Below, piece by piece: positions 1 through 63,273 of a stretch of DNA of 63,273 bases. The notes under the pieces are model-generated. The model was not told where the DNA came from. It did no database searches and worked only from the letters and a program-made list of their open reading frames with translations. A program made the translations under genes and the position numbers. Source of the stretch: a virus; the IMG/VR virus record IMGVR_UViG_3300048583_000095, positions 1-63,273 of that record; one strand, written 5' to 3'. Each line of letters opens with the position of its first letter. Positions within the stretch are counted from its first letter, which is position 1.

Positions 1-127
1 CGGCCGGATCGCGACGGTACCCGACATGCTCTCTTGCCGGGCCGCGAGCATCGGCCCCATGTCGGCGAGCGCTTCGCGAAGCGCGGCGCTCGCGCGGGCG
101 CGCTGGGAATCGTCGAGATCGGCGGCG
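1..127. repeat. 127-bp exact end overlap (copy 1), identical to 63147..63273: circular closure or terminal redundancy
   Basis: Compared base by base: 1-127 equals 63147-63273, so the unique length is 63146 bp. Confidence 0.95.
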
Positions 128-519
128 TCGAGCGCCTTCGTGAGCGCCCGAGCGATCATCTGCGCCTCAGCACGCAGCGAATCGATGTATCGCTCAGAGA
201 GCCCCGCGCGCACCGCGTCGGCCGCGACCTTCGTGAGGTGCGCGCGCTCTTTGCGACTCTGCTCGATCCACTGCCGCAGCTCGTCGCCCCGCAGGCGCAC
301 GGCGATCTCGTAATCGGTCGCCTTCTCGAAGTCGCCCCCGTCCGAGTCGATGAGCGCGCGCTCGCGCTTCGCCTCAAGGTCGATCCGCTCGTCGATCCAC
401 GCCGCGCGGTACGCGCTCCGGCGCACCTCCCCCAAGATCGCATCCCACGGGTTCACGTTCAGTTCGCCTGACCACGGTCGCCGTGCAAGCTCGTATGTCG
501 GGTCGCTCTCGTCGTCCAT
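1..519 (-). CDS. hypothetical protein, 5' part of a gene that crosses the circular junction (continues 63146..63063; about 200 aa in total)
   Basis: Minus-strand ATG at 519-517 preceded by CGAGAGGACGAGCG RBS motif. Translation MDDESDPTYELARRPWSGELNVNPWDAIL... stays open to position 1. Absent from the ORF track because it leaves the window. Confidence 0.7.
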   Translation of the reverse strand, partial: MDDESDPTYELARRPWSGELNVNPWDAILGEVRRSAYRAAWIDERIDLEAKRERALIDSDGGDFEKATDYEIAVRLRGDELRQWIEQSRKERAHLTKVAADAVRAGLSERYIDSLRAEAQMIARALTKALDAADLDDSQRARASAALREALADMGPMLAARQESMSGTVAIRP

Positions 520-560
520 CGCTCGTCCTCTCGAATGTCACGCTCGGTAGCCGATTTTCG

Positions 561-862
561 AGCCTGTGCAGGGATCGCTGTGCAGGTGTGCAGGGATCGG
601 TTGCATTTTCAGTTCTACATTCTATGTTGTACTACATATGTTCTAATTTTTGATTCTCACATAAGAGATCAGGATAAACCCTGCAATCCCTGCACACCGC
701 AGGTCAAAGACTCTTCGAACCCTGCACGCATCCCTGCACAGCATCCCTGCACACATCCCTGCACAGATCACGATCAGATAACATACCAAGTGACTAGGAC
801 ATCACCCGAAGTAGCTGTGCAGGGATCGCTGTGCAGGGATCGGCCTTCGATCCCTGCACAGC
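561..862. repeat. iteron/operator array: 12 copies of TCCCTGCACA-like 10-mer (7 forward, 5 inverted) around an AT-rich core at 601-680
   Basis: Forward copies near 679, 687, 719, 731, 744, 756, 851. Inverted TGTGCAGGGA copies at 565, 579, 587, 816, 830. The longer unit GCTGTGCAGGGATCG is duplicated at 563-586 and 814-843. Confidence 0.9.
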
Positions 863-882
863 AAAATTGTCACGCTCCGTAA

Positions 883-2493
883 TCAGATTTCGGAGCTGAG
901 ACGCGCGCCGCGAAGCACTTGGACTTGGCGGCCGTCGATGCGCGTGCGCGAGCCTTCGAGCTGCCCCGGGTACGCCGCGAGCAGGTCGCGGAAGAAGACG
1001 TTCTTCCCCTTCGCCATGTACCCCTCGCTCGCGCACCACAGCGTGTAAGCCTCGTACACGCTGTCTTTCGGCGACATGGCTTCGGGCGACATGTCCATCA
1101 CGAGGCAGTCGGACGCGAACGCCTTGATCGGGCTCGCCGACCGCTCGACGTCTTCCATCGACGCCGCGACGCTCTCGCCGATCGTGAACCGGCCTTCCCG
1201 GTCCCACAGCCGGTCCGCGCCGTCGAGCGCCCATGTGAAGATGCCCGGCAGCTCGTCGGCGAGCGTCCGCTTCAGGTTGAAGTCCTCGCGACCGAGGAAC
1301 CCTTCGACGCGGATGCGCAGCGGCAGGAACCGCGACGCGAGTGCGCCCGTCGAGTCGCGAAGGTCGGGCATGTCGTTCGAGACGATCATGAGCCGCGCGC
1401 CGAGCTTGACGTTCAGCTCGTCGCGGTTCTTCCGGTTCACGGTTACCGGGTCCTCACCCGAGATCATGAGCAGCTTCTCGACGATGGCGGGATCGCTCTT
1501 GCCGATCCGTGCATCCCCGACGATCGCAAGGCGCTTGCCCAGCATGGGCGCGAGCCCGAAGGGCTCGGCGAGCCGCGCCATCGTCGGGTGGTCGACCTGC
1601 CCCGTCCCGCCGAGCAGCTGCTCAAGGACCCATGCGATCGTGCTCTTACCCGAGCGCCTCGGCCCGACGAGCGTCATGATCTTGTGCAGTCCCGTCGAGC
1701 CCGCGAGCACGTAGCCGAACCACTCTTGCAAGAGCGCGTGCGAGTCCGCATCGCCCGGCCACAGCTCGTCTAGGAACTTGAGCCACCGGTCGCACCGCGC
1801 GCTCGGCTCGTAATCGACCACGACGGCCGTGTCCGTGAAGAAGCTCGGCGTGTGGTCGACGAGCGTGCGCGCCGCCGCGCCGCCTTCGCGCGGGCACCAC
1901 AGCAGGCCGTTCCGCACGCACGTGATCTCATCGCCGGGCATGGTCTCGGACGCTTCCGACCGGCGCAGCCACGCCGGGACGTCCATCGATTCCCTCATGC
2001 GCATCTGCGACGCCATCGCTTCGACGACTTCGCGCACGCTCGACGTGTTCGGCGACCACGGGCGCGGCTCGGCTCCGTCCTTCGTGACGTGCATGTACTG
2101 CGCATCGGCGAGCAGCGTCCGTACGGCGTCGGCGACGGCATAGCGGTTGTCCGCCCCGCCGAGCCGCAGGTACGCGCCGCCCGTGTCGCCCTCGCGGTAC
2201 AGGTACCACTCGTCGCGCCAGTGCTTCAGGTGAATCCCGGCGTCCGCGAAGAGGTACAGCAGGAACCGCGCGACCTTGTCGGGTTCCTTCGGCCCCGGAA
2301 CCGGCTCGTCGAGCGTGACGCTCTCGGGCAGGAACCGGTACGACTGGTCAAGGTCGACGACGGCCGTCGCGTCGGGCAGCTCGTCGGCGCGCTCGCGCGC
2401 TCCAGTGATACCGCCGACGATGCTTGCGGCGAAGTCGTCCGTTTCGGGCGTGCTAGGGTCGGTTTCAGGGTTATCTGTCTGGTCGTCGATCAT
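883..2493 (-). CDS. DNA primase/helicase, D5/P4-type NTPase
   Basis: ORF 883..2631 trimmed to ATG 2493 (GAAAGGTGA RBS just after the PrimPol stop). Walker A VGPRRSGKST. D5/P4-like C-terminal region. Confidence 0.85.
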   Translation of the reverse strand: MIDDQTDNPETDPSTPETDDFAASIVGGITGARERADELPDATAVVDLDQSYRFLPESVTLDEPVPGPKEPDKVARFLLYLFADAGIHLKHWRDEWYLYREGDTGGAYLRLGGADNRYAVADAVRTLLADAQYMHVTKDGAEPRPWSPNTSSVREVVEAMASQMRMRESMDVPAWLRRSEASETMPGDEITCVRNGLLWCPREGGAAARTLVDHTPSFFTDTAVVVDYEPSARCDRWLKFLDELWPGDADSHALLQEWFGYVLAGSTGLHKIMTLVGPRRSGKSTIAWVLEQLLGGTGQVDHPTMARLAEPFGLAPMLGKRLAIVGDARIGKSDPAIVEKLLMISGEDPVTVNRKNRDELNVKLGARLMIVSNDMPDLRDSTGALASRFLPLRIRVEGFLGREDFNLKRTLADELPGIFTWALDGADRLWDREGRFTIGESVAASMEDVERSASPIKAFASDCLVMDMSPEAMSPKDSVYEAYTLWCASEGYMAKGKNVFFRDLLAAYPGQLEGSRTRIDGRQVQVLRGARLSSEI

Positions 2494-2509
2494 CGCTCTC
2501 GTCACCTTT

Positions 2510-3439
2510 CTACGTTTCACGGACGGGAGCGTGATCGACGGCCTTCGCCGTCTGTGCTGCCCGTCCCGCTTCCCAACCGGACGTGAAGGTTCGCATCTGC
2601 TGCTCGCGCGAGTCGTTCGCCCCGGCCGCATCCATCGCGTCGAAGCACCACGCGCGCGCGGCGTCTTCGCTCGGCTCGCCGTATAGAGCTGCTAGCGTAC
2701 CGAGCCGGAAGGCCGTCCGGTTGAGCATGTCGTTCCGCGATCCGGGGGCCGACCGTGCCAACTTCCGCACGCTCTCGGCCGCTTCGTACTTCGCCCATCG
2801 CGCCCCGCCTGCTCCCATGCGCGCGCGGACGTCGGCGTTCGTCATGGGCTCGGCGCTCGCGTTTCGGCGTTTCTTGCAGAGTGGAATCAGCCACTCGGGC
2901 GCGCTCGCAAGCGTCGTGATCTTCCGGCCGTCCCGCTCGATCAAGCGGTAAGCGCCGACCTCGGGAGCCCGCACGTATCCACGGATGCCGCGCACGTCGA
3001 GCCCCGGCGCGAGCTGCTTCGACGAGTTGCGCACGCCGCCTTCGGCCCCGCTCGCCTCATCCCAGGCGAAGTAGACGTGTGCGCCGCCGCTCGGCGTCCG
3101 AACGGTCATGGTTCGCGTGAAGGCGTCGACCGTCCCGCCGTGCCGCTGCGTGAGGTCGCGCAGCGTCGCGAAGCCGTCCGCGTCCTTCACGTCGATGTCG
3201 AGCACCCACGTGCCCGACTCGGGGCCGGTGGCGATCCCGACGCCGCAGCGCGAGAAGTTGCCCGTCCACCACTCCCGAATCAGGTCGGCGTCGAGCGTGG
3301 CGCGCTCGGGCCACTCGGCGAAGGCCGGAGTGCCGGTGTCGGCGCGCAGGGGGAACACCCGGAACCCGAGCCGCGAGCAGGCGTACGCCGCCGCGCCGGG
3401 AGTCGCCGAAGCGAACCGGGAAAAAGTCACACTAGCCAC
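2510..3439 (-). CDS. bifunctional primase-polymerase (PrimPol/AEP) domain protein
   Basis: GTG start with GATGAAAGGA RBS motif. N-terminus FRVFPL...CGVGIATGPESGTWVLDIDVKD is typical of PrimPol domains. Confidence 0.8.
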   Translation of the reverse strand: MASVTFSRFASATPGAAAYACSRLGFRVFPLRADTGTPAFAEWPERATLDADLIREWWTGNFSRCGVGIATGPESGTWVLDIDVKDADGFATLRDLTQRHGGTVDAFTRTMTVRTPSGGAHVYFAWDEASGAEGGVRNSSKQLAPGLDVRGIRGYVRAPEVGAYRLIERDGRKITTLASAPEWLIPLCKKRRNASAEPMTNADVRARMGAGGARWAKYEAAESVRKLARSAPGSRNDMLNRTAFRLGTLAALYGEPSEDAARAWCFDAMDAAGANDSREQQMRTFTSGWEAGRAAQTAKAVDHAPVRET

Positions 3440-3557
3440 ATCTTCTTTCCTTTCATCCGTCGTCTACCAACCATAATACCGCTCGTGCTAGGCTTCGGTC
3501 GTACCGGTACGCAACCGGACCGATCAAGACGACGACACGATGATGAAAGGACGACAC

Positions 3558-4175
3558 ATGTCGACTACTGCAACCGCACCGATTGATGTCCGCACTGAGG
3601 CGTTTGCCGACTTCATGGCGGATTACCCCTATGCGTCCGACGTCGAGAGCATCGCCGATCTGCCCTTGCAGTTCTTCACGGCCGACGACTCCGGCGACGT
3701 GTTCAACGCGCGCGTACTCGGCTTCGGCTCGTCGTACCGCAAGACGCACCTGAATCACGCGCCCGGCACGAAGCCCGGCAAGGGGGTGCGCTGCTCGGGA
3801 TGCCGGTGGACCGACACGGCGATCATGTGGGCGCAGCCGCTCGAAGACGAGGGTGAAGGCCGGTTCAAGCCGGTCGCGCGCTGGCAATACGTCTTCGTCT
3901 CGCTCGGGAAGTCGGCGATCGAAGGGGAGTGGCAGCGCGACACGGTCATTTGGACCGAAGACGCCGAAGACGTGCTTCGCAAGCTCTTCGTGCCCACGAA
4001 GGCCGGATTCCGGCGCGACACGGGTGAGATGGCGATCCCGCCGCATAACGCCGCCGCGTTCCGCGACGCCGCGTGCGTCGATGAGCGCATTGCCGACCTG
4101 CTCGCCCGGTATGAGCCGGTGATCCCCGAGGTGAACCGCACCGGGCTCGACGCCGACCCGCTCGCGGGACTCTGA
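3558..4175 (+). CDS. hypothetical protein
   Basis: ORF 3540..4175 trimmed to the ATG after GATGAAAGGACGACAC motif; protein-like composition. Confidence 0.75.
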   Translation: MSTTATAPIDVRTEAFADFMADYPYASDVESIADLPLQFFTADDSGDVFNARVLGFGSSYRKTHLNHAPGTKPGKGVRCSGCRWTDTAIMWAQPLEDEGEGRFKPVARWQYVFVSLGKSAIEGEWQRDTVIWTEDAEDVLRKLFVPTKAGFRRDTGEMAIPPHNAAAFRDAACVDERIADLLARYEPVIPEVNRTGLDADPLAGL

Positions 4176-4274
4176 CGTATATGCTAGGCTCGGGTGAGTC
4201 GGGCCGGTTCGATGAGGGGTGCGGACCGGCCCGTTCCATATCCACCCCGAGACGACAAGACGAGAGGACAGACG

Positions 4275-4607
4275 ATGGACCCAGAAGACCACCGGGCGCA
4301 CACGGTCGCCGGATTGCACCAACTCGCCGATTTCCTGTACGAGTACGACGACAGCGCCGCGCTCAACACGGCGTGCGGCAACGACGTCACGTACTACGTG
4401 CTCAACCCCGATGCCGACGAGGCGCGCGCCGAGTTCGACGATCGCGCCGCGTTCCTGAGCGAGTACGGCGGACCGCTGCGCTTCGCGCAGACATCGCGCG
4501 AGCACGAAGGCACCGTGCAGCACGTCGCGCGGCTTGCCTTCGCTCACGGGCGGATCGGCTACTGCGTGGTGTGGATCGAGCAGAAGGCGCAGGCCGACAA
4601 TGACTGA
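4275..4607 (+). CDS. hypothetical protein
   Basis: ATG after AGACGAGAGGACAGACG RBS motif within ORF 4194..4607. Confidence 0.7.
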   Translation: MDPEDHRAHTVAGLHQLADFLYEYDDSAALNTACGNDVTYYVLNPDADEARAEFDDRAAFLSEYGGPLRFAQTSREHEGTVQHVARLAFAHGRIGYCVVWIEQKAQADND

Positions 4608-4773
4608 TACAGATTTGCTTTCCGACCTGCTCATCGTGCTGATCGGCGGGTGCATCGGATTCGTGCTGTCGGTTCCTCTGACGTGGGGAATCTTCAAATG
4701 GATCAAGTACCGAGACATGACGCGGGTCGATCGCCTCATGCGGAAATACGAGAAGACTAAAGGGAAGCGATGA
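4600..4773 (+). CDS. small membrane protein
   Basis: ATG overlaps the upstream stop region; one hydrophobic helix LLIVLIGGCIGFVLSVPLTWGIF. Confidence 0.6.
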   Translation: MTDTDLLSDLLIVLIGGCIGFVLSVPLTWGIFKWIKYRDMTRVDRLMRKYEKTKGKR

Positions 4774-5129
4774 GGGGCGAAACGAAAGACTTCAAGTACT
4801 ACGCCGCGCAGGCCGAGAAGCAGCTTCAATTCTCACTGGGGCGCGACGAGCACGGGCAGCCGCTCTACAACACCGACGAGGCGAAGACGAGACACGTTAT
4901 GCGCGCCCACGTCTATGCGCTGCTCGCATCCGTAGCCTCGAAGGCCGAGCCCGATCCGAAGTCTAACTTCTTCTACTTCGTGAACGGGCAGCACGTCGAA
5001 GGGCAACGATGCTTCGCGCAGCGGTTCACAAACCGGCTCGTCGACCCGGCGAACAGCCAGTGTGTGCGCGAACTCGATCACGGCGGACCGCACAAGACGG
5101 CGAACGGCTCGTACTTCGAGCCGGAGTAA
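4770..5129 (+). CDS. hypothetical protein
   Basis: ATGA start/stop overlap with the upstream gene; 119-aa ORF. Confidence 0.7.
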   Translation: MRGETKDFKYYAAQAEKQLQFSLGRDEHGQPLYNTDEAKTRHVMRAHVYALLASVASKAEPDPKSNFFYFVNGQHVEGQRCFAQRFTNRLVDPANSQCVRELDHGGPHKTANGSYFEPE

Positions 5130-5154
5130 CCACGTCGACACGAGTAAGGAAATC

Positions 5155-5283
5155 ATGCCGGTAATCGGAGCGGTCGCGTGCATCGTGACCATGTTCATCC
5201 TCATGATCATGGGAGAGCCGGGTTATGCGATCCTGCCGCTCGGCCTCATGATCGCGATCAACGGACAGAAGTGGAAGAAATGA
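5155..5283 (+). CDS. small membrane protein
   Basis: ATG after GTAAGGAAATC; hydrophobic 42-aa product. Confidence 0.5.
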   Translation: MPVIGAVACIVTMFILMIMGEPGYAILPLGLMIAINGQKWKK

Positions 5284-5429
5284 TGAAAGAAACTAACGAG
5301 AGCACCGGCCCGCGCCTGAACGGCTGCGGGTGGACGGCGCTCGCCGTGATCGTGGGGCTCGCACTCGCCTTCGTGGCTGCGATCCTGTACATCCTGGTCA
5401 GCTTCGGCTCATTCCTCGGGGGACTGTGA
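5280..5429 (+). CDS. small membrane protein
   Basis: ATGA overlap; TM helix WTALAVIVGLALAFVAAILYILV. Confidence 0.55.
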   Translation: MMKETNESTGPRLNGCGWTALAVIVGLALAFVAAILYILVSFGSFLGGL

Positions 5430-6157
5430 TGTATCAGAGCTTCACGATCTCGTGGTTCATGGGCGACGATGCCGACCACGGGACGACATTCACGGTCGCC
5501 GACGACGACGCTGTGAACGTCGCGCACATGCTCGCGGCCGGGTTCAACACGATGAGCCGCAACATGCTCGGCGACTTCGTGCTAGGCGTCGTCGACACGA
5601 AGGCCGGAACCGTGCAGTACGACGGGAAGATCGAGCAGATCAAGCGCGACGATCCGTGGTCGGTCTCGCAGTCGTTCAATTTCGAAGCATCGACCGCAGG
5701 CGACACGCTGCTGACGTTCTTCGGGCTCGACGAGCAGACGGCGACCACGCTGCGCGGCGACGTCAAGTTTCACGACGATCCCGGACCGGCCTCAGTCGAG
5801 ACCGAAACCATCGGCCCTGAGTGCTTCGGTACGAAGAACGGTGACCGCGTGTGTTGGCGCGGGCGCAACTACGTGCCGCAAGACGAGCACGAAGCCGACA
5901 TGCGGAAGTTCGCCGACGCTAACGCCGAAGCGAACGCGGCAGCGCGCGCAGAGATGATCAGCTTCGTCAAGCGCGCTCACGCGAAGATGCTCAAGCTCGA
6001 AGGAACGGAGTATGCGAAAGGTCGCGACCTGCGCCAACGGTGGCAAGGAATGCTCGACGTTCTCGCGAAGTTCCTCGTCGTGACAGGCGAAGCCGACAAA
6101 GACGAAAGCCACGCCGTCGCACGGCGTCTCTGTGAGATCGACGCCGATGAGTTCTGA
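5429..6157 (+). CDS. hypothetical protein
   Basis: ATG overlaps the upstream TGA; ORF 5330..6157 trimmed. Confidence 0.7.
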   Translation: MYQSFTISWFMGDDADHGTTFTVADDDAVNVAHMLAAGFNTMSRNMLGDFVLGVVDTKAGTVQYDGKIEQIKRDDPWSVSQSFNFEASTAGDTLLTFFGLDEQTATTLRGDVKFHDDPGPASVETETIGPECFGTKNGDRVCWRGRNYVPQDEHEADMRKFADANAEANAAARAEMISFVKRAHAKMLKLEGTEYAKGRDLRQRWQGMLDVLAKFLVVTGEADKDESHAVARRLCEIDADEF

Positions 6158-6428
6158 GCGTGATATGCGCGTCGCCGAGTTCATGACCGTGCGCGGCGGC
6201 ATCGGGAACGACGCCTTCGCCGCAACGCAGAACCTCGTGAACTTCGCTCGCGCGATGTTCGCGAACGAGGGGATCAACCTGAAGACGGTCGAATCCTTCC
6301 GCTGCCGCGTCACGCGGAACCACGACGTCGACGAGCTGCAAGGCGGAAGCGTGCTGCCCATGTGGGACACGTGGGTTGAGGTCGAATACCCGGCTTCGGC
6401 CGACGACGACACCGACAAGCCCGAATAG
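6147..6428 (+). CDS. hypothetical protein
   Basis: ORF 6132..6428; the start is ambiguous (GTG 6132, ATG 6147 or ATG 6165). Confidence 0.6.
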   Translation: MSSERDMRVAEFMTVRGGIGNDAFAATQNLVNFARAMFANEGINLKTVESFRCRVTRNHDVDELQGGSVLPMWDTWVEVEYPASADDDTDKPE

Positions 6429-6443
6429 CGACGACGACGAACA

Positions 6444-6478
6444 CGGAGGCCGGTCCCGTTCCCGGGGTCGGCCTCCCG
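6444..6478 (+). terminator. stem-loop after the early operon segment
   Basis: CGGAGGCCG ... CGGCCTC(C)CG hairpin; no clear T-run. Confidence 0.45.
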
Positions 6479-6525
6479 TAGTCTTGACCGTAATTCCACC
6501 CGCGTAACACCTGCTAGGACCCGCT

Positions 6526-6822
6526 ATGGACTGGGGATCACTCTTCGCAACTATCTACCTACTAGGCGCAATGTTCACCGCTGCGGCACTCACGAACCCG
6601 ATCCGGCGCGTCATGGGCGACGACCGGACCGGAGACCACGCCGACGTCGACTCGGCGAGTGACGCTCGCATGGTCGTCGTCTTCATCGTGCTCGGCGTCG
6701 CCGCAATCTGGCCGCTCACGCTCGGGATGTACTCGCTCTCGCGGCTCATCCCATCGTCGGCCGAGGACATCGACGACGATTACCACGGCGTCGACCTCGT
6801 ACTAGCTGATCGACCGGAGTAA
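6526..6822 (+). CDS. membrane protein
   Basis: Two hydrophobic helices (LFATIYLLGAMFTAAAL; MVVVFIVLGVAAIWPLTLGMY). Confidence 0.7.
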   Translation: MDWGSLFATIYLLGAMFTAAALTNPIRRVMGDDRTGDHADVDSASDARMVVVFIVLGVAAIWPLTLGMYSLSRLIPSSAEDIDDDYHGVDLVLADRPE

Positions 6823-6836
6823 GATAGAAATCGACG

Positions 6837-6862
6837 AGCCCCGCGCACGCGCGGGGCTTCGT
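6837..6862 (+). terminator. intrinsic terminator-like hairpin
   Basis: AGCCCCGCG-CACG-CGCGGGGCT followed by TCGTTG. Confidence 0.6.
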
Positions 6863-6890
6863 TGTCAGACGAACGATGAAAGGACGACAC

Positions 6891-8705
6891 ATGGCATTGC
6901 AAGGCGTGAACTTGCACCTCGTCGAGACGTACGACGACGTCGCGAAGTGCCTTGAGTGGCTATCCGGCCTCACCTGCGACCGGCTCGGCTTCGACACGGA
7001 GTCGACCGGCCTCTCTCCCGAAGTCGACTCCGTGCGCCTCGTGCAGTTCGGCGACGCGTTCACCGGATGGGCGATCCCGATCGACCGGTGGTACGGCCTC
7101 GTCGAAGAGATCGTGAGCCGGTGGAAGCGGCGCGGCCGGTTCGTCGCACACAACGCGCGGTACGACGTCGCCATGCTCCGCAAGCACGGGATTCACATCC
7201 CCGTGCACCTGGTCGACGACACGATGATGCTCGCACACATCGTGAACCCGACCGTCTCAGTCGGCCTGAAGCAGCAGTGCGCGAAGCACATCGATCCGGT
7301 CGCCGCAGCAGCGCAGCAGCAGTTGAGCGACGTCATGCGTTCGGGCGGGTACACATGGGCGACCGTGCCCATCGCGGCGACCGGGCCGTGCGCCGTGTAC
7401 TGGATTTACGCTGCGCTCGATCCGGTGCTCACGGTCCGGCTGTGGGAATTCCACTGGCCTACGGTCGCGAAGATCGCGCCCCGCGCGTACGACATTGAGC
7501 TGTCGGTGGGGTGGATCGCCGATCGCATGGAACGCAAGGGTGTGATGATCGACCGCGAGTACACGCAGACGAAGCAAGCCGAGTTCGTCGAACTGCACGA
7601 CGCGCTCGCGAAGCGCGGGATCGACGAGTTCGGGGTGAACCTCGGGGCTTCACAGCAGATCGTCGACATCCTCGTGCGCGACGACGTGCCGCTGTGGAAG
7701 AAGACGCAGGAAGGCGCGTGGTCGCTCGATAAGTTCGCGCTCGAAGGCATCCGGCACCCGCTCGTGCAGCTCTTGCAGGAATACAAGCGGGTCGAAAAGC
7801 TGAACTCGACGTACCTGCGCCGGTTCCTGGAGTACTCCGAACTCGACGGCCGCTTGCACCCGAGCATCAATACGCTCGGCTTCAAAGAGCAGACGTCGGG
7901 AGCCTTCGGCGTGATCACGGGGCGCATGTCGATGTCGAAGCCGAACTTGCAGCAGCTTCCGCGTGTCGACGAGGATGATCCGCTCTCGATCGTGGTGCGG
8001 AACTGCGTCGTGTCGTCGCCGGGCTCGACGCTCGTCATGTTCGACTTCGATCAGATCGAACTGCGGATCATGGCGCACCTCACGCAGGACCCGGGATTGT
8101 TCGACGCCTTCGCGCAGCCAGGCGACTTCTTCACGTACATGACGCAGACGATCTACGGCGATCCGACCATCGTGAAGAAGGACCCGCGTCGCAGCCTCAC
8201 GAAGTCGTACGTCTACGCCTCGAACTACGGCAGCGGGAACGACCGGCTCGCGCGGACCACACACATTCCGCTCGCCGAGATCGAAAAGCTCGCGGCCGAC
8301 TACAAGCGCGCATACGCCGGAGTCCCGAAGCACCAGCGGGCCGTGCAGCGCGAGGCCGAGCAGCGGTACAAGGCCGAAGGGCTCGCGTACGTCACGTCGC
8401 CCATGACCGGCCGCCGCTTCATCGCCGACGATTACCGCAAGCTCTATCCCCTGGTGAACTACCAGATTCAAGGGCTCGCGGCCGAGATCATGAAGACGAA
8501 GCTACTCGAACTCGACGCGGCCGGACTCGGCGATTACCTCGTACTCGCCGTGCACGACGAAGCGATCTCCGAAATCCCCGACGCGGACGTGCCGGACGCG
8601 ATCGAGACGATGAACACGATCATGAACGACGACAAGTTGCTGTCGCTTCCGCTCACCTCGGGCGGCGCGACCGGAAAACGATGGGCGGAAAAGAAGGATG
8701 TCTAG
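6891..8705 (+). CDS. DNA polymerase I (family A) with 3'-5' exonuclease domain
   Basis: Exo motifs DTESTGL, HNARYD, YAALD. Pol motifs DFDQIELRIMAHL, RRSLTKSYVYASNYG, VHDE. ATG after GATGAAAGGACGACAC. Confidence 0.92.
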   Translation: MALQGVNLHLVETYDDVAKCLEWLSGLTCDRLGFDTESTGLSPEVDSVRLVQFGDAFTGWAIPIDRWYGLVEEIVSRWKRRGRFVAHNARYDVAMLRKHGIHIPVHLVDDTMMLAHIVNPTVSVGLKQQCAKHIDPVAAAAQQQLSDVMRSGGYTWATVPIAATGPCAVYWIYAALDPVLTVRLWEFHWPTVAKIAPRAYDIELSVGWIADRMERKGVMIDREYTQTKQAEFVELHDALAKRGIDEFGVNLGASQQIVDILVRDDVPLWKKTQEGAWSLDKFALEGIRHPLVQLLQEYKRVEKLNSTYLRRFLEYSELDGRLHPSINTLGFKEQTSGAFGVITGRMSMSKPNLQQLPRVDEDDPLSIVVRNCVVSSPGSTLVMFDFDQIELRIMAHLTQDPGLFDAFAQPGDFFTYMTQTIYGDPTIVKKDPRRSLTKSYVYASNYGSGNDRLARTTHIPLAEIEKLAADYKRAYAGVPKHQRAVQREAEQRYKAEGLAYVTSPMTGRRFIADDYRKLYPLVNYQIQGLAAEIMKTKLLELDAAGLGDYLVLAVHDEAISEIPDADVPDAIETMNTIMNDDKLLSLPLTSGGATGKRWAEKKDV

Positions 8706-9210
8706 GCAGTACGTGATCTTCGGCGTCGACCCCGGCAAGACGACGGGGCTGTTCGTGTACTCGAACGGACCCCGCTTCGGGTTCCTTGACCGGCAGTACC
8801 TGCACGACGAGGTCGACGCCGAACGGATGCCGAAGCGCATGACCGATCTGATCGTGAAGGCGACCGACTACGTCGGCTTTGGCGGCGTGTACATCGCCGT
8901 CGAACGGTTCATCATCTCGGGCCGCACGGCGAAGCTGTCGCAGCAGGCCGACGCGCTCGAAGTGACGGGGATGGTTCGCGCCTTCGCGAAGCTCCACACC
9001 CGGAACGAGATCACGCAGTACATGAAGGCGAATCTGAAGTTCGCGAGCGACGGCGCGCTGCGCAAGGCCGGGTGGTACTCGTCGAAGCTCGGACACGCCA
9101 CCGACGCCGCGCGGCAGGCGTACGCGCTGCTCAAAGATGTCGACTACCCGGAATGGCTCGCCGTGTCGAACGGTGCTATGATGAAAATCGACGACGAGAC
9201 GAAGGGATAG
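8698..9210 (+). CDS. RuvC-like Holliday junction resolvase
   Basis: N-terminal FGVDPGKTTG, VERF, C-terminal GHATDAARQA: RuvC-fold catalytic pattern. Confidence 0.7.
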   Translation: MSRQYVIFGVDPGKTTGLFVYSNGPRFGFLDRQYLHDEVDAERMPKRMTDLIVKATDYVGFGGVYIAVERFIISGRTAKLSQQADALEVTGMVRAFAKLHTRNEITQYMKANLKFASDGALRKAGWYSSKLGHATDAARQAYALLKDVDYPEWLAVSNGAMMKIDDETKG

Positions 9211-9212
9211 AG

Positions 9213-11243
9213 ATGACATCGATCATCGCAGAACTCGACGAGACGGGAAGCCGGATCGTCCTGCACGACACGCTGTGGCAAGACAAGCCGCTCGTGACGC
9301 AGATTCCGGGCAAGGAATGGAACGCCGACCTGAAGAAGTGGATGCTCCCGAAGTCGTGGGCGGCGTGCATTCAGGCGCGGGCGATCTTCGGCGACCGGCT
9401 CAAGGTCGGCAAGCTGCTCGGCGAGTGGTCGCGAGGCGAGAAGACTCGACGTGACGCGGTCCTGAAACTGCGTGACGCTCGCGAGCCCGTGCAGCCGTAC
9501 ACGCCCGTGAACGAGCACGACGAGAAGCTGTACCCCTTCCAGATTCCCGGGGCCGACTTCCTTGTGCAAGCGCGGTATGCGCTGCTCGGCGACGAGATGG
9601 GCTCGGGTAAGACGCTTCAGACGCTCGCAGCGATGCGCCGCGTCGACATGATCATGCCCGAGTACGGAGGCGGCGCGTACCCCGCGCTCGTCGTCTGCCC
9701 TAACTCCACTAAGCGGAACTGGGCTCGCGAGGTCGCGAAGTGGCTTCCCGAAGCGAACGCCGTCGTGATCGACGGTGCGGCCGCCAAGCGCCGGAAGCAG
9801 ATCGCCGAAGCGCTCGACGTTCCGAACCTCGTGCTCATCATGAACATCGAAAGCGTGCGTCTGCACTCGCGGCTCGCGCCGTACGGCTCCGTTCGCCTGA
9901 AGAAGTGCCGCGAGTGCGACCCGGTCTCGGGCGACGAGGCGTTGACTCCGGCGAAGTGCGAGACGCACGACAAGGAACTGAACTCGATTCCGTTCAAGGT
10001 CTGCGTGCTCGACGAGGCGCACCGCGTGAAGGACCCGCGAGCCTTGCAGTCCCGCGCGATCTGGCGTGTATTTCACGGCCCGACCGTGAACTACCGGTGG
10101 GCGCTCACAGGAACGCCCGTGGCGAACCACCCGGGCGACATCTGGTCGATTCTGCACACGATCGACCCGGCCGGGTTCCCGCGCAAGTCGGCCTTCATCG
10201 ACCGGTACGCGCTCACTGAGTTCAACGCCTTCGGCGGGATGTCAATCGTCGGACTCAACCCGGCGACGCGCGACGAGTTCCTTTCGCTGCTCGACGTTCG
10301 GATGCGCCGCATGTTGAAGGCGCTCGTGCTGGATCAGCTTCCGGCGAAGACGCGCGTCGTGCGCCACGTCGAGATGAGCGCGAAGCAGAAGAAGGCATAC
10401 GACGAGGTCGCGGCCGAATACGTGCTCACGACGGACTCGGGCGACAAGCTCGTCATGAACGGGAACCTCCCGGCCGCGACGCGCCTATTGCAACTCGCGT
10501 CCGCGATGTGCGACGTCGACAAGGGTGAGAACCCGGCCGACCCCGGCTCGTGGAAGGTCACGCTCACGGACCCGTCTTCGAAGGTCGACGAACTCATGTC
10601 GATCATCGACGACAACCCCGGCAAGCCGCTTGCCATTGCGGCCGAGCACAAGCAGCTTATCGACCTCGCGGCGAAGCGCCTCACGGCGGCCGGGATCGAG
10701 TACGGCGTGATCACGGGCGGCGTGTCCGGCGCGCAGCGTGACGAGACGGTCGAAGCCTTTCAGTCCGGCAAGCTCAAGTACATCTTGTTCACGTACAAGG
10801 CCGGTGGCGTCGGCCTGAACATGACGGCCGCCGACACCCTCGTGCGCTTGCAACGGTCGTGGTCGCTCATCGACAACATGCAGGGCGAAGACCGGGTGCA
10901 CCGTATCGGGTCGGAACAGCACGAGGCGATCACGATCATCGACATCATCACGGCCGACACGATCGAAGAGACGCAGGTCGAAAAGCTGTACGCCAAGATG
11001 CAGCGGCTCGAAGAGATCGTGCGTGACCGTGAGCAGCTTCAGGCGGCCGGGAAGTCGACGGCGCACCTTGACGCCGAAGCCGCTCGGATCGAATCGCTTG
11101 ATCTGCTCGATCAGGCGGCCGGATACGACGAGGCCACGGCCTACGCCAAGCACGCCGAGTACCTGAACGAGATGATCGACATCGACGCCGAGATCACGAA
11201 GTACGAAGACGCCATGAACGACGACATCGACGGAGGACCATGA
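9213..11243 (+). CDS. SNF2/RAD54-family helicase
   Basis: LGDEMGSGKTLQT (motif I), LDEAHRVK (II), LTGTPVANHPGDIWS (III), GGVGLNM and QGEDRVHRIGS (V/VI). ORF 9072.. trimmed to ATG 9213. Confidence 0.9.
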   Translation: MTSIIAELDETGSRIVLHDTLWQDKPLVTQIPGKEWNADLKKWMLPKSWAACIQARAIFGDRLKVGKLLGEWSRGEKTRRDAVLKLRDAREPVQPYTPVNEHDEKLYPFQIPGADFLVQARYALLGDEMGSGKTLQTLAAMRRVDMIMPEYGGGAYPALVVCPNSTKRNWAREVAKWLPEANAVVIDGAAAKRRKQIAEALDVPNLVLIMNIESVRLHSRLAPYGSVRLKKCRECDPVSGDEALTPAKCETHDKELNSIPFKVCVLDEAHRVKDPRALQSRAIWRVFHGPTVNYRWALTGTPVANHPGDIWSILHTIDPAGFPRKSAFIDRYALTEFNAFGGMSIVGLNPATRDEFLSLLDVRMRRMLKALVLDQLPAKTRVVRHVEMSAKQKKAYDEVAAEYVLTTDSGDKLVMNGNLPAATRLLQLASAMCDVDKGENPADPGSWKVTLTDPSSKVDELMSIIDDNPGKPLAIAAEHKQLIDLAAKRLTAAGIEYGVITGGVSGAQRDETVEAFQSGKLKYILFTYKAGGVGLNMTAADTLVRLQRSWSLIDNMQGEDRVHRIGSEQHEAITIIDIITADTIEETQVEKLYAKMQRLEEIVRDREQLQAAGKSTAHLDAEAARIESLDLLDQAAGYDEATAYAKHAEYLNEMIDIDAEITKYEDAMNDDIDGGP

Positions 11244-12493
11244 ACGACATCCGGCGTATCTCGCAGTCAGACCTGAAGGATTTCCAGCGCTGCAAGCGCC
11301 GGTACTGGCTGCGGCACGTGCGCCGCCTCGCGCCGCGACTGCACGGCCCCACGGGGCCGTTGCAGTCGGGCACGCGGGTGCACGCCGCGCTCGAAGCGTT
11401 CTACACGCCGAACGGCGCGGTCGACCCCCGGCAGGCGCTCGAAGACGCCATCTCGGACGCTGCGCGCGAGTACCACTCGCAGTGTCAGACGCTCGGCGTC
11501 GAGCCCGACGCGGCCGTGATCGACAAGTTCCTGAAGGACACCGACCTTGAACGGGCGATGGTCGAAGGCTACTTCGAATGGCTCGCCGACACCGGGGCCG
11601 ACGCGCACTTGCAGGTGATCGGGGCCGAAGAGCAGGTCAGGATCACGAGCGACCAACTCGGGGCCGACTTCGGGCAACTCGTCGAGATCGTCGGCAAGCT
11701 CGACGCTCGCGTGCTCGACGAGGTCACCGGCTTCACGCAGTTCGTTGACCACAAGACGGTACAGAACTTCGCGCAGGTGTTGCCGACGCTGCAAAGCGAC
11801 CCGCAGATGCTTCACTATCACCTGCTGCTCTCGATCGTGTATCCAGAGCAGCAGGTCGACGGGGCGCTGTACAACATGCTGCGGAAGGTCAAGCGCGGGA
11901 AGACGGCGAAGCCGCCGTTCTACATGCGCGAGACGATCGTGCACAACGCCGACGAAGTCGAGTCGTACCGGCTTCGGCTGATCGGCCTCATTACGAACGT
12001 GATCGAGTTCGAAGCGCGGATTGCGCAGCTCGGCGAGATCGGCGTGAAGATGTTCGCGCAGCCGAATCCGACTCGGGATTGTTCATGGGATTGCTCGTTC
12101 TTCGACGTCTGCGGCATGTTCGACGACGGCTCGCGGGTTGAAGACGCGATCCGCGATCTCTTCGAAGAAAGGGACCCGCACGAGCGATACGCTGCGCCTA
12201 TGCTAGACTTATGTAATAGATCAGAGCGACAGAGAGGAGAGGATGAATGCCCGAAGTGTTCAGTGAGTTCGAGACCGCTAGCTTTCTCGCGTACGGCGAG
12301 ACGAAGAACGGTAAGAGCACACTGCTCGCCACCATGCCGACGCCGGGAGTCATCTTCGACACCGAAGGCAAGTGGCAGTTCTTTCAAGGGCGACCGAATC
12401 CGAACCGCGACGGCGAGCCGTTCCGGCTCAAGCTGTGGAACCCGGCCGAAGCACCCCCGAAGGACGACGGGACGTACGACTTCGCCATCGTGA
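11240..12493 (+). CDS. Cas4/RecB-like PD-(D/E)XK exonuclease; the last ~90 codons look non-genic and overlap the next gene
   Basis: N-terminal CKRRYWL; KLDARV...FVDHKT nuclease motifs; Cys cluster CSWDCSFFDVC. No in-frame stop until 12493, although AT-rich intergenic-like sequence starts near 12200. Confidence 0.75.
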   Translation: MNDIRRISQSDLKDFQRCKRRYWLRHVRRLAPRLHGPTGPLQSGTRVHAALEAFYTPNGAVDPRQALEDAISDAAREYHSQCQTLGVEPDAAVIDKFLKDTDLERAMVEGYFEWLADTGADAHLQVIGAEEQVRITSDQLGADFGQLVEIVGKLDARVLDEVTGFTQFVDHKTVQNFAQVLPTLQSDPQMLHYHLLLSIVYPEQQVDGALYNMLRKVKRGKTAKPPFYMRETIVHNADEVESYRLRLIGLITNVIEFEARIAQLGEIGVKMFAQPNPTRDCSWDCSFFDVCGMFDDGSRVEDAIRDLFEERDPHERYAAPMLDLCNRSERQRGEDECPKCSVSSRPLAFSRTARRRTVRAHCSPPCRRRESSSTPKASGSSFKGDRIRTATASRSGSSCGTRPKHPRRTTGRTTSPS

Positions 12494-13041
12494 AGATCAC
12501 GAGCGCCGCCGTCATGGCGCAGGCGATGCCGTGGATTGACCGTAATGATCACCCGTTCGTCTCGATCGGGCTCGACTCGCTCACGGTCGGTCAAGAGCAG
12601 GGGATCGAAGCGATTCGCTCGGTCGACGAGGATTTCCGCATTCAGGACTGGGGCGCTATCCGGCGTCGCGTCCTCTCCGACCTGTCGCGTATCATGGCGC
12701 GCGTGTCGGACCCGGCGAATCCGCTGCGCGTCTTCGCGGCGACGGCGCACGGCCACACGAAAGACGGCCGGTACCGTCCCGCGATGCAAGGCGGCATTCA
12801 GGTACGAATGCCGTACTCGTTCGACTCCGTGATCTGCATGAAGAAAGCGTTCGTGAAGAACGAGCAGGGCATGATCCCGGACGACGCGCCTTCGGTGTTC
12901 CGAGCGCTCGTCAAGTCGCACCCGGCGTACGCCACCGGGTCGAACTTCGAAGACCGATTCCCGAAGGGGATCATCGACAACCCGAACCTTACGCACATGA
13001 TGCGTATGATTTTCCCGGCTGCGGCCGAAACGAAAGGATAG
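12247..13041 (+). CDS. RecA-like AAA ATPase (Sak4-like recombination protein candidate)
   Basis: Walker A YGETKNGKST; RBS GAGAGGAGAGG; position next to nuclease and SSB-like genes. Confidence 0.75.
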   Translation: MPEVFSEFETASFLAYGETKNGKSTLLATMPTPGVIFDTEGKWQFFQGRPNPNRDGEPFRLKLWNPAEAPPKDDGTYDFAIVKITSAAVMAQAMPWIDRNDHPFVSIGLDSLTVGQEQGIEAIRSVDEDFRIQDWGAIRRRVLSDLSRIMARVSDPANPLRVFAATAHGHTKDGRYRPAMQGGIQVRMPYSFDSVICMKKAFVKNEQGMIPDDAPSVFRALVKSHPAYATGSNFEDRFPKGIIDNPNLTHMMRMIFPAAAETKG

Positions 13042-13046
13042 AGGAC

Positions 13047-13559
13047 ATGGCAGACGAAACATGGGATGCGTTCATCGAAGAAGCGGCCGACGCCTTCAAC
13101 CCGCTTCCCGAAGGGACGTACGACTTCATCGTCACCGGGGCCGAAGGCAAGGTTTCCGGCAGCGGGAACCCGATGGTCAAGGTCGACGCGAAGGTCACGA
13201 CCGGGCCGCACGCAGGGAAGGCGATCAAAAGCTTCTACGTGATCCGCACGGCTTCGCAGGCGAAGAAGTTCGTGCTGCACATGAAGGCTATGGGCATCTC
13301 GATCGAAGTGCTCACGGCGCACAAGCCGACCATGCAGCAGCTCGCGAAGGCCATGGAAGGCAAGCCCTTCCGAGGCAAGGTCAAGCACACCAGTGACGAC
13401 ACCTACGGCGACGCCGTCGAACTGTCGTGGGCGATGCTGCCACCCTCCGGTGGCGCGATCGCCGTGACCTCGTTCCCGGCGCTGAGCGAAGGCGAGTCGC
13501 TCGGCTACGGCTCCGACTCCGGCGCGAGCGTCGCGACCGACGACGACGCCGGTTTCTAG
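13047..13559 (+). CDS. SSB-like protein candidate (DUF669-like)
   Basis: Acidic C-terminal tail DDDAGF resembling SSB tails; synteny with the ATPase and nuclease. Confidence 0.55.
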   Translation: MADETWDAFIEEAADAFNPLPEGTYDFIVTGAEGKVSGSGNPMVKVDAKVTTGPHAGKAIKSFYVIRTASQAKKFVLHMKAMGISIEVLTAHKPTMQQLAKAMEGKPFRGKVKHTSDDTYGDAVELSWAMLPPSGGAIAVTSFPALSEGESLGYGSDSGASVATDDDAGF

Positions 13560-13568
13560 ACCCGGCTC

Positions 13569-13603
13569 AAGAGGGTGTCCGCGATGCGGGCACCCTCTTT
13601 TTC
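13569..13603 (+). terminator. rho-independent terminator
   Basis: AAGAGGGTG-13 nt-CACCCTCTT followed by TTTT. Confidence 0.85.
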
Positions 13604-13644
13604 ATAAATGGTAGAATCGCAAGATCACGAAGAAAGGACAAATA

Positions 13645-14331
13645 GTGTTCACTGCACGAAACCGACAAAATGCATTCGCCAAGCGGCGGCGCGAGGTGCG
13701 CGAAGCGCAAGCGGCCGTCCCTGCGCCGGAGTCGTCGCCGGAGCCACCGGCCCCGAAGCCGGTACAGATGGCAGCAGCGCCATATGACACGCGTACCGGC
13801 GAGAGTGACGACATCACGGACGCGCCGGACGTCTCGACGCTCGCCACGGGCGGCGTGGTCTTCCCGCCCACCGAAGAGCAGCAGGCAGCGGCCGACGAGC
13901 TGCTACAGGCCGGGCAAGAGGTCGACCCGACGCCGGTCGCCGAGCCGATCCCCGTCGAGCTTGCTCCCGTGATCAGCGCCGAGACGCGGGCGAAGATCGA
14001 CGCCGTCATGAACCACGCGATCACGCCGGTCGACGACTCCGCCCCCGTCGAGTCCGAGCCCGCGCCGGAACCGGCCGCCGCGCCCACTGAGAGCGAGCCT
14101 AAGCGCGGTCGCGGTCGGCCCCGGCCGCAAGAGACGATCGACCGCGACAACGCCGTGTACGCGCTGCTCGTCCGCGCGGACGCCGACACCGGCATCTCGA
14201 AAGAATCGATCGCGGCCGAACTCGACGAGAAGGAACAGCAGGTGTATTCGAGCCTGCGGCAGCTCACCAAAGAGAAGCGCGCCGAGACGCGGTACGTCAA
14301 GCCCCACGGCTACCGGTGGTTCGCACTCTGA
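13645..14331 (+). CDS. DNA-binding protein candidate (AT-hook-like KRGRGRPRP plus C-terminal winged-helix-like region)
   Basis: GTG start 8 nt after GAAAGGACA; Pro/Glu-rich linker; basic C-terminal domain. Confidence 0.6.
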   Translation: MFTARNRQNAFAKRRREVREAQAAVPAPESSPEPPAPKPVQMAAAPYDTRTGESDDITDAPDVSTLATGGVVFPPTEEQQAAADELLQAGQEVDPTPVAEPIPVELAPVISAETRAKIDAVMNHAITPVDDSAPVESEPAPEPAAAPTESEPKRGRGRPRPQETIDRDNAVYALLVRADADTGISKESIAAELDEKEQQVYSSLRQLTKEKRAETRYVKPHGYRWFAL

Positions 14332-14354
14332 GCAGCGGAAACGCAAGAGGGTAC

Positions 14355-14375
14355 CCCCGGGTTGCAAGCCCGGGG
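14355..14375 (+). terminator. stem-loop
   Basis: CCCCGGG-TTGCAAG-CCCGGGG. Confidence 0.5.
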
Positions 14376-14498
14376 CACACATGCTATTGTTTAATAGTTC
14401 AAGGCGCACGAGCCCGACGACGACAGACGACGGGACAACGGCGAAGACACGAACGTCGAAGTGAAGTAGCATGAAAGTGCCGGGTCCGCCCGGCGCTA

Positions 14499-14570
14499 GC
14501 CTTCGTAGCTCATTGGCAGAGCAGCGGCTTCCAAACCCGCGTGCAGGTGGTTCGATTCCATCCGGGGGTG
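14499..14570 (+). tRNA. tRNA-Trp(CCA)
   Basis: Hand fold: acceptor GCCTTCG/CGGGGGT (G-U rich), D-arm GCTC..GAGC, anticodon loop TTCCAAA, T-arm GGTGG-TTCGATT-CCATC, G73. Confidence 0.75.
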
Positions 14571-14680
14571 CGTAGTGTGTTGATCCGTACATTGCAAGGC
14601 CACGCGACTAACCATCGCAACGGATCGACCGGCTCGGGTAGCTCCCGGGACCGGAAAAGGCTCCCGGTGGTTCGGGGGTA

Positions 14681-14746
14681 AACGTACTAGCTCAATGGCA
14701 GAGCACCCGGTGAGGGAGGTTCGGGGTTCGATTCCCCGGTACGTTA
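14681..14746 (+). pseudogene. tRNA-like remnant (66 nt) with a truncated anticodon arm
   Basis: Perfect acceptor AACGTAC/GTACGTT, D-arm GCTC-AATGGCA-GAGC and T-arm CGGGG-TTCGATT-CCCCG. Only 17 nt lie where 22-23 are needed, and no canonical anticodon loop forms. Confidence 0.5.
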
Positions 14747-14770
14747 CGAGGCGCGCAAGCGCCACACGAT

Positions 14771-14840
14771 GCGGGATAGCTTAAGGGTAGAGCTGCGGCC
14801 TCATAAGCCGTAAGGTGCCGGTTCGACTCCGGTTCCCGCT
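14771..14840 (+). tRNA. tRNA-Met(CAT) (could be elongator, initiator or Ile2 type)
   Basis: Acceptor GCGGGA/TCCCGC, anticodon stem GCGGC/GCCGT, loop CTCATAA, T-loop TTCGACT; the T-stem/acceptor junction is irregular. Confidence 0.65.
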
Positions 14841-14902
14841 ACTAGGACGGTTCGGCACGGAGTGCTCGGGGATGCACCTCATGGGAACCCGGATCGTCCG
14901 AT

Positions 14903-14987
14903 GGAAAGTGCGTGTATTGGCAAGCACAGCCGGGTTGCTAACTCGGCGATCCCGCACGGGGTCGGGGTTCGATTCCCTCACTTTCCA
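14903..14987 (+). tRNA. tRNA-Ser(GCT)
   Basis: Acceptor GGAAAGT/ACTTTCC, loop TTGCTAA, long variable arm, T-loop TTCGATT. Confidence 0.8.
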
Positions 14988-15088
14988 CTTTCGTTCCCAC
15001 GGGATGACACGGGTACGGGAGAAGGGGAACCGGCAGTACGTAGGAACTAGGCCGATGTGGCTAGGTGACCGCAAGTGCTGCCGGACAT

Positions 15089-15178
15089 GGAAAGTATGCG
15101 CCAACGGGTGCGCACCTGGTCTCGAAAACCGGGACGTCGGCCGCGAGGTCGGCGGGGGTTCGAATCCTCTACTTTCCG
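15089..15178 (+). tRNA. tRNA-Ser(CGA)
   Basis: Acceptor GGAAAGT/ACTTTCC, anticodon stem CTGGT/ACCGG, loop CTCGAAA, long variable arm, T-loop TTCGAAT. Confidence 0.8.
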
Positions 15179-15183
15179 CGCAA

Positions 15184-15269
15184 TGGCGTCAGTCGCAGGT
15201 GCGACAGCGAGCCTGTAAAGCTCGCGTCGGGGAAACTCGACAAGGTGGGTTCGATACCCACGGCGTCAA
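15184..15269 (+). tRNA. tRNA-Tyr(GTA)
   Basis: Anticodon stem CGAGC/GCTCG, loop CTGTAAA, long variable arm, T-arm GTGGG-TTCGATA-CCCAC, acceptor TGGCGTC/GGCGTCA with two G-U pairs. Confidence 0.65.
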
Positions 15270-15330
15270 CAAAGCGGCTTCGGTTCCAACACACTACTAA
15301 CGGTGCGCTGGTCTCGACCCGAAGCCGCGA

Positions 15331-15403
15331 GCCCGCCTAGCTCAGCGGATAGAGCATCCGGTTCCGGACCGGAAGGCGCGTGGTTCGAGTCCACGGGCGG
15401 GCA
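15331..15403 (+). tRNA. tRNA-Arg(CCG)
   Basis: Acceptor GCCCGCC/GGCGGGC, stem TCCGG/CCGGA, loop TTCCGGA, T-loop TTCGAGT. Confidence 0.85.
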
Positions 15404-15434
15404 CGCCAGATACACGACGAAAGAGGATGGATAC

Positions 15435-15848
15435 ATGCGAAAACTGACGAAGACGCTCGTCGCCGCTGCCGGTGCCGCGACGCTCGGGGTCACGCTCACG
15501 GCGTGCACCGCAGCCGACACGGCTTCACACAACATCTCCACAGCGGCCGAGAACTTCGAAGTCCTACGGCGCATCGTGTTCTTCAACGGGATCACGGACA
15601 CGTACCTTCTGACGATCGAAGGCCGCTGCAACATCGAAGACGAGGGCAATCAGCTCGAAGTCACGTGCAAGATCGCGGACGGCGACGGCGAGAACGCGTA
15701 CACGAAGCACTTTCTCGGCCTGTCCGACAACGTGACATACTTCGTCGAGCAGATGGAAGTCGTCGATGTCGACGAGTTCCATCACCGGATCATCTTCCGG
15801 CCCGAGACGATCGTGCCGGACATCGATCTAGAGACGTCGGGCAACTAA
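15435..15848 (+). CDS. secreted lipoprotein (signal peptide with lipobox LTAC)
   Basis: ORF 15303.. trimmed to ATG 15435 because the upstream part overlaps tRNA-Arg. N-terminus MRKLTKTLVAAAGAATLGVTLTAC. Confidence 0.8.
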   Translation: MRKLTKTLVAAAGAATLGVTLTACTAADTASHNISTAAENFEVLRRIVFFNGITDTYLLTIEGRCNIEDEGNQLEVTCKIADGDGENAYTKHFLGLSDNVTYFVEQMEVVDVDEFHHRIIFRPETIVPDIDLETSGN

Positions 15849-15854
15849 GCTTCA

Positions 15855-15872
15855 CGGGGGTGCGAGCCCCCG
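15855..15872 (+). terminator. short stem-loop after the lipoprotein gene
   Basis: CGGGGG-TGCGAG-CCCCCG. Confidence 0.45.
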
Positions 15873-15880
15873 GAAGCCGA

Positions 15881-15953
15881 GCGGGTTTAGAGTAGCGGTC
15901 ATCTCGTCACATTCTCAATGTGAAGATCACGGGTTCGAATCCCGTAACCCGTG
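15881..15953 (+). tRNA. tRNA-Glu(CTC)
   Basis: Acceptor GCGGGTT/AACCCGT, stem TCACA/TGTGA, loop TTCTCAA, T-arm ACGGG-TTCGAAT-CCCGT. Confidence 0.8.
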
Positions 15954-16037
15954 CAAGGCGACATGAGGCATACGAAGAAGGTCGCCCCGATCATCGGTCG
16001 GGAGCCGGGGGAGCCTCATCTCCGGCTCTGAAATAAA

Positions 16038-16111
16038 TGCCTTGTGGTGTAACCCGGCAACACGCTAAGCTTTGGACTTAGAGATTCTTGGTTCGAATCC
16101 AAGCGGGGCAG
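16038..16111 (+). tRNA. tRNA-Gln(TTG)
   Basis: U1-A72 acceptor TGCCTTG/CGGGGCA, stem CTAAG/CTTAG, loop CTTTGGA, G73. Confidence 0.8.
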
Positions 16112-16119
16112 CTATACGA

Positions 16120-16191
16120 TGCTCGGTAGCTCAGCGGCAGAGCGCGCGACTGTTAATCGCGTGGTCGAAGGTTCGAATCCTTCTCGGGCAG
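16120..16191 (+). tRNA. tRNA-Asn(GTT)
   Basis: Acceptor TGCTCGG/TCGGGCA, stem CGCGA/TCGCG, loop CTGTTAA, T-arm GAAGG-TTCGAAT-CCTTC, G73. Confidence 0.85.
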
Positions 16192-16211
16192 CTCGAACAA
16201 CTGAAGAACGA

Positions 16212-16283
16212 TGCTCGCTAGTTCAATGGCAGAACGGCCGCCTCTGGAGCGGAAGGTTCGTGGTTCGAATCCACGGTGAGCAG
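16212..16283 (+). tRNA. tRNA-Gln(CTG)
   Basis: Acceptor TGCTCGC/GTGAGCA, loop CTCTGGA, T-arm CGTGG-TTCGAAT-CCACG, G73; one mismatch at the top of the anticodon stem. Confidence 0.75.
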
Positions 16284-16341
16284 CTTGGACAAGCAAGACG
16301 TGAAGGCGTGACCAACCGCAGCGATGCGCGCGCCTGATCTA

Positions 16342-16413
16342 GCTCCGGTCGTCTATGGGTTAAGATCCGAGATTTTCACTCTCGGGTACAGGGTTCGAGT
16401 CCCTGTCGGAGTA
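16342..16413 (+). tRNA. tRNA-Glu(TTC)
   Basis: Acceptor GCTCCGG/TCGGAGT, stem CGAGA/TCTCG, loop TTTTCAC, T-arm CAGGG-TTCGAGT-CCCTG. Confidence 0.8.
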
Positions 16414-16605
16414 CGTGTGAGGTGACCGTGTGATAACTCTAGGTGACTCTAGAGCGTGATAACGGGTGAACTCAGGCAATGCCGGGTAAGGCTAGGGTCT
16501 CTCTGCCCCGGTCGCCGAAGTGAGGACTCGACGGTTAGTTTCCGGACGGAACCGCCGATGCCGGGTTAGTCGCCCGAATGCCTCGCGGAAGCGAGGAGAG
16601 AATAT
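16414..16605 (+). ncRNA. unassigned structured spacer inside the tRNA array (candidate small RNA)
   Basis: 192 nt with no tRNA T-loop and no ORF. Local hairpins CTCTAG-GTGACT-CTAGAG, CCGGG..CCCGG, CCTCGC-GGAA-GCGAGG. GTGATAAC is repeated twice. Confidence 0.3.
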
Positions 16606-16677
16606 GCCGTGTTAGCTCATTGGTAGAGCGTTCGCCTGTCGAGCGAAGGGTAACGGGTTCGATCCCCGTACATGGCG
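16606..16677 (+). tRNA. tRNA-Asp(GTC)
   Basis: Acceptor GCCGTGT/ACATGGC, stem TTCGC/GCGAA, loop CTGTCGA, G73. Confidence 0.85.
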
Positions 16678-16714
16678 CAAGGTTCCGACCGCTGACAGGA
16701 CGGCCGGAGCCGGA

Positions 16715-16786
16715 CGGGTTATGGCCTAGTGGGATGGCGCGTGATTTGGGATCACGAGGACCCCGGTTCGATTCCGGGTAACCCGA
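16715..16786 (+). tRNA. tRNA-Pro(TGG)
   Basis: Acceptor CGGGTTA/TAACCCG, stem CGTGA/TCACG, loop TTTGGGA, T-arm CCCGG-TTCGATT-CCGGG, A73. Confidence 0.85.
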
Positions 16787-16788
16787 CT

Positions 16789-16861
16789 GTGACGTTAGCT
16801 CAGCGGCAAGAGCGTTCGGATGTGGCCCGAAAGGTCGCGGGTTCGAATCCCGTACGTCACC
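16789..16861 (+). tRNA. tRNA-His(GTG)
   Basis: Acceptor GTGACGT/ACGTCAC, stem TTCGG/CCGAA, loop ATGTGGC, C73; no encoded G-1. Confidence 0.85.
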
Positions 16862-16876
16862 CCAACTTCATAGCAA

Positions 16877-16950
16877 GCCCCGTTAGCCCAACTGGCAGAG
16901 GCGTCTGATTTAGGTTCAGAAGGTTCCGAGTTCGACTCTCGGACGGGGTA
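16877..16950 (+). tRNA. tRNA with Leu anticodon TAG but a short (class I) variable arm
   Basis: Acceptor GCCCCGT/ACGGGGT, stem TCTGA/TCAGA, loop TTTAGGT, 5-nt variable region AGGTT, T-arm CCGAG-TTCGACT-CTCGG, A73. Confidence 0.6.
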
Positions 16951-16955
16951 CGTAA

Positions 16956-17028
16956 GCTCGTGTAGTCCAACGGCAGAGACACCGGATTCAAATCCCGGCA
17001 AGTCCCGGTTCGAATCCGGGCACGAGTA
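16956..17028 (+). tRNA. tRNA with Leu anticodon CAA but a short (class I) variable arm
   Basis: Acceptor GCTCGTG/CACGAGT, stem CCGGA/CCCGG (one A-C mismatch), loop TTCAAAT, variable CAAGT, T-arm CCCGG-TTCGAAT-CCGGG, A73. Confidence 0.6.
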
Positions 17029-17032
17029 CAGC

Positions 17033-17105
17033 GCCCCGGTAGCTCAGCGGATAGAGCGACGGTCTACGAAGCCGGTAGTCGATGGTTCGATTCCATCTCG
17101 GGGCA
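17033..17105 (+). tRNA. tRNA-Arg(ACG)
   Basis: Acceptor GCCCCGG/TCGGGGC, loop CTACGAA, T-arm GATGG-TTCGATT-CCATC, A73. Confidence 0.8.
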
Positions 17106-17123
17106 CGCAAGACAACTAGATAT

Positions 17124-17194
17124 GCCGGTGGGGTGTGTGGGTTGCACGACTGTCTTCCAAACAGTTAGACCGTGTTCGAGTCACGGTACCGGTT
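17124..17194 (+). tRNA. tRNA-Gly(TCC)
   Basis: Acceptor GCCGGTG/TACCGGT, stem ACTGT/ACAGT, loop CTTCCAA, T-arm CCGTG-TTCGAGT-CACGG, U73. Confidence 0.8.
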
Positions 17195-17267
17195 CGAGAG
17201 AAGGCGTCGCACAGACAGCAGGTGCGCGCACTGTGAAGGCTCGAAACCTTCGGCGTCTTCTCGCACT

Positions 17268-17340
17268 GCCTTCGTAGCTCAGTGGACAGAGCAGCCGTTT
17301 CGTAATCGGCCGGTCCGGGGTTCGAATCCTCGCGGAGGCT
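17268..17340 (+). tRNA. tRNA-Thr(CGT)
   Basis: Acceptor GCCTTCG/CGGAGGC, loop TTCGTAA, T-arm CGGGG-TTCGAAT-CCTCG. Confidence 0.8.
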
Positions 17341-17406
17341 CAAGGCTCGACAACGGCAGTTGGCGAGTTCGGCAAGACGTCAAATCTCGACCCCGAGATT
17401 TGAGAT

Positions 17407-17480
17407 GTCTCGTTAGCTCAGTTGGCAGAGCACCGGAGTGAAGTCCCGGGCGGCGTGGTTCGATCCCACGGCAAGAGACG
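17407..17480 (+). tRNA. tRNA-Phe(GAA), atypical T-stem/acceptor junction
   Basis: D-arm GCTC-AGTTGGCA-GAGC, stem CCGGA/CCCGG, loop GTGAAGT, T-loop TTCGATC. Acceptor GTCTCGT/AAGAGAC only fits with 2 extra nt or a 7-bp T-stem. Confidence 0.55.
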
Positions 17481-17506
17481 GTTAAGTGTGCTGCTATACT
17501 CGACGC

Positions 17507-17905
17507 ATGACGAAACGTGAAAATTACAATGAGTACATGCGCGAGTACATGCTTAAGCGATACCACCGACGCCGGTCGGACTCGATCGAGAATCTAGGCG
17601 GGAAGTGTGTCGTCTGCGGCACCACGGACAATCTAGAGATCGACCACATCGACCGGAGCACGAAGACGATGGATATCAGCGGCCTATGGTCGTGCAATAT
17701 CCAGCGGTACGAGACGGAACTCAAGCTCTGTCAACTGCTGTGCGAAGCGCACCACCAGGAGAAGACGAGCCGGGAAAGCTCTGTACCTCACGGAGGCGGC
17801 GCGTCCGGTAAGCGCAACTGTAAATGCGAACCGTGCAGACTTCGCAAAAACGAATATATGCGCAATTGGAAACAAAAGAATAAGCAAGCCTCGTTAGCTC
17901 AGTAG
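17507..17905 (+). CDS. HNH endonuclease
   Basis: CVVCGTTDNLEIDHIDRSTK ... LLCEAHHQEKT HNH/zinc motif. ORF 17486.. trimmed to ATG 17507. The last 18 nt overlap tRNA-Lys(CTT). Confidence 0.85.
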   Translation: MTKRENYNEYMREYMLKRYHRRRSDSIENLGGKCVVCGTTDNLEIDHIDRSTKTMDISGLWSCNIQRYETELKLCQLLCEAHHQEKTSRESSVPHGGGASGKRNCKCEPCRLRKNEYMRNWKQKNKQASLAQ

Positions 17906-17961
17906 GTCAGAGCTTCCGGCTCTTAACCGGTAGGTCCCTGGTTCGAATCCAGGACGGGGCA
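17888..17961 (+). tRNA. tRNA-Lys(CTT)
   Basis: Acceptor GCCTCGT/ACGGGGC, loop CTCTTAA, T-arm CCTGG-TTCGAAT-CCAGG, A73. Confidence 0.85.
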
Positions 17962-17962
17962 C

Positions 17963-18035
17963 GCCTCGCAAGCACATGTGGACGTGCTCTCGACTTTTAA
18001 TCGAGAGGTACCCGGTTCGAGGCCGGGGCGGGGCA
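17963..18035 (+). tRNA. tRNA-Lys(TTT)
   Basis: Acceptor GCCTCGC/GCGGGGC, D GCAC/GTGC, stem CTCGA/TCGAG, loop CTTTTAA, T-arm CCCGG-TTCGAGG-CCGGG. Confidence 0.85.
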
Positions 18036-18043
18036 CGTTTTAC

Positions 18044-18118
18044 ACCCCGCTAGCTCAGCGGATAGAGCCGGAGTTTCCTAAACTCTGTGGGTCTCGGGTT
18101 CGAATCCCGGGCGGGGTA
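18044..18118 (+). tRNA. tRNA-Arg(CCT)
   Basis: Acceptor ACCCCGC/GCGGGGT, stem GGAGT/ACTCT, loop TTCCTAA, T-loop TTCGAAT. Confidence 0.8.
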
Positions 18119-18119
18119 C

Positions 18120-18194
18120 GGCGAGTTAGCTCAACATGGTTAGAGCGCGATCCTGATACGATCGTGGTTCCGAGTTCAAATCTCGGGCTCGCTA
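18120..18194 (+). tRNA. tRNA-Ile(GAT)
   Basis: Acceptor GGCGAGT/GCTCGCT, stem CGATC/GATCG, loop CTGATAC, T-arm CCGAG-TTCAAAT-CTCGG. Confidence 0.8.
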
Positions 18195-18195
18195 C

Positions 18196-18268
18196 GCACC
18201 GGTAGCTTAGTGGCAAAAGCAGCGGCTTTACATACCGCTGATCGAAGGTTCGAGTCCTTCTCGGTGCA
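18196..18268 (+). tRNA. tRNA-Val(TAC)
   Basis: Acceptor GCACCGG/TCGGTGC, loop TTTACAT, T-arm GAAGG-TTCGAGT-CCTTC, A73. Confidence 0.8.
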
Positions 18269-18357
18269 CGGATACGCACGCTGTGCATGGCGTGTATAGA
18301 CGGGGTTAAGTACCGTCTCGCGGGGATGTCGCTCCCGTGTCCTCCCATGCGGCGCAA

Positions 18358-18430
18358 GGGCTGTTAGCTCCAACGGTAGAGCGTCTGTTTTGCAAACAGA
18401 GGGTTGTCGGTTCGAATCCGTCACGGTCCA
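18358..18430 (+). tRNA. tRNA-Ala(TGC)
   Basis: Acceptor GGGCTGT/ACGGTCC with a G3-U70 pair, stem TCTGT/ACAGA, loop TTTGCAA, A73. Confidence 0.85.
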
Positions 18431-18485
18431 CGGAGGGTGCGAGCGCGTGTTAACGACTTCGGCGCGCGCTCGCGCTCTACCCCAC

Positions 18486-18556
18486 GGCGTGATGTCCGAG
18501 TGGCTAGGTCGCAGACTGCAAATCTGCTCACGTGGGTTCGAATCCCGCTCGCGCCT
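18486..18556 (+). tRNA. tRNA-Cys(GCA)
   Basis: Acceptor GGCGTGA/TCGCGCC, stem GCAGA/TCTGC, loop CTGCAAA, T-arm GTGGG-TTCGAAT-CCCGC, U73. Confidence 0.8.
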
Positions 18557-18584
18557 CTCATGAAGTACGACGAAAGGACGAAAG

Positions 18585-18929
18585 ATGGACATTGCGATTC
18601 TCATCGTGCACACGTTGCTGTGGCTGCTGCTCGGCGCGTTCAGCTTCACGCTGATCGGGAAGCAGACGAAGGGCGACCGACGCACCGGGGTCGCCATCCT
18701 GGCATGGCTGAACGGTATCTTCACGATTGCCTTCGTGTTCTGGTGGGACACGCCCGACACGGCGTCGATGATCGCGAAGTACTCGATCATCGCCTTCATG
18801 TGGATCACATGGCTGCTCAGTCTCCCGAACATCAATAAGCCGTACCCGGTTCCCCGGCTGTGGACGACCACGATCGGCGCGGCCTTGATCGCGGCGCGCA
18901 TCGGCGTCGTGATCGTCTTCTGGCACTGA
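18585..18929 (+). CDS. multi-pass membrane protein
   Basis: ATG after CGACGAAAGGACGAAAG motif; 3-4 hydrophobic helices. Confidence 0.8.
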   Translation: MDIAILIVHTLLWLLLGAFSFTLIGKQTKGDRRTGVAILAWLNGIFTIAFVFWWDTPDTASMIAKYSIIAFMWITWLLSLPNINKPYPVPRLWTTTIGAALIAARIGVVIVFWH

Positions 18930-18940
18930 TAACTCAAGAT

Positions 18941-18998
18941 GAGCGCGCATGAGCGCGCACCTCGTGATGAGCGCGCATCCCCCCGGATGCGCGCTCAT
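18941..18998. repeat. three direct copies plus one inverted copy of ATGAGCGCGCA; the last pair forms a terminator
   Basis: gATGAGCGCGCATGAGCGCGCAcctcgtgATGAGCGCGCAtccccccggATGCGCGCTCATtttcg. Confidence 0.9.
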
Positions 18999-19002
18999 TT
19001 TC
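18967..19002 (+). terminator. rho-independent terminator
   Basis: 12-bp stem ATGAGCGCGCAT / ATGCGCGCTCAT followed by TTTCG. Confidence 0.8.
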
Positions 19003-19003
19003 G

Positions 19004-19020
19004 TACTCTGATACAATTCG
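19004..19020 (+). promoter_or_regulatory. class-1 phage promoter-like box TACTCTGATACAATTCG
   Basis: One of four near-identical ACTCTGAYAnnATTC boxes (also at 46415, 53852, 56533), each 23-35 nt upstream of a start codon; -10-like TACAAT. Confidence 0.6.
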
Positions 19021-19047
19021 CTGACGACGAGATGAGAGGACGAAACG

Positions 19048-20268
19048 ATGAACGATTTCACTGCTACCCCGAACGGCGCGCTCGTGAGCGCGCTCGCGCT
19101 CGCAGCGCTCATGATGATCGTGATCGCGCTCGTGACCTCGCGCGGTGCGCGAGCGCGCGCAGTCGAGAAGGCGCGCGCATGGGCGGCGCTCAAGGCTCCC
19201 GAGTGGGAAGCGCGCGCTGAGCGCAAGCGCGAAGAGCGCGTATCCGGCGCGCGTAACCGAGCGCGTATCCGGGGCGCGCTCTTGCTCGCCGTCGCGCTCG
19301 TCGCGCTCGGCGCGACGAACCTGAGCGCGCACGGGACGCTCGACATGATCGCGCGCGCCGGTCTCGACTCGCTTGACGCGCAGATCGCCGTAATCGTCGT
19401 CTTCGAAATGTTCCTTGCGATTCTAGGGGCGCTCTCGTACTGGCACATGCACCACGGCACCGGGTTTAACAAGTACGAAGCTGGTGTGTGGGCGATGGCG
19501 TCGCTCATGGGCGTGCTGTCGTGGTGGGGCGCGGGAAGCATGATCTTCGCGCTGTGGCCGCTTCTCGCGGCCGTTGCGTGGCACATGGTCATCACCTTCG
19601 GACGCGAGCACAAGACGTCTCCCCTGATCACCTGGTGGCGTCTGAAGCGAGGCAAGGCGACCTCGCGCGACGCGAGCACGGTCATCACTGAGCGCCTGAT
19701 CACCCGGATCGTGAACAACGGCTACGCCGCCAACGAAGGCGCGAAGCTGCTGCGCTCGGCGCGCTCGCGCGCGTTCGACCGCGCGTGGGCGGAAGCCGAC
19801 GCGCTCGGCATCCTCACGCCCGAGGTGCGCGCGCGCATCCAGACGCGCACGGCCGCGCGCTACGCAGGCGCGAGCGCTCTCGCGCGCGACGCCGTCATGC
19901 ACATGAGCCCTTGGAATGAGCGCGCGCAGAGCGCGCGCACCGTGCGCGCAGTGCGCCCCGTGAGCGCGCCCCCCGCACTCGCCGTCGAGACGAGCGCGCA
20001 CGAGGACACCGACGAGCGCGCACCCGAGATCGTCGAGAGCGCGCCCGCGCGCGTCGTCCTTCCCGGCGCGCACACCACGGCCGATCTGATCGACGCCGTC
20101 AAGGCGAACTTCGCCGGACCGGTCGAACTCGTCGAGTGGATCGAGACGTTCATTCGCACGAACGGCGCGCTGCCCACCCGGAACGACCTCGCGGTTCCCG
20201 CGCAGAAGTCCCCCGGGCACGTGGCCCGATGGATGATGCCGGTCCGCAAGGAACTCGGCCTCAGCTAG
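19048..20268 (+). CDS. membrane protein with a C-terminal soluble domain (DUF2637-like, tentative)
   Basis: N-terminal half has about 4 TM helices (LLLAVALVALGA.., IAVIVVFEMFLAILGAL.., VWAMASLMGVLSWWGA.., ALWPLLAAVAWHMVITF). Ala/Arg-rich linker. Immediately upstream of the FtsK-like gene. Confidence 0.7.
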   Translation: MNDFTATPNGALVSALALAALMMIVIALVTSRGARARAVEKARAWAALKAPEWEARAERKREERVSGARNRARIRGALLLAVALVALGATNLSAHGTLDMIARAGLDSLDAQIAVIVVFEMFLAILGALSYWHMHHGTGFNKYEAGVWAMASLMGVLSWWGAGSMIFALWPLLAAVAWHMVITFGREHKTSPLITWWRLKRGKATSRDASTVITERLITRIVNNGYAANEGAKLLRSARSRAFDRAWAEADALGILTPEVRARIQTRTAARYAGASALARDAVMHMSPWNERAQSARTVRAVRPVSAPPALAVETSAHEDTDERAPEIVESAPARVVLPGAHTTADLIDAVKANFAGPVELVEWIETFIRTNGALPTRNDLAVPAQKSPGHVARWMMPVRKELGLS

Positions 20269-20470
20269 CGGCACAGTGAGCGGCACACCGGCACAGCTGG
20301 TGTGCCGCTCCGGCACGGTTCCCACCGGCACCGGCACACCCCCTTTGGGTGTCTGATCAGGGAAAACACCGATCCGACACGCTCGGCACGGTGTGCCGGA
20401 CTAGCGCGCGACAAAAACGAATGTGCAGGTCGGGCACCCCTAGGGGGTGCCCGCCTGGTGTGCCGTGCCG
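20269..20470. repeat. array of 11 CGGCAC hexamers (7 forward, 4 inverted) in an intergenic region
   Basis: Forward at 20269, 20281, 20289, 20311, 20326, 20332, 20384. Inverted GTGCCG at 20302, 20393, 20460, 20465. Includes palindromes CGGCACAGCTGGTGTGCCG and CGGCACGGTGTGCCG. Confidence 0.9.
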
Positions 20471-20476
20471 GAGGGG

Positions 20477-20484
20477 TGTATAAT
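20477..20484 (+). promoter_or_regulatory. consensus -10 element TGTATAAT downstream of the CGGCAC array
   Basis: TATAAT at 20479-20484 preceded by TG, 40 nt upstream of ATG 20525. Confidence 0.55.
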
Positions 20485-20524
20485 GAAATACCTGATCAAT
20501 CCACAGACGAAAGGACGACAGACT

Positions 20525-20995
20525 ATGGATATCGCGATTGAAAGCACGCTCGGGAACGGTGCCGCTGGCTTCGTTTCGCTCGTGCTCTTCGTCGGCGCGT
20601 GGATTCTGAACAACGTGCTCGATCAAAAGAAGTGGTCGGCGTTCCTCGTGCTCCCGATCGCGCTCACGGCCTCGTTCGTGCTGTACGCGTCGACCTGGTC
20701 GGCGACGTGGTGCCGCTGGATCGGCAACATCTTGGGCGGCGTCGGCGGGATGTTCGGCGTTGACGACATGCCGCTGAGCTTCATCTTCAGTCTCGCCTGC
20801 GTCGTCGCCGTCGTCGTCGTCGCGGCCGACCTCAGCATCGACCCACGCGACAACCCGGCCGCCGTGTGGTCGCTCTTCATCGCGCCGGTCACGGCGCACG
20901 GAGCGGGCGGCGTCGTCGGCAGCGCGGCCGACGCCTTCTTTAGCGGGATGGCTCTCGGGCTCATCGACGCCGTGAAGCAGTTGACGGGCGCGTGA
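20525..20995 (+). CDS. multi-pass membrane protein
   Basis: ORF 20447.. trimmed to the ATG after AGACGAAAGGACGACAGACT; 4-5 hydrophobic helices. Confidence 0.75.
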   Translation: MDIAIESTLGNGAAGFVSLVLFVGAWILNNVLDQKKWSAFLVLPIALTASFVLYASTWSATWCRWIGNILGGVGGMFGVDDMPLSFIFSLACVVAVVVVAADLSIDPRDNPAAVWSLFIAPVTAHGAGGVVGSAADAFFSGMALGLIDAVKQLTGA

Positions 20996-20996
20996 C

Positions 20997-22814
20997 ATGA
21001 CCGACGAACTTCAGAACGACGAGCGCGCACCTGCGCGCAACGCGGCGCGCGCTTCGTGGGAACTCTTCTCGCGGGGCGCGCGCCGCCACGCTGACAGCGC
21101 GCGCGCATGGGTGCGCGCCGAAGGACTCGAAGCAGTCATCAAAGAGCGCGACGCGCGCGCGATCACGGCGCACATCGAACGGGAGGCGCGCGCGCGCAAG
21201 TCGAAGCGCGCGCGCACTCGCTACACGCCGCCCCCGCGCGCGCTCGCGCCTATCGAGATCAAGGCGCGCGCGTTCGGGAAGCGCGCAGTGCGCTCGGGGG
21301 TCGCGCTCGCGATCCCGTGCGCGCTCATCGGCTACCCGGTGCACGCGCTCTTTCAGGGCGATCCCGGATTCCTGCTCGTGTGGCCTGCCACGTACGCCTA
21401 TCTCGTTTGGGACGGGTGGGCGCACCGCGCCGACGAAGTCGACGGCGCTCCCGTCGCCGACGAGGTCGCCGAGTCCGGCGAGTCGAAGCCGTCGCTCTTC
21501 GCGAAGATGCGTGGCACGTCCGGCCTGAAGCCGACGCCGGAGGAATCGGAGATCATTCACCGGATCACGGCATGGGACGAACGCGCCGCCGAGCGCAAGC
21601 TTCACGAGGTGATCCCCGGCCCCCCGGTGATCGACGAGTCGGGCTTGCTCATCCCGATCGGCTTCGCCGGGGTGTGGACTCCGGCGAAGCTCGACGAGCA
21701 AGTCGACCAGGTGCGCGCGCTGCTCGCCGTTCCCGACAAGGTGCGTACGCAAGTCAAGCCGGGAGGCACGGCCGATCGCGCGGTGCTGCGCGTCCGCACC
21801 CGGACGCGCGCGCTCGATCTGACGTGGTCGCCCGAGCGCGAAGGAATCGGGCTCGACGCCGACACGGCCGAAGTCGTCCGGGTGAACACCGATGAGCGCC
21901 TGCTCGTCGCGGGTACGTCCGGCTCGGGTAAGTCGGTCGCGCTGCGTGTGCTCATGGCGGATGCGCTCGCGAAGCCGCACACGGCGCTCGTGATCCTTGA
22001 CCTGAAGCGTGCCGAAGGCGCGCTCTGGCGTCACACGGCGCGCGTCGAGTCGGAGCCCGAAGGCGTGCAAGGCGTCATTGACGAGCTGATCGCCGAGATG
22101 AAAGAGCGCGAAACCATCATGGAATCGCGCGGCATCGACCTATGGGAGCCCACCGACGAGCGGCCGAACATCGTCGTGTCGGTCGACGAGGGTGCGGAAC
22201 TCATGGCGGAAGTTCCCGATTCAGTCGGCGGACTCCGGTCGCTTGCTCGACGTGCCCGCGCTGCGGGTATCCGCCTATGGTGGGCGACGCAGAAACCCAC
22301 CATGACGGGGAACGGTCCGGGGCTCGATTCGCAGATTGCCGGACAGCTCACGACGCAAGTGTGCCTCGCGGTCGCGGGCTCGAAGGAAGCGCGCGTTGTG
22401 CTCGGCGAAGACGCCACCGGCAAGGGATGGCACGCGGAAGACTTGGAAAAAGGCGGGTGGGCGCTTGTACGCGTGCAGGGTGAGGATCGCGCCCCCGATC
22501 CCGTCCGAGTATGGTTTATGGAAAAGGAACACGTGAAGGCGCTTCCGGCGCGCGAGGCGTGGCGACGGGAGTCGGCCGCGCCGAGTGCGTACAAGGCTCA
22601 CAACGTGCTCGACGCCGCGTTGCACCTCTCCGAAGGACTGCACGGCGTCGCCACGGCGCGGCTCGCGGCGTACCTCGGGATCACGGATGTCGAAGTGCAC
22701 ACGCGGATGCGCGCGTACGGCTGCACGCCGGAGCCGAACGCCTTCGCGATGGGCAACGGCGAAAAGGCTCGGGGATACCGCCGATCGGTTCTCGAAGCTG
22801 CGAAGAACGGATGA
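20997..22814 (+). CDS. FtsK/SpoIIIE (TraB-like) DNA translocase
   Basis: Walker A LLVAGTSGSGKSVAL, Walker B VVSVDEGAELM, N-terminal hydrophobic segment, Ala/Arg-rich N-terminus. Confidence 0.85.
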   Translation: MTDELQNDERAPARNAARASWELFSRGARRHADSARAWVRAEGLEAVIKERDARAITAHIEREARARKSKRARTRYTPPPRALAPIEIKARAFGKRAVRSGVALAIPCALIGYPVHALFQGDPGFLLVWPATYAYLVWDGWAHRADEVDGAPVADEVAESGESKPSLFAKMRGTSGLKPTPEESEIIHRITAWDERAAERKLHEVIPGPPVIDESGLLIPIGFAGVWTPAKLDEQVDQVRALLAVPDKVRTQVKPGGTADRAVLRVRTRTRALDLTWSPEREGIGLDADTAEVVRVNTDERLLVAGTSGSGKSVALRVLMADALAKPHTALVILDLKRAEGALWRHTARVESEPEGVQGVIDELIAEMKERETIMESRGIDLWEPTDERPNIVVSVDEGAELMAEVPDSVGGLRSLARRARAAGIRLWWATQKPTMTGNGPGLDSQIAGQLTTQVCLAVAGSKEARVVLGEDATGKGWHAEDLEKGGWALVRVQGEDRAPDPVRVWFMEKEHVKALPAREAWRRESAAPSAYKAHNVLDAALHLSEGLHGVATARLAAYLGITDVEVHTRMRAYGCTPEPNAFAMGNGEKARGYRRSVLEAAKNG

Positions 22815-22825
22815 AAGGAATCGAT

Positions 22826-23065
22826 ATGCCGCTGAAATGGATTAAGGACGACGAGAGCCTACACACGTACCGTGCGGAGACGGTTCGATACCGCTTCATC
22901 ATGGTCGCGCCCCTGCGTGCACGGGCGACGCTGTGGGTACAGCACGTCGCCGACGACTGGGGAGAGAACCCGATCGACCAGCGGTTGTGCCGGGGTCGGC
23001 GTACCGCCGAGCGCATCGCGCAGCGGTTCGCCGACAAGCCGTTTACGCCGCGTCGCCTGCGCTGA
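22826..23065 (+). CDS. hypothetical protein
   Basis: ATG after GGATGAAAGGAATCGAT motif. Confidence 0.65.
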   Translation: MPLKWIKDDESLHTYRAETVRYRFIMVAPLRARATLWVQHVADDWGENPIDQRLCRGRRTAERIAQRFADKPFTPRRLR

Positions 23066-23153
23066 GAAAAACTTCAAAAAATTTTGCTGTCTCGCTTGCA
23101 GCACCCGGAAGCGTCGGTATATGCTTCATAGACCGACGACGAAAGGACGAACG

Positions 23154-23621
23154 ATGAACACTCTCGCTATCACTTCCCCCGCCTCCCCGGCTCAGCTCGG
23201 CTACCTCCGTAGCCTGCTGATCGAGCGGATCGAAGACAAGGCGGCGTCGGATGCTGCTGTGCAGTGGCTCGACGGTCACCGGCTGTCGAAGGCGACGGCG
23301 TCGGCGAAGATCAAGGAATACGAGAACAAGCCGAAGTTCCGCGAAGTGCTCGACGAGGGGATGTACAAGGTCGGCGAAGACATCTTCAAGGTGTACTTCA
23401 CACAGGAAGGCCACATCGCGACGAAGCAGCTTACCCCGGACGGCTTCGAGTACACCGGCCGTAAGCCGCTCGCCGTGATCAAGCCCGAGCACCGCATGAC
23501 GCTCGACGAGGCGAAGGAATACGGCAAGGTCACCGGCACGTGCTGCTCGTGCGGTCGCCTGCTGACGAACGAAGAGAGCATTGCGGCCGGGATCGGCCCG
23601 ATCTGCGCGACGAAGTTCTAG
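23154..23621 (+). CDS. hypothetical protein with C-terminal CCxCG...GIGPxC motif (DUF6011-like)
   Basis: ATG after CGACGAAAGGACGAACG; C-terminus TGTCCSCGRLLTNEESIAAGIGPICATKF. Confidence 0.75.
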   Translation: MNTLAITSPASPAQLGYLRSLLIERIEDKAASDAAVQWLDGHRLSKATASAKIKEYENKPKFREVLDEGMYKVGEDIFKVYFTQEGHIATKQLTPDGFEYTGRKPLAVIKPEHRMTLDEAKEYGKVTGTCCSCGRLLTNEESIAAGIGPICATKF

Positions 23622-23629
23622 GGGAAAAT

Positions 23630-24076
23630 TTGAATCAACCGGGGGAGAGGGCTCGCGGCTTCGGCCGCGAGCCTTCGCGCCGTTGGCGGGACGACGCCGC
23701 CTGTCGGACGATGGCGGATCGCTACTTCGACCCGTGGGACTCCGACGACAAAGCGATCGAGCCCACGCCGACAGCGGCGCAGATATGCGGGACATGTCCT
23801 GTCCGGCGAGCCTGCCTGGTCGAAGCCATCGCGAACGCCGAGAGCTACGGGACGTGGGGTGGGCTCACCCTGAAGCAGCGGAAGAAACTCATCCGCGCGC
23901 GGAAGCGCGTCCGGTGTCCGATCTGCTCGGGGAACCTGCTCGCGCTCACGGAGGATCACGCGCAAGCCTGCCTCTCGTGCGGGATCACATGGCGCACGAT
24001 CGCCCCTACCCGTCGTAATGCGCAAGCCAGTTCACCGGAACGTCCACCCACGTCGACACGTCAGCGGACCCGCTGA
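23630..24076 (+). CDS. whiB: WhiB-family Fe-S transcription factor with an extra C-terminal zinc-ribbon-like CPIC...CLSC
   Basis: WRDDAAC...CGTCPVRRAC...GTWGG WhiB signature. The only in-frame start upstream of the first Cys is TTG 23630. The 3' end overlaps convergent gene 24006..24488. Confidence 0.75.
   Translation: MNQPGERARGFGREPSRRWRDDAACRTMADRYFDPWDSDDKAIEPTPTAAQICGTCPVRRACLVEAIANAESYGTWGGLTLKQRKKLIRARKRVRCPICSGNLLALTEDHAQACLSCGITWRTIAPTRRNAQASSPERPPTSTRQRTR
23650..23673 (+). terminator. GC-rich hairpin (terminator/attenuator-like) inside the 5' end of the WhiB ORF
   Basis: GGCTCGCGGC-TTCG-GCCGCGAGCC. Confidence 0.5.
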
Positions 24077-24488
24077 ACACGAACATCGTGAAGCCCGTTG
24101 TCGTGATGTTGATCGGCCGGGCGATCCATCGCGCCGTGGCACCCGCACCGCTGTCGATGTTCCCGAACACCTTCGGGACCCCGGGGAACGTGAAGCCGAA
24201 GTTCACGGCCGTTGTCGAAGCATTGGTAGTTGTGAAGGACATGTTCACGGTTCCCGTACGAGTCCAGTTCTCAAGGTTGGTGAGCGCTGTCGCGCCGGAT
24301 TCGATGGAAGCCGTGTTTTCCGTGATGTTCGCGGCGTTGATATCGACCTTCGTCTCAATCGCAGCTAGCGCGCTGTCGACCTGAATCGCGAGGATCGGTG
24401 ATCCCCCTCCCGGTCCACCCGTGAGCGTGGTTCCCGGAAGCGACGACGGCGATTCGTACTCGAAGTCGTAGTTCGATGTGTTCGGCAC
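24006..24488 (-). CDS. minor tail protein (fibre/receptor-binding candidate), paralog A
   Basis: N-terminus MPNTSNYDFEYESPSSLPGTTLTGGPGGGSPILAIQVDSALAAIE parallels that of 24498..25049. Confidence 0.75.
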   Translation of the reverse strand: MPNTSNYDFEYESPSSLPGTTLTGGPGGGSPILAIQVDSALAAIETKVDINAANITENTASIESGATALTNLENWTRTGTVNMSFTTTNASTTAVNFGFTFPGVPKVFGNIDSGAGATARWIARPINITTTGFTMFVFSGSADVSTWVDVPVNWLAHYDG

Positions 24489-24497
24489 CGGTCCCCC

Positions 24498-25049
24498 TTA
24501 GTTCGTCGTCGAGACGAAGTACGTGTGCACGATCCGCACGGCGTCGTCGGTGCTGAGAACCGAGTTCGAGTGCATGTCGACGATCGTCACCACACCGGCC
24601 GTGCTGATTCGCATCGTGCCCGAGGTGACCGTGGCGTTGAACAAGCAGTGCGTCTGTTGGCTCGGCCGTGCCGCTACCGTGTTGATCGTGCACACGGTCG
24701 TGTCAGTGACGTTTCCGGCGCTGTTCGCCGGGAACGCGCCGCCTGTCCGGGTCAAGTCGATCATGATAGAGACGATCGGACCCCAGTGCCGATACTGCTG
24801 CAAGGTCACGGAGTAGCCACCTGCGGCCGTGACGCTGAGTGGAATCCATCCCGAGTCGTTCACGGTCTGCGCTTGCAGCGCGGCAATGTCGCCTTCCGCT
24901 GCCGAGACACGCGCGTCGACTCCGGCAAGCGCGGTTTCGACCTGCTCGGCGAGGATCGGCGACGAGCCGTTGATATCGCCCGTGAGCGTGATCCCAGGCT
25001 TCGACTGCGGCGTCTCGAACTCGAACCCGTATGTCGGTGTCTGCGGCAT
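24498..25049 (-). CDS. minor tail protein (fibre/receptor-binding candidate), paralog B
   Basis: N-terminus MPQTPTYGFEFETPQSKPGITLTGDINGSSPILAEQVETALAGVD. Confidence 0.75.
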   Translation of the reverse strand: MPQTPTYGFEFETPQSKPGITLTGDINGSSPILAEQVETALAGVDARVSAAEGDIAALQAQTVNDSGWIPLSVTAAGGYSVTLQQYRHWGPIVSIMIDLTRTGGAFPANSAGNVTDTTVCTINTVAARPSQQTHCLFNATVTSGTMRISTAGVVTIVDMHSNSVLSTDDAVRIVHTYFVSTTN

Positions 25050-26161
25050 TACGTCACCCCTACGTGCACGATGGTTGATTGCCGGGTGCCGATGTCGAGA
25101 GCGGCATCGACGCTGAGCGGGATAGAGACCTTCTCGACGACGTGCAGCTCTCGGTTGCCATCGTCGTAAACGACGCGAATGACATCGTACGGCTTCAAGG
25201 CCGGGTTTGGTACCGCAGACGCACCGACGTCGTACGGAGCGCCCAGGGACTGCCTCAGCAGGTTTACGGCCGCATTCTCGGCCTGCGACTGCGTCGTGAT
25301 GAACGGCGACGAGTAGAACCGGGGCACGCGGCCGAACGGACCCCCGAAGAAGGTCGGGCTCGATTCCTGCGCGTCGAAGGCGACGGCGCGAACCGGTGGC
25401 ATCTGGTCGGTACCTTCGCCGAGCACGACGACGGCGTTATAGACGCCGTTGCGGGAGAGCGATCGGTCGGCTTCGACCATCACGCCGCCGACTCCGGCGT
25501 TCACAATCCAGATTGGTTCATCCTCGTCGGGGATGGTCTCGAAGAGCAACCGGCCTTGCGCATCCCAATAGAATATTTTCCCGAGACCTTCGGCGAGCGT
25601 CTTTAGGACTTCGAACCGCGACTCTTCAACGATGAGCGAACGGCCTAGTTCGGAATCGTCCGAGTCGTCGTCGAAGATGATCGTCGCGTTCGGGTAGATC
25701 TCCGTGACCACTTCATCGACGATATCGCCGACCCGCGTTCCCTGAAGCCATTGACGAGGCACAAGAAATCGTGAGTCGATGATCGTCGACATCCGGTCTT
25801 CGAGCGAGACGTCAACGGGACCCTTGGCGGCGTCGGACTGCTCGACATCGTTGATCCGGTAGTAACCGAGCGCCGCCCACAGCACACCCGCGCCGCCGAG
25901 GTCGACGCCGCGCGCAACGAAGACTTCGGCACCGAATGGCGCGAGCGAGCGGTTCCGCACTCGCGGCCACGGCTCGGCGAGCGTGAGCGACCCGGTTCCG
26001 CGCACATCGGCCGTGGCGTCGAGTTCGATCTCTCCGTCGATGAGCTTCAGTTCGGTTCCGGTCGGCGTCTCGCCGTCTTGATACCCGTCGACCGCGACGG
26101 CGCGGAACTTCGCCGTGTGCGAGCCCGAGACGATCGACGCGAAGTCAGCAGCAGTCACCAT
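25049..26161 (-). CDS. minor tail protein
   Basis: ORF 25049..26404 trimmed to ATG 26161 (1-nt overlap with the upstream TAA); position in the tail module. Confidence 0.7.
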   Translation of the reverse strand: MVTAADFASIVSGSHTAKFRAVAVDGYQDGETPTGTELKLIDGEIELDATADVRGTGSLTLAEPWPRVRNRSLAPFGAEVFVARGVDLGGAGVLWAALGYYRINDVEQSDAAKGPVDVSLEDRMSTIIDSRFLVPRQWLQGTRVGDIVDEVVTEIYPNATIIFDDDSDDSELGRSLIVEESRFEVLKTLAEGLGKIFYWDAQGRLLFETIPDEDEPIWIVNAGVGGVMVEADRSLSRNGVYNAVVVLGEGTDQMPPVRAVAFDAQESSPTFFGGPFGRVPRFYSSPFITTQSQAENAAVNLLRQSLGAPYDVGASAVPNPALKPYDVIRVVYDDGNRELHVVEKVSIPLSVDAALDIGTRQSTIVHVGVT

Positions 26162-27042
26162 TAGGTCTGATGTCCTTCGAACCGGCGCACCATGACGCGC
26201 GTGAAGCCGCCTCCGGTGTTGCGCGCCTCGATTGTGAATGTCACGACGTCGTCGGGAAACACGGTCGTTCCCCATCCGGGGATACTGAATTCTCCACTCG
26301 ACGAAGCCGAGCCGGTGAAGACGACCGTGCCGTTCGCGAGGATGCGCCAGTCGGTTACGCCGGTCGCCGAAATGCCGATGTCGTACGACACACGAGGATG
26401 CCACACGGAAGGTCGACCTTCATAGATCGAGACATATGCCGCCGACGTGGTCGTAGGTACGAGGACGGTCCCGTTCAGCATGGCATTTGTCGTCGGCGCG
26501 AGCGGGTACGGCCAGTACGGACGGCCGATGCCATGCAGCGATGCCGAGTCGTTCTCGAAGATGCGGTTGTTACTCGGATCGTTGATGGAGATCGAATTGA
26601 GATTTGCGATCTGAAGTGCACGGGTCGACGCAGGATTGCCGTAGTACAGGATCGTCAACGGCTCGCCTTCGGCGTCGGAGCCGAAATAGACCTGGTCGTA
26701 TTCGCCGTTCTGCGTGCGGAATCGAACCGCCCCGAGATAGAACGTCAAGTCAGCAATGAACTCGCCGGGGTTCGACAGCTTGCCGATGATCCACCACGTA
26801 CCGACCCCCTTCGCGTTCTCGGGAGCCCACCCGAGCATTCCGACGACGTCGCCGGGCTTCAGAACGAGGTTGTTCAAGCCTTCGATCATGGGCACGTCTG
26901 TGAGCGTGATCCCGCGCCATTCGATCGTGTTGCGAAGCTCGATCCGGTCCCATGTCAGAATCGTTCCCTGCGAGAACTGCACACCTCGCGACGGGGGAGG
27001 CGTCAAGAGTGCCGCGAGGTCGCGGTTCGTCCGGTCGGTCAT
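26161..27042 (-). CDS. minor tail protein
   Basis: 293-aa ORF in the tail module; start overlaps the upstream gene end. Confidence 0.7.
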   Translation of the reverse strand: MTDRTNRDLAALLTPPPSRGVQFSQGTILTWDRIELRNTIEWRGITLTDVPMIEGLNNLVLKPGDVVGMLGWAPENAKGVGTWWIIGKLSNPGEFIADLTFYLGAVRFRTQNGEYDQVYFGSDAEGEPLTILYYGNPASTRALQIANLNSISINDPSNNRIFENDSASLHGIGRPYWPYPLAPTTNAMLNGTVLVPTTTSAAYVSIYEGRPSVWHPRVSYDIGISATGVTDWRILANGTVVFTGSASSSGEFSIPGWGTTVFPDDVVTFTIEARNTGGGFTRVMVRRFEGHQT

Positions 27043-29162
27043 CCTACTATCGTCCCTCCGAGAGCGAGCGGGTTACCGGGCGTGAGCCACAGTTCTTGCC
27101 ACGTCGACCACGTCGCCCACACGTCTTCCCACGTGCCATCGGGGCCGATGAGTTCCCACAGCTGCGCCCACGTGATTGTGGTCGGCAAGATGTTCGACGT
27201 GTCGGCCGCCGCGACGCGCGTGAAGTCGACCGTCCATAGCCACATAGGCTTGCCGTACACGGTGCGCGACTGCACGGAGTCGCCGACCATGACATACCCC
27301 TCGGGGATGCCGGAGAACGACGTCGGGCACTCGATACTCTCGTCGTCGCCGGGCGGTTGCAGCAGCATTACGCCGCCGTACGTCAGCAGCGCGACGACAG
27401 CGCGGTTCTCGGCCTTCGAGTACGTGATGAAGGTGAGCGAGAACGACGCCGACGAGCCGACGTCGGCGATCCCGAGGATTTCGTGTCGCCCCTTGATATC
27501 GAAGAACGCCGTGCGCGACGAGCGGTTGAGTTCCTGCCAGTCGACGCACTCGATCTGTCGATTCAGCATGGGGTATGTGATCGACTTGAGGAACACTTCC
27601 GTCTGTACCGGCGTGACCGTGACCGTGCTCGCGATGCTCGCCGGGATGGAGTGCACCTCAATCGGGCCGAACCACTGCTCATAGGCGACGCCGCTCGGCT
27701 TCGTACCGCGCGCATACACGCCGGTTCCGGCGACGAGATCGGTATCAACGGTAACGACGTGCCAGTTCGCGGGCTCGTCGCTTCCCTCTTGCCATGCTCG
27801 CGCCGACAGCGTCGAGCCCTGCACGCGGAAGCGCACGTTCCACGGGATGCCCGGAATCCAGCTGCCCACGGTGGTCACGGCTCCGATGTCCGTCTGTACG
27901 TCGGCAACGAACTTATTGATTCGCAACGTCACGGCGTAGTCGTCGGCGTCCGTGGTGAATTGCAGGTTCGCCGTGTAGGCGTTGTTCGCGTCGACCGCGC
28001 GAAGACCGACGAACCAATTCACGTCCGCATCGAGTAGGTTCGCCGCTCCCGGATAGATCGCCGACCACGTGACTTCGGCGTCTTCGGCTCCCGGAATCTG
28101 ATCAGTGACCATCTCCACGGTGAGGCCGGTGGGATCGTTGTCCGCCATGACGCCGACGCCGTTGTTCACGTAGGCGCTGAAACCGCTCGACGAGCCTCCG
28201 AGGTTCCAGTCCTGTCCGGTATTCGCGGTACCCCAATCGATACCGGGAACCGGCTCGATCGTGATGATCTCGGCTTCGCTGTGCACGGTCCATGTGCGTC
28301 CGGCTGAGTCGACGAAGTTCGTCGTCCCGGCCGCTTGGTTGGCGAAGATCGGGTTCGCCACGACGGTTCCACTGATCGAGCTGCGCACCTGCGCATAGTG
28401 CACTTGACCGGTAAGGTTGCCGTTCGTACCGAAGTCCCATGATCCGACTTCCAGCGGCGACGTGCTTGAGAAGTTCGTGATCGTGCCTGCCACAGTGACC
28501 GAGCTTCCGAGCTGTACCCACGGCCCGCTCACAGTCGCCCCGGCCGACGTGTAGAACGTCGCCGTATGTCCGCCCGAGCCGTTCGAGACGTCGAGCGTCA
28601 CGCGCACCCCGAGTCGACCGCTCGTGACGGGAACGGCCACGGTCGACGTTAGGAACGTCTGCGTCGCGCTCGTGCCGTCTGTCGACCGGTACAAGCGAAG
28701 ACGGCCCGTGTCTTCGACCGTGAAGAGATAGCTTCGCTGCTCGCCTACGAACGTCCACTTCCCGATGAGACCTTGCTGTGTCCCGCCCCATGTCAGCGTC
28801 GCGTTCACGCGTAGGTCGATGTCGCCCGTGATATCGAGCGCCGCGTTATCCGGGGTGCTCGCGTAACTGTCATTAGCGCCCGAGAGCGACAGCGTACCGG
28901 CCGAAGGGTACGCCCGGTCGAAGGCGTCGTAAAAGACCGGCTCGACGAGCCGGTACGAGTTGACAACGTTCGGCGTGTACTCGTAATCGTCGATGATGGT
29001 CGTGTGCGTGGTCGAAAGGAACTGTCCGCCTCGCACGTCAACCCACGTCGGCGCATCGGCCGTCGAACGCTGCACACGGTATCGAACGCCGGGCTCGGCG
29101 TCCGTGAGTTCGAGACGCACACGGCCGAGGTCGTCGAGATATGTCGCCGTCAACGTCGCCAT
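27039..29162 (-). CDS. minor tail protein (large; distal tail/baseplate-like)
   Basis: 707-aa ORF immediately downstream of the tape measure gene. Confidence 0.75.
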   Translation of the reverse strand: MATLTATYLDDLGRVRLELTDAEPGVRYRVQRSTADAPTWVDVRGGQFLSTTHTTIIDDYEYTPNVVNSYRLVEPVFYDAFDRAYPSAGTLSLSGANDSYASTPDNAALDITGDIDLRVNATLTWGGTQQGLIGKWTFVGEQRSYLFTVEDTGRLRLYRSTDGTSATQTFLTSTVAVPVTSGRLGVRVTLDVSNGSGGHTATFYTSAGATVSGPWVQLGSSVTVAGTITNFSSTSPLEVGSWDFGTNGNLTGQVHYAQVRSSISGTVVANPIFANQAAGTTNFVDSAGRTWTVHSEAEIITIEPVPGIDWGTANTGQDWNLGGSSSGFSAYVNNGVGVMADNDPTGLTVEMVTDQIPGAEDAEVTWSAIYPGAANLLDADVNWFVGLRAVDANNAYTANLQFTTDADDYAVTLRINKFVADVQTDIGAVTTVGSWIPGIPWNVRFRVQGSTLSARAWQEGSDEPANWHVVTVDTDLVAGTGVYARGTKPSGVAYEQWFGPIEVHSIPASIASTVTVTPVQTEVFLKSITYPMLNRQIECVDWQELNRSSRTAFFDIKGRHEILGIADVGSSASFSLTFITYSKAENRAVVALLTYGGVMLLQPPGDDESIECPTSFSGIPEGYVMVGDSVQSRTVYGKPMWLWTVDFTRVAAADTSNILPTTITWAQLWELIGPDGTWEDVWATWSTWQELWLTPGNPLALGGTIVG

Positions 29163-29163
29163 A

Positions 29164-31674
29164 TCAGGTGTTCCTTCCCGTTGCCGCGCGAGCGCGCCGT
29201 GTCAGCGTCTTGTTATTGCGGTTCACGCGTGTATCCACCATACTCGTGATGGTCTCATTCCCGATCTGCACGACCACCTGAATCGGCTGCTCGTCGCTTC
29301 CGGGGAATCCGGCCGAACGGAGCGCGGCCGCGAGCGCGTTGATACCGTTCGAGTTCGTCAGCGGAAGCACCATCTCGTCGGGGTGGAGCATCGCGAGCCC
29401 TTCGGCCTGCGTGAATCCGCCCGTCTGCAAGTAGGGGATGTTCGGCGTGTTGATCGTTCCGCCACCGACCGACCCGATGCCGGGAATGTCGACCGAAGGA
29501 ATGGAAAATGACAGGTTGTTCCATCCCGAAATGATCGAGTTGATCGCTGATCGGAATCCGTCCGCCATCGGATCGAACAAGTTGCTGAGAGCACTGCGAA
29601 TCCGGCCCGGAATGCCCTGCACGGAACTCACAAAATTGTTGAAACCGGTTCGGATGCCTGTGATGTTGTTGAGAACAGTGTTCTTCAAGGTGGTAATGCC
29701 GTTCTTAATCGGCGTGAACACCTGATTGTTCAGGATCGACCACCCGGCTTGGAACAGTGTGACTAGGGCATCGAATCCAGCTACCATCTCTTCGACACGC
29801 GCAACGATCGTGTCACGAATGAAGTTCCAAATTACTTCCAGTCCGAGCCCGGCGAGCTGGAATTGCTCCATGAGCCACTGCACAGCGCCGCCGAGCACGA
29901 CCGTCAGTACCTCAACCAAGTCTTCGATGATCGGGATCACGAAGGGCAGAATGACGTTCTCGACGAGCCACAGCAGGATGTCGCCGAGTACCTGAATGAT
30001 CGGCCCAAGCACCGCGCCGACGAGATCGGCGATCAGTCCGAGGACATCGAACAACGGCTGTAGTGCTTCAATTACCGGTTGTAGTGCTTCGAGAATGACC
30101 GTAAAAATCGGGGCAAGTGCCTCCAAAACGGAAGCAACTAGCTCAATCGCGACACCTAGCGCACCGCCGAGCAAATCGGCAAGTAGCTCGATAATCGGCA
30201 TAAGAGTTGTAATCGTGTCAACTAGGATAGGGCCGAGCAAACCGAGCACTTCGGTCAAAGGTCCGATGAGCGGTTGAATCGCTGCCGCGACGATGCCGAG
30301 GATCGGCGCGAGCGCCGTCAAGACGGAGCCGACGAGCTGCGAGAGCGGGCCGAGCAGCGGGGAAACTGCGGAGAGGATTCCCGAGATACCCGAGATGATC
30401 GGAGGCAGCGCCGGAGCGATGTTCGTGAGCACGGTTCCGAAGCTCGCGCCGACCTGATTCAGCGCTTCGAAGAGCGTCACGAGCACGTCTTGACCCTGCG
30501 CCGACGCTAGGAAGTCGTCGAACACCTGAAGCCCTTGACCGAAGACGCCGAGGATGTTCCCGCCTGTCTCCGACGCCGCTTGTCCGATCGAAAGGAAAAT
30601 GCCGACCAGCGGCGACAGAATGTCGCCGACCTGCTGAAAGACGGCGAGCGCGTTCTCAACCCACGCGACGGCCTCACCCGACGCGGTCGCCGTGGCGATG
30701 AAGTCGGCGAACTGCTGAATCATCGCGGCAAGTCCGGCCCCGGCTTCCGCGCCACCGAAGGCCGTATTGATGGCGGTACCGAGATCAAGGAACGCCGTAA
30801 AGAGGTTCGCCACCGGCACGGCGAGCTGCGACAGGATGCCGTTCAGCGTCTCGAAGCTCGACGTCACGAAGTTGACGCCGGTCTCGGAACCGGCGACGTT
30901 CAGCAGCGCCGCGACGAGGTCGCCCGACTCTTCGGCCGCGACGCGCATTCCGTCAGAGAGCGGTCCGAGCAGGGATGCGGCGACGTTCGTGATGATCGTG
31001 TCGAACTCGGCAAAGAAGGCATCTTGCACGCTGTCTTGCAGTGCTTGCAGCTCGGGCACGACCTCGCGGAAGGCTTCGGCCGCAGCCTGCGCCTTCGGCG
31101 ACAGACCTTCGATCGCGGCGTCGAAGGATGCCGTGTCTTCGAAGGCCGCAGCCATCGCGTCACTGAATCCGGCCGTGGCGACTTGCAGCGTGCCGATTGC
31201 GGCAGCGCCGACGCCGACAGCAGCCGGGAGCCCGGCGACAATCCCCACGGCCGGAGCGAGCGCCGCGCCGAGCTGAATCACGGCACCGGCAGCGGCAGCG
31301 GCGGCCGTACCGAGCGCGGCGAATCCTGCCACCGGCAGGCGCACACCAGTGATCGACGACAGGAACCGCGAGAATGTGCCTTCGCGGTCGATGTCGATGT
31401 CGATACCGACTCGGCGACCGCTGACGCGGTCGATCTCGTCGCCGAGATCGTCTAGCTCGTCCTTCGCTGCTTCAATCGGTCGATCGAGTCCGTCGAATGA
31501 GTCGGCGATCGTGTCGCCCATCCGAGCGAACTGATCTTCAACGTTGCCGACCGCGTTCCCGATCTGTCGGCTCATGTTCCGGGCAGCAGCGGACACGCCA
31601 GCGGTAACGTTGCGGTTGAACGTCGAGAAGTCGGGTTCGATCTCGACGTATGCGCGATCGAGTGCGTCGGACAT
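29164..31674 (-). CDS. tape measure protein
   Basis: 836 aa, Ala/Gly/Leu/Ile-rich repetitive helical sequence, directly after the frameshifted chaperone pair. Confidence 0.9.
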   Translation of the reverse strand: MSDALDRAYVEIEPDFSTFNRNVTAGVSAAARNMSRQIGNAVGNVEDQFARMGDTIADSFDGLDRPIEAAKDELDDLGDEIDRVSGRRVGIDIDIDREGTFSRFLSSITGVRLPVAGFAALGTAAAAAAGAVIQLGAALAPAVGIVAGLPAAVGVGAAAIGTLQVATAGFSDAMAAAFEDTASFDAAIEGLSPKAQAAAEAFREVVPELQALQDSVQDAFFAEFDTIITNVAASLLGPLSDGMRVAAEESGDLVAALLNVAGSETGVNFVTSSFETLNGILSQLAVPVANLFTAFLDLGTAINTAFGGAEAGAGLAAMIQQFADFIATATASGEAVAWVENALAVFQQVGDILSPLVGIFLSIGQAASETGGNILGVFGQGLQVFDDFLASAQGQDVLVTLFEALNQVGASFGTVLTNIAPALPPIISGISGILSAVSPLLGPLSQLVGSVLTALAPILGIVAAAIQPLIGPLTEVLGLLGPILVDTITTLMPIIELLADLLGGALGVAIELVASVLEALAPIFTVILEALQPVIEALQPLFDVLGLIADLVGAVLGPIIQVLGDILLWLVENVILPFVIPIIEDLVEVLTVVLGGAVQWLMEQFQLAGLGLEVIWNFIRDTIVARVEEMVAGFDALVTLFQAGWSILNNQVFTPIKNGITTLKNTVLNNITGIRTGFNNFVSSVQGIPGRIRSALSNLFDPMADGFRSAINSIISGWNNLSFSIPSVDIPGIGSVGGGTINTPNIPYLQTGGFTQAEGLAMLHPDEMVLPLTNSNGINALAAALRSAGFPGSDEQPIQVVVQIGNETITSMVDTRVNRNNKTLTRRARAATGRNT

Positions 31675-31725
31675 GATTCCCCCAGTAGCGGCAGCTTCAC
31701 ACTACCGCGTCGTAAGGGGTATTCA

Positions 31726-32468
31726 TCACCCTACTTTGAGCGACTTAGCGACGATAAGCGCTTGTCGAGTGGCCGTCTCGTCGTCGCCCCAGCCAGCCGG
31801 GCGCGGCGGAAGCTTGCCGGTACGGATCGGCCGCGATTCCTGCGGTACTTCGGGTACCCCTGAAGGCTGCTCGGCGCTCTCCGTGGCTCTCAGAGCGTTT
31901 TTCCTGGTCAACGCCATCTTTCGCAGGGTATCGGCCGTGACCTGCTTCGACATTGCGGCGTCGAATTCCTGTTTCTTCTCTTTTGAGGCATTCCGCGTCG
32001 CGAAGTAGTAAACGAGATTCAGACAGCGATCCCACGGCAGTTCGAGCGGTGCGACCCCCTGCGAGGCGCACCACCCGTCGAACAACGGCCACACCTCGTC
32101 ATGCGTGGCCCATGAGGCTAGGAACCCTGCGGCGGCGTATTGCCTTTTCCCAAACCTTCGCCGACGATCCATTGCGTGATGTCGATGAGCGTCAAGGGGT
32201 CGATCGGCGTCGCCTTGTCGTCGCACGTGCCTTCGAGAAGTGGCTCAAACCGCTTCCATGCGGCTTTGGTGAGAATCTTCTCGTATACCTGCTTGAGCTC
32301 TTCGAATGCTTCCGCGCGCTCGGCTCCGGCGTCTTCGCGCTTGTCGCCCATCTTCACGAACGTGCCTTGCAGTCGGAAGATGATTCCGGCCGCGATGGCG
32401 TTCTTCGTCTCGAACTTTTGCCCGTCGACCGTGAAATCGAGCTTGTTCTTCGCGGTTGTGAAATCCAT
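31726..32468 (-). CDS. tail assembly chaperone, -1 frameshift (GT-like) product
   Basis: After G_GGA_AAA, the -1 frame reads GKRQYAAAGFLASWATHDEVW..., the same sequence as ORF 31726..32226. Confidence 0.7.
32118..32468 (-). CDS. tail assembly chaperone (short, G-like form)
   Basis: ORF 32118..32525 trimmed to ATG 32468; located upstream of the tape measure gene; contains the slippery site near its 3' end. Confidence 0.8.
   Translation of the reverse strand: MDFTTAKNKLDFTVDGQKFETKNAIAAGIIFRLQGTFVKMGDKREDAGAERAEAFEELKQVYEKILTKAAWKRFEPLLEGTCDDKATPIDPLTLIDITQWIVGEGLGKGNTPPQGS
32145..32151 (-). promoter_or_regulatory. programmed -1 ribosomal frameshift slippery heptamer G_GGA_AAA
   Basis: Plus-strand TTTTCCC at 32145-32151 gives GGGAAAA on the coding strand, in X_XXY_YYZ register with the chaperone frame. 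Confidence 0.7.
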
Positions 32469-32487
32469 GCGCACAGCGTAACACCGA

Positions 32488-32820
32488 TTAAGCGAATTGC
32501 TGCATCCCGCGACGGAGGCCGTCACGCAGGAACGGGTTCGCTTCCATGTAGACGGTTCCCTCGTGCACGTAAATCGAGTACTCGACGTCGGTCCCGATGC
32601 GCGCGATGGGGATTCCGCTCCGGTAATAGATGCGAATCTGAATCGAGTTGATCAGGTTGCCGGTGTCGATACGCTGCGGAACCTCGCGAATGCGCTGCTT
32701 CGACGCCGCTTGCACGGCGAGCGCGCGCAGCTCAAGGTACCGTTCGAGCGGGCCGCCCGGACGGGAGAGCCTACGGATGTAGCCTTCGTTCACATCCTGC
32801 GTGACGCGGACCGTCGCCAT
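32488..32820 (-). CDS. head-tail joining protein (HK97 gp10-like)
   Basis: IDTGNLINSIQ ... YSIYVHEGT pattern typical of the gp10 family. Confidence 0.65.
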   Translation of the reverse strand: MATVRVTQDVNEGYIRRLSRPGGPLERYLELRALAVQAASKQRIREVPQRIDTGNLINSIQIRIYYRSGIPIARIGTDVEYSIYVHEGTVYMEANPFLRDGLRRGMQQFA

Positions 32821-32828
32821 GTCGCCCC

Positions 32829-33395
32829 CTAGCTAACCTCGCACGGGTAGCAGCCGTTTTGAATCGTGACCGTCACCGGCAGCGCCGAGCCCATGCACGC
32901 GCCTTGCGGGCCGACGAACGTCTGCGTGCCGGTCGTGAAGTCGACGTACAGCTTCGTCCCGTTCGGCAGCCGATCGCGGATCGCCGACGACAGGCAGCAG
33001 ATCACCCCGGCGCGGACCGCCCACGCGTCTTCGCTCGCGCCGCGCGCCGCCGCTTCGAGTTCATCGCACGTTGGCGGCGCGGTGTTCGTGCCCGTGGGCG
33101 CGCACCGCAGGATCGTCACGACGTAATTGAAGACGAAGAGCGGAGGACCGCACTCCCGTCGACCCGGCGTCTCCGTGGCCGTTCGCGCAAGCGTCGTCCC
33201 GGACGCCTCATAGGCGTTCTGCAAGGCGACCGTGAGCTGTCCGCACTCGCAGTCATCCCACGCGATTTCGCCCGCCACGACGCACGCACGGTCGGGTGCG
33301 CCGTCCGTGGTCGTGGCGAGCCGTTCGAGGACGCAGTCTTTGATCTGCACACCGATGTCGAACCCGGCAAAGGGGTTCGCGTTGCTCTGCCCCAT
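32829..33395 (-). CDS. virion structural protein (head-tail connector region)
   Basis: 188-aa Cys-rich ORF in the structural operon. Confidence 0.6.
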   Translation of the reverse strand: MGQSNANPFAGFDIGVQIKDCVLERLATTTDGAPDRACVVAGEIAWDDCECGQLTVALQNAYEASGTTLARTATETPGRRECGPPLFVFNYVVTILRCAPTGTNTAPPTCDELEAAARGASEDAWAVRAGVICCLSSAIRDRLPNGTKLYVDFTTGTQTFVGPQGACMGSALPVTVTIQNGCYPCEVS

Positions 33396-34204
33396 TACGT
33401 ACCCACCCGTCGAGCGTGCTCGCCGTCGATGTCGAAGATGGTCGCGATCCCAGTGTTCGAGGGGTTCTTGCGGTTCAAGAACAGATCAGTCCAGTACAGG
33501 CCGGTCCGACCAGCCGAGAACGAGTCGGCGTCGAAGAACACCTTCGTTACGCCTTGCCGCGTGATCTGTTGAACCATGCTCTCAGGTAGCAGACAGTCGC
33601 CCGCGCCGACACAGCGCTTCACGATCTCCGTTGCGAGCTGTCCGGCCGCCATCTGTCCGGCGCGCGGCACCCGCGTGCCGTACTGCGCCGTGACCGACCA
33701 CGTTCCGTCTTCGGTGTCCGCTAGGTTGAGATCGTTACACCGGGGCCAGTCCTGCCCGTCGAGCCGCACGAGTAGACGCCAGTCGTCGACCCGGTATGCC
33801 GTCGTCGGCAGCATGACGCCGTCGACCTTCACTTGCGTCACGTTCGCGACGGGGTAGGGAAGCGCGACTTCAGAGACCTGCGAGCACGAACAGCCCGACG
33901 AGCACGAGCCGCACGCAATGTTGAACCACTTCCCGCCGACGAGCGCCGGAGCCGGGTACGGCCACGACATGCCGCCGACGTCGTACCATCCGGTCGACGG
34001 AATCCACGGCCACGCCGGGAAGCAGTCCTTCCGGCACGGCCGGAGCGTCATGGAGCATAGGCCGAACTGCTTCTTCGTGCCTTCCCACAGGACTTCCGTC
34101 GCGATCCACTCGGCTTCTTCGATCTGCGCGGGTGTGGCTCCGGCCGGGTAGCTCGTGCAGAGCGTAGGCCACGGCTCGCACGGCCCGGTGTCTAGCGCTG
34201 CCAT
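33395..34204 (-). CDS. virion structural protein (head-tail adaptor candidate)
   Basis: 269-aa Cys/Trp-rich ORF; synteny. Confidence 0.6.
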   Translation of the reverse strand: MAALDTGPCEPWPTLCTSYPAGATPAQIEEAEWIATEVLWEGTKKQFGLCSMTLRPCRKDCFPAWPWIPSTGWYDVGGMSWPYPAPALVGGKWFNIACGSCSSGCSCSQVSEVALPYPVANVTQVKVDGVMLPTTAYRVDDWRLLVRLDGQDWPRCNDLNLADTEDGTWSVTAQYGTRVPRAGQMAAGQLATEIVKRCVGAGDCLLPESMVQQITRQGVTKVFFDADSFSAGRTGLYWTDLFLNRKNPSNTGIATIFDIDGEHARRVGT

Positions 34205-34996
34205 CTATCCCGATCCTTCCGGCCGCTCCGGCACGACATCCCCGTTGCGTCCCTGCTTCGGCACACGAAGCTTGCGAGCGACGTGATAGCCGCGAGTCCC
34301 GTACGGCCCGAGCGGCGCGGACGTACCGCCGATGTACCGGGCGACGGTTCGCGTTCCGCTCATGCGGACCGATCCTTTATCCCAGTCTACCGTCAGAGCG
34401 GACGTGTCTTCGCCGATGAAGTGGTGCGCAACCCGGCCGTCTCCGTGCCCGATCAGTGAAGGGATGTTCCGATGGTCGACGAGGCTCGGGAAGGTGCACC
34501 ACGTACCCATACGCTTCACGTCGATCGCGAAGCGACCGATACGCCGGTCGTAGTTCGGATAGTCCTGCACGTCGCACCACGGCAACATTTCGTCGATGAT
34601 CGACGTCGGCGCGGTGATCGCGACTCCCCAATTCAGGGACGGCATTTCGATGAACGCGGCTCCGGCCGCAGCGGCTTCGCGCACGACCCGCTCGACGCGC
34701 CCCGCGACGGGGCGTCGCGTGCCGATGTACGGCGTCACGAGCACGTTCGGCGGGACGCGATCGAGCGCCTTTTCCATCCCGGCGATGAGGTCGGCGCACG
34801 GAAGCGCGTCGTCCTGCACGACCATGCCCCAATCGGCGGCCGGGTCGATCGCTTCCCACGCGCGGCGGCCGGTGTCCCACCGATCATTACGGCGATCCCA
34901 GATCACATCGTCGTCCGTGAGCCCGAGCCGTTCGACGAGGTCGCCGACGTACTGCGCCCGCTTCTCGTGCGCCATGATCTTTACGGAGAGTCGCAT
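34205..34996 (-). CDS. glycosyltransferase-like protein
   Basis: ORF trimmed to ATG 34996 (MRLSVKIMAHEK...). GT-A-like features (VVQDDALP). Tentative from motif and context. Confidence 0.55.
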   Translation of the reverse strand: MRLSVKIMAHEKRAQYVGDLVERLGLTDDDVIWDRRNDRWDTGRRAWEAIDPAADWGMVVQDDALPCADLIAGMEKALDRVPPNVLVTPYIGTRRPVAGRVERVVREAAAAGAAFIEMPSLNWGVAITAPTSIIDEMLPWCDVQDYPNYDRRIGRFAIDVKRMGTWCTFPSLVDHRNIPSLIGHGDGRVAHHFIGEDTSALTVDWDKGSVRMSGTRTVARYIGGTSAPLGPYGTRGYHVARKLRVPKQGRNGDVVPERPEGSG

Positions 34997-35592
34997 TACC
35001 GCACCTTCTCGTATACGAAGAACGAAGCGAGACCTTCGCGAAGCGGCGTCTCGACGGTCGTGAGTCCCCAATCGGGGAACCGCTCGGCGATGTTCGGCGT
35101 GAATTCGCGCCGGAAGACGTGACGAGCCGTACGGCCGCCTGCGTAGTTCGTTGCATAGATCATGACGTACTTGTCGGCGCTCTGAAAGAGGTTCGCGAGG
35201 TACGAGAAGTAGTCGACGTCGTCGGGGAAGTGAAAGAGCACGTCGAGCGACAGCGCGAGGTCGAAGTGCGTGCGGGTGCCGGTGGCGAAGGCTTCGGGGG
35301 TGTGGAACAGGTAGCGCGGACCGGTGAACTTCTCGCGCATCTTCGCCACGATCAGCGGTGAGACGTCGACCCCGAGATACTGCGTCTCGGCCGGAAGCTC
35401 GACGAGTCCGAGTACCTGCCCGTCGCCGCATCCCCAGTCGACGACGGTCTTCACGTCGTGGTCGGCGATGAACTTCGAGACGTACTCGGCCTTGTACGCG
35501 CCTTCGTCGCCTTCGGAACCCGCGCCCGAGCTGCGTCCCTCGCGGTATCGCCGATCCCAGTACCCGGCCGGTGTGTATTCGATCTGCTTCAC
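34996..35592 (-). CDS. class I SAM-dependent methyltransferase
   Basis: GTG start in GTGA overlap; motif I VVDWGCGDGQ; post-I LGVDVS. Confidence 0.75.
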   Translation of the reverse strand: MKQIEYTPAGYWDRRYREGRSSGAGSEGDEGAYKAEYVSKFIADHDVKTVVDWGCGDGQVLGLVELPAETQYLGVDVSPLIVAKMREKFTGPRYLFHTPEAFATGTRTHFDLALSLDVLFHFPDDVDYFSYLANLFQSADKYVMIYATNYAGGRTARHVFRREFTPNIAERFPDWGLTTVETPLREGLASFFVYEKVR

Positions 35593-36215
35593 TTCGTCAC
35601 TCCCGGCTTCCGCGCGCCGACGACATCGCCCGCGTGGGCGATGGCAAGCCGTTCGCTCTTGAGCTTGTCGATGTCGATCAGTTCGCCGGAGGTTTCGAGA
35701 TCGCCGACCGCGAGCGACACGCCGGGGTTCTTCGTGACGCCGAAGTCGTCGAAGATGATCACGGCATGGGGCGCAAGGTGACGCCGCCACGCGCGGAAAT
35801 CGGCTAGCACGGCCTCGCGCGAGTGGTCGCCGTCGATGTACAGCAGGCCGACCGGTGGCCCGTCGTACAGCTCGGCCGCGAGCGTCGTCAGCGATCGAAT
35901 GACGTGCACGCCGTCGCTCACTCCGGCCTTGTCGAGCTGCGCCGTGAAGTCTTCGAAGGCGGGGCTCGGGAGCGTCGAGAGCACGGCGGCGCGCCACGCC
36001 GACACTTCTTCCGACCACGCATCGACCGCGTACACGGGCGCGCTGTTGTCGATCGCTGCGCCGGTCGCGAGATAGCACGTCGACTTGCCACGGTACGAGC
36101 CGAGTTCGACGATTGCCTGATCGGCGGGCACGAGCGCGGCGAAGGCGTACAGCAGCTCGCCGACGTCGCGCGAGATCAGGCCGTCGAGTTCGGCGAGTTC
36201 ATCGAAGTTCATCAT
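35589..36215 (-). CDS. class I SAM-dependent (O-)methyltransferase
   Basis: IVELGSYRGKST motif I-like, LLYIDGDHS motif; Methyltransf_24-like pattern. Confidence 0.7.
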   Translation of the reverse strand: MMNFDELAELDGLISRDVGELLYAFAALVPADQAIVELGSYRGKSTCYLATGAAIDNSAPVYAVDAWSEEVSAWRAAVLSTLPSPAFEDFTAQLDKAGVSDGVHVIRSLTTLAAELYDGPPVGLLYIDGDHSREAVLADFRAWRRHLAPHAVIIFDDFGVTKNPGVSLAVGDLETSGELIDIDKLKSERLAIAHAGDVVGARKPGVTK

Positions 36216-36216
36216 G

Positions 36217-36885
36217 TTAGACCCTTCGGGCAGGTTGCCGAGCGTACAAGACGCGCCGGGTGTGATCCCAACTGTGCACAGCGTAAACGTCCGCTGCGAA
36301 GTCCTCGGGCACCGTGCCGCGCTTGACGTCGATGTACGAGTACGGGAACCACGACCGTTGCGGCGCTATGTGCCCGCCGTAACGATTCCACACGGGCGTG
36401 ATGTACTGCGGCCCGCTCAGCTTGTTCGGTCGCTTGCCCCGGAATCGGTGCACGTTCGCCGGGAGCCCGGCGACGAGCGTTTGCATGATCTCGTGCCCCG
36501 GGATAGCCCCGAGGTACGTGTTCCCGATCCACGTCCGATCCTCGTGCGCCGCGAACTCACGATGCCCGGCAAGCGCCGGTTCGATCGGCCGGAGCGGGAT
36601 CGTATCGACGTCGGCGTACATGCCGCCGAAGAGGGCGAGGACTTCATACCGCACGATGTCGGCGCGGAACTGCTCGACGGCGTCGCGCGGCACGATCCGC
36701 TCAGCCTGGTCGTACAGTGCTCGGTTCTGAAGCCCGATCTCGTCGATCTCGCGCTCAGTCCAGAGCTTCATATCCCAGTCGGGATGCATCTCTGCCCACG
36801 CGGCGCAGTTCGCCGCGAGGTGATCCGGCATCGGTGGCCCGATCCACACCTGATGCATGATCTTCGGAATGTGCTGTTCGGTCAT
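36217..36885 (-). CDS. glycosyltransferase (GT32 / DXD sugar-transferase-like)
   Basis: IPKIMHQVWIG ... RADIVRYEVLALFGGMYADVD signature. Confidence 0.75.
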   Translation of the reverse strand: MTEQHIPKIMHQVWIGPPMPDHLAANCAAWAEMHPDWDMKLWTEREIDEIGLQNRALYDQAERIVPRDAVEQFRADIVRYEVLALFGGMYADVDTIPLRPIEPALAGHREFAAHEDRTWIGNTYLGAIPGHEIMQTLVAGLPANVHRFRGKRPNKLSGPQYITPVWNRYGGHIAPQRSWFPYSYIDVKRGTVPEDFAADVYAVHSWDHTRRVLYARQPARRV

Positions 36886-36963
36886 GTCACCTCGTCTATG
36901 CCGAAGCGCCCGTGACCGGATGTCACGGGCGCTTCATAGGTCAGATGGAATTAGCTTAGCGCA

Positions 36964-37626
36964 TTAGCTGCCGATCTCGACAGCACCGCATCCCGCTTCC
37001 GGTGGCGGCGTCGTCGTGATGGCGAAGGCGTAGTGCTTCCCGGGTCCCCACGCCGATACGGGCGTGTTCGAGAGCCACGGGTTCCCGATGTCCCACAGCG
37101 GGGAAGCGGGGCGCGTCTTCGACATGTACGAGAAGGTGAAGACGTCGTTCGCGAAGGTGAACTCTTGAATCTGCGCGTCGTACTCGTGCGGGAAGGCCCA
37201 ATAGATCCACCGTTGGTTGCCTTCGGCGTCGCACGAGCCTTGTCCGGCGACCGGCTGCCACACCTCTTTGGAGAATCGAGCGTTCAGCAGGCCGTCGCCG
37301 AACTGCACGCCGACGAAGTCGGTCGCCGACGAAATCGGGTCCTCACCCGTCACGAGGGCGATCAGGTCGACGTCGAGCGTGCAGAGATTGACCGTCTGCT
37401 CAACCCAATTCAGAAAGCCGGGGTCCTGCTCGTTCACGCAGGGCTCGCCGTTCGCCTTCCGCTGTAGGAACCGGGTTCCGGCCTCGTAGTTCGGCGCATT
37501 CTGGATTTCGACGAACGAATCGGTCGTGACCTGCGCCGACCCATCGCCGAATACCGGAGCGCCGCAGGCGTCGAGCAGCGTAAACCGCGCCACTTCCGCC
37601 TTGATCGGTGCTTCGCACACGGGCAT
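36964..37626 (-). CDS. virion structural protein (major tail subunit candidate)
   Basis: ORF trimmed to ATG 37626 (MPVCEAPIKAEV...); abundant-protein-like composition; function uncertain. Confidence 0.6.
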   Translation of the reverse strand: MPVCEAPIKAEVARFTLLDACGAPVFGDGSAQVTTDSFVEIQNAPNYEAGTRFLQRKANGEPCVNEQDPGFLNWVEQTVNLCTLDVDLIALVTGEDPISSATDFVGVQFGDGLLNARFSKEVWQPVAGQGSCDAEGNQRWIYWAFPHEYDAQIQEFTFANDVFTFSYMSKTRPASPLWDIGNPWLSNTPVSAWGPGKHYAFAITTTPPPEAGCGAVEIGS

Positions 37627-38516
37627 TACAGTTCTCCGTTCAGAATCGGGATGGCGAATAGGCAGCAGTCCCACCCGAACACGTACGTGCGCTCGGCGAT
37701 CATGCTCAGCGTGTTCACGTTCCGGTCGAAGGACTCCACAGCCCGGAACGAATGCGGTTGCGGCTCGCGCATGTAGAACACTTCGCCGGTCGCGTACATC
37801 CAGGTCTGCCCTTCGGGCGGAACCGTTCCGTCCGGTCCCGTTCCGGGGTACTCGCCGATAACCACCTTCGAGCCGACCGACGTCGTGTACATGACGCCGC
37901 CGCGCGGGGCGATCAAGTCATGAGCAGCGGCTAGCGACGCAAGCCGAATCGGCATGTGGATTGTCGCGACGCCGGGATAGCAACGACGCATCGCGGCTTC
38001 GAGCATCCCTAGGCCGACTTCGATCGTCTGCGCGTCGGTGCTCACCACCGTGGCGGGAATCTGCAAGACGTCGCCGCCGTCGACCACTTCCGCGTCTGCC
38101 CCGAGGTGCGGATACGCATCGGTCACGCCTGCGCCCGCGACGATCCCGCCATACCAGAAGATACGTTCGAGTTCGCGCTCTTCAGCTCGAATGAGCGCCT
38201 GCTGATTCGTGGGGCCTAGCTGGTCCCACGTCCCCACAGGCGCGCAGTCGGCTCGGCTGTAGACCGTGATCGGCGTCGCGCCTCGCGAAATCCACTCCCA
38301 CGTTTCGCCCTTCGGCGGCGCTTCGGGAACCTCGTCGAGACGGAAGCAGTCGTCATACGTTCCTGCCGTGTTCGGACAGAACGCCTGCCATTGCAGCCCC
38401 ATACGCCATTGCGGGCCGGTGAGCTGCAATTCCGTCGTAGCAGGCGACAGCAGTCCGTACGCGGAAGTGGTGAACGGCAGAAAGCCGTTATCAAGCGGGA
38501 ATCGCCCTCGTGCCAC
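37626..38516 (-). CDS. virion structural protein with a capsid-like C-terminus (function uncertain)
   Basis: GTG start 9 nt after GGAGG; C-terminal ...NVNTLSMIAERTYVFGWDCCLFAIPI resembles HK97-fold capsid C-termini. Confidence 0.6.
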   Translation of the reverse strand: MARGRFPLDNGFLPFTTSAYGLLSPATTELQLTGPQWRMGLQWQAFCPNTAGTYDDCFRLDEVPEAPPKGETWEWISRGATPITVYSRADCAPVGTWDQLGPTNQQALIRAEERELERIFWYGGIVAGAGVTDAYPHLGADAEVVDGGDVLQIPATVVSTDAQTIEVGLGMLEAAMRRCYPGVATIHMPIRLASLAAAHDLIAPRGGVMYTTSVGSKVVIGEYPGTGPDGTVPPEGQTWMYATGEVFYMREPQPHSFRAVESFDRNVNTLSMIAERTYVFGWDCCLFAIPILNGEL

Positions 38517-38560
38517 TACCGTTCACCTCCTTTCGTGCTGCTCACTGTCGTCACGGCTGC

Positions 38561-40372
38561 TTACGAGCCTGCGCAGGTGAACGTACGAGCGCCGATCTCA
38601 CCCGACGGGCAGAGAGCGACGGTCACGACGCGGGACTCGTGTCCCGGCTTCAGGATGGCGAAGCAGTCCTCAGCCCATGCCGCCGTGTGGTCGTTCGTGG
38701 CGTTCAGAACCGAGTCGCGCGTGACGCCGAGATCGAGCGACATGGAGTTGCCGCGCACGAAGGTGCCGGGCGCGAAGACCATGTAGTCGAGCGTGTCGGG
38801 CCACTCCGTGAGCGCCGTCGCGCCGCCCGGCGTCGCGGTTCCGGCTGCGCCGGGCTCGCGAACCTGCCAGTCGCCGACGAACTGCACGCGAGCGCCGCGC
38901 AGGTTGAACCAGTCGGCAATCATGCCGTTGGTGACGCCGAAGACGTCGATGCCGTCGCGGTTCGCGAGGTCGGCGCGGATCACGGCGTTCGCCCACCGGG
39001 GAAGGACGACTTCGAGTACCGAGTCCGAGCACATCGAGTACTTCTCGCGGTAGTCGATGATCGACAGTTCGATCGACTGAAGCAGCGCCGACGTCGTCGC
39101 GCCGAGTAGGCCGGTGTGGTCGACGGGGATCGATGCCGAGATGGGGTCGCCCGATCCGCCACCGTTCAACATGATGTCGATGATCGCGGCGTTCGTCGCC
39201 TTCGCGCGGATCGCGAACACGAGGCGTAGCCAGTTCGCAATGAGTTCGGGGTACGCGTAGTCGACCAGGTTACCGGCCGTGACGCAGAATCCGAAGCAGT
39301 CGGCGCGACGGTCGACGAAGGTCGGGCACTCGACACGTACGCAGGGCTTGAAGACGGAATCCGACGTCAGCGCGTCGATGTCGTCCTGTTCCGTCCATCC
39401 CCACACGATGTCGGGGATCGTGACGATGTCGCCGAAGCTCGGCGACGTTGGGTACTGCACGCCGCCCCGGTTGAGTCCGACCGTGGGAAGGTCGATCATG
39501 CCGTCTTCGCAGACAATGTTGAAGAAATCGTAAGAGATTTCGCTCGGGGCGCACCATCCGCCAGCGGCCGTGAGGATATCGACGTCGGTCGCGGCCGTCA
39601 AAACGGCGTTGATCTCCTGCGGCGTCGACTTCTCGTTTAGCGTGAAGTTGAACTCACGCTGTAGCGCGGCGACGGGGTAGATGTTGGGGTCGCCGGTCTT
39701 CGAGACCGGGAGCATCCGAGCGCGCGCGTGCATCGCCTGCGCGAGCCCATAGATGTTCTCGACGCGACCACCCTGCACGAAGCCGGGAACGTCGGCCGAC
39801 GCCACAATGACGGCTTCGGAGCGCTCTTCATGCACTCCGGCGTCGGGCGCGTACTTGGCGATCTCGCCGAGCCGGAGGCGACGGTTCAGGTCGGTCTCTG
39901 GCTTGATCCAGTCGGCCGCAAACGCCTTCATCGTGTTCGCGGTCTCCGTCATGGCGAGCATTGCTGCGACGAGCGGCGTGTCACCCTGCGCGGCGACGAG
40001 TTCCCCGGCCTGCTCGGCGTCGGCGTTCTCGCCGTCTGCCTCGTCGGCGCTGCCCTCGTCGGCCTGCGCGTCGGCGTCGGCCGCAGGCCGAACCGAGTTG
40101 CGAAGCTCGGCGGCGCGCCGGTCGCGCTCTTCGCGCTCAGCGTCCCGCGTCGTCGCGACGTCCTGAGCTGCCTTGATCTGCTTCCCGAGCGTTTCCAGCT
40201 CGGTCAGTGCCTCGTCGGTGAGCCCGGTTCCGTCGCCGTACTTGTCGTCGAAAGCCTCTCCGAGCTTCGTCAGCAGCCCGGACAGCTCGGCGTCGTTCAT
40301 CTCCGCCAGCCGAGCATTCAGCTCTTCGGTGCTCTCTGGCAGGTTGAACCCGCCTTCGCTGTTCTTAGGCAT
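38561..40372 (-). CDS. major capsid protein with a long N-terminal coiled-coil/acidic (scaffold-like) extension
   Basis: 603 aa. N-terminal ~190 aa are helical and acidic. The C-terminal ~400 aa have an HK97-like pattern (GGWCAPSE..., ...LNATNDHTAAWAEDCFAILKPG). Follows the protease gene. Confidence 0.75.
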   Translation of the reverse strand: MPKNSEGGFNLPESTEELNARLAEMNDAELSGLLTKLGEAFDDKYGDGTGLTDEALTELETLGKQIKAAQDVATTRDAEREERDRRAAELRNSVRPAADADAQADEGSADEADGENADAEQAGELVAAQGDTPLVAAMLAMTETANTMKAFAADWIKPETDLNRRLRLGEIAKYAPDAGVHEERSEAVIVASADVPGFVQGGRVENIYGLAQAMHARARMLPVSKTGDPNIYPVAALQREFNFTLNEKSTPQEINAVLTAATDVDILTAAGGWCAPSEISYDFFNIVCEDGMIDLPTVGLNRGGVQYPTSPSFGDIVTIPDIVWGWTEQDDIDALTSDSVFKPCVRVECPTFVDRRADCFGFCVTAGNLVDYAYPELIANWLRLVFAIRAKATNAAIIDIMLNGGGSGDPISASIPVDHTGLLGATTSALLQSIELSIIDYREKYSMCSDSVLEVVLPRWANAVIRADLANRDGIDVFGVTNGMIADWFNLRGARVQFVGDWQVREPGAAGTATPGGATALTEWPDTLDYMVFAPGTFVRGNSMSLDLGVTRDSVLNATNDHTAAWAEDCFAILKPGHESRVVTVALCPSGEIGARTFTCAGS

Positions 40373-40456
40373 TTCATCCCTCTATGTATTCAGGTAGATA
40401 CGCGGATCATACATCGATTCGAAGGCGTTCCTTTCGAAAAGCCTTCGTATCTGCGG

Positions 40457-40618
40457 TTAGTTCTGTGCGGCAGGTGCGGTTTCCGGCGCGGGCGCGACCT
40501 GCTGAGACCGCGCCGTCGTCACGACGACGCCGCCGCGCTCGCGAGCGATCCGGGCTTGATCTTCTGTCGAGAAGTGGTTGATCGTTCCCTTTTTCTTGCT
40601 TCCGCAGTTGCAACCCAT
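40457..40618 (-). CDS. small hypothetical protein (53 aa)
   Basis: ATG 2 nt after the MuF-protease stop; MGCNCGSKKKGTINHFSTEDQARIARERGG...; below the ORF-track size cut-off. Confidence 0.4.
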   Translation of the reverse strand: MGCNCGSKKKGTINHFSTEDQARIARERGGVVVTTARSQQVAPAPETAPAAQN

Positions 40619-40619
40619 G

Positions 40620-42992
40620 TCAGTTCCCCCTTACCGCTGCGAGTTCCGCAGCGAAACTGTGGACGCGCGACGCGCGGTCGCGCCCGATCGATGCCGCGAT
40701 GCGCTCGGCTGCGGCGTCCGCATTGAAGCTCATCGTCTGCGGCTCGACGACGCGGCCGAACCGCACTGGCACCGTGACGTGTTCGAGCTGTCCGCCCCTC
40801 ATGCTCATGAAGGCGTTCGAGCGCTTCGGGAATCCGGGCACCGGCACGAGCAGCGCCCCGGCGAGTTCACGCTTCCCGGGCTTCTCGCGGTGCGGACCCC
40901 AGTCGCCGGAAAGCTGGCAAGCCATCATCCGGCGCACCTGGTCGGGCGTGACGTCCGGCAGCACTGCGCCGGAAATCCACACGCCGCGCGAGTTCTCGCC
41001 GACGCGAACGGTCGCCACGATCGAGCACGAATTGTCGTAGTGCTCGCGCCGCGCCGCGCCGACGACGCGCGGCGACGCCACGGCGTGCCCGCAGTCCATC
41101 GTGATCGGGCCGGTTGCGACTCGGGAGTACCCGCCGTGCCCGTCGTCGGCGAGCGTTACGCGGTTCATCCAAATGCCGTAGTCGACGTTCCCCATCGGCA
41201 CCGTGACGCGCTTGTCCCGGATGCCGCGATGGGCGACGTTCTTCGGCGCGAGGTATCCGAAGATGCGTCCTTCATCGGTGATCGTGATCGCGCCAATCTC
41301 GGGCTCATCGTGCGGCTCGGCGAACCACTCGGCCGGAGGCAGGTCGGGGATTTCCATCGTGAACGACGAAGCCGTGACCGGCATGTCGACAACGTCGGCT
41401 TCGACTGGCGTTCCCTCCGGCACCGGCTCGTCGAGATAGAGCCGGGCTTCGACGTACGCCGGGATGTCGACGAGCGTCGCGGCGCGGATGCGGCCGGAGT
41501 GGTACACGACCATCTCGGGGATCATGCACGCCATGTCGGGGCCGTCATTGTCGTCGAGCAGCGTCCCGGCGTCGTCGGGCGCTTCTTCGAGTTCACACGA
41601 GTCCGGAAAGACATACTCGACGTTCAACCCCTGCGGGTCCTCGGGATCGTCGGCGTCGATCGAGACACCGGCTAGGAATCCGGGATCATCGCGCGTTCCC
41701 ATCTGCTCAGCAGCGCGTCGACCCCATTCGGTATCGAGATTGAGCACGCCGCGCCCGTGCAGCTCGTTACCGACGCGCGTGATCGTGTCGATGCGGCCGA
41801 CGTTCACAACCTTGTCGGTCGCCATGCCGCCGTGTGAGCGCTCGTACATCCAACCGAGCGGGATTTCTAGCGAGGCCGTATCGCCGAGCGCGGGCCACGT
41901 GAGCGCGCCCGCCGCGAACTGACGGCCGTCACCGGTCGGCGTGCCTTCGACGACGAGCACGCCCGACCACGGCACGGTGTTGCGCATCGTGGCAGGCATC
42001 ACGGCGTCGGCCCCGTCTTCGGCCTCCGACGCGTGCAGCGCGGCAAGCTGCGCTTCGGCATCCTCGCGCGTGGCGTGGCAGCCTTCGAGTTCGTTGTCTT
42101 CGTCCTTCACGACGGCGAACTCACCAGCGTCGCAACGCTCGTCGCCTTCGACAATCGACCACGGCATTTCGGTGTCCTCAATCTGGTAAGCAGCGGCGTT
42201 CAGGGTTACGGTGCCGGTCGACGCCGTGTTGAGCGCATCGACGTCGATGATCGTAATCGTCGTGCACCGGCAGTTGATCACTTCGCCCGGTGGTCCGGCC
42301 GGGTCGCCGGGGAAGTCGAGCGACGCGCCGCCGACCGTGAAGGGCTCGTTCAGGCCGACCGTCTGCCCGTCCGCTTCCACGTGCGTCGGGCGCGTGCGCG
42401 CGTCTTCGGCCGCCTGCCAGCGCCGAGAGAACGCGCTCGGGACGCCGAAGGACGCGCTCACGCGGCGCACGCTCGCGGCGTTCACGGTGTTGCGCGCGCC
42501 GTGCGACTCCGTGCGCGCGATCACGCGCGCGCGCGGCTCCGTGACTCCGGCCGCCGCGCGCACGCGCTGCGCAATCGTCGGGATGTCTTCCCCCGCTGCG
42601 AGTCCTTCGGCGATGGCAGTGCGCGCGTTGAACCACAGCTCATTACCGATGCCGACGAGCCGGTTCTTCGCCTGCGCAAGGTAGCGCTGCGTGTCGAGTG
42701 GTTCGTCTAGCAACGGGAGCGCGCCGAGCGCGCTGCTCAGTGCGCGCGCAGCGTCGTCACCCGCGATGGACATCGACACCGTGAGCGCCGGAAGCAACTG
42801 CGCGTCGACATACTCGTTCCACAGCGTCGTGATGAGGTCGACGACCGCCCCCGACAGCGTCGACAGGTTGTTGTGTTCGACTTCTTCGGCCGCAGCCGCA
42901 ACAACTAGGACGAGCCCGGCCGCAACTAGGGCTTCGTACTCTTCGGCTGCTGCTTCGAGTTCTTCGATCGACTGCGGTTCGAGTTCAGCCAC
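40620..42992 (-). CDS. MuF-like head morphogenesis protein fused to capsid maturation protease
   Basis: MuF/gp7 motif ARTESHGARN...TRPTHVEADGQTV...INCRC in the N-terminal third; long C-terminal domain in protease position; GTG start overlaps the portal stop. Confidence 0.75.
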   Translation of the reverse strand: MAELEPQSIEELEAAAEEYEALVAAGLVLVVAAAAEEVEHNNLSTLSGAVVDLITTLWNEYVDAQLLPALTVSMSIAGDDAARALSSALGALPLLDEPLDTQRYLAQAKNRLVGIGNELWFNARTAIAEGLAAGEDIPTIAQRVRAAAGVTEPRARVIARTESHGARNTVNAASVRRVSASFGVPSAFSRRWQAAEDARTRPTHVEADGQTVGLNEPFTVGGASLDFPGDPAGPPGEVINCRCTTITIIDVDALNTASTGTVTLNAAAYQIEDTEMPWSIVEGDERCDAGEFAVVKDEDNELEGCHATREDAEAQLAALHASEAEDGADAVMPATMRNTVPWSGVLVVEGTPTGDGRQFAAGALTWPALGDTASLEIPLGWMYERSHGGMATDKVVNVGRIDTITRVGNELHGRGVLNLDTEWGRRAAEQMGTRDDPGFLAGVSIDADDPEDPQGLNVEYVFPDSCELEEAPDDAGTLLDDNDGPDMACMIPEMVVYHSGRIRAATLVDIPAYVEARLYLDEPVPEGTPVEADVVDMPVTASSFTMEIPDLPPAEWFAEPHDEPEIGAITITDEGRIFGYLAPKNVAHRGIRDKRVTVPMGNVDYGIWMNRVTLADDGHGGYSRVATGPITMDCGHAVASPRVVGAARREHYDNSCSIVATVRVGENSRGVWISGAVLPDVTPDQVRRMMACQLSGDWGPHREKPGKRELAGALLVPVPGFPKRSNAFMSMRGGQLEHVTVPVRFGRVVEPQTMSFNADAAAERIAASIGRDRASRVHSFAAELAAVRGN

Positions 42993-44433
42993 GGCCTACC
43001 CCCGTCAGCAGTCGGCGAGCGCGCTCGGCGACGTCCTCGGGAGGCGGCGCGTCAATCCCGCCTTCTTGCGTCTCTGTCGTGTCGGGGTCGCCGGTCTCGA
43101 CGGTCTCGTTATTGCGGTTGTCGTCCTCGCTCGCGACGACTTCCGTCGTGACCGCGAGCCGGTGCTTCAGTTCGATGATCCGCTCAAGCTCGGCTTCGTC
43201 CGGCTGGTCGTTCTCCGAGAATCCGAGTTCACGCAGCAGCGCCGGGCCGGATAGCTCGCCACGGTCGTACGCTTCGAGCGCGACTTGCGACCGGTCCGGC
43301 CGCATGACGATCTCACTCGGGTCGTACCAGATAACCGCCCGGCCGCCTTGCGGCCCGGTGAGCGACCGGCCTTCGGCTTCGAGCGTGGGGTATAGGAACC
43401 CTTCCGTGAAGGCGTGGCAGATCATTTCCATATCGGGCGTAATGTGCACTTTGATGCCCGACTCTTCGATCTGCGCCGCGCCCCAATGGTTCATGTCGCC
43501 GAGCCCCGTCAACTGCTCGGCGGGGATGTCGAGCGCCGTCGCGAGGCGCGTCACGGCGGCGTTCCGCTGATCGAGCATCCGCTCAGAGAACGGGTTCGAC
43601 AGGTCGATCACGTGAATGAGATCGGAAATCTTCACGTCCGAATCGCCGAGATCAGCGCCGATCGGAATCTTAATGGTCGCCTGCGCGCTCGTCGGGTCGG
43701 CGACACCCTTCGAGCCGACGTCGACAAGAATCTGTGCGAACGGGTCGACCGACTCGGCGCTCACGGGCGTGGGCAGCTCGGGGAAGCTGAGCTTCCCCCG
43801 GTCGTACAGGATCACACCGTTCGCAGCCATGCGCGAGATGGTCTCGGCGATGATCCGACGATTGATCAGGTCAAGCTCTTTCATCGCACCGAGCGCGTAC
43901 GCCGCGCGCGAGGTCGCCCGCCATCCCCATCGGGGATGCGGACGCCAGAAACGCACGACGAGCGTGTCAACGGGAAGCGTCTCCCATGAGCGCGAGCTTT
44001 CGCCGACCCGAATCTGATACTCGCGGTTGCGAATCCGCAGCTCGTCGGCGCTGTACACCTTCCAGGTGCGTTCGCCGAAGATGTCTTCGACGCCGCATAG
44101 CCATCCTTCACCGGGCACGTTCAGGTGAATCGCGGTCTCGCCGAGAATCTGCGACTGCCCGCCGATGCCTCCGGCGAACTCGGCGACGAGATCGGCAATC
44201 GGCCCTTCAGTGATCGGAATCGGCTCGTCGCCTCCCGGCATGAACTCGGCAGCGATCAGCCGAACGCGGGAGATCGCGTTCGCCTTCCAATTCACCGCTG
44301 CCGAGAACTCTTCGAGCCGCTGATAGTAATCCCAGAGCTGATCTTGCTCCGACGTGTACTCGGGATCGTGCATCCGGCGCGGCGGGATGACAGCAGCGGA
44401 CGCCGTCACGCTGTTGAACGCCGGTAGCCGCAT
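42985..44433 (-). CDS. portal protein
   Basis: ORF trimmed to ATG 44433 (AGGGG RBS); 482 aa; position upstream of the MuF/protease and capsid genes. Confidence 0.8.
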   Translation of the reverse strand: MRLPAFNSVTASAAVIPPRRMHDPEYTSEQDQLWDYYQRLEEFSAAVNWKANAISRVRLIAAEFMPGGDEPIPITEGPIADLVAEFAGGIGGQSQILGETAIHLNVPGEGWLCGVEDIFGERTWKVYSADELRIRNREYQIRVGESSRSWETLPVDTLVVRFWRPHPRWGWRATSRAAYALGAMKELDLINRRIIAETISRMAANGVILYDRGKLSFPELPTPVSAESVDPFAQILVDVGSKGVADPTSAQATIKIPIGADLGDSDVKISDLIHVIDLSNPFSERMLDQRNAAVTRLATALDIPAEQLTGLGDMNHWGAAQIEESGIKVHITPDMEMICHAFTEGFLYPTLEAEGRSLTGPQGGRAVIWYDPSEIVMRPDRSQVALEAYDRGELSGPALLRELGFSENDQPDEAELERIIELKHRLAVTTEVVASEDDNRNNETVETGDPDTTETQEGGIDAPPPEDVAERARRLLTGVGRG

Positions 44434-44441
44434 GGTCGCCC

Positions 44442-44780
44442 CTAGTCTGAATCGATGCGCCCGATCAAGCCGACGATGGTCGACGTCGCGAGCCACAGCA
44501 ACGCGAACATAAGGTAATCGAGCCCGTACGCCATCGATACTAGCAACGATCCCGCACCTGAAACCCAGAATCCAATGCACCACGGGCACGAGAGCATGTA
44601 CGCCGTCTTCGAATTGAAGTGCGTATCCGAGCCTTCCGGCCCGTGCTTCGCGTACCAACGGCGTTCGAGTCCGAATCGAACCCGGTCGAAGAACGGTTCC
44701 GTGATCTTGTCCGTTGTGACGAGACGCGTCACGCGGTAGCAGGCGAGCGCGAGCACCGCGAAGAGCACAGCCTCATGCAT
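44442..44780 (-). CDS. membrane protein (DUF1360-like, CPWC motif), lysis-cassette member
   Basis: TM helices plus the SCPWCIGFW motif. Confidence 0.65.
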   Translation of the reverse strand: MHEAVLFAVLALACYRVTRLVTTDKITEPFFDRVRFGLERRWYAKHGPEGSDTHFNSKTAYMLSCPWCIGFWVSGAGSLLVSMAYGLDYLMFALLWLATSTIVGLIGRIDSD

Positions 44781-44985
44781 CCTCGTCGGTGTCCTTCCGC
44801 TTAGGCCACGCCTTCACGGTGGCGAGCACGAGCGCGCCGAAGGGAATCGCCGCGCCGAGCATGGCTTGCCACAGGGCGATTTCGTTGACTTCCGCATCGA
44901 CGTAGTAAGCGACCGTGGCGAGCACCGTTGCACCGAAGACGTACACGGTCGTACGCGGTGCGCTCGTGTTGTTCTGGTCGTTCAT
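44773..44985 (-). CDS. holin candidate (2 TM)
   Basis: ATG after GGGAGG; two hydrophobic helices and a charged C-terminus KRKDTDEDA; directly downstream of the endolysin. Confidence 0.6.
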   Translation of the reverse strand: MNDQNNTSAPRTTVYVFGATVLATVAYYVDAEVNEIALWQAMLGAAIPFGALVLATVKAWPKRKDTDEDA

Positions 44986-44998
44986 GGCGAGCCTCCCG

Positions 44999-45676
44999 TT
45001 ATAGGCCGAGCAGCTTGTTCCACGTGATCGGGCCGACAATGCCGTCAACCGGCTTCGCATACTTCGTCTGAAACGCTCGTACGGCCGATTCAGTTTTCGG
45101 GCCGAAGATGCCGTCAACCCGGATGTTGTGGCCCCACGCGATGAGCAGACCTTGCAGCATCCGAACCCGGCTGCCCTTGTTCCCGCGCTCGATCGTCGGC
45201 ATCTTGTCTCCCAGCTTCGTTCCGGTGCTCGGCTTCGACGGCTTCGCCGGAGGCGGCGCGCCGTCGCCCATCGACGCGATGCGCCATGCCGTCGAGCCGT
45301 TGTCGTAGTTCGTGGTGCTGCGGCCGTCCGGCCCGTTGCCGACCGATACGTGCGCGTGGCTCTTGTGCTTGTTCGAGCCGTTGTAATCCTGCGGTGCGAA
45401 GCCGTTCTTCCGCTGGTAGATCACCTCATTGAAGATCACGTAGCGCAAGTTCGGGTGCGGGTTATCGATCAGGTGCGCAACGAACGTTCCGAGGTTCATA
45501 CCGCCGTCGCCGAGTACGTCGATCGCGCAGACGACACCCTTCGCGTTCGGGTTGTGGTCGGAGTATCCGGCCTGATGATCCTCGTCGCCGATGTCCCATA
45601 CGGTCGTGCCGGGATACGCCGCTTTGACTTCCGCTTCGAGCTTCGCAAGACTCTTCGCGAGTCGCCAGCTAGCCAT
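44999..45676 (-). CDS. endolysin: N-terminal peptidase-like domain plus C-terminal peptidoglycan-binding domain
   Basis: C-terminus GSRVRMLQGLLIAWGHNIRVDGIFGPKTESAVRAFQ is a PG_binding_1 pattern; N-terminal His/Asp-rich catalytic-like region (SDHNP, HAHVS). Confidence 0.8.
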   Translation of the reverse strand: MASWRLAKSLAKLEAEVKAAYPGTTVWDIGDEDHQAGYSDHNPNAKGVVCAIDVLGDGGMNLGTFVAHLIDNPHPNLRYVIFNEVIYQRKNGFAPQDYNGSNKHKSHAHVSVGNGPDGRSTTNYDNGSTAWRIASMGDGAPPPAKPSKPSTGTKLGDKMPTIERGNKGSRVRMLQGLLIAWGHNIRVDGIFGPKTESAVRAFQTKYAKPVDGIVGPITWNKLLGL

Positions 45677-45902
45677 CCTGTACCCCTAGTCGGCTGCGCG
45701 CGATGGCGGCGTTCGCCCACATCATCGCGTCTTCGAGATGCGTTTGCGTGAGCGCCTTCTCGCGCGGCCGGTCGGCCGGAAGCAGCTCGTCGAGCGTCTG
45801 CGCGAGGTCGCCGAGCAAGGCGCGCACCTTCTCGTGCGCCTTCACGGCCGCCTCGTTCTTCGGCGGATGGTAAGCGAAACGGTGTGCGATTTCCTCATTC
45901 AT
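45669..45902 (-). CDS. hypothetical protein
   Basis: ORF trimmed to ATG 45902 (MNEEIAHRFAYHPP...). Confidence 0.65.
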   Translation of the reverse strand: MNEEIAHRFAYHPPKNEAAVKAHEKVRALLGDLAQTLDELLPADRPREKALTQTHLEDAMMWANAAIARSRLGVQDG

Positions 45903-45999
45903 ACCGCGAATGTAACATAATAGATTCGTACGGTTATGCAAAAGAGCATGACGAAGCCCCGGACGTTCGTACAGTCCGGGGCGGAAATCGGGCGGGAAT

Positions 46000-46296
46000 C
46001 TAAGCCGCTCGACCGAGCAGGTCGACGCGTCGAATCGTCTTCAGGGCTCGGCGCATCGCGCAGCTCTTCGCGACCGGGAGCGAGTACGGCGTCACAGCAT
46101 ACGTGCCGTACGCCATCTTCGTCAGCTTCGGCTTGTGGGCGACGATGATGTTCGCCGACCAATACCACCGGCCGCCGACCTCGTGCACCTGAAGGTATGC
46201 GCGCCCGGTGCGGTCGGCCGTGTTCACCTGCGCGAGGTAGCGCACGCGAACTTCGCCGGTCCACTCGTTCAGCTCTTCGACTCGCTGCCACTTCAT
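46000..46296 (-). CDS. hypothetical protein
   Basis: ATG after AGACGAGAGGACGAAACG motif (minus strand). Confidence 0.7.
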   Translation of the reverse strand: MKWQRVEELNEWTGEVRVRYLAQVNTADRTGRAYLQVHEVGGRWYWSANIIVAHKPKLTKMAYGTYAVTPYSLPVAKSCAMRRALKTIRRVDLLGRAA

Positions 46297-46414
46297 CGTT
46301 TCGTCCTCTCGTCTGTGTCCTTCGAGCCTATCGCGTGGGCACGCCGCGTGCTTGTCGCCGAGCAACAAATTTTTTCCCCGATCTTTGTAGGGTCGGGTAC
46401 ATGCGGCACGCTGC

Positions 46415-46431
46415 AACTCTGATAGTATTCA
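46415..46431 (+). promoter_or_regulatory. class-1 promoter-like box AACTCTGATAGTATTCA
   Basis: Member of the ACTCTGAYAnnATTC family; 35 nt upstream of ATG 46466. Confidence 0.55.
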
Positions 46432-46465
46432 GGGACCGACACGACGACGGACAAAGGATGAAACG

Positions 46466-46702
46466 ATGAACGCTCAGGCTCTCAACACGATCAACGTTCT
46501 GACCACCCGCCGCAACCTTGCGGCTCGGAAGCTCGCGCAGCTCGGCGACGCCATGGCGGCCGACGTGCGCTCGCAGCTTCAGACCTTCATCATCGGAGCC
46601 GACGCGCGGGCGCGCGCGCTCGGCGCTCGCCTCGTCGCGATGCCCGGCCGCCCCGGGGCCGTCATCGCCGATGTGTTCCTGTCGATGGTCGCCGACGACT
46701 GA
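46466..46702 (+). CDS. hypothetical protein (reverse-oriented insert in the leftward late block)
   Basis: Own promoter box and RBS motif GGACAAAGGATGAAACG; shares a bidirectional terminator with the terminase gene. Confidence 0.7.
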   Translation: MNAQALNTINVLTTRRNLAARKLAQLGDAMAADVRSQLQTFIIGADARARALGARLVAMPGRPGAVIADVFLSMVADD

Positions 46703-46716
46703 CCTACTCGACACCG

Positions 46717-46744
46717 TGAGCCCGCCCCTTCGGGGGCGGGCTCA
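46717..46744. terminator. bidirectional terminator hairpin
   Basis: TGAGCCCGCCCC-TTCG-GGGGCGGGCTCA between convergent genes. Confidence 0.8.
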
Positions 46745-48292
46745 TCGGCGTGGAACGAGGCTCGTCGGGATGCCGGACGGGAAGCCGGGGATGAACGAGT
46801 TCGGGAACACCGCACCCGGACCGGCGATGCCTCCCGTGAGGTCGGCGGCGTCGAACGCCTGCCGCGAGTCCGACACGGGCGGAATCCAAATGCCGTCGAA
46901 GAACGCGAGTAGCAGCGCGTCGGCGATGTCGGGAGAGCGGCCGAGTCGTTCCTTCACATCCTCTTTCGGCTCGACGAGGATGCGGCCGTTCTTCTCTAGA
47001 TAGCGCGGCATCGTGAGTTCGGCAATCGCATCATCGTCGAGGTTCGCGAGTGACCACGCCTTGTCCCGGGACAGCTCGCGGCCGTGCCACCAGGCTTCGG
47101 CGCGGATGTTCACGAAGCGCTTCGGGAAGTTCGAGCGGTCGGAGAACTTGACGCTCTCGATCGCCACGCCTTCGGCCTTGAGTTCCTTGCGCAGCATCCC
47201 GGCGAGGCCCCACCCGACGCCGATCGTGTCGACGTTCACGCGCGTGAGTCGCCATCGTCGGATCACGTCGGCAAGCTTCTCGGCCGCCGCTTCGGGGTCC
47301 CGTTCTTGGAACGACTCGACGCGGCCGACAGCGTCGTTCACGCGCTCGACGAGCACCGTACGGTCGCCGCCCGCACCGATGTCGAGCCCGCCGACGCGCA
47401 CCGGATCGGCGTCGTAGGCCGGTTCGATGTAGCGGCACGCGGCGGCGTGCACTTCGGAGATCACGCGCCACGGGTCGGCCGCGCCGGTCGGGAAGTGTCC
47501 GAGTACCTTCGCCTGATACAGCGCCGACTCTTCGCCCCACTCGGCGCGCCGGTCTTCCGCCCACTCCGGCGAGATCAGGTAGTCGAGCAGTTCGGCCGGG
47601 ACGGCTTCGCCCGTGAGCGCGGGCGCGTGCTCGATCCCGATGTGAATGACGTTGTACGGGCTCGACGGCTTGCACGCCGTCGCGAGTGGCGAGTGCGGCA
47701 GGTCGGGGTTCCCGATCGCGAGGATGCGAGAGAGCCGGTTCGATGCGATCGACTCGGCCGCCTCCCAAATCTTCGTGTCGACGCCTGAAGCCTCGTCGAG
47801 AATGACGAGCACGTACTTCGAGTGCACACCCTGAAACGCGGCTTCGTTGTCCTTCGACGTGGTGCGGCCGAAGGCAACTAGCTCTTCGCCTCCGGCGTCG
47901 TTCGGGATGTACCACTCAGTGAGGTTCACCCGGCCGAAGAGGTTCGCGCGCCCGTGCAGGCGGCCGATTTCACGCCAGAGCAGCGCCTTCACCTGCGGTG
48001 CGGTCGGCGCAGTCGAGAGTACGAAGGCTTCGCCGGGCTTGTGCGAGGCAATCCACCACGCCGCCGTCACGGCCGCCGTGAACGTCTTGCCGACGTTGTG
48101 GCACGAGTGCACGGCCGTGCGTCGGTGGTCGCGTACGGACTGAATCACGTCCCGCTGCTTCGACCACAGGTGCACGCCGACGTCGGTCGCCCACCGAACG
48201 GGGTCGGCCGTGTAGTCGATCTTCGCGCGCTCGGCATCGTCGAGCGCGGCAATGATCTCTGTCGCGAGGTCGGGCGATTCAGGCGCGTGCAT
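46742..48292 (-). CDS. terminase large subunit
   Basis: ORF trimmed to ATG 48292. Walker A-like HSCHNVGKTFTAAV, Walker B VLVILDEASGV, C-terminal nuclease-like region. Confidence 0.85.
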   Translation of the reverse strand: MHAPESPDLATEIIAALDDAERAKIDYTADPVRWATDVGVHLWSKQRDVIQSVRDHRRTAVHSCHNVGKTFTAAVTAAWWIASHKPGEAFVLSTAPTAPQVKALLWREIGRLHGRANLFGRVNLTEWYIPNDAGGEELVAFGRTTSKDNEAAFQGVHSKYVLVILDEASGVDTKIWEAAESIASNRLSRILAIGNPDLPHSPLATACKPSSPYNVIHIGIEHAPALTGEAVPAELLDYLISPEWAEDRRAEWGEESALYQAKVLGHFPTGAADPWRVISEVHAAACRYIEPAYDADPVRVGGLDIGAGGDRTVLVERVNDAVGRVESFQERDPEAAAEKLADVIRRWRLTRVNVDTIGVGWGLAGMLRKELKAEGVAIESVKFSDRSNFPKRFVNIRAEAWWHGRELSRDKAWSLANLDDDAIAELTMPRYLEKNGRILVEPKEDVKERLGRSPDIADALLLAFFDGIWIPPVSDSRQAFDAADLTGGIAGPGAVFPNSFIPGFPSGIPTSLVPRR

Positions 48293-48303
48293 ACCGTGAG
48301 TAT

Positions 48304-48330
48304 ACGAAAACGGCCGCCCGAAGGCGGCCG
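48304..48330 (-). terminator. terminator hairpin upstream of the terminase gene
   Basis: Coding-strand CGGCCGCC-TTCG-GGCGGCCG followed by TTTTCG. Confidence 0.65.
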
Positions 48331-48339
48331 TTCGCGGTG

Positions 48340-48642
48340 CTACAGGATCGGGCTCGGCGTCTTCGTGCGGCGCGCCGCCTTCGCCTTGACCGTGGGGCGG
48401 TTCTGCCGCTTCGTGTACCACGCCTTGAGCGCGTCGTACTCGAAGACGAAGCGCGCCTTGCTCTTGTTCGCCTTGCGCCACGACTCGTCGGTGTCGATCT
48501 TGAGCCGGATCAAGCGCGGGTCGGCCGCCTTGTCGCTCATCTGGAGCATTGCACGGAAGTAGTCGCGCGAATAGCCGAAGTGGTCGGCCGCCTGGTCGGC
48601 CGTCAGCAGGTCGCCCGGCTCATAAATGATCACGGTTTTCAT
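48340..48642 (-). CDS. HTH DNA-binding protein (small terminase or excisionase-like candidate)
   Basis: LLTADQAADHFGYSRDYFRAML helix-turn-helix-like segment; basic C-terminus; immediately upstream of the large terminase. Confidence 0.55.
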   Translation of the reverse strand: MKTVIIYEPGDLLTADQAADHFGYSRDYFRAMLQMSDKAADPRLIRLKIDTDESWRKANKSKARFVFEYDALKAWYTKRQNRPTVKAKAARRTKTPSPIL

Positions 48643-48666
48643 CCTATGTCTTCCCTTCGTCGTTAT

Positions 48667-48846
48667 CTAGTACATGTACGGATCGGCGTCGGTAACCCGC
48701 TCGATCTGCGTCGTATCGTCGGTGCACTCCGCAGGCTCCGGCTCAGTCTCGTCGTCAGCGTCGAAGGCTCGGGAACCGAGCACGACGCCGACGATCGGAC
48801 CGGCCGCGAGCACTGCCACGCTCCCGACGTACAGCCAAACATTCAT
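48667..48846 (-). CDS. small membrane protein (59 aa)
   Basis: ATGA overlap with the upstream ORF; MNVWLYVGSVAVLAAGPIVGVVLG TM helix then an acidic tail; below the ORF-track cut-off. Confidence 0.45.
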   Translation of the reverse strand: MNVWLYVGSVAVLAAGPIVGVVLGSRAFDADDETEPEPAECTDDTTQIERVTDADPYMY

Positions 48847-48959
48847 GGTCCTACCTTGAGGTACGTCTCGGCGAGCGCGATCAATACGAGCGCCGAGAGC
48901 GTCATTACCGCGCCGACGATCACAAGCATGAGACCGACGCGCTTCGGATCGAGCTTCAC
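48843..48959 (-). CDS. small membrane protein (38 aa)
   Basis: GTGA overlap with the upstream stop; GLMLVIVGAVMTLSALVLIALA helix. Confidence 0.4.
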   Translation of the reverse strand: MKLDPKRVGLMLVIVGAVMTLSALVLIALAETYLKVGP

Positions 48960-49255
48960 GCCGTATCGGGGCCGTACAGCGCCGTCATGATCTCGTCGCG
49001 CCGGTCGGTGGCGTGCTGTGCGAACTCGTCGGCGAAGCCTTCGAGACCACGAATCGCCCGGATGGCGAGCGGTGCGTTTCGCAGCAGCGCGAGCGCGGCT
49101 TTCTCGGCGTCGGCGATCTGCTCTTTCGTGGCGTCTTTCGCCTGTCCAGATTCGATCTGCTCGGCGAGCAACTGCACGCCTTCGGCGAAGCTCTTCACTT
49201 CGAGCGCTCGCAGGGTCGGCGTGTACACGATCGTCTTCTCTGTCATGCTGTCCAT
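48956..49255 (-). CDS. hypothetical protein
   Basis: ORF trimmed to ATG 49255 (MDSMTEKTIVY...); helical. Confidence 0.65.
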   Translation of the reverse strand: MDSMTEKTIVYTPTLRALEVKSFAEGVQLLAEQIESGQAKDATKEQIADAEKAALALLRNAPLAIRAIRGLEGFADEFAQHATDRRDEIMTALYGPDTA

Positions 49256-49260
49256 TCTCT

Positions 49261-49455
49261 CTAACCGAAGATGATCAAGCCACCGACGAGGATCGCGACC
49301 ACGCCGACGCAGAGCGCCGTAAAGAACACGGCTCCGACGACGATGTCGCGCCACAGGGGATCGGGCTTGCGCGCCGTCTTCGAGCGGTACACACCCGCCC
49401 GGCCGTCGCGGTGCGACGGCGTCGCCTTGTGCCTGGTCGTAGTCATGATCGTCAT
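49261..49455 (-). CDS. small membrane protein
   Basis: ATG after CAGGATGAAATC; C-terminal TM helix IVVGAVFFTALCVGVVAILVGGLIIF. Confidence 0.6.
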   Translation of the reverse strand: MTIMTTTRHKATPSHRDGRAGVYRSKTARKPDPLWRDIVVGAVFFTALCVGVVAILVGGLIIFG

Positions 49456-49553
49456 GATTTCATCCTGTGTCGCGAGCGGCCGGTGCCCGTGCGTGGAAGT
49501 GGTGCGATCTAGGTTGCGCCTAGGCACCGGCCCTTGTTAGCTGCCCTCCCAAC

Positions 49554-49994
49554 CTAGCAGACGGCGCGGTCGATGCTGATCACGTCGGCGCGGAAACCGA
49601 GTCGCTTCGCGAAGAGCTTTGCGATCTTCTCGAAGGTGTTCGCCTTGATCGTGATGGTTCCGGCCGTCAGCATGTAGCGGCGGCCGACGCGGACGATCGA
49701 ACCGCCCACGGTGCGGCCGTCGAAGGCGGCCGTGACGATGGCGCGGCCGGGAGCGTCGCGCAGAATGGCGACCTCGTTCGGCTGCTGCGACTGGCCGACC
49801 TGCTCGGCGAAGCGCTCTTGCGCGGCGTCGTCGATGTTCTCGATCGCGATCGACAGCTCGGCGAGGCCGTCGTGAGCGAGCACGGCGACGAGTTCGCCCT
49901 TCTTCATCGTCGAGCGTCCGGCGATGTTGTATGAAGCGGCGAGCTTACGCAGCTCGGCAACAGTCTTGCTGTTCAGGGAAGCCGTGAGGTTCAT
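49554..49994 (-). CDS. protein with a Rho-N/SAP-like N-terminal motif
   Basis: TVAELRKLAASYNIAGRSTMKKGELVAVL; ATG after AGACGATAGGACGAAACG motif. Confidence 0.7.
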   Translation of the reverse strand: MNLTASLNSKTVAELRKLAASYNIAGRSTMKKGELVAVLAHDGLAELSIAIENIDDAAQERFAEQVGQSQQPNEVAILRDAPGRAIVTAAFDGRTVGGSIVRVGRRYMLTAGTITIKANTFEKIAKLFAKRLGFRADVISIDRAVC

Positions 49995-50050
49995 CGTTTC
50001 GTCCTATCGTCTGTCGTCGTTCTGACTGGTAAAAGTAATTTAGCATGGCA

Positions 50051-50079
50051 TCGGGGGACCCTGCAAGGGGGTCCCCCGA
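50051..50079. terminator. bidirectional hairpin between dcd and the next transcription unit
   Basis: TCGGGGGACCC-7 nt-GGGTCCCCCGA with flanking A/T runs. Confidence 0.7.
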
Positions 50080-50107
50080 TTTATTTCAGAGCATGTATTT
50101 CCGCAGG

Positions 50108-50605
50108 TCACAGCACGCTAGGCGTGGCTCCGGCCTGCCCTTGGTAGTGGCTCCCAAGGTCGGGGGAGCCGTACGGCCGCTCAGAACGGCTCATGCAGCG
50201 AAGGTACGTGATCTGACACAACCGCGCGCCCACCGGAAGTCGCAGCGTCTCTGTCTGCGTGAGGTTCTTCAGTTCGAGCGTGATCGTGCCCCGGAAGCCG
50301 GGGTCAACGAACCCGGCCGTCGCGTGCACGAGCAGTCCCTTCCGACCCCACGACGACCGGCCTTCGACCCGTGCGGCGTAGCCGTTCGGCACGTACACAG
50401 CTTCACGTGTGGTGGTAAGGATGAACTCGCCGGGCGCGAGCGCGTACGACGCGCCTTTGACAAGCTCGTGCTTCACGCCGTCTGCGATGAACTCGTTCCC
50501 TAGCGTGAGATCGACGCTCGCAGGTTGCAGGTGATCAGCTTCCCACGGCTCGACGATCCCGTGTCGCCGTTGCAAGTCCCACAGATCGATGTCGGCAAGG
50601 ATCAC
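50108..50605 (-). CDS. dcd: dCTP deaminase (dUTPase superfamily)
   Basis: QPASVDLTLG ... GRSSWGRKGLLVHATAGFVDPGFRGTITLEL signature. Confidence 0.88.
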   Translation of the reverse strand: MILADIDLWDLQRRHGIVEPWEADHLQPASVDLTLGNEFIADGVKHELVKGASYALAPGEFILTTTREAVYVPNGYAARVEGRSSWGRKGLLVHATAGFVDPGFRGTITLELKNLTQTETLRLPVGARLCQITYLRCMSRSERPYGSPDLGSHYQGQAGATPSVL

Positions 50606-50739
50606 CGGTCACCCTCCGGCTTCGTGCCGTACTTCTTCGCGAAGGGGTTCCCCTTCGTCGTCTGGTCGCGCACCTGCTCGGTTTGCGGATCACGCGGCGT
50701 CGGCCGCGAGCCGATGCGGGGCGGACGTTGGTCTGCCAT
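50602..50739 (-). CDS. small basic protein (45 aa)
   Basis: ATG after GAGGATTGACC; ATGA-type coupling to dcd. Confidence 0.5.
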   Translation of the reverse strand: MADQRPPRIGSRPTPRDPQTEQVRDQTTKGNPFAKKYGTKPEGDR

Positions 50740-50741
50740 GG

Positions 50742-51242
50742 TCAATCCTCCGTGTTCTCGTCGTGCGTGGCGCACGTCGGCTTGTCGATCTCCGTGCGCG
50801 CATAGCAGTCGTACGTCTGGCAGCACAGCACGGCCGTGCAGATGTGTGCGTACGCGCCGTATTCCTGCTCGAAGAGTGCTTCAGGCGCGTCGCCCCGGTC
50901 GACCGTGTTCCGCGCCGCCTGCGCGTCCTCCTGCGCCGAGCGGATCACAACGACGATCTGCACGGGCAGCTCGGGCAAGAACGGCACGATCTCGGCGGGC
51001 GCGTGGTGCGCCGGATCGCGGTAGCCGTGCTGATTCTCGAAGCGCTGCGCGCCGCCGAAGGCCCCGTTCCGGTTCTTGTACACGAACCGCTTGATAGGGG
51101 GCGCGCTCGGCGAGTCGCCCCGGTGCTGCACGCTCAGCTCGGCGCGGCCGTCGTCGTAGTTGATCAGCGTGTACTGAAACGCGGCGCTGAGCGCCTGCTG
51201 AATGTTGATCTGCTTCGGATGCAGGTTCCACACGAGTTGCAT
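50742..51242 (-). CDS. hypothetical protein with a Cys-rich C-terminus
   Basis: ORF trimmed to the ATG after CGACGAGAGGACAGACG motif; divergent from the Y-RNA/Ro60 operon. Confidence 0.7.
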   Translation of the reverse strand: MQLVWNLHPKQINIQQALSAAFQYTLINYDDGRAELSVQHRGDSPSAPPIKRFVYKNRNGAFGGAQRFENQHGYRDPAHHAPAEIVPFLPELPVQIVVVIRSAQEDAQAARNTVDRGDAPEALFEQEYGAYAHICTAVLCCQTYDCYARTEIDKPTCATHDENTED

Positions 51243-51345
51243 CGTCTGTCCTCTCGTCGGTTGTCGATGAGAAAATTTTATCACGGGCCGATCGAGTCCA
51301 CGGCACCGGCCTTGAGCTGCGGCGACGCCGAAGGCGGGTACCCGG

Positions 51346-51374
51346 TTGCGAGCCTTCGGACCCTCGTGTATATT
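51346..51374 (+). promoter_or_regulatory. near-consensus sigma-70/SigA-type promoter TTGCGA-17-TATATT with TG extension
   Basis: -35 at 51346-51351; TG at 51367-51368; -10 at 51369-51374; predicted start near 51381, where the first Y-RNA-like helix begins. Confidence 0.7.
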
Positions 51375-51381
51375 CGAATCA

Positions 51382-51500
51382 TGCACCGCTCGAAGTGCCG
51401 TGAATGGCTACTTCATTGGTTCGATTCCGATCGGTCCCCCTTACTTGGGACCGTGCCCGTTGGCGGGCATATCCGATCACACTTTGATTCGAGCGGCACA
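51382..51500 (+). ncRNA. Y RNA-like module 1 (YrlA-like, with tRNA-like domain)
   Basis: Closing helix CCGCTCGAA (51386-94) / TTCGAGCGG (51488-96) with CGAAGTG and GATTCG. T-arm ATTGG-TTCGATT-CCGAT. Closed acceptor-like hairpin CGGTCCC-8 nt-GGGACCG. D-arm CCCG-TTGG-CGGG. Confidence 0.6.
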
Positions 51501-51502
51501 AC

Positions 51503-51628
51503 TTCATCCCGAAGTGCAGCACGCGGTTACTTCCACTACCAATCTCAGTGGACGCGGCAAGCATCCGGTTCGGCCGGAAGTAGCTTCCGATCACGTCCGT
51601 TTCCGCAGGCGACGAGATTCGGGATGAT
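51503..51628 (+). ncRNA. Y RNA-like module 2 (no clear tRNA-like domain; YrlB-like)
   Basis: Closing helix TCATCCCGAA (51504-13) / TTCGGGATGA (51618-27) with the same CGAAGTG...GATTCG signature; internal hairpins. Confidence 0.45.
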
Positions 51629-51632
51629 CTAA

Positions 51633-51787
51633 GTTCATAGCTGTCCGAAGTGAAGAGTTCGGTTACTTCGAATCAGGATCGAGAGGTCGGAGGTTCGATT
51701 CCTCCCATCCCGAAGAGTCGGGATGTAGCTCAGTGGATAGAGCGCTAACATTTCCGCACTCGCCCGGATTCGGACAGCTCATAAGTT
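51633..51787 (+). ncRNA. Y RNA-like module 3 (YrlA-like, with tRNA-like domain)
   Basis: Helix AGCTGTCCGAA (51639-49) / TTCGGACAGCT (51769-79). Second helix GAGTTCGG/CCGCACTC. T-arm GGAGG-TTCGATT-CCTCC. Hairpin CATCCCG-AAGAGT-CGGGATG. TA + D-arm GCTC-AGTGGATA-GAGC. Confidence 0.65.
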
Positions 51788-51790
51788 TCA

Positions 51791-51887
51791 CATCTCCCGA
51801 TGTGACGCGCACGGATACTTCGGAAAAGGTTCTTTGCTAGAACGTGGTTCGAAACCACATGCCGAGCGCACTGTGAATCGGGAGGTC
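51791..51887 (+). ncRNA. Y RNA-like module 4 (variant CGATGTG/GAATCG; partial tRNA-like elements)
   Basis: Helix ATCTCCCGA (51792-800) / TCGGGAGGT (51878-86); internal GTTC-TTTGCTA-GAAC and T-arm-like GTGG-TTCGAAA-CCAC. Confidence 0.45.
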
Positions 51888-51894
51888 TCAACTG

Positions 51895-52043
51895 AAGAGC
51901 GACGCGCGAAGTGCAGAGAACGGTTCCTTCCGTCTGTTAAACGGCTGATCCGGGTTCGAGTCCCGGCCCTCGTCTAAACGCTTGGGTAGCTCAATTGGTA
52001 GAGCAGCAGTGTCCCGGTCTCGATCGGATTCGCGCGCCGCTTT
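51895..52043 (+). ncRNA. Y RNA-like module 5 (YrlA-like, with tRNA-like domain)
   Basis: Helix CGCGCGAA (51903-10) / TTCGCGCG (52029-36). T-arm CCGGG-TTCGAGT-CCCGG. Imperfect closed acceptor-like hairpin. TA + D-arm GCTC-AATTGGTA-GAGC. Confidence 0.55.
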
Positions 52044-52085
52044 CTTCGGGTGTAGTCCTCCCACCCCTGTAAACGAGAGGACATC

Positions 52086-53732
52086 ATGACGAAGTTCAAC
52101 AAGGTCGGAACCCGCACGGCGACGCAGTCGCCGATTTCGAGCGCCGTCAAGCCGCGTCTGAAGACGGGCGAAGGCGCACAGGGATTCAAGCGCGACGCGA
52201 AGGGCGAACTCTTCGTGCTCGCGGTCGGCCGCTTCTTCGGCGAGAAGACGTTTTACGAGACGCCCGACGCAGGCGCGAAGCGCTTCGTCGCGCTCGTGCG
52301 CGAGGTCGCCACGGCCGACCCCGCTTGGGTCGCTGAGTTCCTGAAGTGGCTCCGCAGTGAAGCCAACATCCGCACGTCGGCGATCGTCGGCGCAGTGGAG
52401 TACGCGCGCACCATGCAGGCACTCGCGCGTGACGGCGAGCTGCCGCTTCACGCGTCGCACACGGCGCGCGCCGTCGTCCGTTCGGTACTTCAGCGCGCCG
52501 ACGAGCCCGGCGAGATGATCGCGTACTGCCGCTCGCAGTACGGCCGCTCGATCCCGATCGCCGTGAAGCGCGGCATCGCCGACGCGATCTCGGGGCTGAA
52601 GACGGGCCGGAAGGCGCTGTACACGGAGTATTCGCTTCTCAAGTACGACACGCCGTCGCACGGCTACCGCTTCGGCGACGTCGTCGACACGGTGTGCCCG
52701 GCGACCACGCACCCCGACGTGCGCGACACGCCGACCGGCGATCTCTTCGAGTTCGCCATCGACCGTCGCCACGGCCGTGAGAGCATCGACCCCGAGCTGT
52801 TCCCGCTGCTCACGAAGAACTCGCAGTACCGTCGACTCGTCGGTTCGAACCCGAACCTACTCCTCGACGTCGAGAAGCTTCGCGCGGCCGGGCTCACGTG
52901 GGAAGACGCACTCTCGCTCGGGGGCGACAAGATCGACAAGCGGAAGCTGTGGGAAGCGCTCATCGACGCCGACGCGCTCGGCTACATGGCGTTGATTCGC
53001 AACCTTCGCGGCTTCGACGAAGCCGGAGTGTCGAAGGTGCACGCGCAGAAGGTCGCCGATATCATCGCCGACCCCGAGCGCGTGAAGTCCTCGCGACAGC
53101 TTCCGTACCGGTACCTGTCGGCGTACAAGGCCGCGCCGTCGCTCCGTTGGGGGCAGGCGCTCGAAGAAGCGCTTGACCTGTCAACAGCGAACGTACCGAA
53201 GCTGCGCGGGCGCACGCTCGTGCTCGTCGACACGTCGGCGTCGATGCAGACGCCGTTGTCGGACCGCTCTTCGGTGCACTACGTCGAAGCGGCGGCGCTC
53301 TTCGGCGTCGCGCTCGGGCGCAACGCCGCGAAGGTCAACCTGTACGGCTTCGCGACGGGCACGTTCCGGCACGAACTCGCTTACGGCGGGTCGGTGCTGC
53401 GGCAGACGAAGCAGCTCGTCGACCGTGTCGGCGAAGCCGGGCACGGAACCGACATCGCCGGAGCCGTGCGCGCCACGTACGCCGGGCACGACCGCGTCGT
53501 GATTCTGACGGACATGCAGACGGTCGGCGGAATCGGGTACTACGGCCGCAGTGTCACGGAATCCGTTCCCGCGAACGTCCCGCTGTACGCGTGGAACCTC
53601 ACGGGCTACGTGGCGTCGATGATGCCGACCGGATCGGGCAACCGGCACGAGTTCGGCGGGTTCTCGGATTCGGCGTTCAGCATCATGCAGACGCTCGAAG
53701 CCGGGCGCGACGGCCGGTGGCCGTGGCAGTGA
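52086..53732 (+). CDS. rsr: Ro60-related protein (TROVE domain + vWA domain), Rsr ortholog
   Basis: N-terminal TROVE-like pattern (GEGAQGFKRDAKGELFVLAVGRFFGEKTFYE). C-terminal vWA MIDAS LVLVDTSASM with later GHGTDI and VVILTDMQT. RBS GAGAGGA. Confidence 0.85.
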   Translation: MTKFNKVGTRTATQSPISSAVKPRLKTGEGAQGFKRDAKGELFVLAVGRFFGEKTFYETPDAGAKRFVALVREVATADPAWVAEFLKWLRSEANIRTSAIVGAVEYARTMQALARDGELPLHASHTARAVVRSVLQRADEPGEMIAYCRSQYGRSIPIAVKRGIADAISGLKTGRKALYTEYSLLKYDTPSHGYRFGDVVDTVCPATTHPDVRDTPTGDLFEFAIDRRHGRESIDPELFPLLTKNSQYRRLVGSNPNLLLDVEKLRAAGLTWEDALSLGGDKIDKRKLWEALIDADALGYMALIRNLRGFDEAGVSKVHAQKVADIIADPERVKSSRQLPYRYLSAYKAAPSLRWGQALEEALDLSTANVPKLRGRTLVLVDTSASMQTPLSDRSSVHYVEAAALFGVALGRNAAKVNLYGFATGTFRHELAYGGSVLRQTKQLVDRVGEAGHGTDIAGAVRATYAGHDRVVILTDMQTVGGIGYYGRSVTESVPANVPLYAWNLTGYVASMMPTGSGNRHEFGGFSDSAFSIMQTLEAGRDGRWPWQ

Positions 53733-53815
53733 TAGGGCTCGCGTGCGTGGCCGCGTGGATATCACTGGTAGTCGTGATCATCTGCGCGGCGCAGGAATCG
53801 CGTAGGCGGAAGTAA
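53729..53815 (+). CDS. possible 28-aa membrane peptide
   Basis: GTGA overlap with the rsr stop; VIGLACVAAWISLVVVIICAAQESRRRK. Confidence 0.3.
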   Translation: MIGLACVAAWISLVVVIICAAQESRRRK

Positions 53816-53819
53816 GCGC

Positions 53820-53845
53820 AGGGCCGACCCCGAAGGGTCGGCCCT
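53820..53845 (+). terminator. terminator hairpin after the rsr operon
   Basis: AGGGCCGACCC-CGAA-GGGTCGGCCCT. Confidence 0.75.
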
Positions 53846-53851
53846 TCGTGG

Positions 53852-53868
53852 TACTCTGACATAATTCG
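53852..53868 (+). promoter_or_regulatory. class-1 promoter-like box TACTCTGACATAATTCG
   Basis: ACTCTGAYAnnATTC family; 23 nt upstream of ATG 53891. Confidence 0.6.
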
Positions 53869-53890
53869 ACAACCGACGAAAGGACAGAAC

Positions 53891-54598
53891 ATGACCGATA
53901 TCGACTGGGAAGAAGCCGCGCGGCGAAACCTTGCGGACTACCGGACCGCTCAGGCACAGCTCGATGTTCTGCGCGAACACCTCGCGGCCGGAACGGCGTC
54001 GGACGGACACCACACGCACAATGAGCTGTATCAGTACCGGATGTTGTACAACGCCCTCGCGCTGCACGGATTCACGGCAGTCGGATGGGAAGTCACCCGG
54101 TCGTGGCGTCACCACAGCGGGGAAGAGTGCTTCGGCGGGGGATGGTTCGTCGTGCAGGCGGACACTCCGGCCGGGCAGGTGACGAACCACTACCAGGCCG
54201 ATCACTGGTATCTCTTCGAAGGCATCCCCGACGTCGAGACGTCGCCCGCTTGGGACGGCCACACGCCGCCCATCGCAGCGCAGCGGCTCGAAGCCGCGAT
54301 CACATTCCTACGGCAGGCGTTCGCCGAGAAGAGGAACCGCGCCGACCTCATGCGCCGCGCATACGCGCGCGTGATCCGCGAGCGCGACATGCAGGCTGGT
54401 CCCGGCCTCACGCTCCACATCAATGCGCTGTCGCAGGTGGCGGGCGCATCGATGCACCTCGTACAGCAGTGGGCAGAGACGAGCGACGACGGCCGGAACC
54501 ACCTGCTGTCGAACCTCGCGAAGTCCTTGGACAAGCTCGAATACGTCGAAGCGAAGCTAGGGATCGCCATCGACGAGTATCCGAAGGGAGGTGAATAG
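53891..54598 (+). CDS. WDGH-motif protein (hypothetical)
   Basis: ATG after CGACGAAAGGACAGAAC; contains SPAWDGHTPP. Confidence 0.75.
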   Translation: MTDIDWEEAARRNLADYRTAQAQLDVLREHLAAGTASDGHHTHNELYQYRMLYNALALHGFTAVGWEVTRSWRHHSGEECFGGGWFVVQADTPAGQVTNHYQADHWYLFEGIPDVETSPAWDGHTPPIAAQRLEAAITFLRQAFAEKRNRADLMRRAYARVIRERDMQAGPGLTLHINALSQVAGASMHLVQQWAETSDDGRNHLLSNLAKSLDKLEYVEAKLGIAIDEYPKGGE

Positions 54599-54600
54599 GA

Positions 54601-54687
54601 ATGAAGGGGCCGTGCACTATCTGCGGGAACTACCATCCCGCCCCGGGAGCCGGGCAGGCTGCGAACGCCAATTGCGGCAGCACGTAG
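54601..54687 (+). CDS. possible 28-aa Cys-containing peptide
   Basis: ATG 3 nt after the upstream stop with GGAGGTGAATAGGA upstream; MKGPCTICGNYHPAPGAGQAANANCGST. Confidence 0.3.
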   Translation: MKGPCTICGNYHPAPGAGQAANANCGST

Positions 54688-54749
54688 CCGGATAGCGGAC
54701 AGCGCTCGACGCTGTCCGCTACGCTCGGCGTAACGAGAAAGGATGAAGG

Positions 54750-54971
54750 ATGTTCTACACCACGCGTCCGGGATGGAATGTCGAGACGTCCCACCCGGTC
54801 GAAGAAGGTCAGTCGGACAGCGAACCGCTCTGCCCGACTGCCGCATGTATCGACGGCATCGCCCCGGCAATCGCCTTCGCGACCGATTGGGGCTCGTCGG
54901 CGTTCCAAGCGCAGACGACCGACCCCGACAGCACCGTGCACACGATCGTCGTCCGGGAGATGGCACCGTAA
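54750..54971 (+). CDS. hypothetical protein
   Basis: ATG after CGAGAAAGGATGAAGG. Confidence 0.65.
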   Translation: MFYTTRPGWNVETSHPVEEGQSDSEPLCPTAACIDGIAPAIAFATDWGSSAFQAQTTDPDSTVHTIVVREMAP

Positions 54972-54974
54972 GGG

Positions 54975-54998
54975 GGTCCCGGCCGCGAGGCCGGGACC
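54975..54998 (+). terminator. terminator hairpin
   Basis: GGTCCCGGCC-GCGA-GGCCGGGACC. Confidence 0.7.
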
Positions 54999-55017
54999 GA
55001 CGAAAGGACGAAAGGTC

Positions 55018-55446
55018 ATGTTCGCAACCATCTTCGCGGCGCTACTCGTCGGGCACTACCTCGGCGACTACTTTGTGCAGACGGACTACCAGGCGCAGCA
55101 CAAGGGACAAGGCGGAACGCGGTTCCTTGACCAGCTCGGCCGGTGGAACTGCGCGAAGCACGCCGTGACGTACACGGCGTCGCTTGCCGGAGTGCTCGGC
55201 GCGGCGCTCGTCGTCGAAGGCGTCGAGTACGACGGACACGCCGCACTCGTCGTGTGGTCGACGTTGACCCTGAACGGGATCACGCACTACATCATCGACC
55301 GCAGGTGGACGCTCGAAGCCGCGATGCGCCTGATCGGCAAGTCGGGGTGGATCGACGCCGACCGCGAGGCGCTGCCGAAGCTCGACCAGGCGGCGCACGT
55401 CGTCTTGCTCGGCCTCTTTGCGCTCGCTATCGCCGCGCTGATCTAG
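55018..55446 (+). CDS. membrane protein (DUF3307-like, HYLGDY motif)
   Basis: ATG after CGACGAAAGGACGAAAGGTC; LVGHYLGDYFVQTDYQA and several TM helices. Confidence 0.75.
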   Translation: MFATIFAALLVGHYLGDYFVQTDYQAQHKGQGGTRFLDQLGRWNCAKHAVTYTASLAGVLGAALVVEGVEYDGHAALVVWSTLTLNGITHYIIDRRWTLEAAMRLIGKSGWIDADREALPKLDQAAHVVLLGLFALAIAALI

Positions 55447-55448
55447 GG

Positions 55449-55475
55449 AGCCGGACTCTTCGGGGTCCGGCTTTC
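55449..55475 (+). terminator. terminator hairpin
   Basis: AGCCGGAC-8 nt-GTCCGGCT followed by TTCG. Confidence 0.7.
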
Positions 55476-55599
55476 GTCGACCCCTAGGTGTTACCGTGAA
55501 CCCTACAAAAATAAGTTCGGTTATTTATATCAGAGTCACTAGACAGCGCCCCCGAACCGGCGTAGGCTTAAGGGACAAGCAAGACGACGAGACGACAGG

Positions 55600-56499
55600 A
55601 TGAAGAAGATGAACGTTCGAGCGAAGTTCAACGGCGGCGCGGTTCACCTCGGCGGCAGCGAATTCACCAACGGCCGTTGGTCCCCCGCCTGCGGAATGCA
55701 GCATCACAACGTCGGAGGCCGCACCCCGAGCGCGCTCTACCCCACCGAAGACGCCGTGACCTGCAAGCGCTGCCTTAAGGTGATCGCGAAGGACGCCGAG
55801 AAGACGCAGGCGCAGACCCCGGCCGCTCCCGAGATCAAGCCCGGCCGGTGCCTTCAGCGCGTCGGCAAGGTCGGGGCCACGCCGACGCAGTGCGTCAAGC
55901 CCCACGCTCACGAGGACGACCACGAAGACCGGTTCGGCGAGACCTACCGCAATCACGCCGTTGTTCCGGGTGCCGAGCCGCTGTCGCCCACGGCGCAGGC
56001 GCTCGCCGACGCGTCGACCCTGCGTGACAAGGCGATGAAGGCGGCGTACGACGCCGAAGGAACCGAACTCGAAGCCGTCGCCGACGCCGTGTACGAGTCG
56101 GCCGACGCGGTGTACAAGGCGGCACAGGCGGCGCACAGCGCGGCGCGCGAGGCGGCCGGGGATTTCCTCCCCCGCGCCGAGCGGGAGGCGCGTAAGGTGA
56201 AGCCCTTCACGCTCCATTACGACGCCGCCGAAGGCGTCTACATCGCGGCGGCGCTGCGCGAGAAGGCGCAGGCAGAGCGCGAGCTGTCGAAGGAACTGCG
56301 GGTGGAATACGACGGCGTCGGAGCGGGACAGGCCGACAACCGCGCCGGACTGCTCGACCTGGTCGCCGACCGGGTGCACACGCCCGTGAAGGCGGCGCTC
56401 GCCGACGACATGGGGCGCGCGCTCGACGCCGCCGAGAAGCAGGCGAAGCCGAGCCGCGCGGCGCGCCTGATTCAGGACGCGATCGGCCTCCGCTGGTAA
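55600..56499 (+). CDS. hypothetical protein
   Basis: 299-aa ORF; N-terminal Cys/His-containing region, Ala-rich helical C-terminus. Confidence 0.75.
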   Translation: MKKMNVRAKFNGGAVHLGGSEFTNGRWSPACGMQHHNVGGRTPSALYPTEDAVTCKRCLKVIAKDAEKTQAQTPAAPEIKPGRCLQRVGKVGATPTQCVKPHAHEDDHEDRFGETYRNHAVVPGAEPLSPTAQALADASTLRDKAMKAAYDAEGTELEAVADAVYESADAVYKAAQAAHSAAREAAGDFLPRAEREARKVKPFTLHYDAAEGVYIAAALREKAQAERELSKELRVEYDGVGAGQADNRAGLLDLVADRVHTPVKAALADDMGRALDAAEKQAKPSRAARLIQDAIGLRW

Positions 56500-56509
56500 G
56501 TTCGAGGGA

Positions 56510-56531
56510 CCCCGGGGCGCAAGCCCCGGGG
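56510..56531 (+). terminator. terminator hairpin
   Basis: CCCCGGGG-CGCAAG-CCCCGGGG. Confidence 0.7.
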
Positions 56532-56532
56532 G

Positions 56533-56549
56533 CACTCTGATAATATTCA
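56533..56549 (+). promoter_or_regulatory. class-1 promoter-like box CACTCTGATAATATTCA
   Basis: ACTCTGAYAnnATTC family; 25 nt upstream of ATG 56574. Confidence 0.6.
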
Positions 56550-56573
56550 AGACACAGACGAAAGGATGACATC

Positions 56574-57071
56574 ATGACACTCAGCACCGACATGTACGTT
56601 CAGAAGCCGGTCGACCTGCACGCGCTCAAGTACGTCGTGCAAGCCGCGCTCGCCGAGTTCGACGAGTACAGCCGCACCCCCGATCAGCAGCTCTGGGATA
56701 TCGAGAGCAGCGCCTTCCGCAACACCTGGTCGACCGTAGTCGGTCAAGGGCTCCCGGCGCGGACGTGGATTCACCTCGGGGCCGAAGACGCGTGGGCGCA
56801 GCCGAACGACGAGTACGCCGACGACTCCGATTACGACGAGGACGGCGAGCCCGCGCTTCAGACGCCGAAGCACTTCGCGTTGATCAACTTCGACACGGCG
56901 TACGGCTACCGCGACGCGAAGGGTCAAGGCTGTGCCGAGCTGCACATGCAGCTCATGACGCGAGTCGGCAAGTGGCTCGACGAGCAGTCGGTGCCGTGGA
57001 AGTGGCGCGACGAGTTCACCGGCGACATTCACGACGCGTACGACGGCTTCGACACCTTCGGGAAGTGGTGA
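56574..57071 (+). CDS. hypothetical protein
   Basis: ATG after AGACGAAAGGATGACATC. Confidence 0.75.
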   Translation: MTLSTDMYVQKPVDLHALKYVVQAALAEFDEYSRTPDQQLWDIESSAFRNTWSTVVGQGLPARTWIHLGAEDAWAQPNDEYADDSDYDEDGEPALQTPKHFALINFDTAYGYRDAKGQGCAELHMQLMTRVGKWLDEQSVPWKWRDEFTGDIHDAYDGFDTFGKW

Positions 57072-57163
57072 CCGTGAACGTGTGGCAGCATCTCGCACTC
57101 GCGGCCGTCGCGCTCGCCGGAGTGTTCATCATCGCGGCCGTGATCGGCTTCGCGATCGGATAG
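57068..57163 (+). CDS. possible 31-aa membrane peptide
   Basis: GTGA overlap with the upstream stop; HLALAAVALAGVFIIAAVIGFAIG. Confidence 0.35.
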   Translation: MTVNVWQHLALAAVALAGVFIIAAVIGFAIG

Positions 57164-57174
57164 AGCTTGCCTGT

Positions 57175-57200
57175 GGTTCTTCGGCTTGCGCCGAAGAACC
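57175..57200 (+). terminator. terminator hairpin
   Basis: GGTTCTTCGGC-TTGC-GCCGAAGAACC. Confidence 0.75.
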
Positions 57201-57243
57201 TAGGGGAGGCGCTACACCTCCGATCATTCGACGAAGGGGAAAC

Positions 57244-57327
57244 ATGAACACCGACAACGCACCGCAGGGCGACGACGACATTTGTTGGTACTGCGGTAAG
57301 AAGGTTCGGGACTGCACGCACCTGTGA
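57244..57327 (+). CDS. possible 27-aa Cys-rich peptide
   Basis: ATG after GAAGGGGAAAC; MNTDNAPQGDDDICWYCGKKVRDCTHL. Confidence 0.35.
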   Translation: MNTDNAPQGDDDICWYCGKKVRDCTHL

Positions 57328-57358
57328 CGAATCCGTCACTTGACGAAAGGATACTGAC

Positions 57359-57961
57359 ATGGGAACTCGCGGGTTCATGGGGCTCGTGATCGACGGGCAA
57401 CAGAAGATCGGCTATGTCCACTGGGATTCGTACCCCGAAGGACTCGGTGCGAGCACGCTCGACGCGCTGCGAACGCTGCTGCTCGCCGACTCCGGCGACC
57501 AGGTCGCCACGCTCGCGCGTCGGCTCGAAGTCGTCAACAGCGAGACGAAGCCGAGCCGGGAACAGCAGGAACGCCTTGCCGATTACGCCGACGTGAGAGT
57601 GTCGACACGGCAACTCGACGAGTGGTACGTGCTGCTGCGGCGCACGCACGGCGACCTCGTGCAGACGCTCAAGGCCGGGTACATCGAAGACGCGTCCGAC
57701 TTCCCGTACGACTCGCTTTTCTGCGAATGGGGATACCTCGTCGACTTCGATACGCGGACGTTCGAAGCGTATCGAGGATTCCAGACCAAGCCGCACACGC
57801 TCGGGCGCTTCGCTTCCGGTGGCTCCCCCGACCGGACGCAGGCGCTCGGGCACTCGTACTTCCCGGTCGCGCTCGTCGGGATGTGGACGTTCGACAACCT
57901 GCCCGCGACGGACGTCTTCGTGAAGGCGCTCGAACCCGGCGACGACGAAGACAAGGACTGA
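57359..57961 (+). CDS. hypothetical protein
   Basis: ATG after TGACGAAAGGATACTGAC. Confidence 0.8.
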   Translation: MGTRGFMGLVIDGQQKIGYVHWDSYPEGLGASTLDALRTLLLADSGDQVATLARRLEVVNSETKPSREQQERLADYADVRVSTRQLDEWYVLLRRTHGDLVQTLKAGYIEDASDFPYDSLFCEWGYLVDFDTRTFEAYRGFQTKPHTLGRFASGGSPDRTQALGHSYFPVALVGMWTFDNLPATDVFVKALEPGDDEDKD

Positions 57962-57966
57962 ACAGT

Positions 57967-58191
57967 ATGAAGAGCAAGCAGACGCGCGCGCAGCGCGCCG
58001 AGCTGAAGCGACGCGGGATCAAGCCCGGCAAGGTCACGGAGGAGAACCAACACGGGCAGGCGACGGGGGGATGGTCGCCGTTCGCCGCGCCTGCCGCTCC
58101 GGCCCGGATGGAACCGGTCGACGACGTCGCGTACGACGCCTTCGACCGCGTCAACCGGTCATGGTTCACGCACAAGCCGAAAGGGCAGTAA
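57967..58191 (+). CDS. hypothetical protein
   Basis: ATG 57967 within ORF 57622..58191; basic N-terminus. Confidence 0.6.
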   Translation: MKSKQTRAQRAELKRRGIKPGKVTEENQHGQATGGWSPFAAPAAPARMEPVDDVAYDAFDRVNRSWFTHKPKGQ

Positions 58192-58331
58192 TGGGAAGTC
58201 ACAAGCCGGGACGTCCGGCACCGGCCGCAGCGGCGCAGACGCGCCGCGAGACGCGCACGCAGAACCGCGAGACGCGGGTACAGGACGCAGAAAAGCAGAT
58301 GGAGCGCAAGCCCTTCGAGAACGGCGGGTAA
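58191..58331 (+). CDS. small basic protein (46 aa)
   Basis: TAATG overlap with the upstream stop. Confidence 0.45.
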   Translation: MGSHKPGRPAPAAAAQTRRETRTQNRETRVQDAEKQMERKPFENGG

Positions 58332-58345
58332 GGAATTGCCCGTGT

Positions 58346-58375
58346 TTGACCTGCTAGGGCTCGATTCGCTAGCAT
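58346..58375 (+). promoter_or_regulatory. sigma-70-like promoter TTGACC-18-TAGCAT
   Basis: -35 at 58346-51, -10 at 58370-75, 36 nt upstream of ATG 58411. Confidence 0.55.
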
Positions 58376-58410
58376 GTTGAGCACGGGCACAACCACGGAG
58401 GGACCCCGCC

Positions 58411-58671
58411 ATGATCCACGCTTACAGCGTCCGCGTGAACTTCGACCGGGCACTGAATCACGAAGACGACGCGGCGGGTACGCCTGCCACATCGGACGCC
58501 TTCACGCACGAAGTCGAAGCCGAGAACGCCGTGTGCGCGCTGTACGCGGCGATCGAAGGCGTACACCACCAATACCACCGGGTCGGGCGTCGGTTCCTGT
58601 CGCTCGACGCGCTCAAGGCAAGCGTGACGTTCGCCGAAGTGAACCGGCTCGACGAGACGCCTTCGGCCTAG
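58411..58671 (+). CDS. hypothetical protein
   Basis: ATG after ACGGAGGGACCCCGCC. Confidence 0.7.
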   Translation: MIHAYSVRVNFDRALNHEDDAAGTPATSDAFTHEVEAENAVCALYAAIEGVHHQYHRVGRRFLSLDALKASVTFAEVNRLDETPSA

Positions 58672-58787
58672 CTCACCTGCGAGAACAAAAGAATTCAAAA
58701 ATATTTGCCGTGGCCCTTGCACCCTCGTGCAAGGGCTACTAAGCTTGGTTACAGACGACAGGACGATTCGACGACTGGGAGGTCATC

Positions 58788-59186
58788 ATGGACAAGGTCA
58801 CGCTGCACTGGACGCCTTCGGTGAAGCACGGAAACATGCTCATCGCGATGTGGGGGCGGACGAAGATCCGCGTCTACGACGACACGTCGCGGACCAAGGG
58901 CGGCGCGTTCCTGGACATCATCGACGCGGACGCCGAGCACCGCACGCTCAGCAGCTCCCCCGCGCCGATCGCCGAGCGCTTCCGCAACTCCGTGGCGGCG
59001 CAGCACTACGCCGCCGCGTGGATTGAGCAGCAGTACGGGCAGTGCTGGAACCGCAGCCTCAAGACCGGTGTCCGCTGCGTCGAGCTGTCCACCCGCATCA
59101 ACGAGTTGGGCTCGCGGTACTGCGTCGCCTGCTACGAGCGGTACGCGGACAGCTGCCGGGCGCGCGGCGTCGCCGTCCGAGCGTAG
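58788..59186 (+). CDS. hypothetical protein (C-terminal Cys cluster)
   Basis: ATG after TGGGAGGTCATC. Confidence 0.75.
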   Translation: MDKVTLHWTPSVKHGNMLIAMWGRTKIRVYDDTSRTKGGAFLDIIDADAEHRTLSSSPAPIAERFRNSVAAQHYAAAWIEQQYGQCWNRSLKTGVRCVELSTRINELGSRYCVACYERYADSCRARGVAVRA

Positions 59187-59192
59187 ATTCCG

Positions 59193-59216
59193 AGCCCCGG
59201 CCCGCAAGGGCCGGGG
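59193..59216 (+). terminator. terminator hairpin
   Basis: GCCCCGGCCC-GCAA-GGGCCGGGGC. Confidence 0.75.
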
Positions 59217-59224
59217 CACCGTGC

Positions 59225-59242
59225 TATTATCATCAGAGTTGC
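59225..59242 (+). promoter_or_regulatory. class-2 promoter-like box TATTATCATCAGAGTTGC
   Basis: The TATTAT..AGAGTTGC family recurs at 60384-60398, 61863-61878, 62437-62453 and, more loosely, 55524-55539. Confidence 0.55.
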
Positions 59243-59265
59243 AAGTCAGACGATAGGATGAAACG

Positions 59266-59487
59266 ATGCCCCTCCGCTGGGTTCTACGCCGCAAGTACAC
59301 GCAGGCCGAGACCGATACCCACCGGTACCGCGTCACGTACACCGCGTTCGAAGGCGGGTTGCTGCACGTGTGGCGCTTCGACGACGACGCGCCGTACGGC
59401 CGCCGACTGATTCACACCCGCGAGCACCGCAGCTTCGTCGAAGCGCGGCGCTCGGCCGAGATCATCGCCGAGCACGCGGCGAAGTAG
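59266..59487 (+). CDS. hypothetical protein
   Basis: ATG after AGACGATAGGATGAAACG. Confidence 0.7.
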   Translation: MPLRWVLRRKYTQAETDTHRYRVTYTAFEGGLLHVWRFDDDAPYGRRLIHTREHRSFVEARRSAEIIAEHAAK

Positions 59488-59503
59488 ACGATAGGACGAA
59501 ACG

Positions 59504-59950
59504 ATGAACCTCGAAGACGCCGAAAACCTCGCGCTCACCCTCATGGAAGACCACGGCATCGGCAACACCTGGTCGTTCCGCTTCGACAACGCCAAGCGCC
59601 GTTGCGGCTCGTGCCACCACGGGAAGCGCACGATCACGCTGTCGCGGCACTTCGTCGAGCGGAACACCGAAGCGGACGTTGACGACACGATCCGGCACGA
59701 GATCGCGCACGCGCTCGCCGGGCACAAGGCCGGGCACGGCGTGCAGTGGCAGATGTGGGCGATCCGGCTCGGCGCTCGGCCGCAGCGGTGCGCCGAGAAC
59801 GTCGACATGCCCGAAGGCGGGATTGAAGGGGTATGCGCGCCGGACTGCACGGTTCGCCACACCCGGCACCGGATGCCCCCGAAGCGGCTCGCGGACGCCT
59901 ACTCGTGCAGCCGGTGCTATGCGCCGGTCACATGGGTTCGCGTGAAATAA
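59504..59950 (+). CDS. SprT-like zinc metalloprotease domain protein
   Basis: RRCGSCHHGKRTITLS ... IRHEIAHAL (HExxH) ... GHGVQW pattern. Confidence 0.75.
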   Translation: MNLEDAENLALTLMEDHGIGNTWSFRFDNAKRRCGSCHHGKRTITLSRHFVERNTEADVDDTIRHEIAHALAGHKAGHGVQWQMWAIRLGARPQRCAENVDMPEGGIEGVCAPDCTVRHTRHRMPPKRLADAYSCSRCYAPVTWVRVK

Positions 59951-59966
59951 CCAGAGAAAGGACGAC

Positions 59967-60347
59967 ATGATGGAACAGAAAGACTACGCAGTGTGCGGCT
60001 TCCACTTGCGGGAAGACGCCGGGATGCACCGACTCGGGATGATGTACAAGTACACGTCGTTGTGGCTGAACGGCGCACGAGGCGACGGGAAGCTGTACAC
60101 CCTGTACCCACCCGTCGTCGGCGACACGATGTGGCTCGCCGACGACACGCAGGACATCCATGGGACATTCAAGGTCATCGCTCGCGACATCTCGCACTCG
60201 TCGTATGGCTCGGCGAACTGGCCCTACGGCAAGCAGCACCCGGATGTCGGGCCGTACTTCACGTACCTCGTGATCCGATCGACGGGATTGTTCGTGAACG
60301 AGGTCTCGGAAATCTCCGAAGACGGACAGCACAGCGTCCTCGTGTGA
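59967..60347 (+). CDS. hypothetical protein
   Basis: ATG after AGAGAAAGGACGAC. Confidence 0.75.
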   Translation: MMEQKDYAVCGFHLREDAGMHRLGMMYKYTSLWLNGARGDGKLYTLYPPVVGDTMWLADDTQDIHGTFKVIARDISHSSYGSANWPYGKQHPDVGPYFTYLVIRSTGLFVNEVSEISEDGQHSVLV

Positions 60348-60356
60348 GGCAAGACA

Positions 60357-60386
60357 AGCCCCGGTCTTCACAGGCCGGGGCTTTTA
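60357..60386 (+). terminator. rho-independent terminator
   Basis: AGCCCCGG-10 nt-CCGGGGCT followed by TTTAT. Confidence 0.8.
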
Positions 60387-60424
60387 TGTTAGAGTTGCTG
60401 GACACAAGACGAAAGGACGAAGCG

Positions 60425-60613
60425 ATGAGCACACCCATCACGGACAAGCGCGGACGCGTCGTGCACCTCTCGGCGCTCGGATTCAAGCCGCTGTGCAAGC
60501 CGCACACCCGCGCCGTGTTCCACTCGGCGCTGATCGGCGCGAACGGCTCGAAGCTGTGCCCCGTCTGCGCCGAGAAGGACTTGCAAGCGCGGTACGAGAA
60601 CGGGGAACGATGA
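60425..60613 (+). CDS. hypothetical protein (62 aa, CxxC pair)
   Basis: ATG after AGACGAAAGGACGAAGCG. Confidence 0.65.
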   Translation: MSTPITDKRGRVVHLSALGFKPLCKPHTRAVFHSALIGANGSKLCPVCAEKDLQARYENGER

Positions 60614-60900
60614 AAGAGTTCGTGAACATGTCGCGTCCGCAGTTGTCTTCGGCAACTGCGGACCGGCCCGAAAAGGTGCGCCTCCCTTCGGGCTACCAGG
60701 TGCACGCCTACCCGATTCCGCTGTGCGACGCCGCATCCGCGCCGATCCTGGAAGACTTCATGCGCGTGTCAGTGTATCCACCAGGTTCGGACTGCATCGA
60801 CACTGAAGATCGCGTTGCCGAACTGCTCGTGCACCGCGACGAGGTCGACGTGCTGCTCAGCATGTGTGCGCGACCGATCGACGAGAACGGGGAACGATGA
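60610..60900 (+). CDS. hypothetical protein
   Basis: ATGA coupling. Confidence 0.65.
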   Translation: MKEFVNMSRPQLSSATADRPEKVRLPSGYQVHAYPIPLCDAASAPILEDFMRVSVYPPGSDCIDTEDRVAELLVHRDEVDVLLSMCARPIDENGER

Positions 60901-61091
60901 TGGCGAACAAGCGATACCAGGTTGAGGTTTGGGTGATCACCTCGTATCACCTCACGGTCGAAGCGCCGGACGCCGACGCCGCCGAGAAGCAGGCCGAAGG
61001 ACTGCTCTCGGAAGGGCATGTACGCGATTTCGGCGGGGTGTGGGCCGACAACTGGCAAGACGTCATGAGCGCTGCGGAGACCGAACGATGA
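60897..61091 (+). CDS. hypothetical protein
   Basis: ATGA coupling; MMANKRYQVEVWVITSYHL... Confidence 0.65.
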   Translation: MMANKRYQVEVWVITSYHLTVEAPDADAAEKQAEGLLSEGHVRDFGGVWADNWQDVMSAAETER

Positions 61092-61672
61092 GAACCCCGC
61101 AGCCACCGGCCTTGCAAGTGCTCTTCGAGCCATGGCCCGACGAAGCCGGAGCGGACCGGGACGGATACGAGGTGTTCGCCGGTCACTACCTGCTCGACGC
61201 GCTCGACGCGAACGGCGCACTGAAGGTGCGCGGGTTCCGCGCCGTCGTCGCCGGTTGCACGACGTGCCGCAGGGACGCGAAGGACGCGCGCGTGCACGTC
61301 CCGAACATCAATGATCTGAAGCCGGAGGGTCCACGCCGCCGCTGCCCGCAATGGAAGCGGGTGGAAGCGATCGTGAAGGCGTTCGGCGGGTGGAAGCGGG
61401 TGCACTACGTCGAGCTTGTGGAGTCGGAAGGGCTCGGATACCAGCCGATCCCGCAGCGGCGGCGCGAGGTCGCCGCGTGCGAGACGTGCGGCGGGAGCGG
61501 GTACCTGAAGGGATGGACCGAGCTTGACCCGATCCCGAAGCGCATCCCGCCGTGCGACGCCGGGTGCGGCGCGTTCACGTACGGCGGCCGGGGCGAAGTG
61601 CAGCGCGTGTACGAAGGGCCGGTGCGTCCCGACCGGCACGGCATGACGGCCGTTCAACTGCGGAAACGCTAG
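61088..61672 (+). CDS. hypothetical protein with several CxxC motifs
   Basis: ATGA coupling; ORF 60929.. trimmed to ATG 61088. Confidence 0.7.
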   Translation: MRTPQPPALQVLFEPWPDEAGADRDGYEVFAGHYLLDALDANGALKVRGFRAVVAGCTTCRRDAKDARVHVPNINDLKPEGPRRRCPQWKRVEAIVKAFGGWKRVHYVELVESEGLGYQPIPQRRREVAACETCGGSGYLKGWTELDPIPKRIPPCDAGCGAFTYGGRGEVQRVYEGPVRPDRHGMTAVQLRKR

Positions 61673-61779
61673 CTCTGAAGAAAATCTCCGTTCAACCCGA
61701 ACCGCACCGCGTACAACCCGACGTCGGTCGGTTACCGCCTCAGCTAGGATCGGAACCGGCACATCCTGCCGGTTCCGGG

Positions 61780-61808
61780 AAGCCCCGCCCATGAGGCGGG
61801 GCTTTTCG
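61780..61808 (+). terminator. rho-independent terminator (preceded by a second hairpin at 61752-61776)
   Basis: AAGCCCCGCC-CATGA-GGCGGGGCTT followed by TTCG. Confidence 0.8.
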
Positions 61809-61913
61809 CTGCCCTGAAAAATATTTGAGAAAGTTCGCCGCAGGGGTGGACGCTCGGCGCGCATTCGATTAGAGTTGCAGCTACAACACAACAGGGTACG
61901 ACGATAGGATGAG

Positions 61914-62141
61914 ATGATGCAAGGATCGCAGGACACGCGCATGATGCCGAGCCGGAATGCTCGGAACTGCACGCACAGCATCGACGAAATGAAAAGCTGC
62001 CTCTGTCCCGGCGTGAATGCGGCGCTGTACTGCCCGCGTTGCTCTGGTCACCGGTGCAACCCTTGGAATCCACAGATCGGCGGTTATACCGCAGCTTCGT
62101 ACTACGATGACGACCCCAGTGACGCGGCAGGTCGTCTCTAA
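61914..62141 (+). CDS. hypothetical Cys-rich protein
   Basis: ATG after CGACGATAGGATGAG. Confidence 0.7.
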   Translation: MMQGSQDTRMMPSRNARNCTHSIDEMKSCLCPGVNAALYCPRCSGHRCNPWNPQIGGYTAASYYDDDPSDAAGRL

Positions 62142-62144
62142 GGC

Positions 62145-62170
62145 AAAAGCCCCGTTTCGGCGGGGCTTTT
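62145..62170 (+). terminator. rho-independent terminator
   Basis: AAAAGCCCCG-TTTCGG-CGGGGCTTTT. Confidence 0.85.
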
Positions 62171-62309
62171 GTTCGGTCCGATTGGTAAGCGCTTTCCAAA
62201 CACGGTGTGCTTTCGGAGCCCGACCAAAAGGGGGTGCCCGCGCCGGACCGCGACACGCCCGAGCGAAACCCCCGAAGGGTACCCCCTACCAGGCATTATG
62301 CCCGTTCGG

Positions 62310-62338
62310 TTGACTCATGCTTGTACATTCGGTATCCA
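62310..62338 (+). promoter_or_regulatory. sigma-70-like promoter TTGACT-17-TATCCA
   Basis: In a 304-bp non-coding stretch, 138 nt upstream of the next start codon. Confidence 0.5.
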
Positions 62339-62475
62339 TATGTTGGCCGAAAGGTTGAGGTCACACGATGGCAAGCACATACTTACTACACATAACGGAC
62401 ATGGGGTGCCCACCTGCGCCCCTCATGGGGTGTGGTATTATGTAAGAGTTCAACGGACACAGACGAAAGGACGAC

Positions 62476-62643
62476 ATGAAGCTCACGAAGAACACGGCGA
62501 AGAAAGTGCAAGATGAGGCCCGAGCTGAGAAGCAGCGCATCATGGGCCAGTCGAAGAAGAACCTCAGCACGAAGGACAAGCAACGTATGGGTGTGCTGAA
62601 CGGCATCATTGCCGACGCGCAAGCCATCATCGACGGGAAGTAG
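62476..62643 (+). CDS. small basic protein (55 aa)
   Basis: ATG after AGACGAAAGGACGAC; MKLTKNTAKKVQDEARAEKQRIMGQSKK...; below the ORF-track cut-off. Confidence 0.65.
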   Translation: MKLTKNTAKKVQDEARAEKQRIMGQSKKNLSTKDKQRMGVLNGIIADAQAIIDGK

Positions 62644-62645
62644 CC

Positions 62646-62861
62646 ATGTCGAAGGACAAGCAGCACGACAAAGAGGTGTTTCAGCAGGTACTCAAGGCTG
62701 TCCAGGGGGACAACCCTGAGCACAAGAAAGCCACGGCGGCCGAGATCGCGAAGGCTCGACGCGTGATCGAGGGGCAGAAGAAGGCCCTGCGGAAGAAGTT
62801 CAACAGCAAGCAGAACGGCGGGGGCGACGACGACGTGATCGACACGGGCATGTTCCGCTAA
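62646..62861 (+). CDS. small basic protein (71 aa)
   Basis: Starts 3 nt after the upstream stop; Lys-rich, similar composition to 62476..62643. Confidence 0.65.
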   Translation: MSKDKQHDKEVFQQVLKAVQGDNPEHKKATAAEIAKARRVIEGQKKALRKKFNSKQNGGGDDDVIDTGMFR

Positions 62862-62873
62862 GCCGCTAGACAG

Positions 62874-62903
62874 AGGGGCGATCCGAGAGGATTGCCCCTT
62901 TTG
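62874..62903 (+). terminator. rho-independent terminator
   Basis: AGGGGCGATCC-GAGA-GGATTGCCCCT followed by TTTG. Confidence 0.8.
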
Positions 62904-62929
62904 CGTGCCATGGGAAGACACGCCCGATT

Positions 62930-63047
62930 ATTACTTGCGGGAACAACACTTCCCGTGAGTAATCCCGGTTCCCGCCGAACTTGAGTCGGGTCGACTCAAG
63001 TTCAGGGAAGTCGCCGTTTCCCTGAATACCGGCCTCCCGTATTCAGG
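62930..63047. repeat. cluster of four adjacent inverted repeats between convergent transcription units
   Basis: TTACTTGCGGGAA/TTCCCGTGAGTAA. GAACTTGAGTCG-GGT-CGACTCAAGTTC (12 bp, perfect). CAGGGAA-8 nt-TTCCCTG. CCTGAATAC-9 nt-GTATTCAGG. Confidence 0.85.
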
Positions 63048-63062
63048 TCTCCGTGAACGGCC

Positions 63063-63273
63063 CTACGGCCCGCGCTGGCTATCCGGGGGTACTCGGGTAT
63101 AGGAATCGGGGTGTGAGGCCGTCAGCGTTGACGCTAGGCCCCTTAACGGCCGGATCGCGACGGTACCCGACATGCTCTCTTGCCGGGCCGCGAGCATCGG
63201 CCCCATGTCGGCGAGCGCTTCGCGAAGCGCGGCGCTCGCGCGGGCGCGCTGGGAATCGTCGAGATCGGCGGCG
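63063..63273 (-). CDS. 3' part of the junction-spanning gene (63147-63273 duplicates 1-127)
   Basis: Same frame continues ...GTVAIRPLRGLASTL... to TAG (plus-strand CTA at 63063-63065). Confidence 0.65.
   Translation of the reverse strand, partial: AADLDDSQRARASAALREALADMGPMLAARQESMSGTVAIRPLRGLASTLTASHPDSYTRVPPDSQRGP
63147..63273. repeat. 127-bp exact end overlap (copy 2)
   Basis: Identical to positions 1-127. Confidence 0.95.

Follow-up and report, generated by a model that had tools for sequence, protein, structure and literature searches.

Iteron origins and SF3 helicases

The origin (ori) of P4 is composed of short iterons in both orientations. A DnaG-type primase is fused into the P4 alpha protein, and P4 also depends on crr, a second cis element several kb from ori. 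Iteron theta plasmids, such as RK2, pPS10, F, and R6K, place the sites for their winged-helix initiators (Rep, TrfA, and pi) beside an AT-rich unwinding element. Plasmid iterons are usually 17-22 nt long, are directly repeated, and lie on one side of the unwinding element. The plasmid Reps are not helicases; they recruit the host proteins DnaA, DnaB, and DnaC.

The Reps of the SaPIs are self-loading SF3 helicases whose C-terminal winged helix recognizes iterons (PMC9371898). The SaPI origin is found immediately downstream of rep and has 6-12 iterons of 5-6 nt; two or more lie on each side of an AT-rich center, and the two sides are oppositely oriented (PMC9371898). The SF3-plus-winged-helix organization is shared by the P4 alpha protein, whose domain (1ka8) has been aligned, together with the RFX domain (1dp7), to the C-terminal domain of the pRN1 replication protein (PMC2777425). 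According to PMC4234260 and PMC2777425, pRN1 has an essential cis region downstream of its replication gene.

The phage genome and its replication operon

The window, which is the whole stretch of DNA analyzed here (IMGVR_UViG_3300048583_000095, 63,273 nt), has ends that are identical over 127 nt (1-127 and 63147-63273), which makes the assembly a circle of 63,146 nt. The phage is tailed, and its genome, with 64% GC, encodes a large terminase, a portal, a major head protein, a family-A DNA polymerase (6876-8705), an SNF2 helicase, and a PD-(D/E)XK nuclease. A megablast search of GenBank phages with positions 1-3000 of the window returned no match, and the best protein identity to cultured phages is at most ~35%, so no close annotated relative was usable. 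The top matches of the DNA polymerase are actinobacteriophages. The genome carries 28 tRNA genes in total, a large set for a 63-kb phage: 27 are found within 4 kb at 14499-18557 (+), and an isolated tRNA-Ser is at 58096-58182 (-).

The replication genes form a leftward operon of three genes, in which PrimPol (2510-3439) is followed by the SF3 helicase (883-2493), a gap of 363 nt (520-882), and a gene of PHROG 3678. The gap extends from the helicase stop codon (883-885) to the next ATG (519-517), and both of its flanking genes are on the minus strand. A PrimPol gene is found upstream of the helicase in all relatives fetched. The features of this region, in the order of transcription, are:

2510-3439, minus strand: PrimPol-type primase gene, 309 aa, first in the leftward replication operon (Pfam Prim-Pol PF09250, E 2.9e-29; PHROG DNA primase families)
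883-2493, minus strand: SF3 (D5/P4-type) helicase gene, 536 aa, with a predicted C-terminal winged helix; proposed initiator (Pfam DUF5906, Pox_D5)
868-892, minus strand: boundary element A, TGTCACGCTCCGTAATCAGATTTCG on the plus strand, overlapping the helicase stop codon; a direct repeat of 536-560 with 76% identity
814-862, both orientations: helicase-proximal iteron block from the repeat search, with copies at 816-825 (-), 830-839 (-), and 851-860 (+)
766-813, no strand: spacer with conserved blocks in the alignment of 17 origins, e.g. CCTAGTCAC and TATGTTATCTGA on the gene strand
678-765, plus strand: middle iteron block, six copies, all plus, at 678-687 (degenerate), 687-696, 719-728 (degenerate), 731-740, 744-753, and 756-765
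600-679, no strand: AT-rich core with 30% GC, proposed DNA-unwinding element
563-598, minus strand: distal iteron block, three copies, all minus, at 565-574, 579-588 (degenerate), and 587-596
536-560, minus strand: boundary element B, TGTCACGCTCGGTAGCCGATTTTCG on the plus strand, just before the next gene's ribosome-binding site; the other copy of the direct repeat
1-519 and on across the junction to 63063, minus strand: downstream gene, PHROG 3678 (E 3.7e-14), which bounds the proposed origin but lies outside it

Two of these genes had been described somewhat differently. The helicase had been taken as its longest ORF of 582 aa, whose extension (2494-2631) overlaps the PrimPol gene. Homologues instead set the start at the ATG at 2493-2491, 16 nt after the PrimPol stop, and the protein has 536 aa. 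The downstream gene had been called junction-spanning; it is an ordinary gene on the 63,146-nt circle.

The iteron array

Read from the helicase stop, the gap is composed of a boundary element (868-892), a palindromic iteron block (814-862), a 48-nt spacer, six iterons (678-765), the AT core (600-679), three iterons that point the other way (563-598), the other boundary element (536-560), and the ribosome-binding site. Exact copies of the 10-mer TCCCTGCACA number nine on both strands, all in 565-860, where shuffles expect 0.04. Genome-wide enumeration finds no exact copy outside the gap and a single copy with one mismatch elsewhere, in agreement with the expectation of the preliminary description that the 10-mer is confined to this region. 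Its count of seven forward and five inverted copies is right if three degenerate copies (579-588 TGTGCAGGTG, 678-687 ACCCTGCAAT, and 719-728 ACCCTGCACG) are included, since the gap has 12 CCTGCA cores: in the plus orientation at 680, 689, 721, 733, 746, 758, and 853, and in the minus orientation at 567, 581, 589, 818, and 832. The duplicated longer unit that it had reported is the 15-mer GCTGTGCAGGGATCG, which occurs in tandem at 814-828 and 828-842. This 15-mer is also found inverted once at 848-862, and 14 of its 15 bases are matched at 564-577.

The proximal block (814-862) is a perfect 15-nt inverted repeat with a 5-nt spacer, and its nearest iteron (851-860) lies 22 nt past the helicase stop codon. 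In the middle block, the iterons are spaced 9-13 nt apart, and a repeat period of 12-13 with 3.8 copies is detected. The distal and middle blocks face each other across the AT core. The array is asymmetric, with three copies on one side and nine on the other, where 814-862 forms a third block.

Apart from simple (GC)n runs, there are no other dense repeat clusters in the genome. Short repeats of the (GC)n and GAGCGCGC types are abundant at 20850-21400 and at about 18900-19350, and these stretches are found inside or beside the ORFs 19048-20268 and 20447-20995 and the FtsK-like gene 20997-22814.

Other annotations of the gap were considered and set aside. An ORF that crosses it (535-882, plus strand, 115 aa, ATG start) is spurious because gene callers place no gene there in any of the eight relatives fetched for the wing test described below, and because the indels in the alignment are not multiples of three. 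Three terminator-like matches inside the array are iteron or spacer sequence without convincing T-tracts. An Rfam scan of the window found only tRNAs, and it gave no match in the gap.

The AT core and the boundary elements

The core (600-679) is the lowest-GC 80-nt window of the genome, with 30% GC against a mean of 64%, and the next lowest has 37.5%. This confirms the earlier report of an AT-rich segment of about 80 bp in a high-GC genome. In each of the 14 loci L001-L014, the 80-nt window with the lowest GC of the 7-13-kb locus lies just downstream of the helicase; these loci represent 12-13 distinct relatives, as the contigs L010-L013 are near-duplicates. Three blocks of the core are sequence-invariant, 601-611 (TTGCATTTTCA), 619-625 (ATTCTAT), and 633-649 (TACATATGTTCTAATTT), and 27 of the 49 columns of 601-649 are invariant in an alignment of 17 genomes. 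About half of the core is invariant, which an unwinding element that depends on composition only fails to explain. The core may therefore have another role that depends on its sequence, for example as a promoter, a site for a host factor, or a priming site. The clade with 55% helicase identity still has the motif AATGCAA next to the distal iterons. The spacer (766-813) has 10 invariant columns out of 48 in the 17 origins and is unchanged when the iteron type switches.

The 25-nt boundary elements have the consensus CCGAAATCCGGTTACnGAGAGTGAC on the gene strand, and there are no further copies in the genome besides 536-560 and 868-892. Both are kept in place in relatives down to 55% helicase identity, despite differing iterons. 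An RNA hairpin was considered for these elements and rejected, as their folding energies are no better than those of shuffles (z +0.33 and -0.62). Together, the invariant half of the core and the 25-nt elements at the edges suggest additional sequence-specific partners.

The gap could also be read as an attP, with arm-type integrase sites around the core. Many short sites that point either way do surround the AT-rich segment here, as in the arms of an attP. However, no integrase family was found among the 48 ORFs scanned with Pfam and PHROGs, and in all lineages examined the array is linked to the helicase gene and not to a recombinase. These observations make an attP exceedingly improbable.

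The helicase as a candidate initiator

The closest solved relative of the helicase is 7OLA, the SaPI5 PriRep. The match has an E of 1e-7 with the single sequence (phmmer, residues 279-549) and of 1.2e-28 with a 68-sequence family profile. With this profile, sequence matches to the DNA-binding domains of RFX5 and RFX1 are found as well. Homologues of the helicase are labelled 'phage/plasmid primase, P4 family' in database sources. A fused DnaG/Toprim-type primase domain was not found, as the helicase has only the DUF5906, Pox_D5, and weak D5_N matches.

The AlphaFold2 (AF2) model of the last 143 aa has a pLDDT of 87 and is a winged helix; the modeled segment ends with a helix, a helix, and a beta-hairpin. 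In the PDB, the model is closest to the DNA-binding domains of RFX5 and RFX1 (E 7e-4 and 2.8e-3, TM 0.75-0.78), followed by the ASFV PrimPol and the Orc1/Cdc6 winged helices bound to origin DNA. The P4 alpha domain (1ka8) is absent from the best 50 structural matches of the model. The C-terminal domain of the helicase is predicted to be an RFX-type winged helix. RFX touches DNA via helix 3 and the wing (PMC2777425).

Comparison with the described origins

Every sequence-level feature by which PMC9371898 recognizes a SaPI origin is found in the array. As in the SaPIs, the array lies immediately downstream of the helicase ORF, here and in the relatives; its iterons (nine exact and three degenerate) fall within the range of 6-12; and they surround an AT-rich center of ~80 nt. 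The iterons likewise point in opposite ways on either side, with three minus copies at 565-596 and six plus copies at 678-765. The shared features also include an SF3 initiator with a C-terminal winged helix, predicted in the present case, a primase gene before the helicase, and an iteron sequence that is specific to the lineage. The differences concern the replicon as well as the array. A SaPI is a satellite island of a low-GC host, whereas this is a virulent-looking phage of 63 kb and 64% GC with its own DNA polymerase. Its iterons are 10-11 nt long instead of 5-6 nt, and they form three blocks (3 + 6 + 3) instead of two symmetrical sets. Each edge has a conserved 25-nt element, the primase is a PrimPol, and the similarity of the helicase to 7OLA is remote, with a phmmer E of only 1e-7. 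A SaPI-type initiator would also be specific for its own iterons and melt the AT region without ATP; for the phage helicase, the co-variation of its wing with the iterons is indirect evidence of such specificity.

P4 also combines an SF3 helicase and a C-terminal winged-helix origin-binding domain in one protein (PMC2777425), an arrangement predicted for this phage. In contrast to P4, the primase is encoded by a separate PrimPol gene, and scans of the whole genome for the 10-mer and for repeat clusters find no second iteron region resembling crr. The likeness to the theta plasmids is that repeated sites lie next to an AT-rich element and that the initiator, by prediction in this phage, has a winged-helix fold. 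Unlike plasmid iterons, those of the array are 10-11 nt long, occur in both orientations, and face each other across the core, and the proposed initiator is itself a helicase. No Rep_3-type protein was found among the ORFs scanned. A conserved DnaA box was not found in the gap, where the sole DnaA-box-like sequence, TTATCCTGA (7/9), is not kept among relatives. The PrimPol, SF3 helicase, and winged-helix modules of the pRN1 protein ORF904 are all present here, but in pRN1 they are fused in one protein, and in the phage PrimPol and helicase are separate genes. Iterons could not be identified in pRN1 by the authors (PMC2777425), whereas they are conspicuous in this genome.

Co-variation of the helicase wing and the iterons

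In 17 close genomes, the iteron switches at nearly all 12 sites from TGTGCAGGG to TGTTCCGGG, GTGCCGGG, or ATCCGGG, while the AT core, the spacer, and the boundary elements are kept. The helicase of L003 is 90% identical to that of the window, yet TGT(T/G)CCGGG replaces TGTGCAGGG at most of the 12 sites, and its AT core and spacer are the same.

Divergence of the whole C-terminal domain was rejected as a marker of the L003 switch. L004 is equally divergent, with 18 unique substitutions in this domain, and its iteron is unchanged. The domain is thus variable generally, its overall divergence is uninformative, and a column-wise analysis was needed. The columns that separate CGGAC-type loci (L003, L008, and L009) from CTGCA-type loci are all within residues 490-571 of the 582-aa ORF, and R562K and Q571P, in the same numbering, are strict separators. 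When PrimPol, the helicase, and the downstream protein of the 17 genomes were aligned, 3 of 1,068 columns separated the iteron classes: helicase R516K, Q523(L/H/P), and Q525P (536-aa numbering). All three residues fall in the wing hairpin predicted by the AF2 model. Residue 523 further subdivides the CCGG class, as loci with L at this position have TGTTCCGG, those with H have GTGCCGG, and those with P have ATCCGGG. The pattern suggests that three residues of the helicase wing choose which repeat is recognized.

The 39 closest database homologues have two wing alleles, GR(H/T)RVDG(R/K)QVQ and GKNRV.G(K/R)(L/H/P)VP. Eight further contigs were fetched, and their iteron class was predicted from the wing allele before the DNA was seen. 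The prediction was right for 5 of 5 KN..P wings and 2 of 3 Q..Q wings. All of the KN..P wings have CCGG-type iterons: L168, L169, and L175 carry TGTTCCGG, L170 carries 10 copies of GTGCCGGG, and L171 carries 11 copies of ATCCGGGAT. The Q..Q wings of L173 and L174 go with CCCTGCAC. The exception, L172, has the variant wing SRNRVDGKQVQ and degenerate TGTGC(A/G/C)GGGAT iterons, and may be an intermediate or a relaxed-specificity state. The iterons at L172:3086-3492 are non-uniform and include TGTGCGGGG, TGTGCACGG, TGTGCCGGG, and TGCAGGG.

The wing alleles are scattered on the tree of the helicase core, with at least four placements. The wing codons are only 30-60 nt from the first iteron, and recombinational co-inheritance through this physical linkage could produce part of the association without functional coupling. 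Linkage leaves unexplained why the iteron positions alone have changed and the intervening sequences are constant. A co-varying DNA-binding protein may also be encoded elsewhere in the genome, beyond the three proteins compared.

More tentatively, and with a little less than an even chance of being right, the wing hairpin would be a natural recognition code, in which residues 516, 523, and 525 set the variable triplet of the iteron. R..Q.Q would read TGT-GCA-GGG; K..L.P, TGT-TCC-GGG; K..H.P, GT-GCC-GGG; and K..P.P, AT-CC-GGG. The remainder of the winged-helix domain would recognize the GGGAT half, which is conserved. Under such a code, phages would repeatedly swap or re-evolve the wing together with the twelve iterons, resulting in orthogonal replicons.

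The array follows the helicase across lineages

Searching IMG/VR with the helicase gave 44 loci. In eight close relatives (77-94% helicase identity), the gap can be aligned over its full length and every block is kept. In L008-L013, L165, and L166 (52-58% identity) and in L167 (44%), the block order and the AT core are kept, and the iterons are the lineages' own (ATCCCGGACAG, CCCCGGACA, ATCCCTGCAA, and GGATACC). In the 52-58% clade, both boundary elements and the AATGCAA by the distal block are present as well. An inverted pair of the lineage's own iteron, equivalent to the proximal block, is found in L008-L010 and L165-L167.

Helicase lineages at 30-45% identity have 5-15 copies of a lineage-specific 8-9-mer right after the helicase stop. 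The typical pattern in these remote lineages is a block in one orientation, a gap of ~90-130 nt, and a block in the opposite orientation. Among 39 helicase-homologue loci scanned, 31 had at least five copies of one 8-mer in their densest 600-nt window. This window lies at the helicase stop in 23 of these 31 loci, with at least 12 different iteron sequences. In L018, 7-10 copies of CGTCATACC are found directly after the helicase, and about 2.2 kb beyond the helicase stop there is a second cluster, with 10 copies of CCGGACCC.

A profile search with E up to 1 detects homologues of the downstream gene in the L001-L014 clade alone. Arrays persist where this homologue is undetectable, and the array therefore belongs with the helicase and not with the downstream gene. 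The downstream protein has no Pfam match. Its AF2 model is a helical bundle of four long helices, without a significant structural match and with none of the helix-turn-helix, winged-helix, or ribbon-helix-helix folds. The protein has 200 aa here compared with 176-179 aa in about 100 homologues, and this length results from a frame-shifting deletion of 11 nt at the 3' end of the gene (about 1-15 of the window) relative to L001, L002, and L004. The deletion could be genuine, or it could come from faulty assembly near the end of the contig.

These observations bear on the other role that had been considered for the array, a multi-operator region for the downstream gene. A repressor or activator on the 12 sites would govern a promoter in the core for the PHROG 3678 gene, or would terminate or autoregulate the helicase operon, and replication would start elsewhere. 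The downstream gene is 363 nt from the helicase and may need its own promoter, and three iterons are found between the core and its ribosome-binding site. The proximal block is a perfect palindrome, as operators often are, and the core is partly invariant in sequence, including a TAGAAT hexamer on the gene strand. However, a sigma-70 consensus scan of 400-1000 finds no promoter: the best candidate -35 hexamer fits 3 of 6 positions, and the TAGAAT-like hexamer is not conserved in the 55%-identity clade. The downstream protein is without a recognizable DNA-binding fold, arrays of the same layout follow helicases in lineages where its homologue is undetectable, and the co-varying positions are found only in the helicase wing. 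A control region in place of an origin is thus unlikely.

A packaging site (pac or cos), where a small terminase subunit would act on repeated boxes that flank a cleavage site, was also weighed. The packaging region of SPP1 has the layout pacL-pacC-pacR, with boxes flanking a central site. The repeated boxes around a central site resemble this layout, and the downstream protein is small and helical. On the other hand, the genes for the large terminase (46742-48481), the portal, and the major head protein are more than 15 kb away on the circle. The array also tracks the helicase across lineages with different neighbors and co-varies with the helicase wing, which makes a packaging site very improbable.

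A proposed mechanism of initiation

The region 520-882 is probably the replication origin of the phage, of the type used by the self-loading SF3 helicases of SaPIs and P4, with a probability of roughly 0.8 on the basis of sequence comparison. The suggestion that the iterons and the unwinding element form an origin beside the primase and helicase genes is favored because the anatomy is of the SaPI type, the helicase has a predicted winged helix, the array is linked to the helicase across lineages, and the wing co-varies with the iterons. The extremes of GC skew are at 3776 and 26719, where they track gene orientation, and the array is not marked.

In the proposed mechanism, the helicase (883-2493, minus strand) would bind the 10-11-nt iterons via its C-terminal RFX-type winged helix. 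The facing blocks, with three copies at 565-596 and six at 678-765, would set helicase oligomers on either side of the 80-nt core. The AT core would then melt, and the helicase would load itself. Subsequently, PrimPol (2510-3439) would prime and the family-A DNA polymerase (6876-8705) would extend. The palindromic block (814-862) would be an additional binding site and may serve in autoregulation or termination. We infer binding, melting, self-loading, and the start of replication at 520-882 from the comparisons above. The array may also have a secondary regulatory role, for example with the helicase at 814-862 as a terminator or autoregulator, or with a promoter in the core.

Implications for uncultivated soil phages

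The candidate origin belongs to the already known SaPI/P4-type iteron origins, and the current concepts of replication initiation are unchanged by these findings. The phage group itself is new and uncultivated. Its ~60-kb genomes recur in many metagenomes, and the array and the helicase provide a concrete candidate origin and a cognate initiator for this widespread group of high-GC soil phages. The pairing of a helicase gene with an iteron origin of its own behind it has been known from SaPIs and P4, and it is now seen in full-size phages across very distant helicase lineages. Four iteron types on a constant scaffold, each with a distinct wing allele, are a ready-made data set for how SF3 initiators read DNA and for the design of orthogonal replicons. 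If the wing hairpin is a recognition code, it would permit replication 'incompatibility typing' among near-identical, co-circulating phages.

Follow-up and report, generated by a model that had tools for sequence, protein, structure and literature searches.

A predicted TraB-type DNA-transfer module with a clt-like repeat cluster in a tailed-phage genome

Three consecutive genes on the plus strand of a viral genome encode two polytopic membrane proteins and an FtsK/SpoIIIE-family ATPase. The genome, IMG/VR record IMGVR_UViG_3300048583_000095, is complete, with direct terminal repeats, and its whole stretch of 63,273 nucleotides (the window) was analysed. P0001 (19048..20268), P0002 (20525..20995) and traB (P0003, 20997..22814) lie where a preliminary description had placed them. 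Their GC3 is 0.82–0.87, and their order is kept in 11 related viral contigs. The module closes the rightward replication arm, past PolA, an SNF2 helicase, a Cas4-like nuclease and a tRNA array, and a WhiB-like gene adjoins it.

The phage is complete and apparently non-lysogenic, and its host is probably a high-GC actinobacterium. Pfam searches of the complete genome returned no match to integrase, resolvase or ParA-type (AAA_31) proteins and, at E 0.1, none to a GntR-type TraR/KorA regulator; no plasmid-maintenance genes, including Rep-type, and no lysogeny genes were detected. Within reach of these searches, then, the lytic part of the earlier label "lytic-looking siphovirus" holds. The genome GC of 64% is also compatible with a non-mycelial host, so the host need not be mycelial. 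Portal and polymerase reach only 29–35% identity to cultured actinophages, spread over many genera.

P0003, a plus-strand protein of 605 aa, is a TraB/Tra-type FtsK/SpoIIIE dsDNA translocase by profile, pairwise and fold searches. It matched PF01580 above the Pfam cut-off (E 1e-18), and its best PHROG was phrog_17958, an FtsK/SpoIIIE-like family (E 2e-66), against only 3e-13 for a terminase PHROG. Identity was 41% to pIJ101 Tra (373 aa aligned), 43% to pTSC1 and 46–47% to TraBs of Streptomyces AICEs; nearly all plasmid matches were small Streptomyces plasmids, and the closest relatives come from filamentous actinomycetes. PDB FtsK scored only 35 bits by sequence, and the top PDB matches of the AF2 model (pLDDT 78) were the FtsK motor 6t8o (E 8e-18) and TcpA. 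In the tree, the TraB-type clade split from 1500-aa FtsK-family proteins with support of 100/100. Within it the phage TraBs form a separate deep branch, while the Woodruffvirus proteins are sister to pIJ101/pTSC1 Tra, giving at least two separate entries of TraB genes into phages. By sequence, then, its nearest kin are the Tra/TraB proteins of plasmids and AICEs, and chromosomal FtsK, EccC and terminases are more distant. A role as large terminase or packaging ATPase was rejected: the motor fold and the PHROG are FtsK-like, and, as had been noted earlier, the genome has a separate large terminase (46742–48481, minus strand; phrog_2, E 7e-35).

The domain layout of TraB is that of a predicted membrane-anchored motor. 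Both nucleotide-binding motifs named in the preliminary description are present, Walker A GTSGSGKS at residues 306–313 (nt 21912–21935) and Walker B VDEGAEL at residues 396–402 (nt 22182–22202). Hydropathy and the AF2 model predict an N-terminal membrane hairpin (residues ~100–142, nt 21294–21422), and AICE homologues of 594–598 aa carry a hydrophobic hairpin at the same position (~105–109). The C-terminal domain (residues ~535–605, nt 22599–22811) resembles a winged helix in its predicted secondary structure, with the topology H-E-H-H-E-H over residues 537–604 at pLDDT ~85. It matched no Pfam HTH family and, by sequence, no PDB entry; plasmid and AICE TraB homologues match MarR_2 or HTH_IclR at this end.

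P0001 is a polytopic membrane protein of 406 aa that resembles SpdB2 and DUF2637 proteins. Hydropathy and an AF2 model (pLDDT 76) describe an N-terminal helix followed by a four-helix membrane core (starting at ~68–72 and ending at ~184), then helical soluble sequence and, after a disordered linker, a four-helix, HTH-like domain at the C-terminus (residues ~344–403, nt 20077–20256), as the earlier reading of about four TM helices and a soluble C-terminal domain had it. SpdB2 itself has 409 aa and four TM helices (PMC4447253). P0001 has the same size class and architecture (~300–500 aa, a four-helix core and a soluble C-terminal part predicted to bind DNA), and is encoded beside traB on the same strand. 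Its nearest ESM Atlas clusters were DUF2637 and SpdB_N/HTH (0.91). An hhalign comparison with DUF2637 covered 126 columns of the membrane core at P 2.7e-4, against 0.1–0.2 for reversed controls, and was weaker and unstable across subsets. In BFVD, P0001 matched phiC31 Gp25 at E 0.03, and it aligned with phage DUF2637 proteins at probability 0.99–1.0 and TMt 0.44–0.54, but at E 0.25–0.4. P0001 found no Pfam family at E 0.1 and no PHROG; a six-frame genome search with PF10935 (DUF2637) gave nothing at E 10, and pIJ101 SpdB showed no similarity to the P0001 profile. Homologues are rare: a collection of 1.84 billion proteins yielded just 18 representatives. The DUF2637/Spd-like assignment suggested earlier therefore stands for architecture and remote similarity and falls for the Pfam DUF2637 model; structure, language-model features and the weak profile match together suggest a weak-to-moderate link.

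P0002 belongs to a small membrane protein family associated with this kind of TraB. The plus-strand gene encodes 156 aa with three to four hydrophobic helices by hydropathy, in keeping with its description as polytopic, and its stop abuts the traB start. Starts are possible from 20447. ATG 20525 is likelier than ATG 20483 because a GAAAGGA precedes the former, whereas the TATAAT at 20479..20484 overlaps the latter. A P0002 HMM matched every clade member. In two actinomycete contigs it also matched the ORF immediately preceding TraB (E 7e-25 and 2e-15); these are L017, a non-phage-looking contig with a GntR/UTRA regulator gene, and L042, from Nocardiopsis halophila. An hhalign comparison with a TraB-upstream homologue gave 97.5% (E 8e-12). 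The kinship with transfer loci proposed for the membrane proteins thus extends to P0002. DUF6251, KilB and SpdA were also considered as relatives and rejected, as no relationship was found.

The gap between P0001 and P0002 holds a dense repeat cluster. Eleven CGGCAC/GTGCCG hexamers, seven forward and four reverse, lie within 214 bp (20269..20482), where 0.24 are expected (Poisson 4e-15); the maximum elsewhere is 3. All five exact genomic copies of CGGCACACC fall inside this interval, in both orientations. One of its elements is the palindrome CGGCACGGTGTGCCG; directly after the P0001 stop comes an inverted repeat of 10 bp. The invariant GTATAAT block of 12 aligned sequences marks the −10 of the plus-strand P0002–traB promoter (TATAAT, 20479..20484); a consensus scan gave no match for a −35 element, and GGTGTGCCGTGCCGG covers that region. 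In its partial palindromy and its overlap with the promoter the cluster resembles an operator, whereas described clt repeats are mainly direct.

The repeats travel with this lineage of TraB. Their sequence and position are kept in 11 relatives with TraB identity down to 60%, and dense clusters of the motif occur in IMG/VR only beside TraB/P0001 homologues. L017 carries at least nine copies immediately 3′ of traB and none upstream, and its TraB shares the phage-type C-terminus; the sister TraB of L042 ends in a MarR wHTH, and L042 lacks such a cluster. L017 shares both features, and L042 and Woodruffvirus, with MarR wHTH domains, share neither, a pattern that suggests a link between the repeats and the TraB C-terminus. 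The classical position of clt is 3′ of traB. As a sequence feature, a cis locus of repeated 7–9-bp words beside the pump gene is present here. TraB/TraA proteins bind clt-type repeats, and the pJV1 clt consists of nine 9-bp repeats, CCGCACA[C/G][C/G], mainly direct (PMC3583192); by this analogy, the CGGCAC cluster is a probable DNA docking site for TraB.

Upstream of the module lies a further conserved membrane protein gene (18585..18929, plus strand; GC3 0.91). Its 114-aa product has four hydrophobic segments, apparently a small four-helix protein, and matched no Pfam or PHROG family. L006, L008 and L015 have the gene in the same place; it is a conserved upstream neighbour whose membership of the module is uncertain. 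The intergenic region that follows (18930..19047, plus strand) contains two direct copies of ATGAGCGCGC, a terminator hairpin, ATGAGCGCGCATCC / GGATGCGCGCTCAT, with a T-run (~18967–19004), a TACAAT −10 (19012–19017) and an SD before P0001. In an alignment of 10 relatives, distant members retain the hairpin with a different sequence, and the changes are therefore compensatory.

Taken together, the module is very probably a phage-borne version of the actinomycete TraB–clt–Spd dsDNA transfer system. Profile, pairwise and fold searches and synteny support the minimal transfer apparatus of actinomycete type seen in the preliminary description. From homology, domain layout, synteny and the conservation and exclusivity of the repeats we infer how it might bind DNA, on which substrate, in which direction it would pump and how the phage would benefit. 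P0003 would be a hexameric pump of Tra/TraB type, FtsK-like and fixed to the membrane through its N-terminal hairpin, P0002 a small membrane partner accompanying this TraB lineage, and P0001 an SpdB2/DUF2637-like membrane protein with a DNA-binding tail. The CGGCAC[A/G][C/G][C/G] cluster on the phage's own genome would be the site recognised by the TraB C-terminal domain, and it may double as an operator, since the final repeats extend over the −35 region of the P0002–traB promoter.

As the most likely role, though at somewhat less than even chances, we tentatively propose that TraB moves DNA of the phage from one host compartment or cell to another. The genes of the rightward replication arm and the module would probably be co-expressed. 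On replicating phage genomes, TraB would load onto the repeats and use ATP to drive the DNA through a passage across membrane and septum, which P0001 and P0002 would organise. The DNA would thereby enter an adjoining compartment of the hypha or an attached cell, and infection would extend without extracellular virions. If so, a phage may be able to move through its host with no need of virus particles. Against this reading, slow DNA transfer may bring little gain to a lytic phage, which destroys the compartment it occupies.

An unlikely alternative keeps the pump inside the cell. Here the FtsK-like motor would segregate or decatenate phage genomes that are replicating or concatemeric, position them at the membrane or feed them to packaging, with the repeats as loading or orientation sites and no transfer at all. 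FtsK-family motors do likewise for chromosomes and match the fold, the replication arm ends with the module, and published annotations tentatively assign the homologues in cultured phages to replication (PMC11536984). Against this, the protein groups with conjugative Tra/TraB, not with chromosomal FtsK, and membrane anchoring with two dedicated polytopic partners is a signature of trans-envelope transfer (PMC4447253). Integrase and resolvase profile searches found no Xer/dif-type recombinase in the genome, and the motif is limited to one 214-bp site, not dispersed and polarised like KOPS.

The module could instead serve host takeover, exclusion or lysis, an explanation we regard as improbable. 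The device would arrest or permeabilise the host, block or expel incoming DNA in superinfection exclusion or mobilise host DNA, and the repeats would be only the operator by which a toxic operon keeps itself under tight control. It draws on traB–traR acting as a Kil–Kor pair in which unregulated traB is toxic, and on SpdB2 having formed pores and given T7 lysozyme access to the wall (PMC4447253); the PHROG class of phage FtsK-like proteins is "moron / host takeover", and the partial palindromes and the overlap of the last repeats with the −35 region would suit an operator. Yet the repeats of L017 lie 3′ of traB, away from its promoter. The conservation of Walker A, Walker B and many invariant positions throughout the clade speaks for genuine translocation, and a clt-like cis site on the phage genome points to phage DNA as the substrate. 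It is very improbable that the phage lineage carries the module only as a leftover of a captured conjugative element, without present function for the phage: the tree has at least two TraB entries into phages, and Prim-Pol genes in both phage and AICEs make mosaic acquisition from AICEs plausible, but in a clade of many ~60-kb contigs whose proteins have diverged to 60% identity the three genes and the repeats are intact and syntenic, with no frameshifts or decayed motifs in module genes.

The transfer module thus preferred has close counterparts in conjugative elements of actinomycetes. Streptomyces plasmids (pIJ101 Tra/SpdA/SpdB/KilB, pSVH1 TraB/SpdB2 and pWTY27 TraA) and AICEs likewise use a membrane-anchored FtsK-like translocase of ~600 aa, and just before it, in the same orientation, they encode a polytopic protein bearing a soluble DNA-binding tail (predicted in the phage) and a small membrane protein; a local short-repeat cluster adjoining the pump gene is likewise shared. 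As a synteny check suggested earlier bore out, the nearest Streptomyces AICEs encode a DUF2637 protein, a small membrane protein and TraB in this order, then Prim-Pol, DUF3631 and an integrase; in two AICE loci (L018 and L022) the DUF2637 gene lies 1–2 kb upstream of TraB. Unlike these elements, the carrier here is a tailed phage whose complete genome encodes a terminase of its own and in which integrase, Rep-type maintenance and GntR TraR/KorA genes were not detected. Kil–Kor pairing with a GntR repressor is found in most plasmids and is not universal. The phage TraB C-terminal domain is not of the MarR-type wHTH seen in plasmid and AICE homologues, P0001 fails the DUF2637 HMM, P0002 is unrelated to DUF6251, KilB or SpdA, and the repeats lie upstream of the P0002–traB operon in both orientations, unlike those of plasmids. 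Set against the published pJV1 clt consensus, the phage unit CGGCACA[C/G][C/G/T] differs at one position; both loci pack many 9-bp copies within ~200 bp with inverted repeats alongside, although the pJV1 repeats are described as direct and binding to the mixed-orientation phage hexamers is only predicted.

Phages carrying transfer genes have precedents. The Streptomyces plasmid-phage pZL12 (Zhong et al. 2010, J Bacteriol 192:3747, as cited in PMC3583192 and PMC4487206) is likewise reported to combine a phage genome with a tra gene; it is described as a 90-kb-class temperate plasmid-prophage with ParAB, unlike the phage here with no detected plasmid-maintenance or lysogeny genes, and no pZL12 similarity appeared among phage-collection matches at E 1e-5. 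Cultured Streptomyces phages of the genus Woodruffvirus (YDN12, TP1604, Abt2graduatex2 and Xkcd426) carry an analogous module: their portal is the nearest cultured match to the phage portal (29–32%), and their FtsK-like gene is 36% identical to TraB over the motor. The layout is alike, with a 331–336-aa 3-TM protein ending in an HTH, a small protein and an intergenic region of ~310 bp, holding a short repeat array and a TATAGT promoter, before the translocase. The Woodruffvirus translocase differs in having a MarR-type wHTH, with GGGAACGG repeats instead of CGGCAC upstream of its gene; the small middle protein is soluble and no P0002 homologue, and the module stands at the genome end. The same kind of module is already annotated in other actinophages, in cultured Woodruffvirus as FtsK-like only, and what is new here is the clt-like CGGCAC repeat cluster between the first two module genes.

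Three adjacent genes encode what is very probably a TraB-type transfer system. The preliminary description had proposed a conjugation-like DNA-translocation module at 19048–22814, and its open reading frames and their lengths, the Walker motifs of the ATPase and the hydrophobic segments of the membrane proteins are all as it had them. We find a conserved module composed of a Tra/TraB-type pump (P0003, 605 aa, 20997–22814, + strand), a lineage-specific small membrane partner (P0002, 20525–20995, +), an SpdB2-like membrane/HTH protein (P0001, 406 aa, 19048–20268, +) and repeats resembling clt, the cis-acting locus of Streptomyces plasmids that TraB binds. We tentatively suggest, at a little under even chances, that TraB would dock on replicating phage DNA at the repeats, that the docked pump would drive this DNA across a septum or cell junction, and that the pumped DNA would extend infection without virions.

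The ATPase has its closest relatives in conjugative elements of Streptomyces. Its proposed FtsK/TraB-like nature is borne out by Pfam (FtsK_SpoIIIE, E 1e-18) and PHROG (FtsK/SpoIIIE-like, E 2e-66), and by relatives in plasmids and actinomycete integrative conjugative elements (AICEs). Plasmid matches were almost all to small Streptomyces conjugative plasmids, among them pTSC1 (43% identity) and pIJ101 (41% over 373 residues, pairwise E 1e-66), and the closest genomic relatives (46–47%) are TraBs of Streptomyces AICEs. The synteny expected of such elements is also present: the AICEs carry, in order, a DUF2637 protein, a DUF6251 small membrane protein, TraB with a MarR winged helix-turn-helix, Prim-Pol, DUF3631 and an integrase. 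A single hydrophobic hairpin at residues ~100–142 of P0003 holds the same position in the AICE proteins. The best matches of its AF2 model (pLDDT 78) were FtsK motor domains and the conjugation coupling protein TcpA. Weighing the FtsK motors against the conjugative relatives, we consider an intracellular DNA-handling role for the module unlikely and keep transfer of phage DNA as the working proposal. P0003 was rejected as a terminase on its PHROG assignment, its FtsK-motor fold and the separate large terminase at 46742–48481, a gene whose presence had been claimed earlier. The last 70 residues are predicted to run helix-strand-helix-helix-strand-helix and, in the model, look like a winged helix; plasmid TraBs have a different, MarR-type tail. 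The region had no Pfam HTH match, and a PDB sequence search with the domain was empty.

Phages acquired TraB at least twice. In a maximum-likelihood tree with a midpoint root only, and without resolution of the branching order, TraB-type proteins form a 100/100 clade of three lineages: the actinomycete contigs L017 and Nocardiopsis L042; the present phage clade, monophyletic at 100/99; and Streptomyces plasmids and AICEs, with Woodruffvirus phages nested beside pIJ101 and pTSC1. The two acquisitions follow from the separate placement of the phage clade and Woodruffvirus.

P0001 is probably SpdB2-like in architecture and position, as a remote relative rather than a demonstrated family member. 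In its model (pLDDT 76), an N-terminal helix continues as a long helix of basic character; then come four helices forming the membrane core, a soluble helical region, a disordered linker rich in Pro/Ala and, modelled with confidence, a C-terminal domain of four helices, HTH-like in look. The same layout has been published for SpdB2, a 409-aa protein that binds dsDNA and forms pores: a coiled coil at the N-terminus, four TM helices and a C-terminal domain (PMC4447253). Three independent comparisons, each weak alone, point to DUF2637, the family of polytopic proteins beside TraB in AICEs. By language-model features (0.91), 17 of 30 neighbours were DUF2637, with SpdB_N plus HTH among the others. 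Alignment by hhalign to DUF2637, represented by 29 Streptomyces genes, gave P 2.7e-4 over the membrane core (reversed controls 0.1–0.2), a value unstable with subsets. Foldseek against viral models returned phiC31 Gp25 (E 0.03) and several phage DUF2637 proteins (prob 0.99–1.0, TMt 0.44–0.54, rmsd 3.4–5.4, 135–145 columns); Thoma et al. give two references for actinophage SpdB2 homologues, among them the phiC31 genome paper (PMC4447253). The DUF2637/Spd relationship that profiles were expected to reveal is thus present as remote signals but not as a Pfam match, and PHROG likewise had none. Searches by tblastn of phage and plasmid collections found nothing, even at E 10, and comparison with pIJ101 SpdB/KilB was negative, as was a P0001 HMM run on ORFs around 79 TraB-like genomic loci. 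A PDB sequence search with the C-terminal domain was empty, and fold searches (PDB Foldseek, VIA-wide) reached Z up to 8.9 but matched nothing beyond generic helical bundles, uninformative for helical proteins. The family is very narrow: profile search of 1.84 billion representatives retrieved only 18 proteins, all of this same family or stray HTH repeats.

The P0002–TraB pair is conserved outside phages. Only 12 P0002 clusters came out of a word-based search, and an HMM built from them matches the same-position gene in every clade member. It also matches the ORF directly 5′ of TraB in L017 (E 2e-15; hhalign 97.5%, E 8e-12) and in Nocardiopsis halophila L042 (E 7e-25), from which we draw the wider conservation; L017 has a GntR/UTRA regulator of TraR/KorA type and no recognisable phage genes. 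Neither DUF6251 nor the 114-aa protein encoded upstream of the module proved related to P0002. The record's gene call (170 aa) starts P0002 at ATG 20483, overlapping the conserved TATAAT at 20479–20484; judged from sequence, the likelier start is 20525, which has GAAAGGA on its 5′ side. The 114-aa gene shares with P0002, read from 20525, the initial MDIAI, and its Shine–Dalgarno sequence is similar.

A dense repeat cluster fills the gap between P0001 and P0002. A k-mer scan singled out these 214 bp (20269–20482). The hexamer CGGCAC/GTGCCG occurs there 11 times, where the rest of the genome would predict 0.24 (Poisson 4e-15), and at most 3 times in any other stretch of that length. The unit is CGGCAC[A/G][C/G][C/G/T], in seven forward and four reverse copies, and all five exact genomic copies of CGGCACACC lie here. 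Among the copies are a palindrome, CGGCACGGTGTGCCG, and, directly 3′ of the P0001 stop, an inverted repeat of 10 bp. The cluster is kept in sequence and position in 11/11 relatives, with TraB identity down to 60%. An IMG/VR scan for the 15-mer palindrome found 70 stretches: homologues of P0001 or TraB accompany all seven that have 7 or more hexamers nearby and none of the 63 that have 4 or fewer. One-mismatch copies of CGGCACACC are not enriched genome-wide (31 versus 26.7 expected), for which reason a KOPS-like polarity signal was rejected.

The cluster is a candidate transfer site, an operator or both, functions that cannot be separated in silico. Its final copies overlie the −35 region of the P0002–traB promoter, whose TATAAT is invariant; this −35 is poor, and a scan with the promoter consensus therefore detected no sigma-70-type site. 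Comparisons with other systems tie the cluster to TraB and not to transcription alone. For pJV1, the functional clt is given as nine copies of CCGCACA[C/G][C/G], and TraB/TraA proteins bind clt-type repeats (PMC3583192); the phage word is one base apart from the pJV1 repeat. L017, whose TraB has the phage-type C-terminus, carries at least nine copies of the CGGCAC word directly 3′ of traB and none upstream, its sister L042 has a MarR tail and lacks the cluster, and Woodruffvirus phages, with a MarR-type tail, repeat a different word, GGGAACGG, upstream of the FtsK-like gene. The word thus appears to pair with the type of C-terminal domain, CGGCAC with phage-type and GGGAACGG with MarR-type, and the L017/L042 difference, in both word and domain, looks like a natural domain-and-site swap. 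These two sister TraB genes (L017:1914–3940 and L042:1908–4587; 100/100) both have a P0002-like gene upstream and differ in their C-terminal domains. Such pairing could aid prediction of TraB specificity. Given the promoter overlap on one side and the tie to TraB on the other, we find it quite improbable that the module serves a kil, exclusion or permeabilisation role with the repeats a mere operator; docking of TraB on the repeats for transfer remains our tentative proposal.

The module is widespread among uncultured phages. The order P0001–P0002–traB is kept in 11 related viral contigs, and a functionless passenger is very hard to credit. In database searches, P0001 is represented by ~140 clusters (E≤0.001) and TraB, at ≥60% identity, by well over 100; many sit on ~60-kb contigs, hence our view of a widespread clade.

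The phage carrying the module is complete and apparently virulent. Its record is complete at 63,273 bp, with direct terminal repeats and ~64% G+C. The left arm bears minus-strand Prim-Pol and D5-type helicase genes (D5-type primase-helicase, 883–2631), followed by a rightward replication block (PolA, SNF2 helicase, PD-(D/E)XK nuclease, AAA_24, DUF669) and, between this block and the module, directly 5′ of the latter, a plus-strand array of 27 tRNAs (14499–18557). Downstream of traB, within 22872–24076, are a 249-aa DUF6011 protein (phrog_636) and a WhiB-like regulator (23630–24076), a marker of actinobacterial hosts. The structural genes (tail protein, MuF, portal and large terminase) run leftward, converging on the module and these two genes. 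Searches of this genome for a tyrosine integrase, a serine recombinase, an AAA_31 (ParA-type) ATPase and a GntR regulator were negative. Portal and polymerase are no more than 29–35% identical to cultured-actinophage counterparts, with Woodruffvirus phages of Streptomyces griseus among the best-covering portal matches. An additional tRNA-Ser lies at 58096–58182 (−), and the 181-aa product of 15303–15848 matches phrog_478, 'recombination directionality factor' (E 3e-46), in a genome with no detected integrase.

Other repeats occur in the genome. Beside the primase-helicase gene, the intergenic 564–855 holds ~10 copies of ATCCCTGCACAG in both orientations and 10 of 14 genomic copies of CCCTGCAC; these look like iterons or an origin. 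At 18939–19004 stand three direct copies and one inverted copy of ATGAGCGCGC, the last pair forming a terminator hairpin, replaced by another hairpin in distant relatives; two extra direct copies lie 5′ of it. One-mismatch ATGAGCGCGC copies are enriched (29 versus 17.6 expected), concentrated at 18939–21328 and mostly in Ala/Arg-rich coding stretches. Coding stretches rich in GAGCGCGC were rejected as a signal and read instead as a by-product of Ala/Arg-rich basic helices and high GC3; non-coding copies are mostly a terminator hairpin.

A larger claim is possible though doubtful: that a widespread virulent actinophage clade uses a TraB with a previously undescribed C-terminal DNA-reading domain, and its cognate CGGCAC site, to move replicating viral DNA into neighbouring compartments or cells, a particle-free, receptor-independent second infection route within the lytic cycle. 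If the pump does move phage DNA in this way, lytic phages of filamentous bacteria would gain a route past adsorption, receptors and surface-based defences, and plaque formation, burst size and phage resistance in Streptomyces-like hosts would read differently.

Related genes are familiar from phages and plasmids. Annotations of Streptomyces phages routinely list FtsK-like translocases, whose role is only guessed (PMC11536984), and the plasmid-phage pZL12 is reported to transfer via a tra gene and two neighbours (cited in PMC3583192). In the literature searched, no paper tests such a TraB-type module in a phage. Actinophage homologues of SpdB2 were reported by Thoma et al. (2015), who thought that they might help spread phage DNA (PMC4447253); the candidate docking site (20269–20482) and partner proteins make that idea experimentally approachable. 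In the Woodruffvirus phages Abt2graduatex2 (L127:3571–3891) and Xkcd426 (L128:3561–3864), a terminator hairpin, 6–8 direct (C/G)GGAACGG repeats and a TGGTATAGT promoter lie just 5′ of the annotated FtsK-like gene, and two genes upstream of it is a 331–336-aa 3-TM protein with a MerR/HTH_17 tail, annotated hypothetical. Unlike the plasmid, AICE and cultured-phage modules, the present one has a carrier without detectable lysogeny or plasmid genes, a deep, separate TraB lineage whose predicted DNA-reading tail is not MarR-type, a new P0002 partner family and a well-defined, conserved candidate docking site between its genes.

Follow-up and report, generated by a model that had tools for sequence, protein, structure and literature searches.

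The window, by which we mean the whole stretch of 63,273 nucleotides analyzed, is a complete tailed-phage genome (63,146 bp) that encodes capsid, tail, terminase, and DNA polymerase and has 28 tRNA genes. The phage is known from metagenomes alone; the group to which it belongs is widespread and uncultured, with more than 100 metagenomic protein clusters, and megablast of positions 19000–23000 against GenBank phages returned no close cultured relative. A repeat array fills the region between a gene for a 406-amino acid membrane/HTH protein and a block of genes for a small membrane protein, a translocase, and WhiB that lies behind a predicted promoter. The genes and array parts are as follows.

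19048..20268, + strand: 406-amino acid membrane/HTH protein, with an N-terminal charged coil, about four TM helices, a low-complexity linker, and a C-terminal HTH-like tail
starts 20269, 20281, 20289, 20311, 20326, 20332, and 20384, + strand: seven forward hexamer copies
starts 20302, 20393, 20460, and 20465: four inverted hexamer copies
20269..20340, + strand: left arm, with six forward copies and one inverted 9-mer copy (20299–20307)
20281–20307, within the left arm: inverted repeat CGGCACACC-N9-GGTGTGCCG
20355..20367, + strand: degenerate left box GATCAGGGAAAAC, at which relatives have GACCTGCG(A/G)AAAC
20375..20398, + strand: central block CGACACGCT-CGGCACGGT-GTGCCG, with a degenerate, a forward, and an inverted exact 9-mer copy (the last at 20390–20398)
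20425..20431, + strand: right box core GCAGGTC, invariant in 12 of 12 sequences
20431..20453, + strand: perfect 10-bp hairpin CGGGCACCCC/GGGGTGCCCG, containing two degenerate copies, GGGCAC/GTGCCC
20457..20470, − strand: two promoter-proximal inverted copies, GGTGTGCCGTGCCG, covering the −35/spacer
20479..20484, + strand: TATAAT, taken as the −10 of a predicted promoter for the membrane-protein/translocase operon
20509..20527, + strand: RBS GAAAGGA (20509–20515) and ATG (20525) of the 156-amino acid protein gene, the RBS block being conserved (alignment A1)
20525..20995, + strand: 156-amino acid small membrane protein, first gene of the operon
20997..22814, + strand: 605-amino acid TraB/Tra-family FtsK-like dsDNA translocase, second gene of the operon and proposed reader of the repeats

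Eleven CGGCAC/GTGCCG hexamers lie within 20269–20470, which matches the span and orientations (seven forward, four inverted) given in a sequence-only reading of this DNA. That reading had put the expectation at far fewer than one copy per 200 bp, and we computed ~0.23 per 202 bp from the background. The two palindromes it had described were found as well (CGGCACAGCTGGTGTGCCG at 20289–20307 and CGGCACGGTGTGCCG at 20384–20398), as were a GGGCACCC-CTAG-GGGGTGCCC hairpin (20432–20452) and the TATAAT that follows the array at 20479–20484. Its placement of the array between a membrane-protein and an FtsK-like gene is right on the upstream side, where the gene for the 406-amino acid protein ends one base before the first repeat, and has to be amended on the downstream side, where the gene for the 156-amino acid membrane protein intervenes before the FtsK-like gene.

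The hexamer has no overall enrichment in the window, as 83 copies were observed against 77 expected. Its clustering, in contrast to this, is extreme (Poisson P = 2e-15 for at least 11 copies in 202 bp, ~6e-13 after correction for window positions), and it ranks fourth in cluster significance among all 6-mers in the genome. Comparison with a simulated null, in line with the shuffled-sequence null that the sequence-only reading had proposed, bore out the density: 200 genomes simulated from a first-order Markov model had at most five hexamers per 202 bp, with a mean of 2.8. The repeat unit exceeds the hexamer and has the 9-mer CGGCACACC as its core. Exact copies of this 9-mer number five in 63 kb, all of them inside 20281–20465 and none outside the array. 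The copies are irregularly spaced and of mixed orientation, with inverted-repeat pairs separated by N9 and N3 spacers in addition to the 10-bp hairpin. A genome-wide operator or stoperator motif was rejected, the exact 9-mer being confined to the array and GTGCCGTGCCG (allowing up to two mismatches) occurring elsewhere at chance level. A packaging (pac/cos) site was rejected as well, the conventional large terminase gene being far from the array (46742–48481), as was an attP site, there being no integrase among the ORFs tested and a homologous array being intact in a Lipingzhangella provirus.

The array is kept in every one of the 11 IMG/VR relatives in which the region is present, a comparison that had likewise been proposed from the sequence. 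In these relatives, 6–10 copies fall within 215 bp and the spacing to the translocase gene is unchanged; the set includes phages whose translocases are only ~60% identical in protein sequence to that of the window. Their 9-mers are fixed and their spacers vary, and a conserved TATAAT, RBS, and ATG end the array. The 9-mer pair of the left arm is conserved in all relatives with a variable N9 spacer, and GnCACnnTnGnCACGGTGTGCCG of the central block is almost invariant (both in alignment A1). The left box has three mismatches in 13 positions in the window and zero to two in L003 and L005–L010; in the relatives, the left and right boxes are reverse complements of each other. The hairpin at 20431–20453 (about −31 kcal/mol) is lost as a hairpin in the ~60% group, though the surrounding words persist. 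RNAalifold gave a covariation term of −0.36 kcal/mol, that is, no covariation, which argues that selection acts on words in the DNA and not on a fold of the RNA. A conserved RNA structure or known RNA family was rejected on this value and on the restriction of Rfam matches in the window to tRNAs. The array is real, locus-specific, and kept at the sequence level.

At the promoter end, the two inverted copies are 9–22 bp ahead of TATAAT, and every relative keeps GTGCCGTGCCG. It is 5 bp nearer the −10 in L008–L010, in which the distance from CCTGGTG to the −10 is still 25 bp. The −10 is TATAAT in 11 of the 12 sequences and TACAAT in L008. A sigma-70 scan found no TTGACA-type −35 at the array. GTATAAT occurs once in the window, and a promoter motif common to other loci was rejected on this ground.

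Sequence comparison and modeling place the translocase in the TraB/Tra family, with a predicted C-terminal winged helix. The protein matches Pfam FtsK_SpoIIIE (1e-18) and is closest to Tra of small Streptomyces conjugative plasmids of the pIJ101 type, at 38–43% identity (E 1e-41 to 5e-51). Its best NCBIfam match is plasmid_TraB, at 3.9e-14, which is far below the equivalog cutoff, and its AF2 model matches the FtsK motor by Foldseek (3e-18). The N-terminal helices include two hydrophobic ones at residues 85–142; together with the FtsK motor and the predicted C-terminal winged helix, they give the protein the architecture of TraA/TraB. The C-terminal domain (~535–605) is modeled in an H-b-H-H-b-b fold with a pLDDT of 89; Foldseek matched this domain weakly to winged-helix repressors (E 0.06–0.4), with FtsK-gamma not among the top matches, and no plasmid homologue of the domain was detected.

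The 406-amino acid protein, which has more than 140 metagenomic homologues, resembles SpdB2 in architecture. It had no match in Pfam (to E 10), PHROG, or NCBIfam, and homology to SpdB2/SpdB was not found by Pfam, tblastn against plasmids, hhalign against pIJ101 SpdB, or NCBIfam. The same order of coil, TM helices, linker, and HTH tail occurs in a 422-amino acid protein of L017, a Lipingzhangella prophage, and in gp70 of phage YDN12; homology of the 406-amino acid protein to either one was not detected. The gene for the 406-amino acid protein holds an internal array of its own (GAGCGCGC, six copies at 19918–20044), and the gene for the 422-amino acid protein of L017 holds an internal GTCTCA/TGAGAC array of 17 copies.

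As judged by sequence, homologous arrays accompany the gene pair of small membrane protein and TraB-like translocase in distant elements. In the Lipingzhangella prophage (L017/L059), the gene ahead of the translocase gene encodes a homologue of the 156-amino acid protein (34% identity, E 7e-12). The pair, for a 145-amino acid membrane protein and a 38%-identical translocase, is followed directly by the homologous array. That array is intact inside the integrated provirus and has GGTGTTCCG repeats, different by one base, with the same flanking boxes. In Nocardiopsis, a 149-amino acid protein gene occupies the place of the gene for the 156-amino acid protein, and on the contig L019 a GGTGAAC array comes directly after the translocase stop codon. 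Two terminator-like hairpins lie between the L019 array and the next gene, and the array therefore cannot be the operator of that gene. A location at the 3' end of the translocase gene, as in L017 and L019, is the classical position of clt, the cis-acting locus of Streptomyces conjugative plasmids, and favors a clt-like reading of the array.

The repeat and the winged helix appear to change together across these three groups. Within the window's family the winged helix is almost invariant (25/75 columns), and the repeat is likewise near-invariant. The L017 translocase keeps the wing KARGYRR and has HTAMAA in place of HTRMRA in helix 3, and its repeat is one base off; in L019 the winged helix of the translocase is MarR-like and unrelated, and the repeat differs too. 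Such co-variation of repeat and recognition helix was not seen in the Streptomyces elements L023–L030, whose words differ (CCGCTAC versus ATGACGCA) with TraB winged helices that are nearly identical, the words tracking Rep/Int instead. In Streptomyces integrative elements, arrays that have a CTGACCTGC box are flanked by a Rep-like gene and by xis-int, and they may be a different kind of site. Their tracking of Rep/Int argues against a simple rule by which such repeats are TraB sites, and the architecture is not TraB-specific. More broadly, plasmids, integrative elements, and phages of actinobacteria repeatedly have a TGACCTGCG(A/G)AAAC box flanked by short repeats particular to the lineage, and our literature search found no description of this recurring combination. 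In L045, beside an integrase, and in L055, upstream of a terminase, the box pair is present and repeats are absent. GACCTGCG is a common 8-mer in high-GC DNA.

The sequence-only reading had offered two possibilities, a cis site like clt/TRS or a set of operators, and the comparisons favor the former while leaving room for the latter. As quoted in PMC3583192, the clt of pJV1 has nine 9-bp CCGCACA[C/G][C/G] repeats together with inverted repeats, and the repeat in the form quoted there is identical to CGGCACACC at eight of nine positions. The clt of pWTY27 consists of four TGACACC repeats plus inverted repeats, with a footprint of TraA, and that of pIJ101, as citing papers describe it, of G(C/A)AAC repeats and an inverted repeat. 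The pIJ101 region that fits this description carries CTGACCTGCGAA, the box of the arrays of the phage relatives, from which the left box of the window departs at three of 13 positions. TraB of pSVH1 assembles on an 8-bp TRS and TraA of pWTY27 on 7-bp repeats. The presumed clt of pSTVU1 is placed between korB and traB, on the upstream side of traB, as the array is in the window. Like these loci, the array is a noncoding stretch, 50–200 bp in extent, that adjoins a TraB/Tra-family translocase gene and consists of several to nine words of 5–9 bp plus inverted repeats, the word differing between elements. It differs in belonging to a 63-kb tailed-phage genome rather than a plasmid or an AICE, in being fused to an operon promoter, and in the mixed orientation of its copies, whereas the TRS of the pSVH1 type is described as direct repeats. 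In addition, no TraR/KorA repressor gene was found, and the C-terminal domain of the window's translocase has no detectable plasmid homologue.

A related region occurs in the Woodruffvirus phages YDN12 and Xkcd426, in which a gene for an HTH-tailed membrane protein, a noncoding region of ~300 bp, and an FtsK-like gene follow one another. The noncoding region has six to seven copies of GGAACGG, a −10-like element, and an RBS, and the FtsK-like protein, which is 36% identical to that of the window, has a C-terminal winged helix of Pfam HTH_24. Unlike the window, Woodruffvirus has another word, with all copies direct, and no gene for a small membrane protein in between. No description or test of the Woodruffvirus array was found in the literature searched.

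An FtsK-family motor that reads an 8–9 bp word through a C-terminal winged helix would also resemble the FtsK-KOPS and SpoIIIE-SRS systems. KOPS and SRS are chromosome-wide and strand-polar, and they direct a motor that is already loaded. The window's hexamer, by contrast, is not over-represented, and its exact 9-mer occurs at one locus in both orientations, for which reason the array resembles a loading or assembly site, as clt does, rather than KOPS or SRS.

We therefore favor, with a probability of about 0.5, a reading in which the array would be a clt-like site for assembly of the TraB-like pump, fused to the promoter of the pump operon. At the same odds, the array would be the phage counterpart of the Streptomyces plasmid clt within a plasmid-type (TraB/Spd-like) dsDNA translocation module of a tailed actinophage. 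Membrane-anchored translocase hexamers would use their C-terminal winged helices to assemble on repeats of the CGGCACACC type, much as pSVH1 TraB and pWTY27 TraA do on theirs, and the assembled pump would move phage dsDNA across a membrane or septal barrier. Since the array also holds the operon promoter, occupancy of the promoter-proximal copies (20457–20470) would damp expression of a potentially toxic pump and might stand in for the plasmid TraR/KorA repressor. The overlap of these copies with the −35/spacer of the conserved promoter makes such an operator-like side function plausible.

The alternative that survives best takes the array purely as a set of operators, bound cooperatively by a dedicated phage or host regulator that represses or activates the promoter at 20479–20484, with the repeats never read by the translocase. 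We regard this as distinctly doubtful, although the promoter provides real points in its favor: downstream of the array come a −10, an RBS, and an ATG that are all conserved, the −35/spacer is covered by two copies, and the palindromic pairs with N9 and N3 spacers look like dimer operators. The shift of GTGCCGTGCCG in L008–L010 leaves it overlapping the core promoter, which fits occlusion better than a fixed −35 or activator site. Plasmid traB genes, moreover, are under kil-kor repression (TraR/KorA, GntR family), their unregulated expression being toxic, and the window is similar in that repeated and palindromic sites overlap the predicted promoter of the translocase operon. The resemblance to kil-kor ends with the regulator, as no GntR-type or other repressor gene lies near the array or among the ORFs tested; barring WhiB and the HTH tail of the 406-amino acid protein, the ORFs tested against Pfam and PHROG include no GntR/TraR-like, Cro/CI-like, or other classical regulator. 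The position of the L017 and L019 arrays, downstream rather than upstream of the translocase gene, also speaks against a pure operator, and at least 11 copies over 200 bp, extending out to about −210, are many for a single promoter.

Less likely still is a cis site of the transfer module that is read by the C-terminal HTH of the 406-amino acid protein, in a tethering or hand-over role like that of SpdA2 on sps or of SpdB2 on DNA. The gene adjoins the first repeat, and proteins of the same architecture flank the arrays of L017 (422 amino acids) and YDN12 (gp70, whose tail matches MerR/HTH_17 below threshold). Proteins of the SpdB2 type are known to contact both DNA and TraB, and the repeats bound by SpdA2 lie within or close to the gene that encodes it. 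However, the repeat is invariant, whereas conservation in the protein family is lowest in the HTH tail, and the window and L017 proteins have unrelated tails, yet the two repeats are identical at eight of nine positions. No such gene occurs near the L019 array, on a contig that ends 1.9 kb upstream, and hhalign against pIJ101 SpdB was negative. The internal arrays (GAGCGCGC in the window, GTCTCA/TGAGAC in L017) would be a more natural target for the HTH. In having a spread-module protein with a repeated target in or next to its own gene, the window is similar to SpdA2-sps, and the GAGCGCGC array is a closer parallel than the intergenic one; sps differs as a 12-bp palindrome in two to three copies that affects plasmid stability, and there is no sequence similarity.

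It is very improbable that the array is an origin of replication or a set of iterons read by a phage initiator. Many short repeats in both orientations, a slightly AT-richer stretch at 20410–20423, and a very strong single-strand folding potential (DNA z-score −7.6) would suit an origin, as would the occurrence of similar repeat-plus-box arrays beside Rep-like genes in Streptomyces integrative elements. On the other hand, the genes for primase, polymerase, helicase, and exonuclease are at 0.9–12.5 kb, and a far better candidate lies at 560–870, beside the primase gene, where 11-bp ATCCCTGCACA iterons flank an AT-rich core. Cumulative GC skew does not turn at 20.3 kb, the array has no AT-rich core, and neither neighboring gene looks like that of an initiator.

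Least probable of all, the array might be a by-product of transcription signals (a factor-independent terminator of the gene for the 406-amino acid protein at the hairpin 20278–20310, an insulating hairpin at 20431–20453, or a structured 5' leader or RNA element), as the hairpin energies (−34.7 and −31.3 kcal/mol, z-scores −3.1 and −2.1) and the start of the first hairpin 10 nt past the stop codon would allow, but there is no U-tract, a terminator scan was empty here, covariation is absent, the ~60% group keeps the words near the second hairpin and not the hairpin itself, several copies lie outside any hairpin, no Rfam family matched at the gathering threshold, and the predicted −10 is downstream of nearly all copies, which puts most of the array outside the operon transcript.

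Returning to the clt-like assembly site, the phage may move its own DNA as Streptomyces conjugative plasmids do. A further step would be that a tailed phage in which lysogeny genes were not detected has a complete and functional conjugation/spread module of the Streptomyces type, which would pump replicating dsDNA across hyphal cross-walls or into neighboring compartments so that the infection spreads through the mycelium without virions. The parts of this module would be the SpdB2-like membrane protein, the clt-like site, the small membrane protein, and the TraB-like pump, and the array, like an address label, would mark the phage genome rather than host DNA for transport. We put forward both the extended proposal and this list of parts tentatively, as possible but unlikely.

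The annotations of many Streptomyces phages include an FtsK-like translocase gene, for which we know of no established role. Thoma et al. 2015 (PMC4447253) speculated that actinophage Spd homologues might help to spread phage DNA. A conserved, locus-specific, clt-like array beside a TraB-family gene gives this idea a concrete handle, with a defined DNA fragment and a 75-residue domain that are open to testing. If the idea is true, phages of mycelial bacteria would have co-opted both the conjugation machinery of plasmids and its cis site, which would blur the line between conjugative element and virus and add a virion-independent route of phage spread.

The array of CGGCAC/GTGCCG repeats noticed by the sequence-only reading is real, conserved, and specific to its locus. 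All eleven hexamers lie between the membrane-protein gene and the FtsK-like gene at the coordinates that reading had assigned, and its two palindromes, its GGGCACCC-CTAG-GGGGTGCCC hairpin, and the TATAAT following the array were likewise found.

Features of the array and its surroundings in the window
20269, 20281, 20289, 20311, 20326, 20332, 20384, plus strand: forward hexamers (n = 7)
20302, 20393, 20460, 20465, minus strand: inverted hexamers (n = 4)
20479-20484: TATAAT
19048-20268: gene of a 406-aa protein directly upstream of the array (charged coil, ~4 transmembrane helices, low-complexity linker, HTH-like tail)
20525-20995: gene of a 156-aa membrane protein
20997-22814: gene of the 605-aa FtsK-like translocase
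560-870: origin-like region, 11-bp iterons ATCCCTGCACA/TGTGCAGGGAT in both orientations flanking an AT-rich core at ~600-680

The hexamer is not enriched overall (83 copies genome-wide against 77 expected from shuffled sequences). The background rate is 0.23 copies per 202 bp, in keeping with the claim that far fewer than one copy would be expected. At least 11 copies per 202 bp has a Poisson probability of 2e-15, and 200 Markov-simulated genomes yielded a maximum of five hexamers in any 202-bp window. When all 6-mers were compared, the array hexamer was among the four strongest clusters in the genome. The true repeat unit is longer than the hexamer: all five copies of CGGCACACC that the window contains lie here (+20281, -20299, +20332, -20390, and -20457). 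The strongest 6-mer cluster of the genome is at 21023-21280 (GCGCGC 19 times and CGCGCG 15 times in 202 bp), where the Arg/Ala-rich N terminus of the translocase is encoded, and may be explained by codon and amino-acid composition alone.

Positions 1-127 of the window are identical to 63147-63273, and the assembly is therefore circular, with a complete genome of 63,146 bp. By its predicted genes the window is a tailed phage, carrying primase, tape measure, major head, portal, and large terminase genes on the minus strand and DNA polymerase, helicase, and exonuclease genes on the plus strand. The ORFs tested yielded neither an integrase nor a classical repressor, and megablast gave no match to GenBank phages. 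Downstream of the array follow the genes of the 156-aa membrane protein, the translocase, DUF6011, and WhiB, the last two directly 3' of the translocase gene. Accessory genes at 52086-53732, 49554-49994, and 22872-24076 encode Ro-like TROVE/vWA, Rho_N-domain, DUF6011, and WhiB-like proteins. The tRNA set is large for a 63-kb phage, with 27 genes in one 4-kb cluster (14499-18557) shortly before the module and a single tRNA-Ser gene elsewhere, at 58096-58182 on the minus strand.

Twelve IMG/VR homologues of the translocase (60-88% amino-acid identity) were compared, as the sequence-only reading had suggested, and the array was kept in all 11 loci containing the region. Each has 6-10 hexamers packed into 215 bp, and the translocase gene starts 660-790 bp further downstream; the background in these loci is 1.2-2.4 copies per kb. 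The alignment consists of constant words in changing surroundings. In order, the words are CGGCACACC-N9-GGTGTGCCG; CCGGCACACC; the box TGACCTGCG(A/G)AAAC, which is degenerate in the window's own array; GnCACnnTnGnCACGGTGTGCCG; GCAGGTC; CCTGGTGTGCCGTGCCG; GTGTATAAT; the RBS; and ATG. RNAalifold detected essentially zero covariation across the array (-0.36 kcal/mol) and Rfam had no match in it; the constraint is thus one on words in the DNA, which is what protein-binding sites would show. The array folds strongly as a single strand (z-score -7.6) because the word is present in both orientations.

The neighboring pump is TraB-like. In a plasmid collection searched up to E = 1e-8, the translocase matched only Tra proteins encoded by small plasmids (16, of which 15 came from Streptomyces, with pIJ101 among them), at 38-43% identity over residues 176-531. 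The best NCBIfam model was plasmid_TraB, far below its equivalog cutoff. An AlphaFold model (pLDDT 82.7) has N-terminal helices, two of them hydrophobic, and a motor matching FtsK (Foldseek 3e-18); its C-terminal domain has the order H-b-H-H-b-b. Modeled alone (pLDDT 89), this domain best matched winged-helix repressors (SmtB, CzrA, and MarR family), at E values of only 0.06-0.4.

The array travels with the pump gene. In the Lipingzhangella halophila chromosome, within what IMG/VR calls a 59.9-kb provirus, a translocase gene of 38% identity stands behind a gene homologous to that of the 156-aa membrane protein (E 7e-12). Directly after the translocase come five copies of GGTGTTCC(G), then the box ACCTGCGAAAAC, three copies of (T)GGAAC(G/A)C, and finally GCAGGTC; this word and that of the window differ at a single base. 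In Nocardiopsis dassonvillei, ten GGTGAAC/GTTCACC surround a perfect 13-bp inverted repeat (GACCTGCGAAAAC/GTTTTCGCAGGTC), starting immediately past the translocase stop codon. In Woodruffvirus YDN12 and Xkcd426, the translocase is 36% identical, with a Pfam HTH_24 winged helix at its C terminus, and its gene is preceded by 6-7 copies of GGAACG(G), all direct. These arrays (L013 3056-3379; L014 2561-2864), undescribed in the literature searched, lie between a membrane/HTH gene and the FtsK-like gene, and in YDN12 CTGACCTGC overlaps the upstream stop codon. A box-pair scan of IMG/VR returned 25 loci, 19 from the window's family. In three others, L041, L042, and L044, these boxes are surrounded by the words ATGCAAG, TGCAACA, and CGGCAAC, respectively, and lie where genes for 720-800-aa P-loop ATPases with FtsK-like motifs end, an assignment of weak support (Pfam FtsK E 4.5e-4 for L044; hhalign E 0.03-0.085 for L041 and L042). 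L034 (TGCATGG/CCTTGCA) is laid out likewise; the locus end truncates its flanking gene, whose likeness to that of L041 was judged by eye only. Two further loci (L060 ~3450-3550; L020 4476-4753) have GGAAAC(C) repeats (GGAAACGGAAACCGGAAACC), resembling the G(A/C)AAC repeats of pIJ101 clt, upstream of TraB-like genes with MarR-type winged helices.

The build of the array is like that of clt, the cis locus for DNA transfer in Streptomyces conjugative plasmids. As described in PMC4447253 and PMC3583192, clt loci contain direct 8-bp repeats recognized by the corresponding TraB; that of pJV1 has nine 9-bp CCGCACA[C/G][C/G] and two inverted-repeat pairs, and that of pIJ101 an imperfect inverted repeat and G(C/A)AAC repeats near korB. 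The pWTY27 clt spans 175 bp at the traA end, with four TGACACC, inverted repeats, and a TraA footprint (PMC4447253, PMC3583192). The window's word is identical at 8 of 9 positions to the pJV1 repeat as quoted in PMC3583192. In the pIJ101 sequence between korA and an 80-aa CDS, taken as korB by size and position and named by no family search, G(C/A)AAC-type repeats surround CTGACCTGCGAA, the box of the phage relatives' arrays. The presumed clt of pSTVU1 is placed like the window's array, directly ahead of traB in the gap between korB and traB. The literature searched reports no clt-like site in any phage; its sole related remark is that actinophage SpdB2 homologues might help spread phage DNA (PMC4447253).

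We favor, by inference, the translocase as reader of the repeats. Within the window's family the word is invariant and the C-terminal domain largely so (of 75 columns, 25 are fixed, among them E-V-H-x-R-M of helix 3 and K-A-R-G-Y-R-R of the wing). The Lipingzhangella translocase, with its one-base-different word, keeps the wing and has HTAMAA in place of HTRMRA, and that of Nocardiopsis, with a different word, has an unrelated MarR-like winged helix. The other candidate reader is the 406-aa protein, whose HTH tail is the least conserved part of its family and is unrelated to that of the architecturally similar 422-aa Lipingzhangella protein. A second array lies inside the 406-aa gene: (T/G)GAGCGCGC occurs six times in 127 bp (19918-20044), in frame, encoding S-A-[R/P/H] or E-R-A. 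The window has 50 copies of GAGCGCGC against 23 expected, 17 of them within 18941-20044, and an array occupies the same place in all 10 relatives checked (3-8 copies, at least five in nine), with varying sequence between copies. The linker-coding part of the 422-aa gene (L017 8958-9316) similarly has nine GTCTCA and then eight TGAGAC. By analogy with SpdA2/sps, in which the protein's target lies within or next to its own gene, these internal arrays may be a more natural target for the two HTH tails than the intergenic array.

The sequence-only reading had offered an operator as the alternative to a clt/TRS-like site, and an operator-like side function is plausible in the window. The predicted -10 is conserved in all 12 aligned sequences, and GTATAAT is unique in the genome. 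No TTGACA-type -35 occurs upstream of it; two proximal repeat copies fill that space. In L008-L010, relatives in which these copies are 5 bp nearer the -10 with unchanged overall spacing from CCTGGTG, the shift would be easier to explain by occlusion than by a fixed -35 or an activator site. It is therefore plausible that the reader of the array autoregulates the operon, which would replace the TraR/KorA kil-kor control of plasmids. In Nocardiopsis, two terminator-like hairpins separate the array from the next gene, and the array therefore has no promoter-operator role there.

The clt-like option is favored by the TraB-like pump, the conserved array, and the clt build; it is complicated by Streptomyces chromosomal elements with translocases 46-48% identical to the window's. 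Their 10-11-copy arrays and CTGACCTGC box (L023-L030, ~8820-9260) lie ~2.5 kb past the translocase gene, with a Rep-like gene on one side and xis-int on the other. The word is ATGACGCA in L025 and CCGCTAC in the others; the TraB winged helices are nearly identical, Rep is unrelated, and the integrases are only 26% identical. In these elements the words track Rep/Int rather than TraB, and the arrays probably serve there as origins or as sites of recombination. Box pairs also occur without repeats, beside an integrase gene (L045 12901-12965) and upstream of terminase genes (L055 541-621). In ~60% relatives, a single box 2.5 kb upstream (L006:3493, L007:2573, L008:3082, L009:2332, L010:2741) overlaps a stop codon and is closely followed by a TTGACA-N17-TAGGGT promoter. 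The repeat-plus-box architecture is therefore broader than clt.

A replication origin at the array is a poorer explanation. GC skew does not turn at 20.3 kb, and a better candidate is the iteron region, which adjoins the primase gene (883-2631, minus strand) at its 3' end, with ~9 of the genome's 17 copies of CCCTGCA in 175 bp. A packaging site was rejected, the terminase being far from the array, as was attP, given the lack of an integrase among the ORFs tested and the intact array inside the Lipingzhangella provirus.

The best explanation is that the phage carries a variant of clt, the cis site of TraB-type DNA translocation systems, fused to the predicted promoter of the module; we hold its probability at roughly 0.5, because the architecture extends beyond clt. 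Through the array, the long-standing question of the role of phage FtsK/TraB-like genes becomes directly testable.
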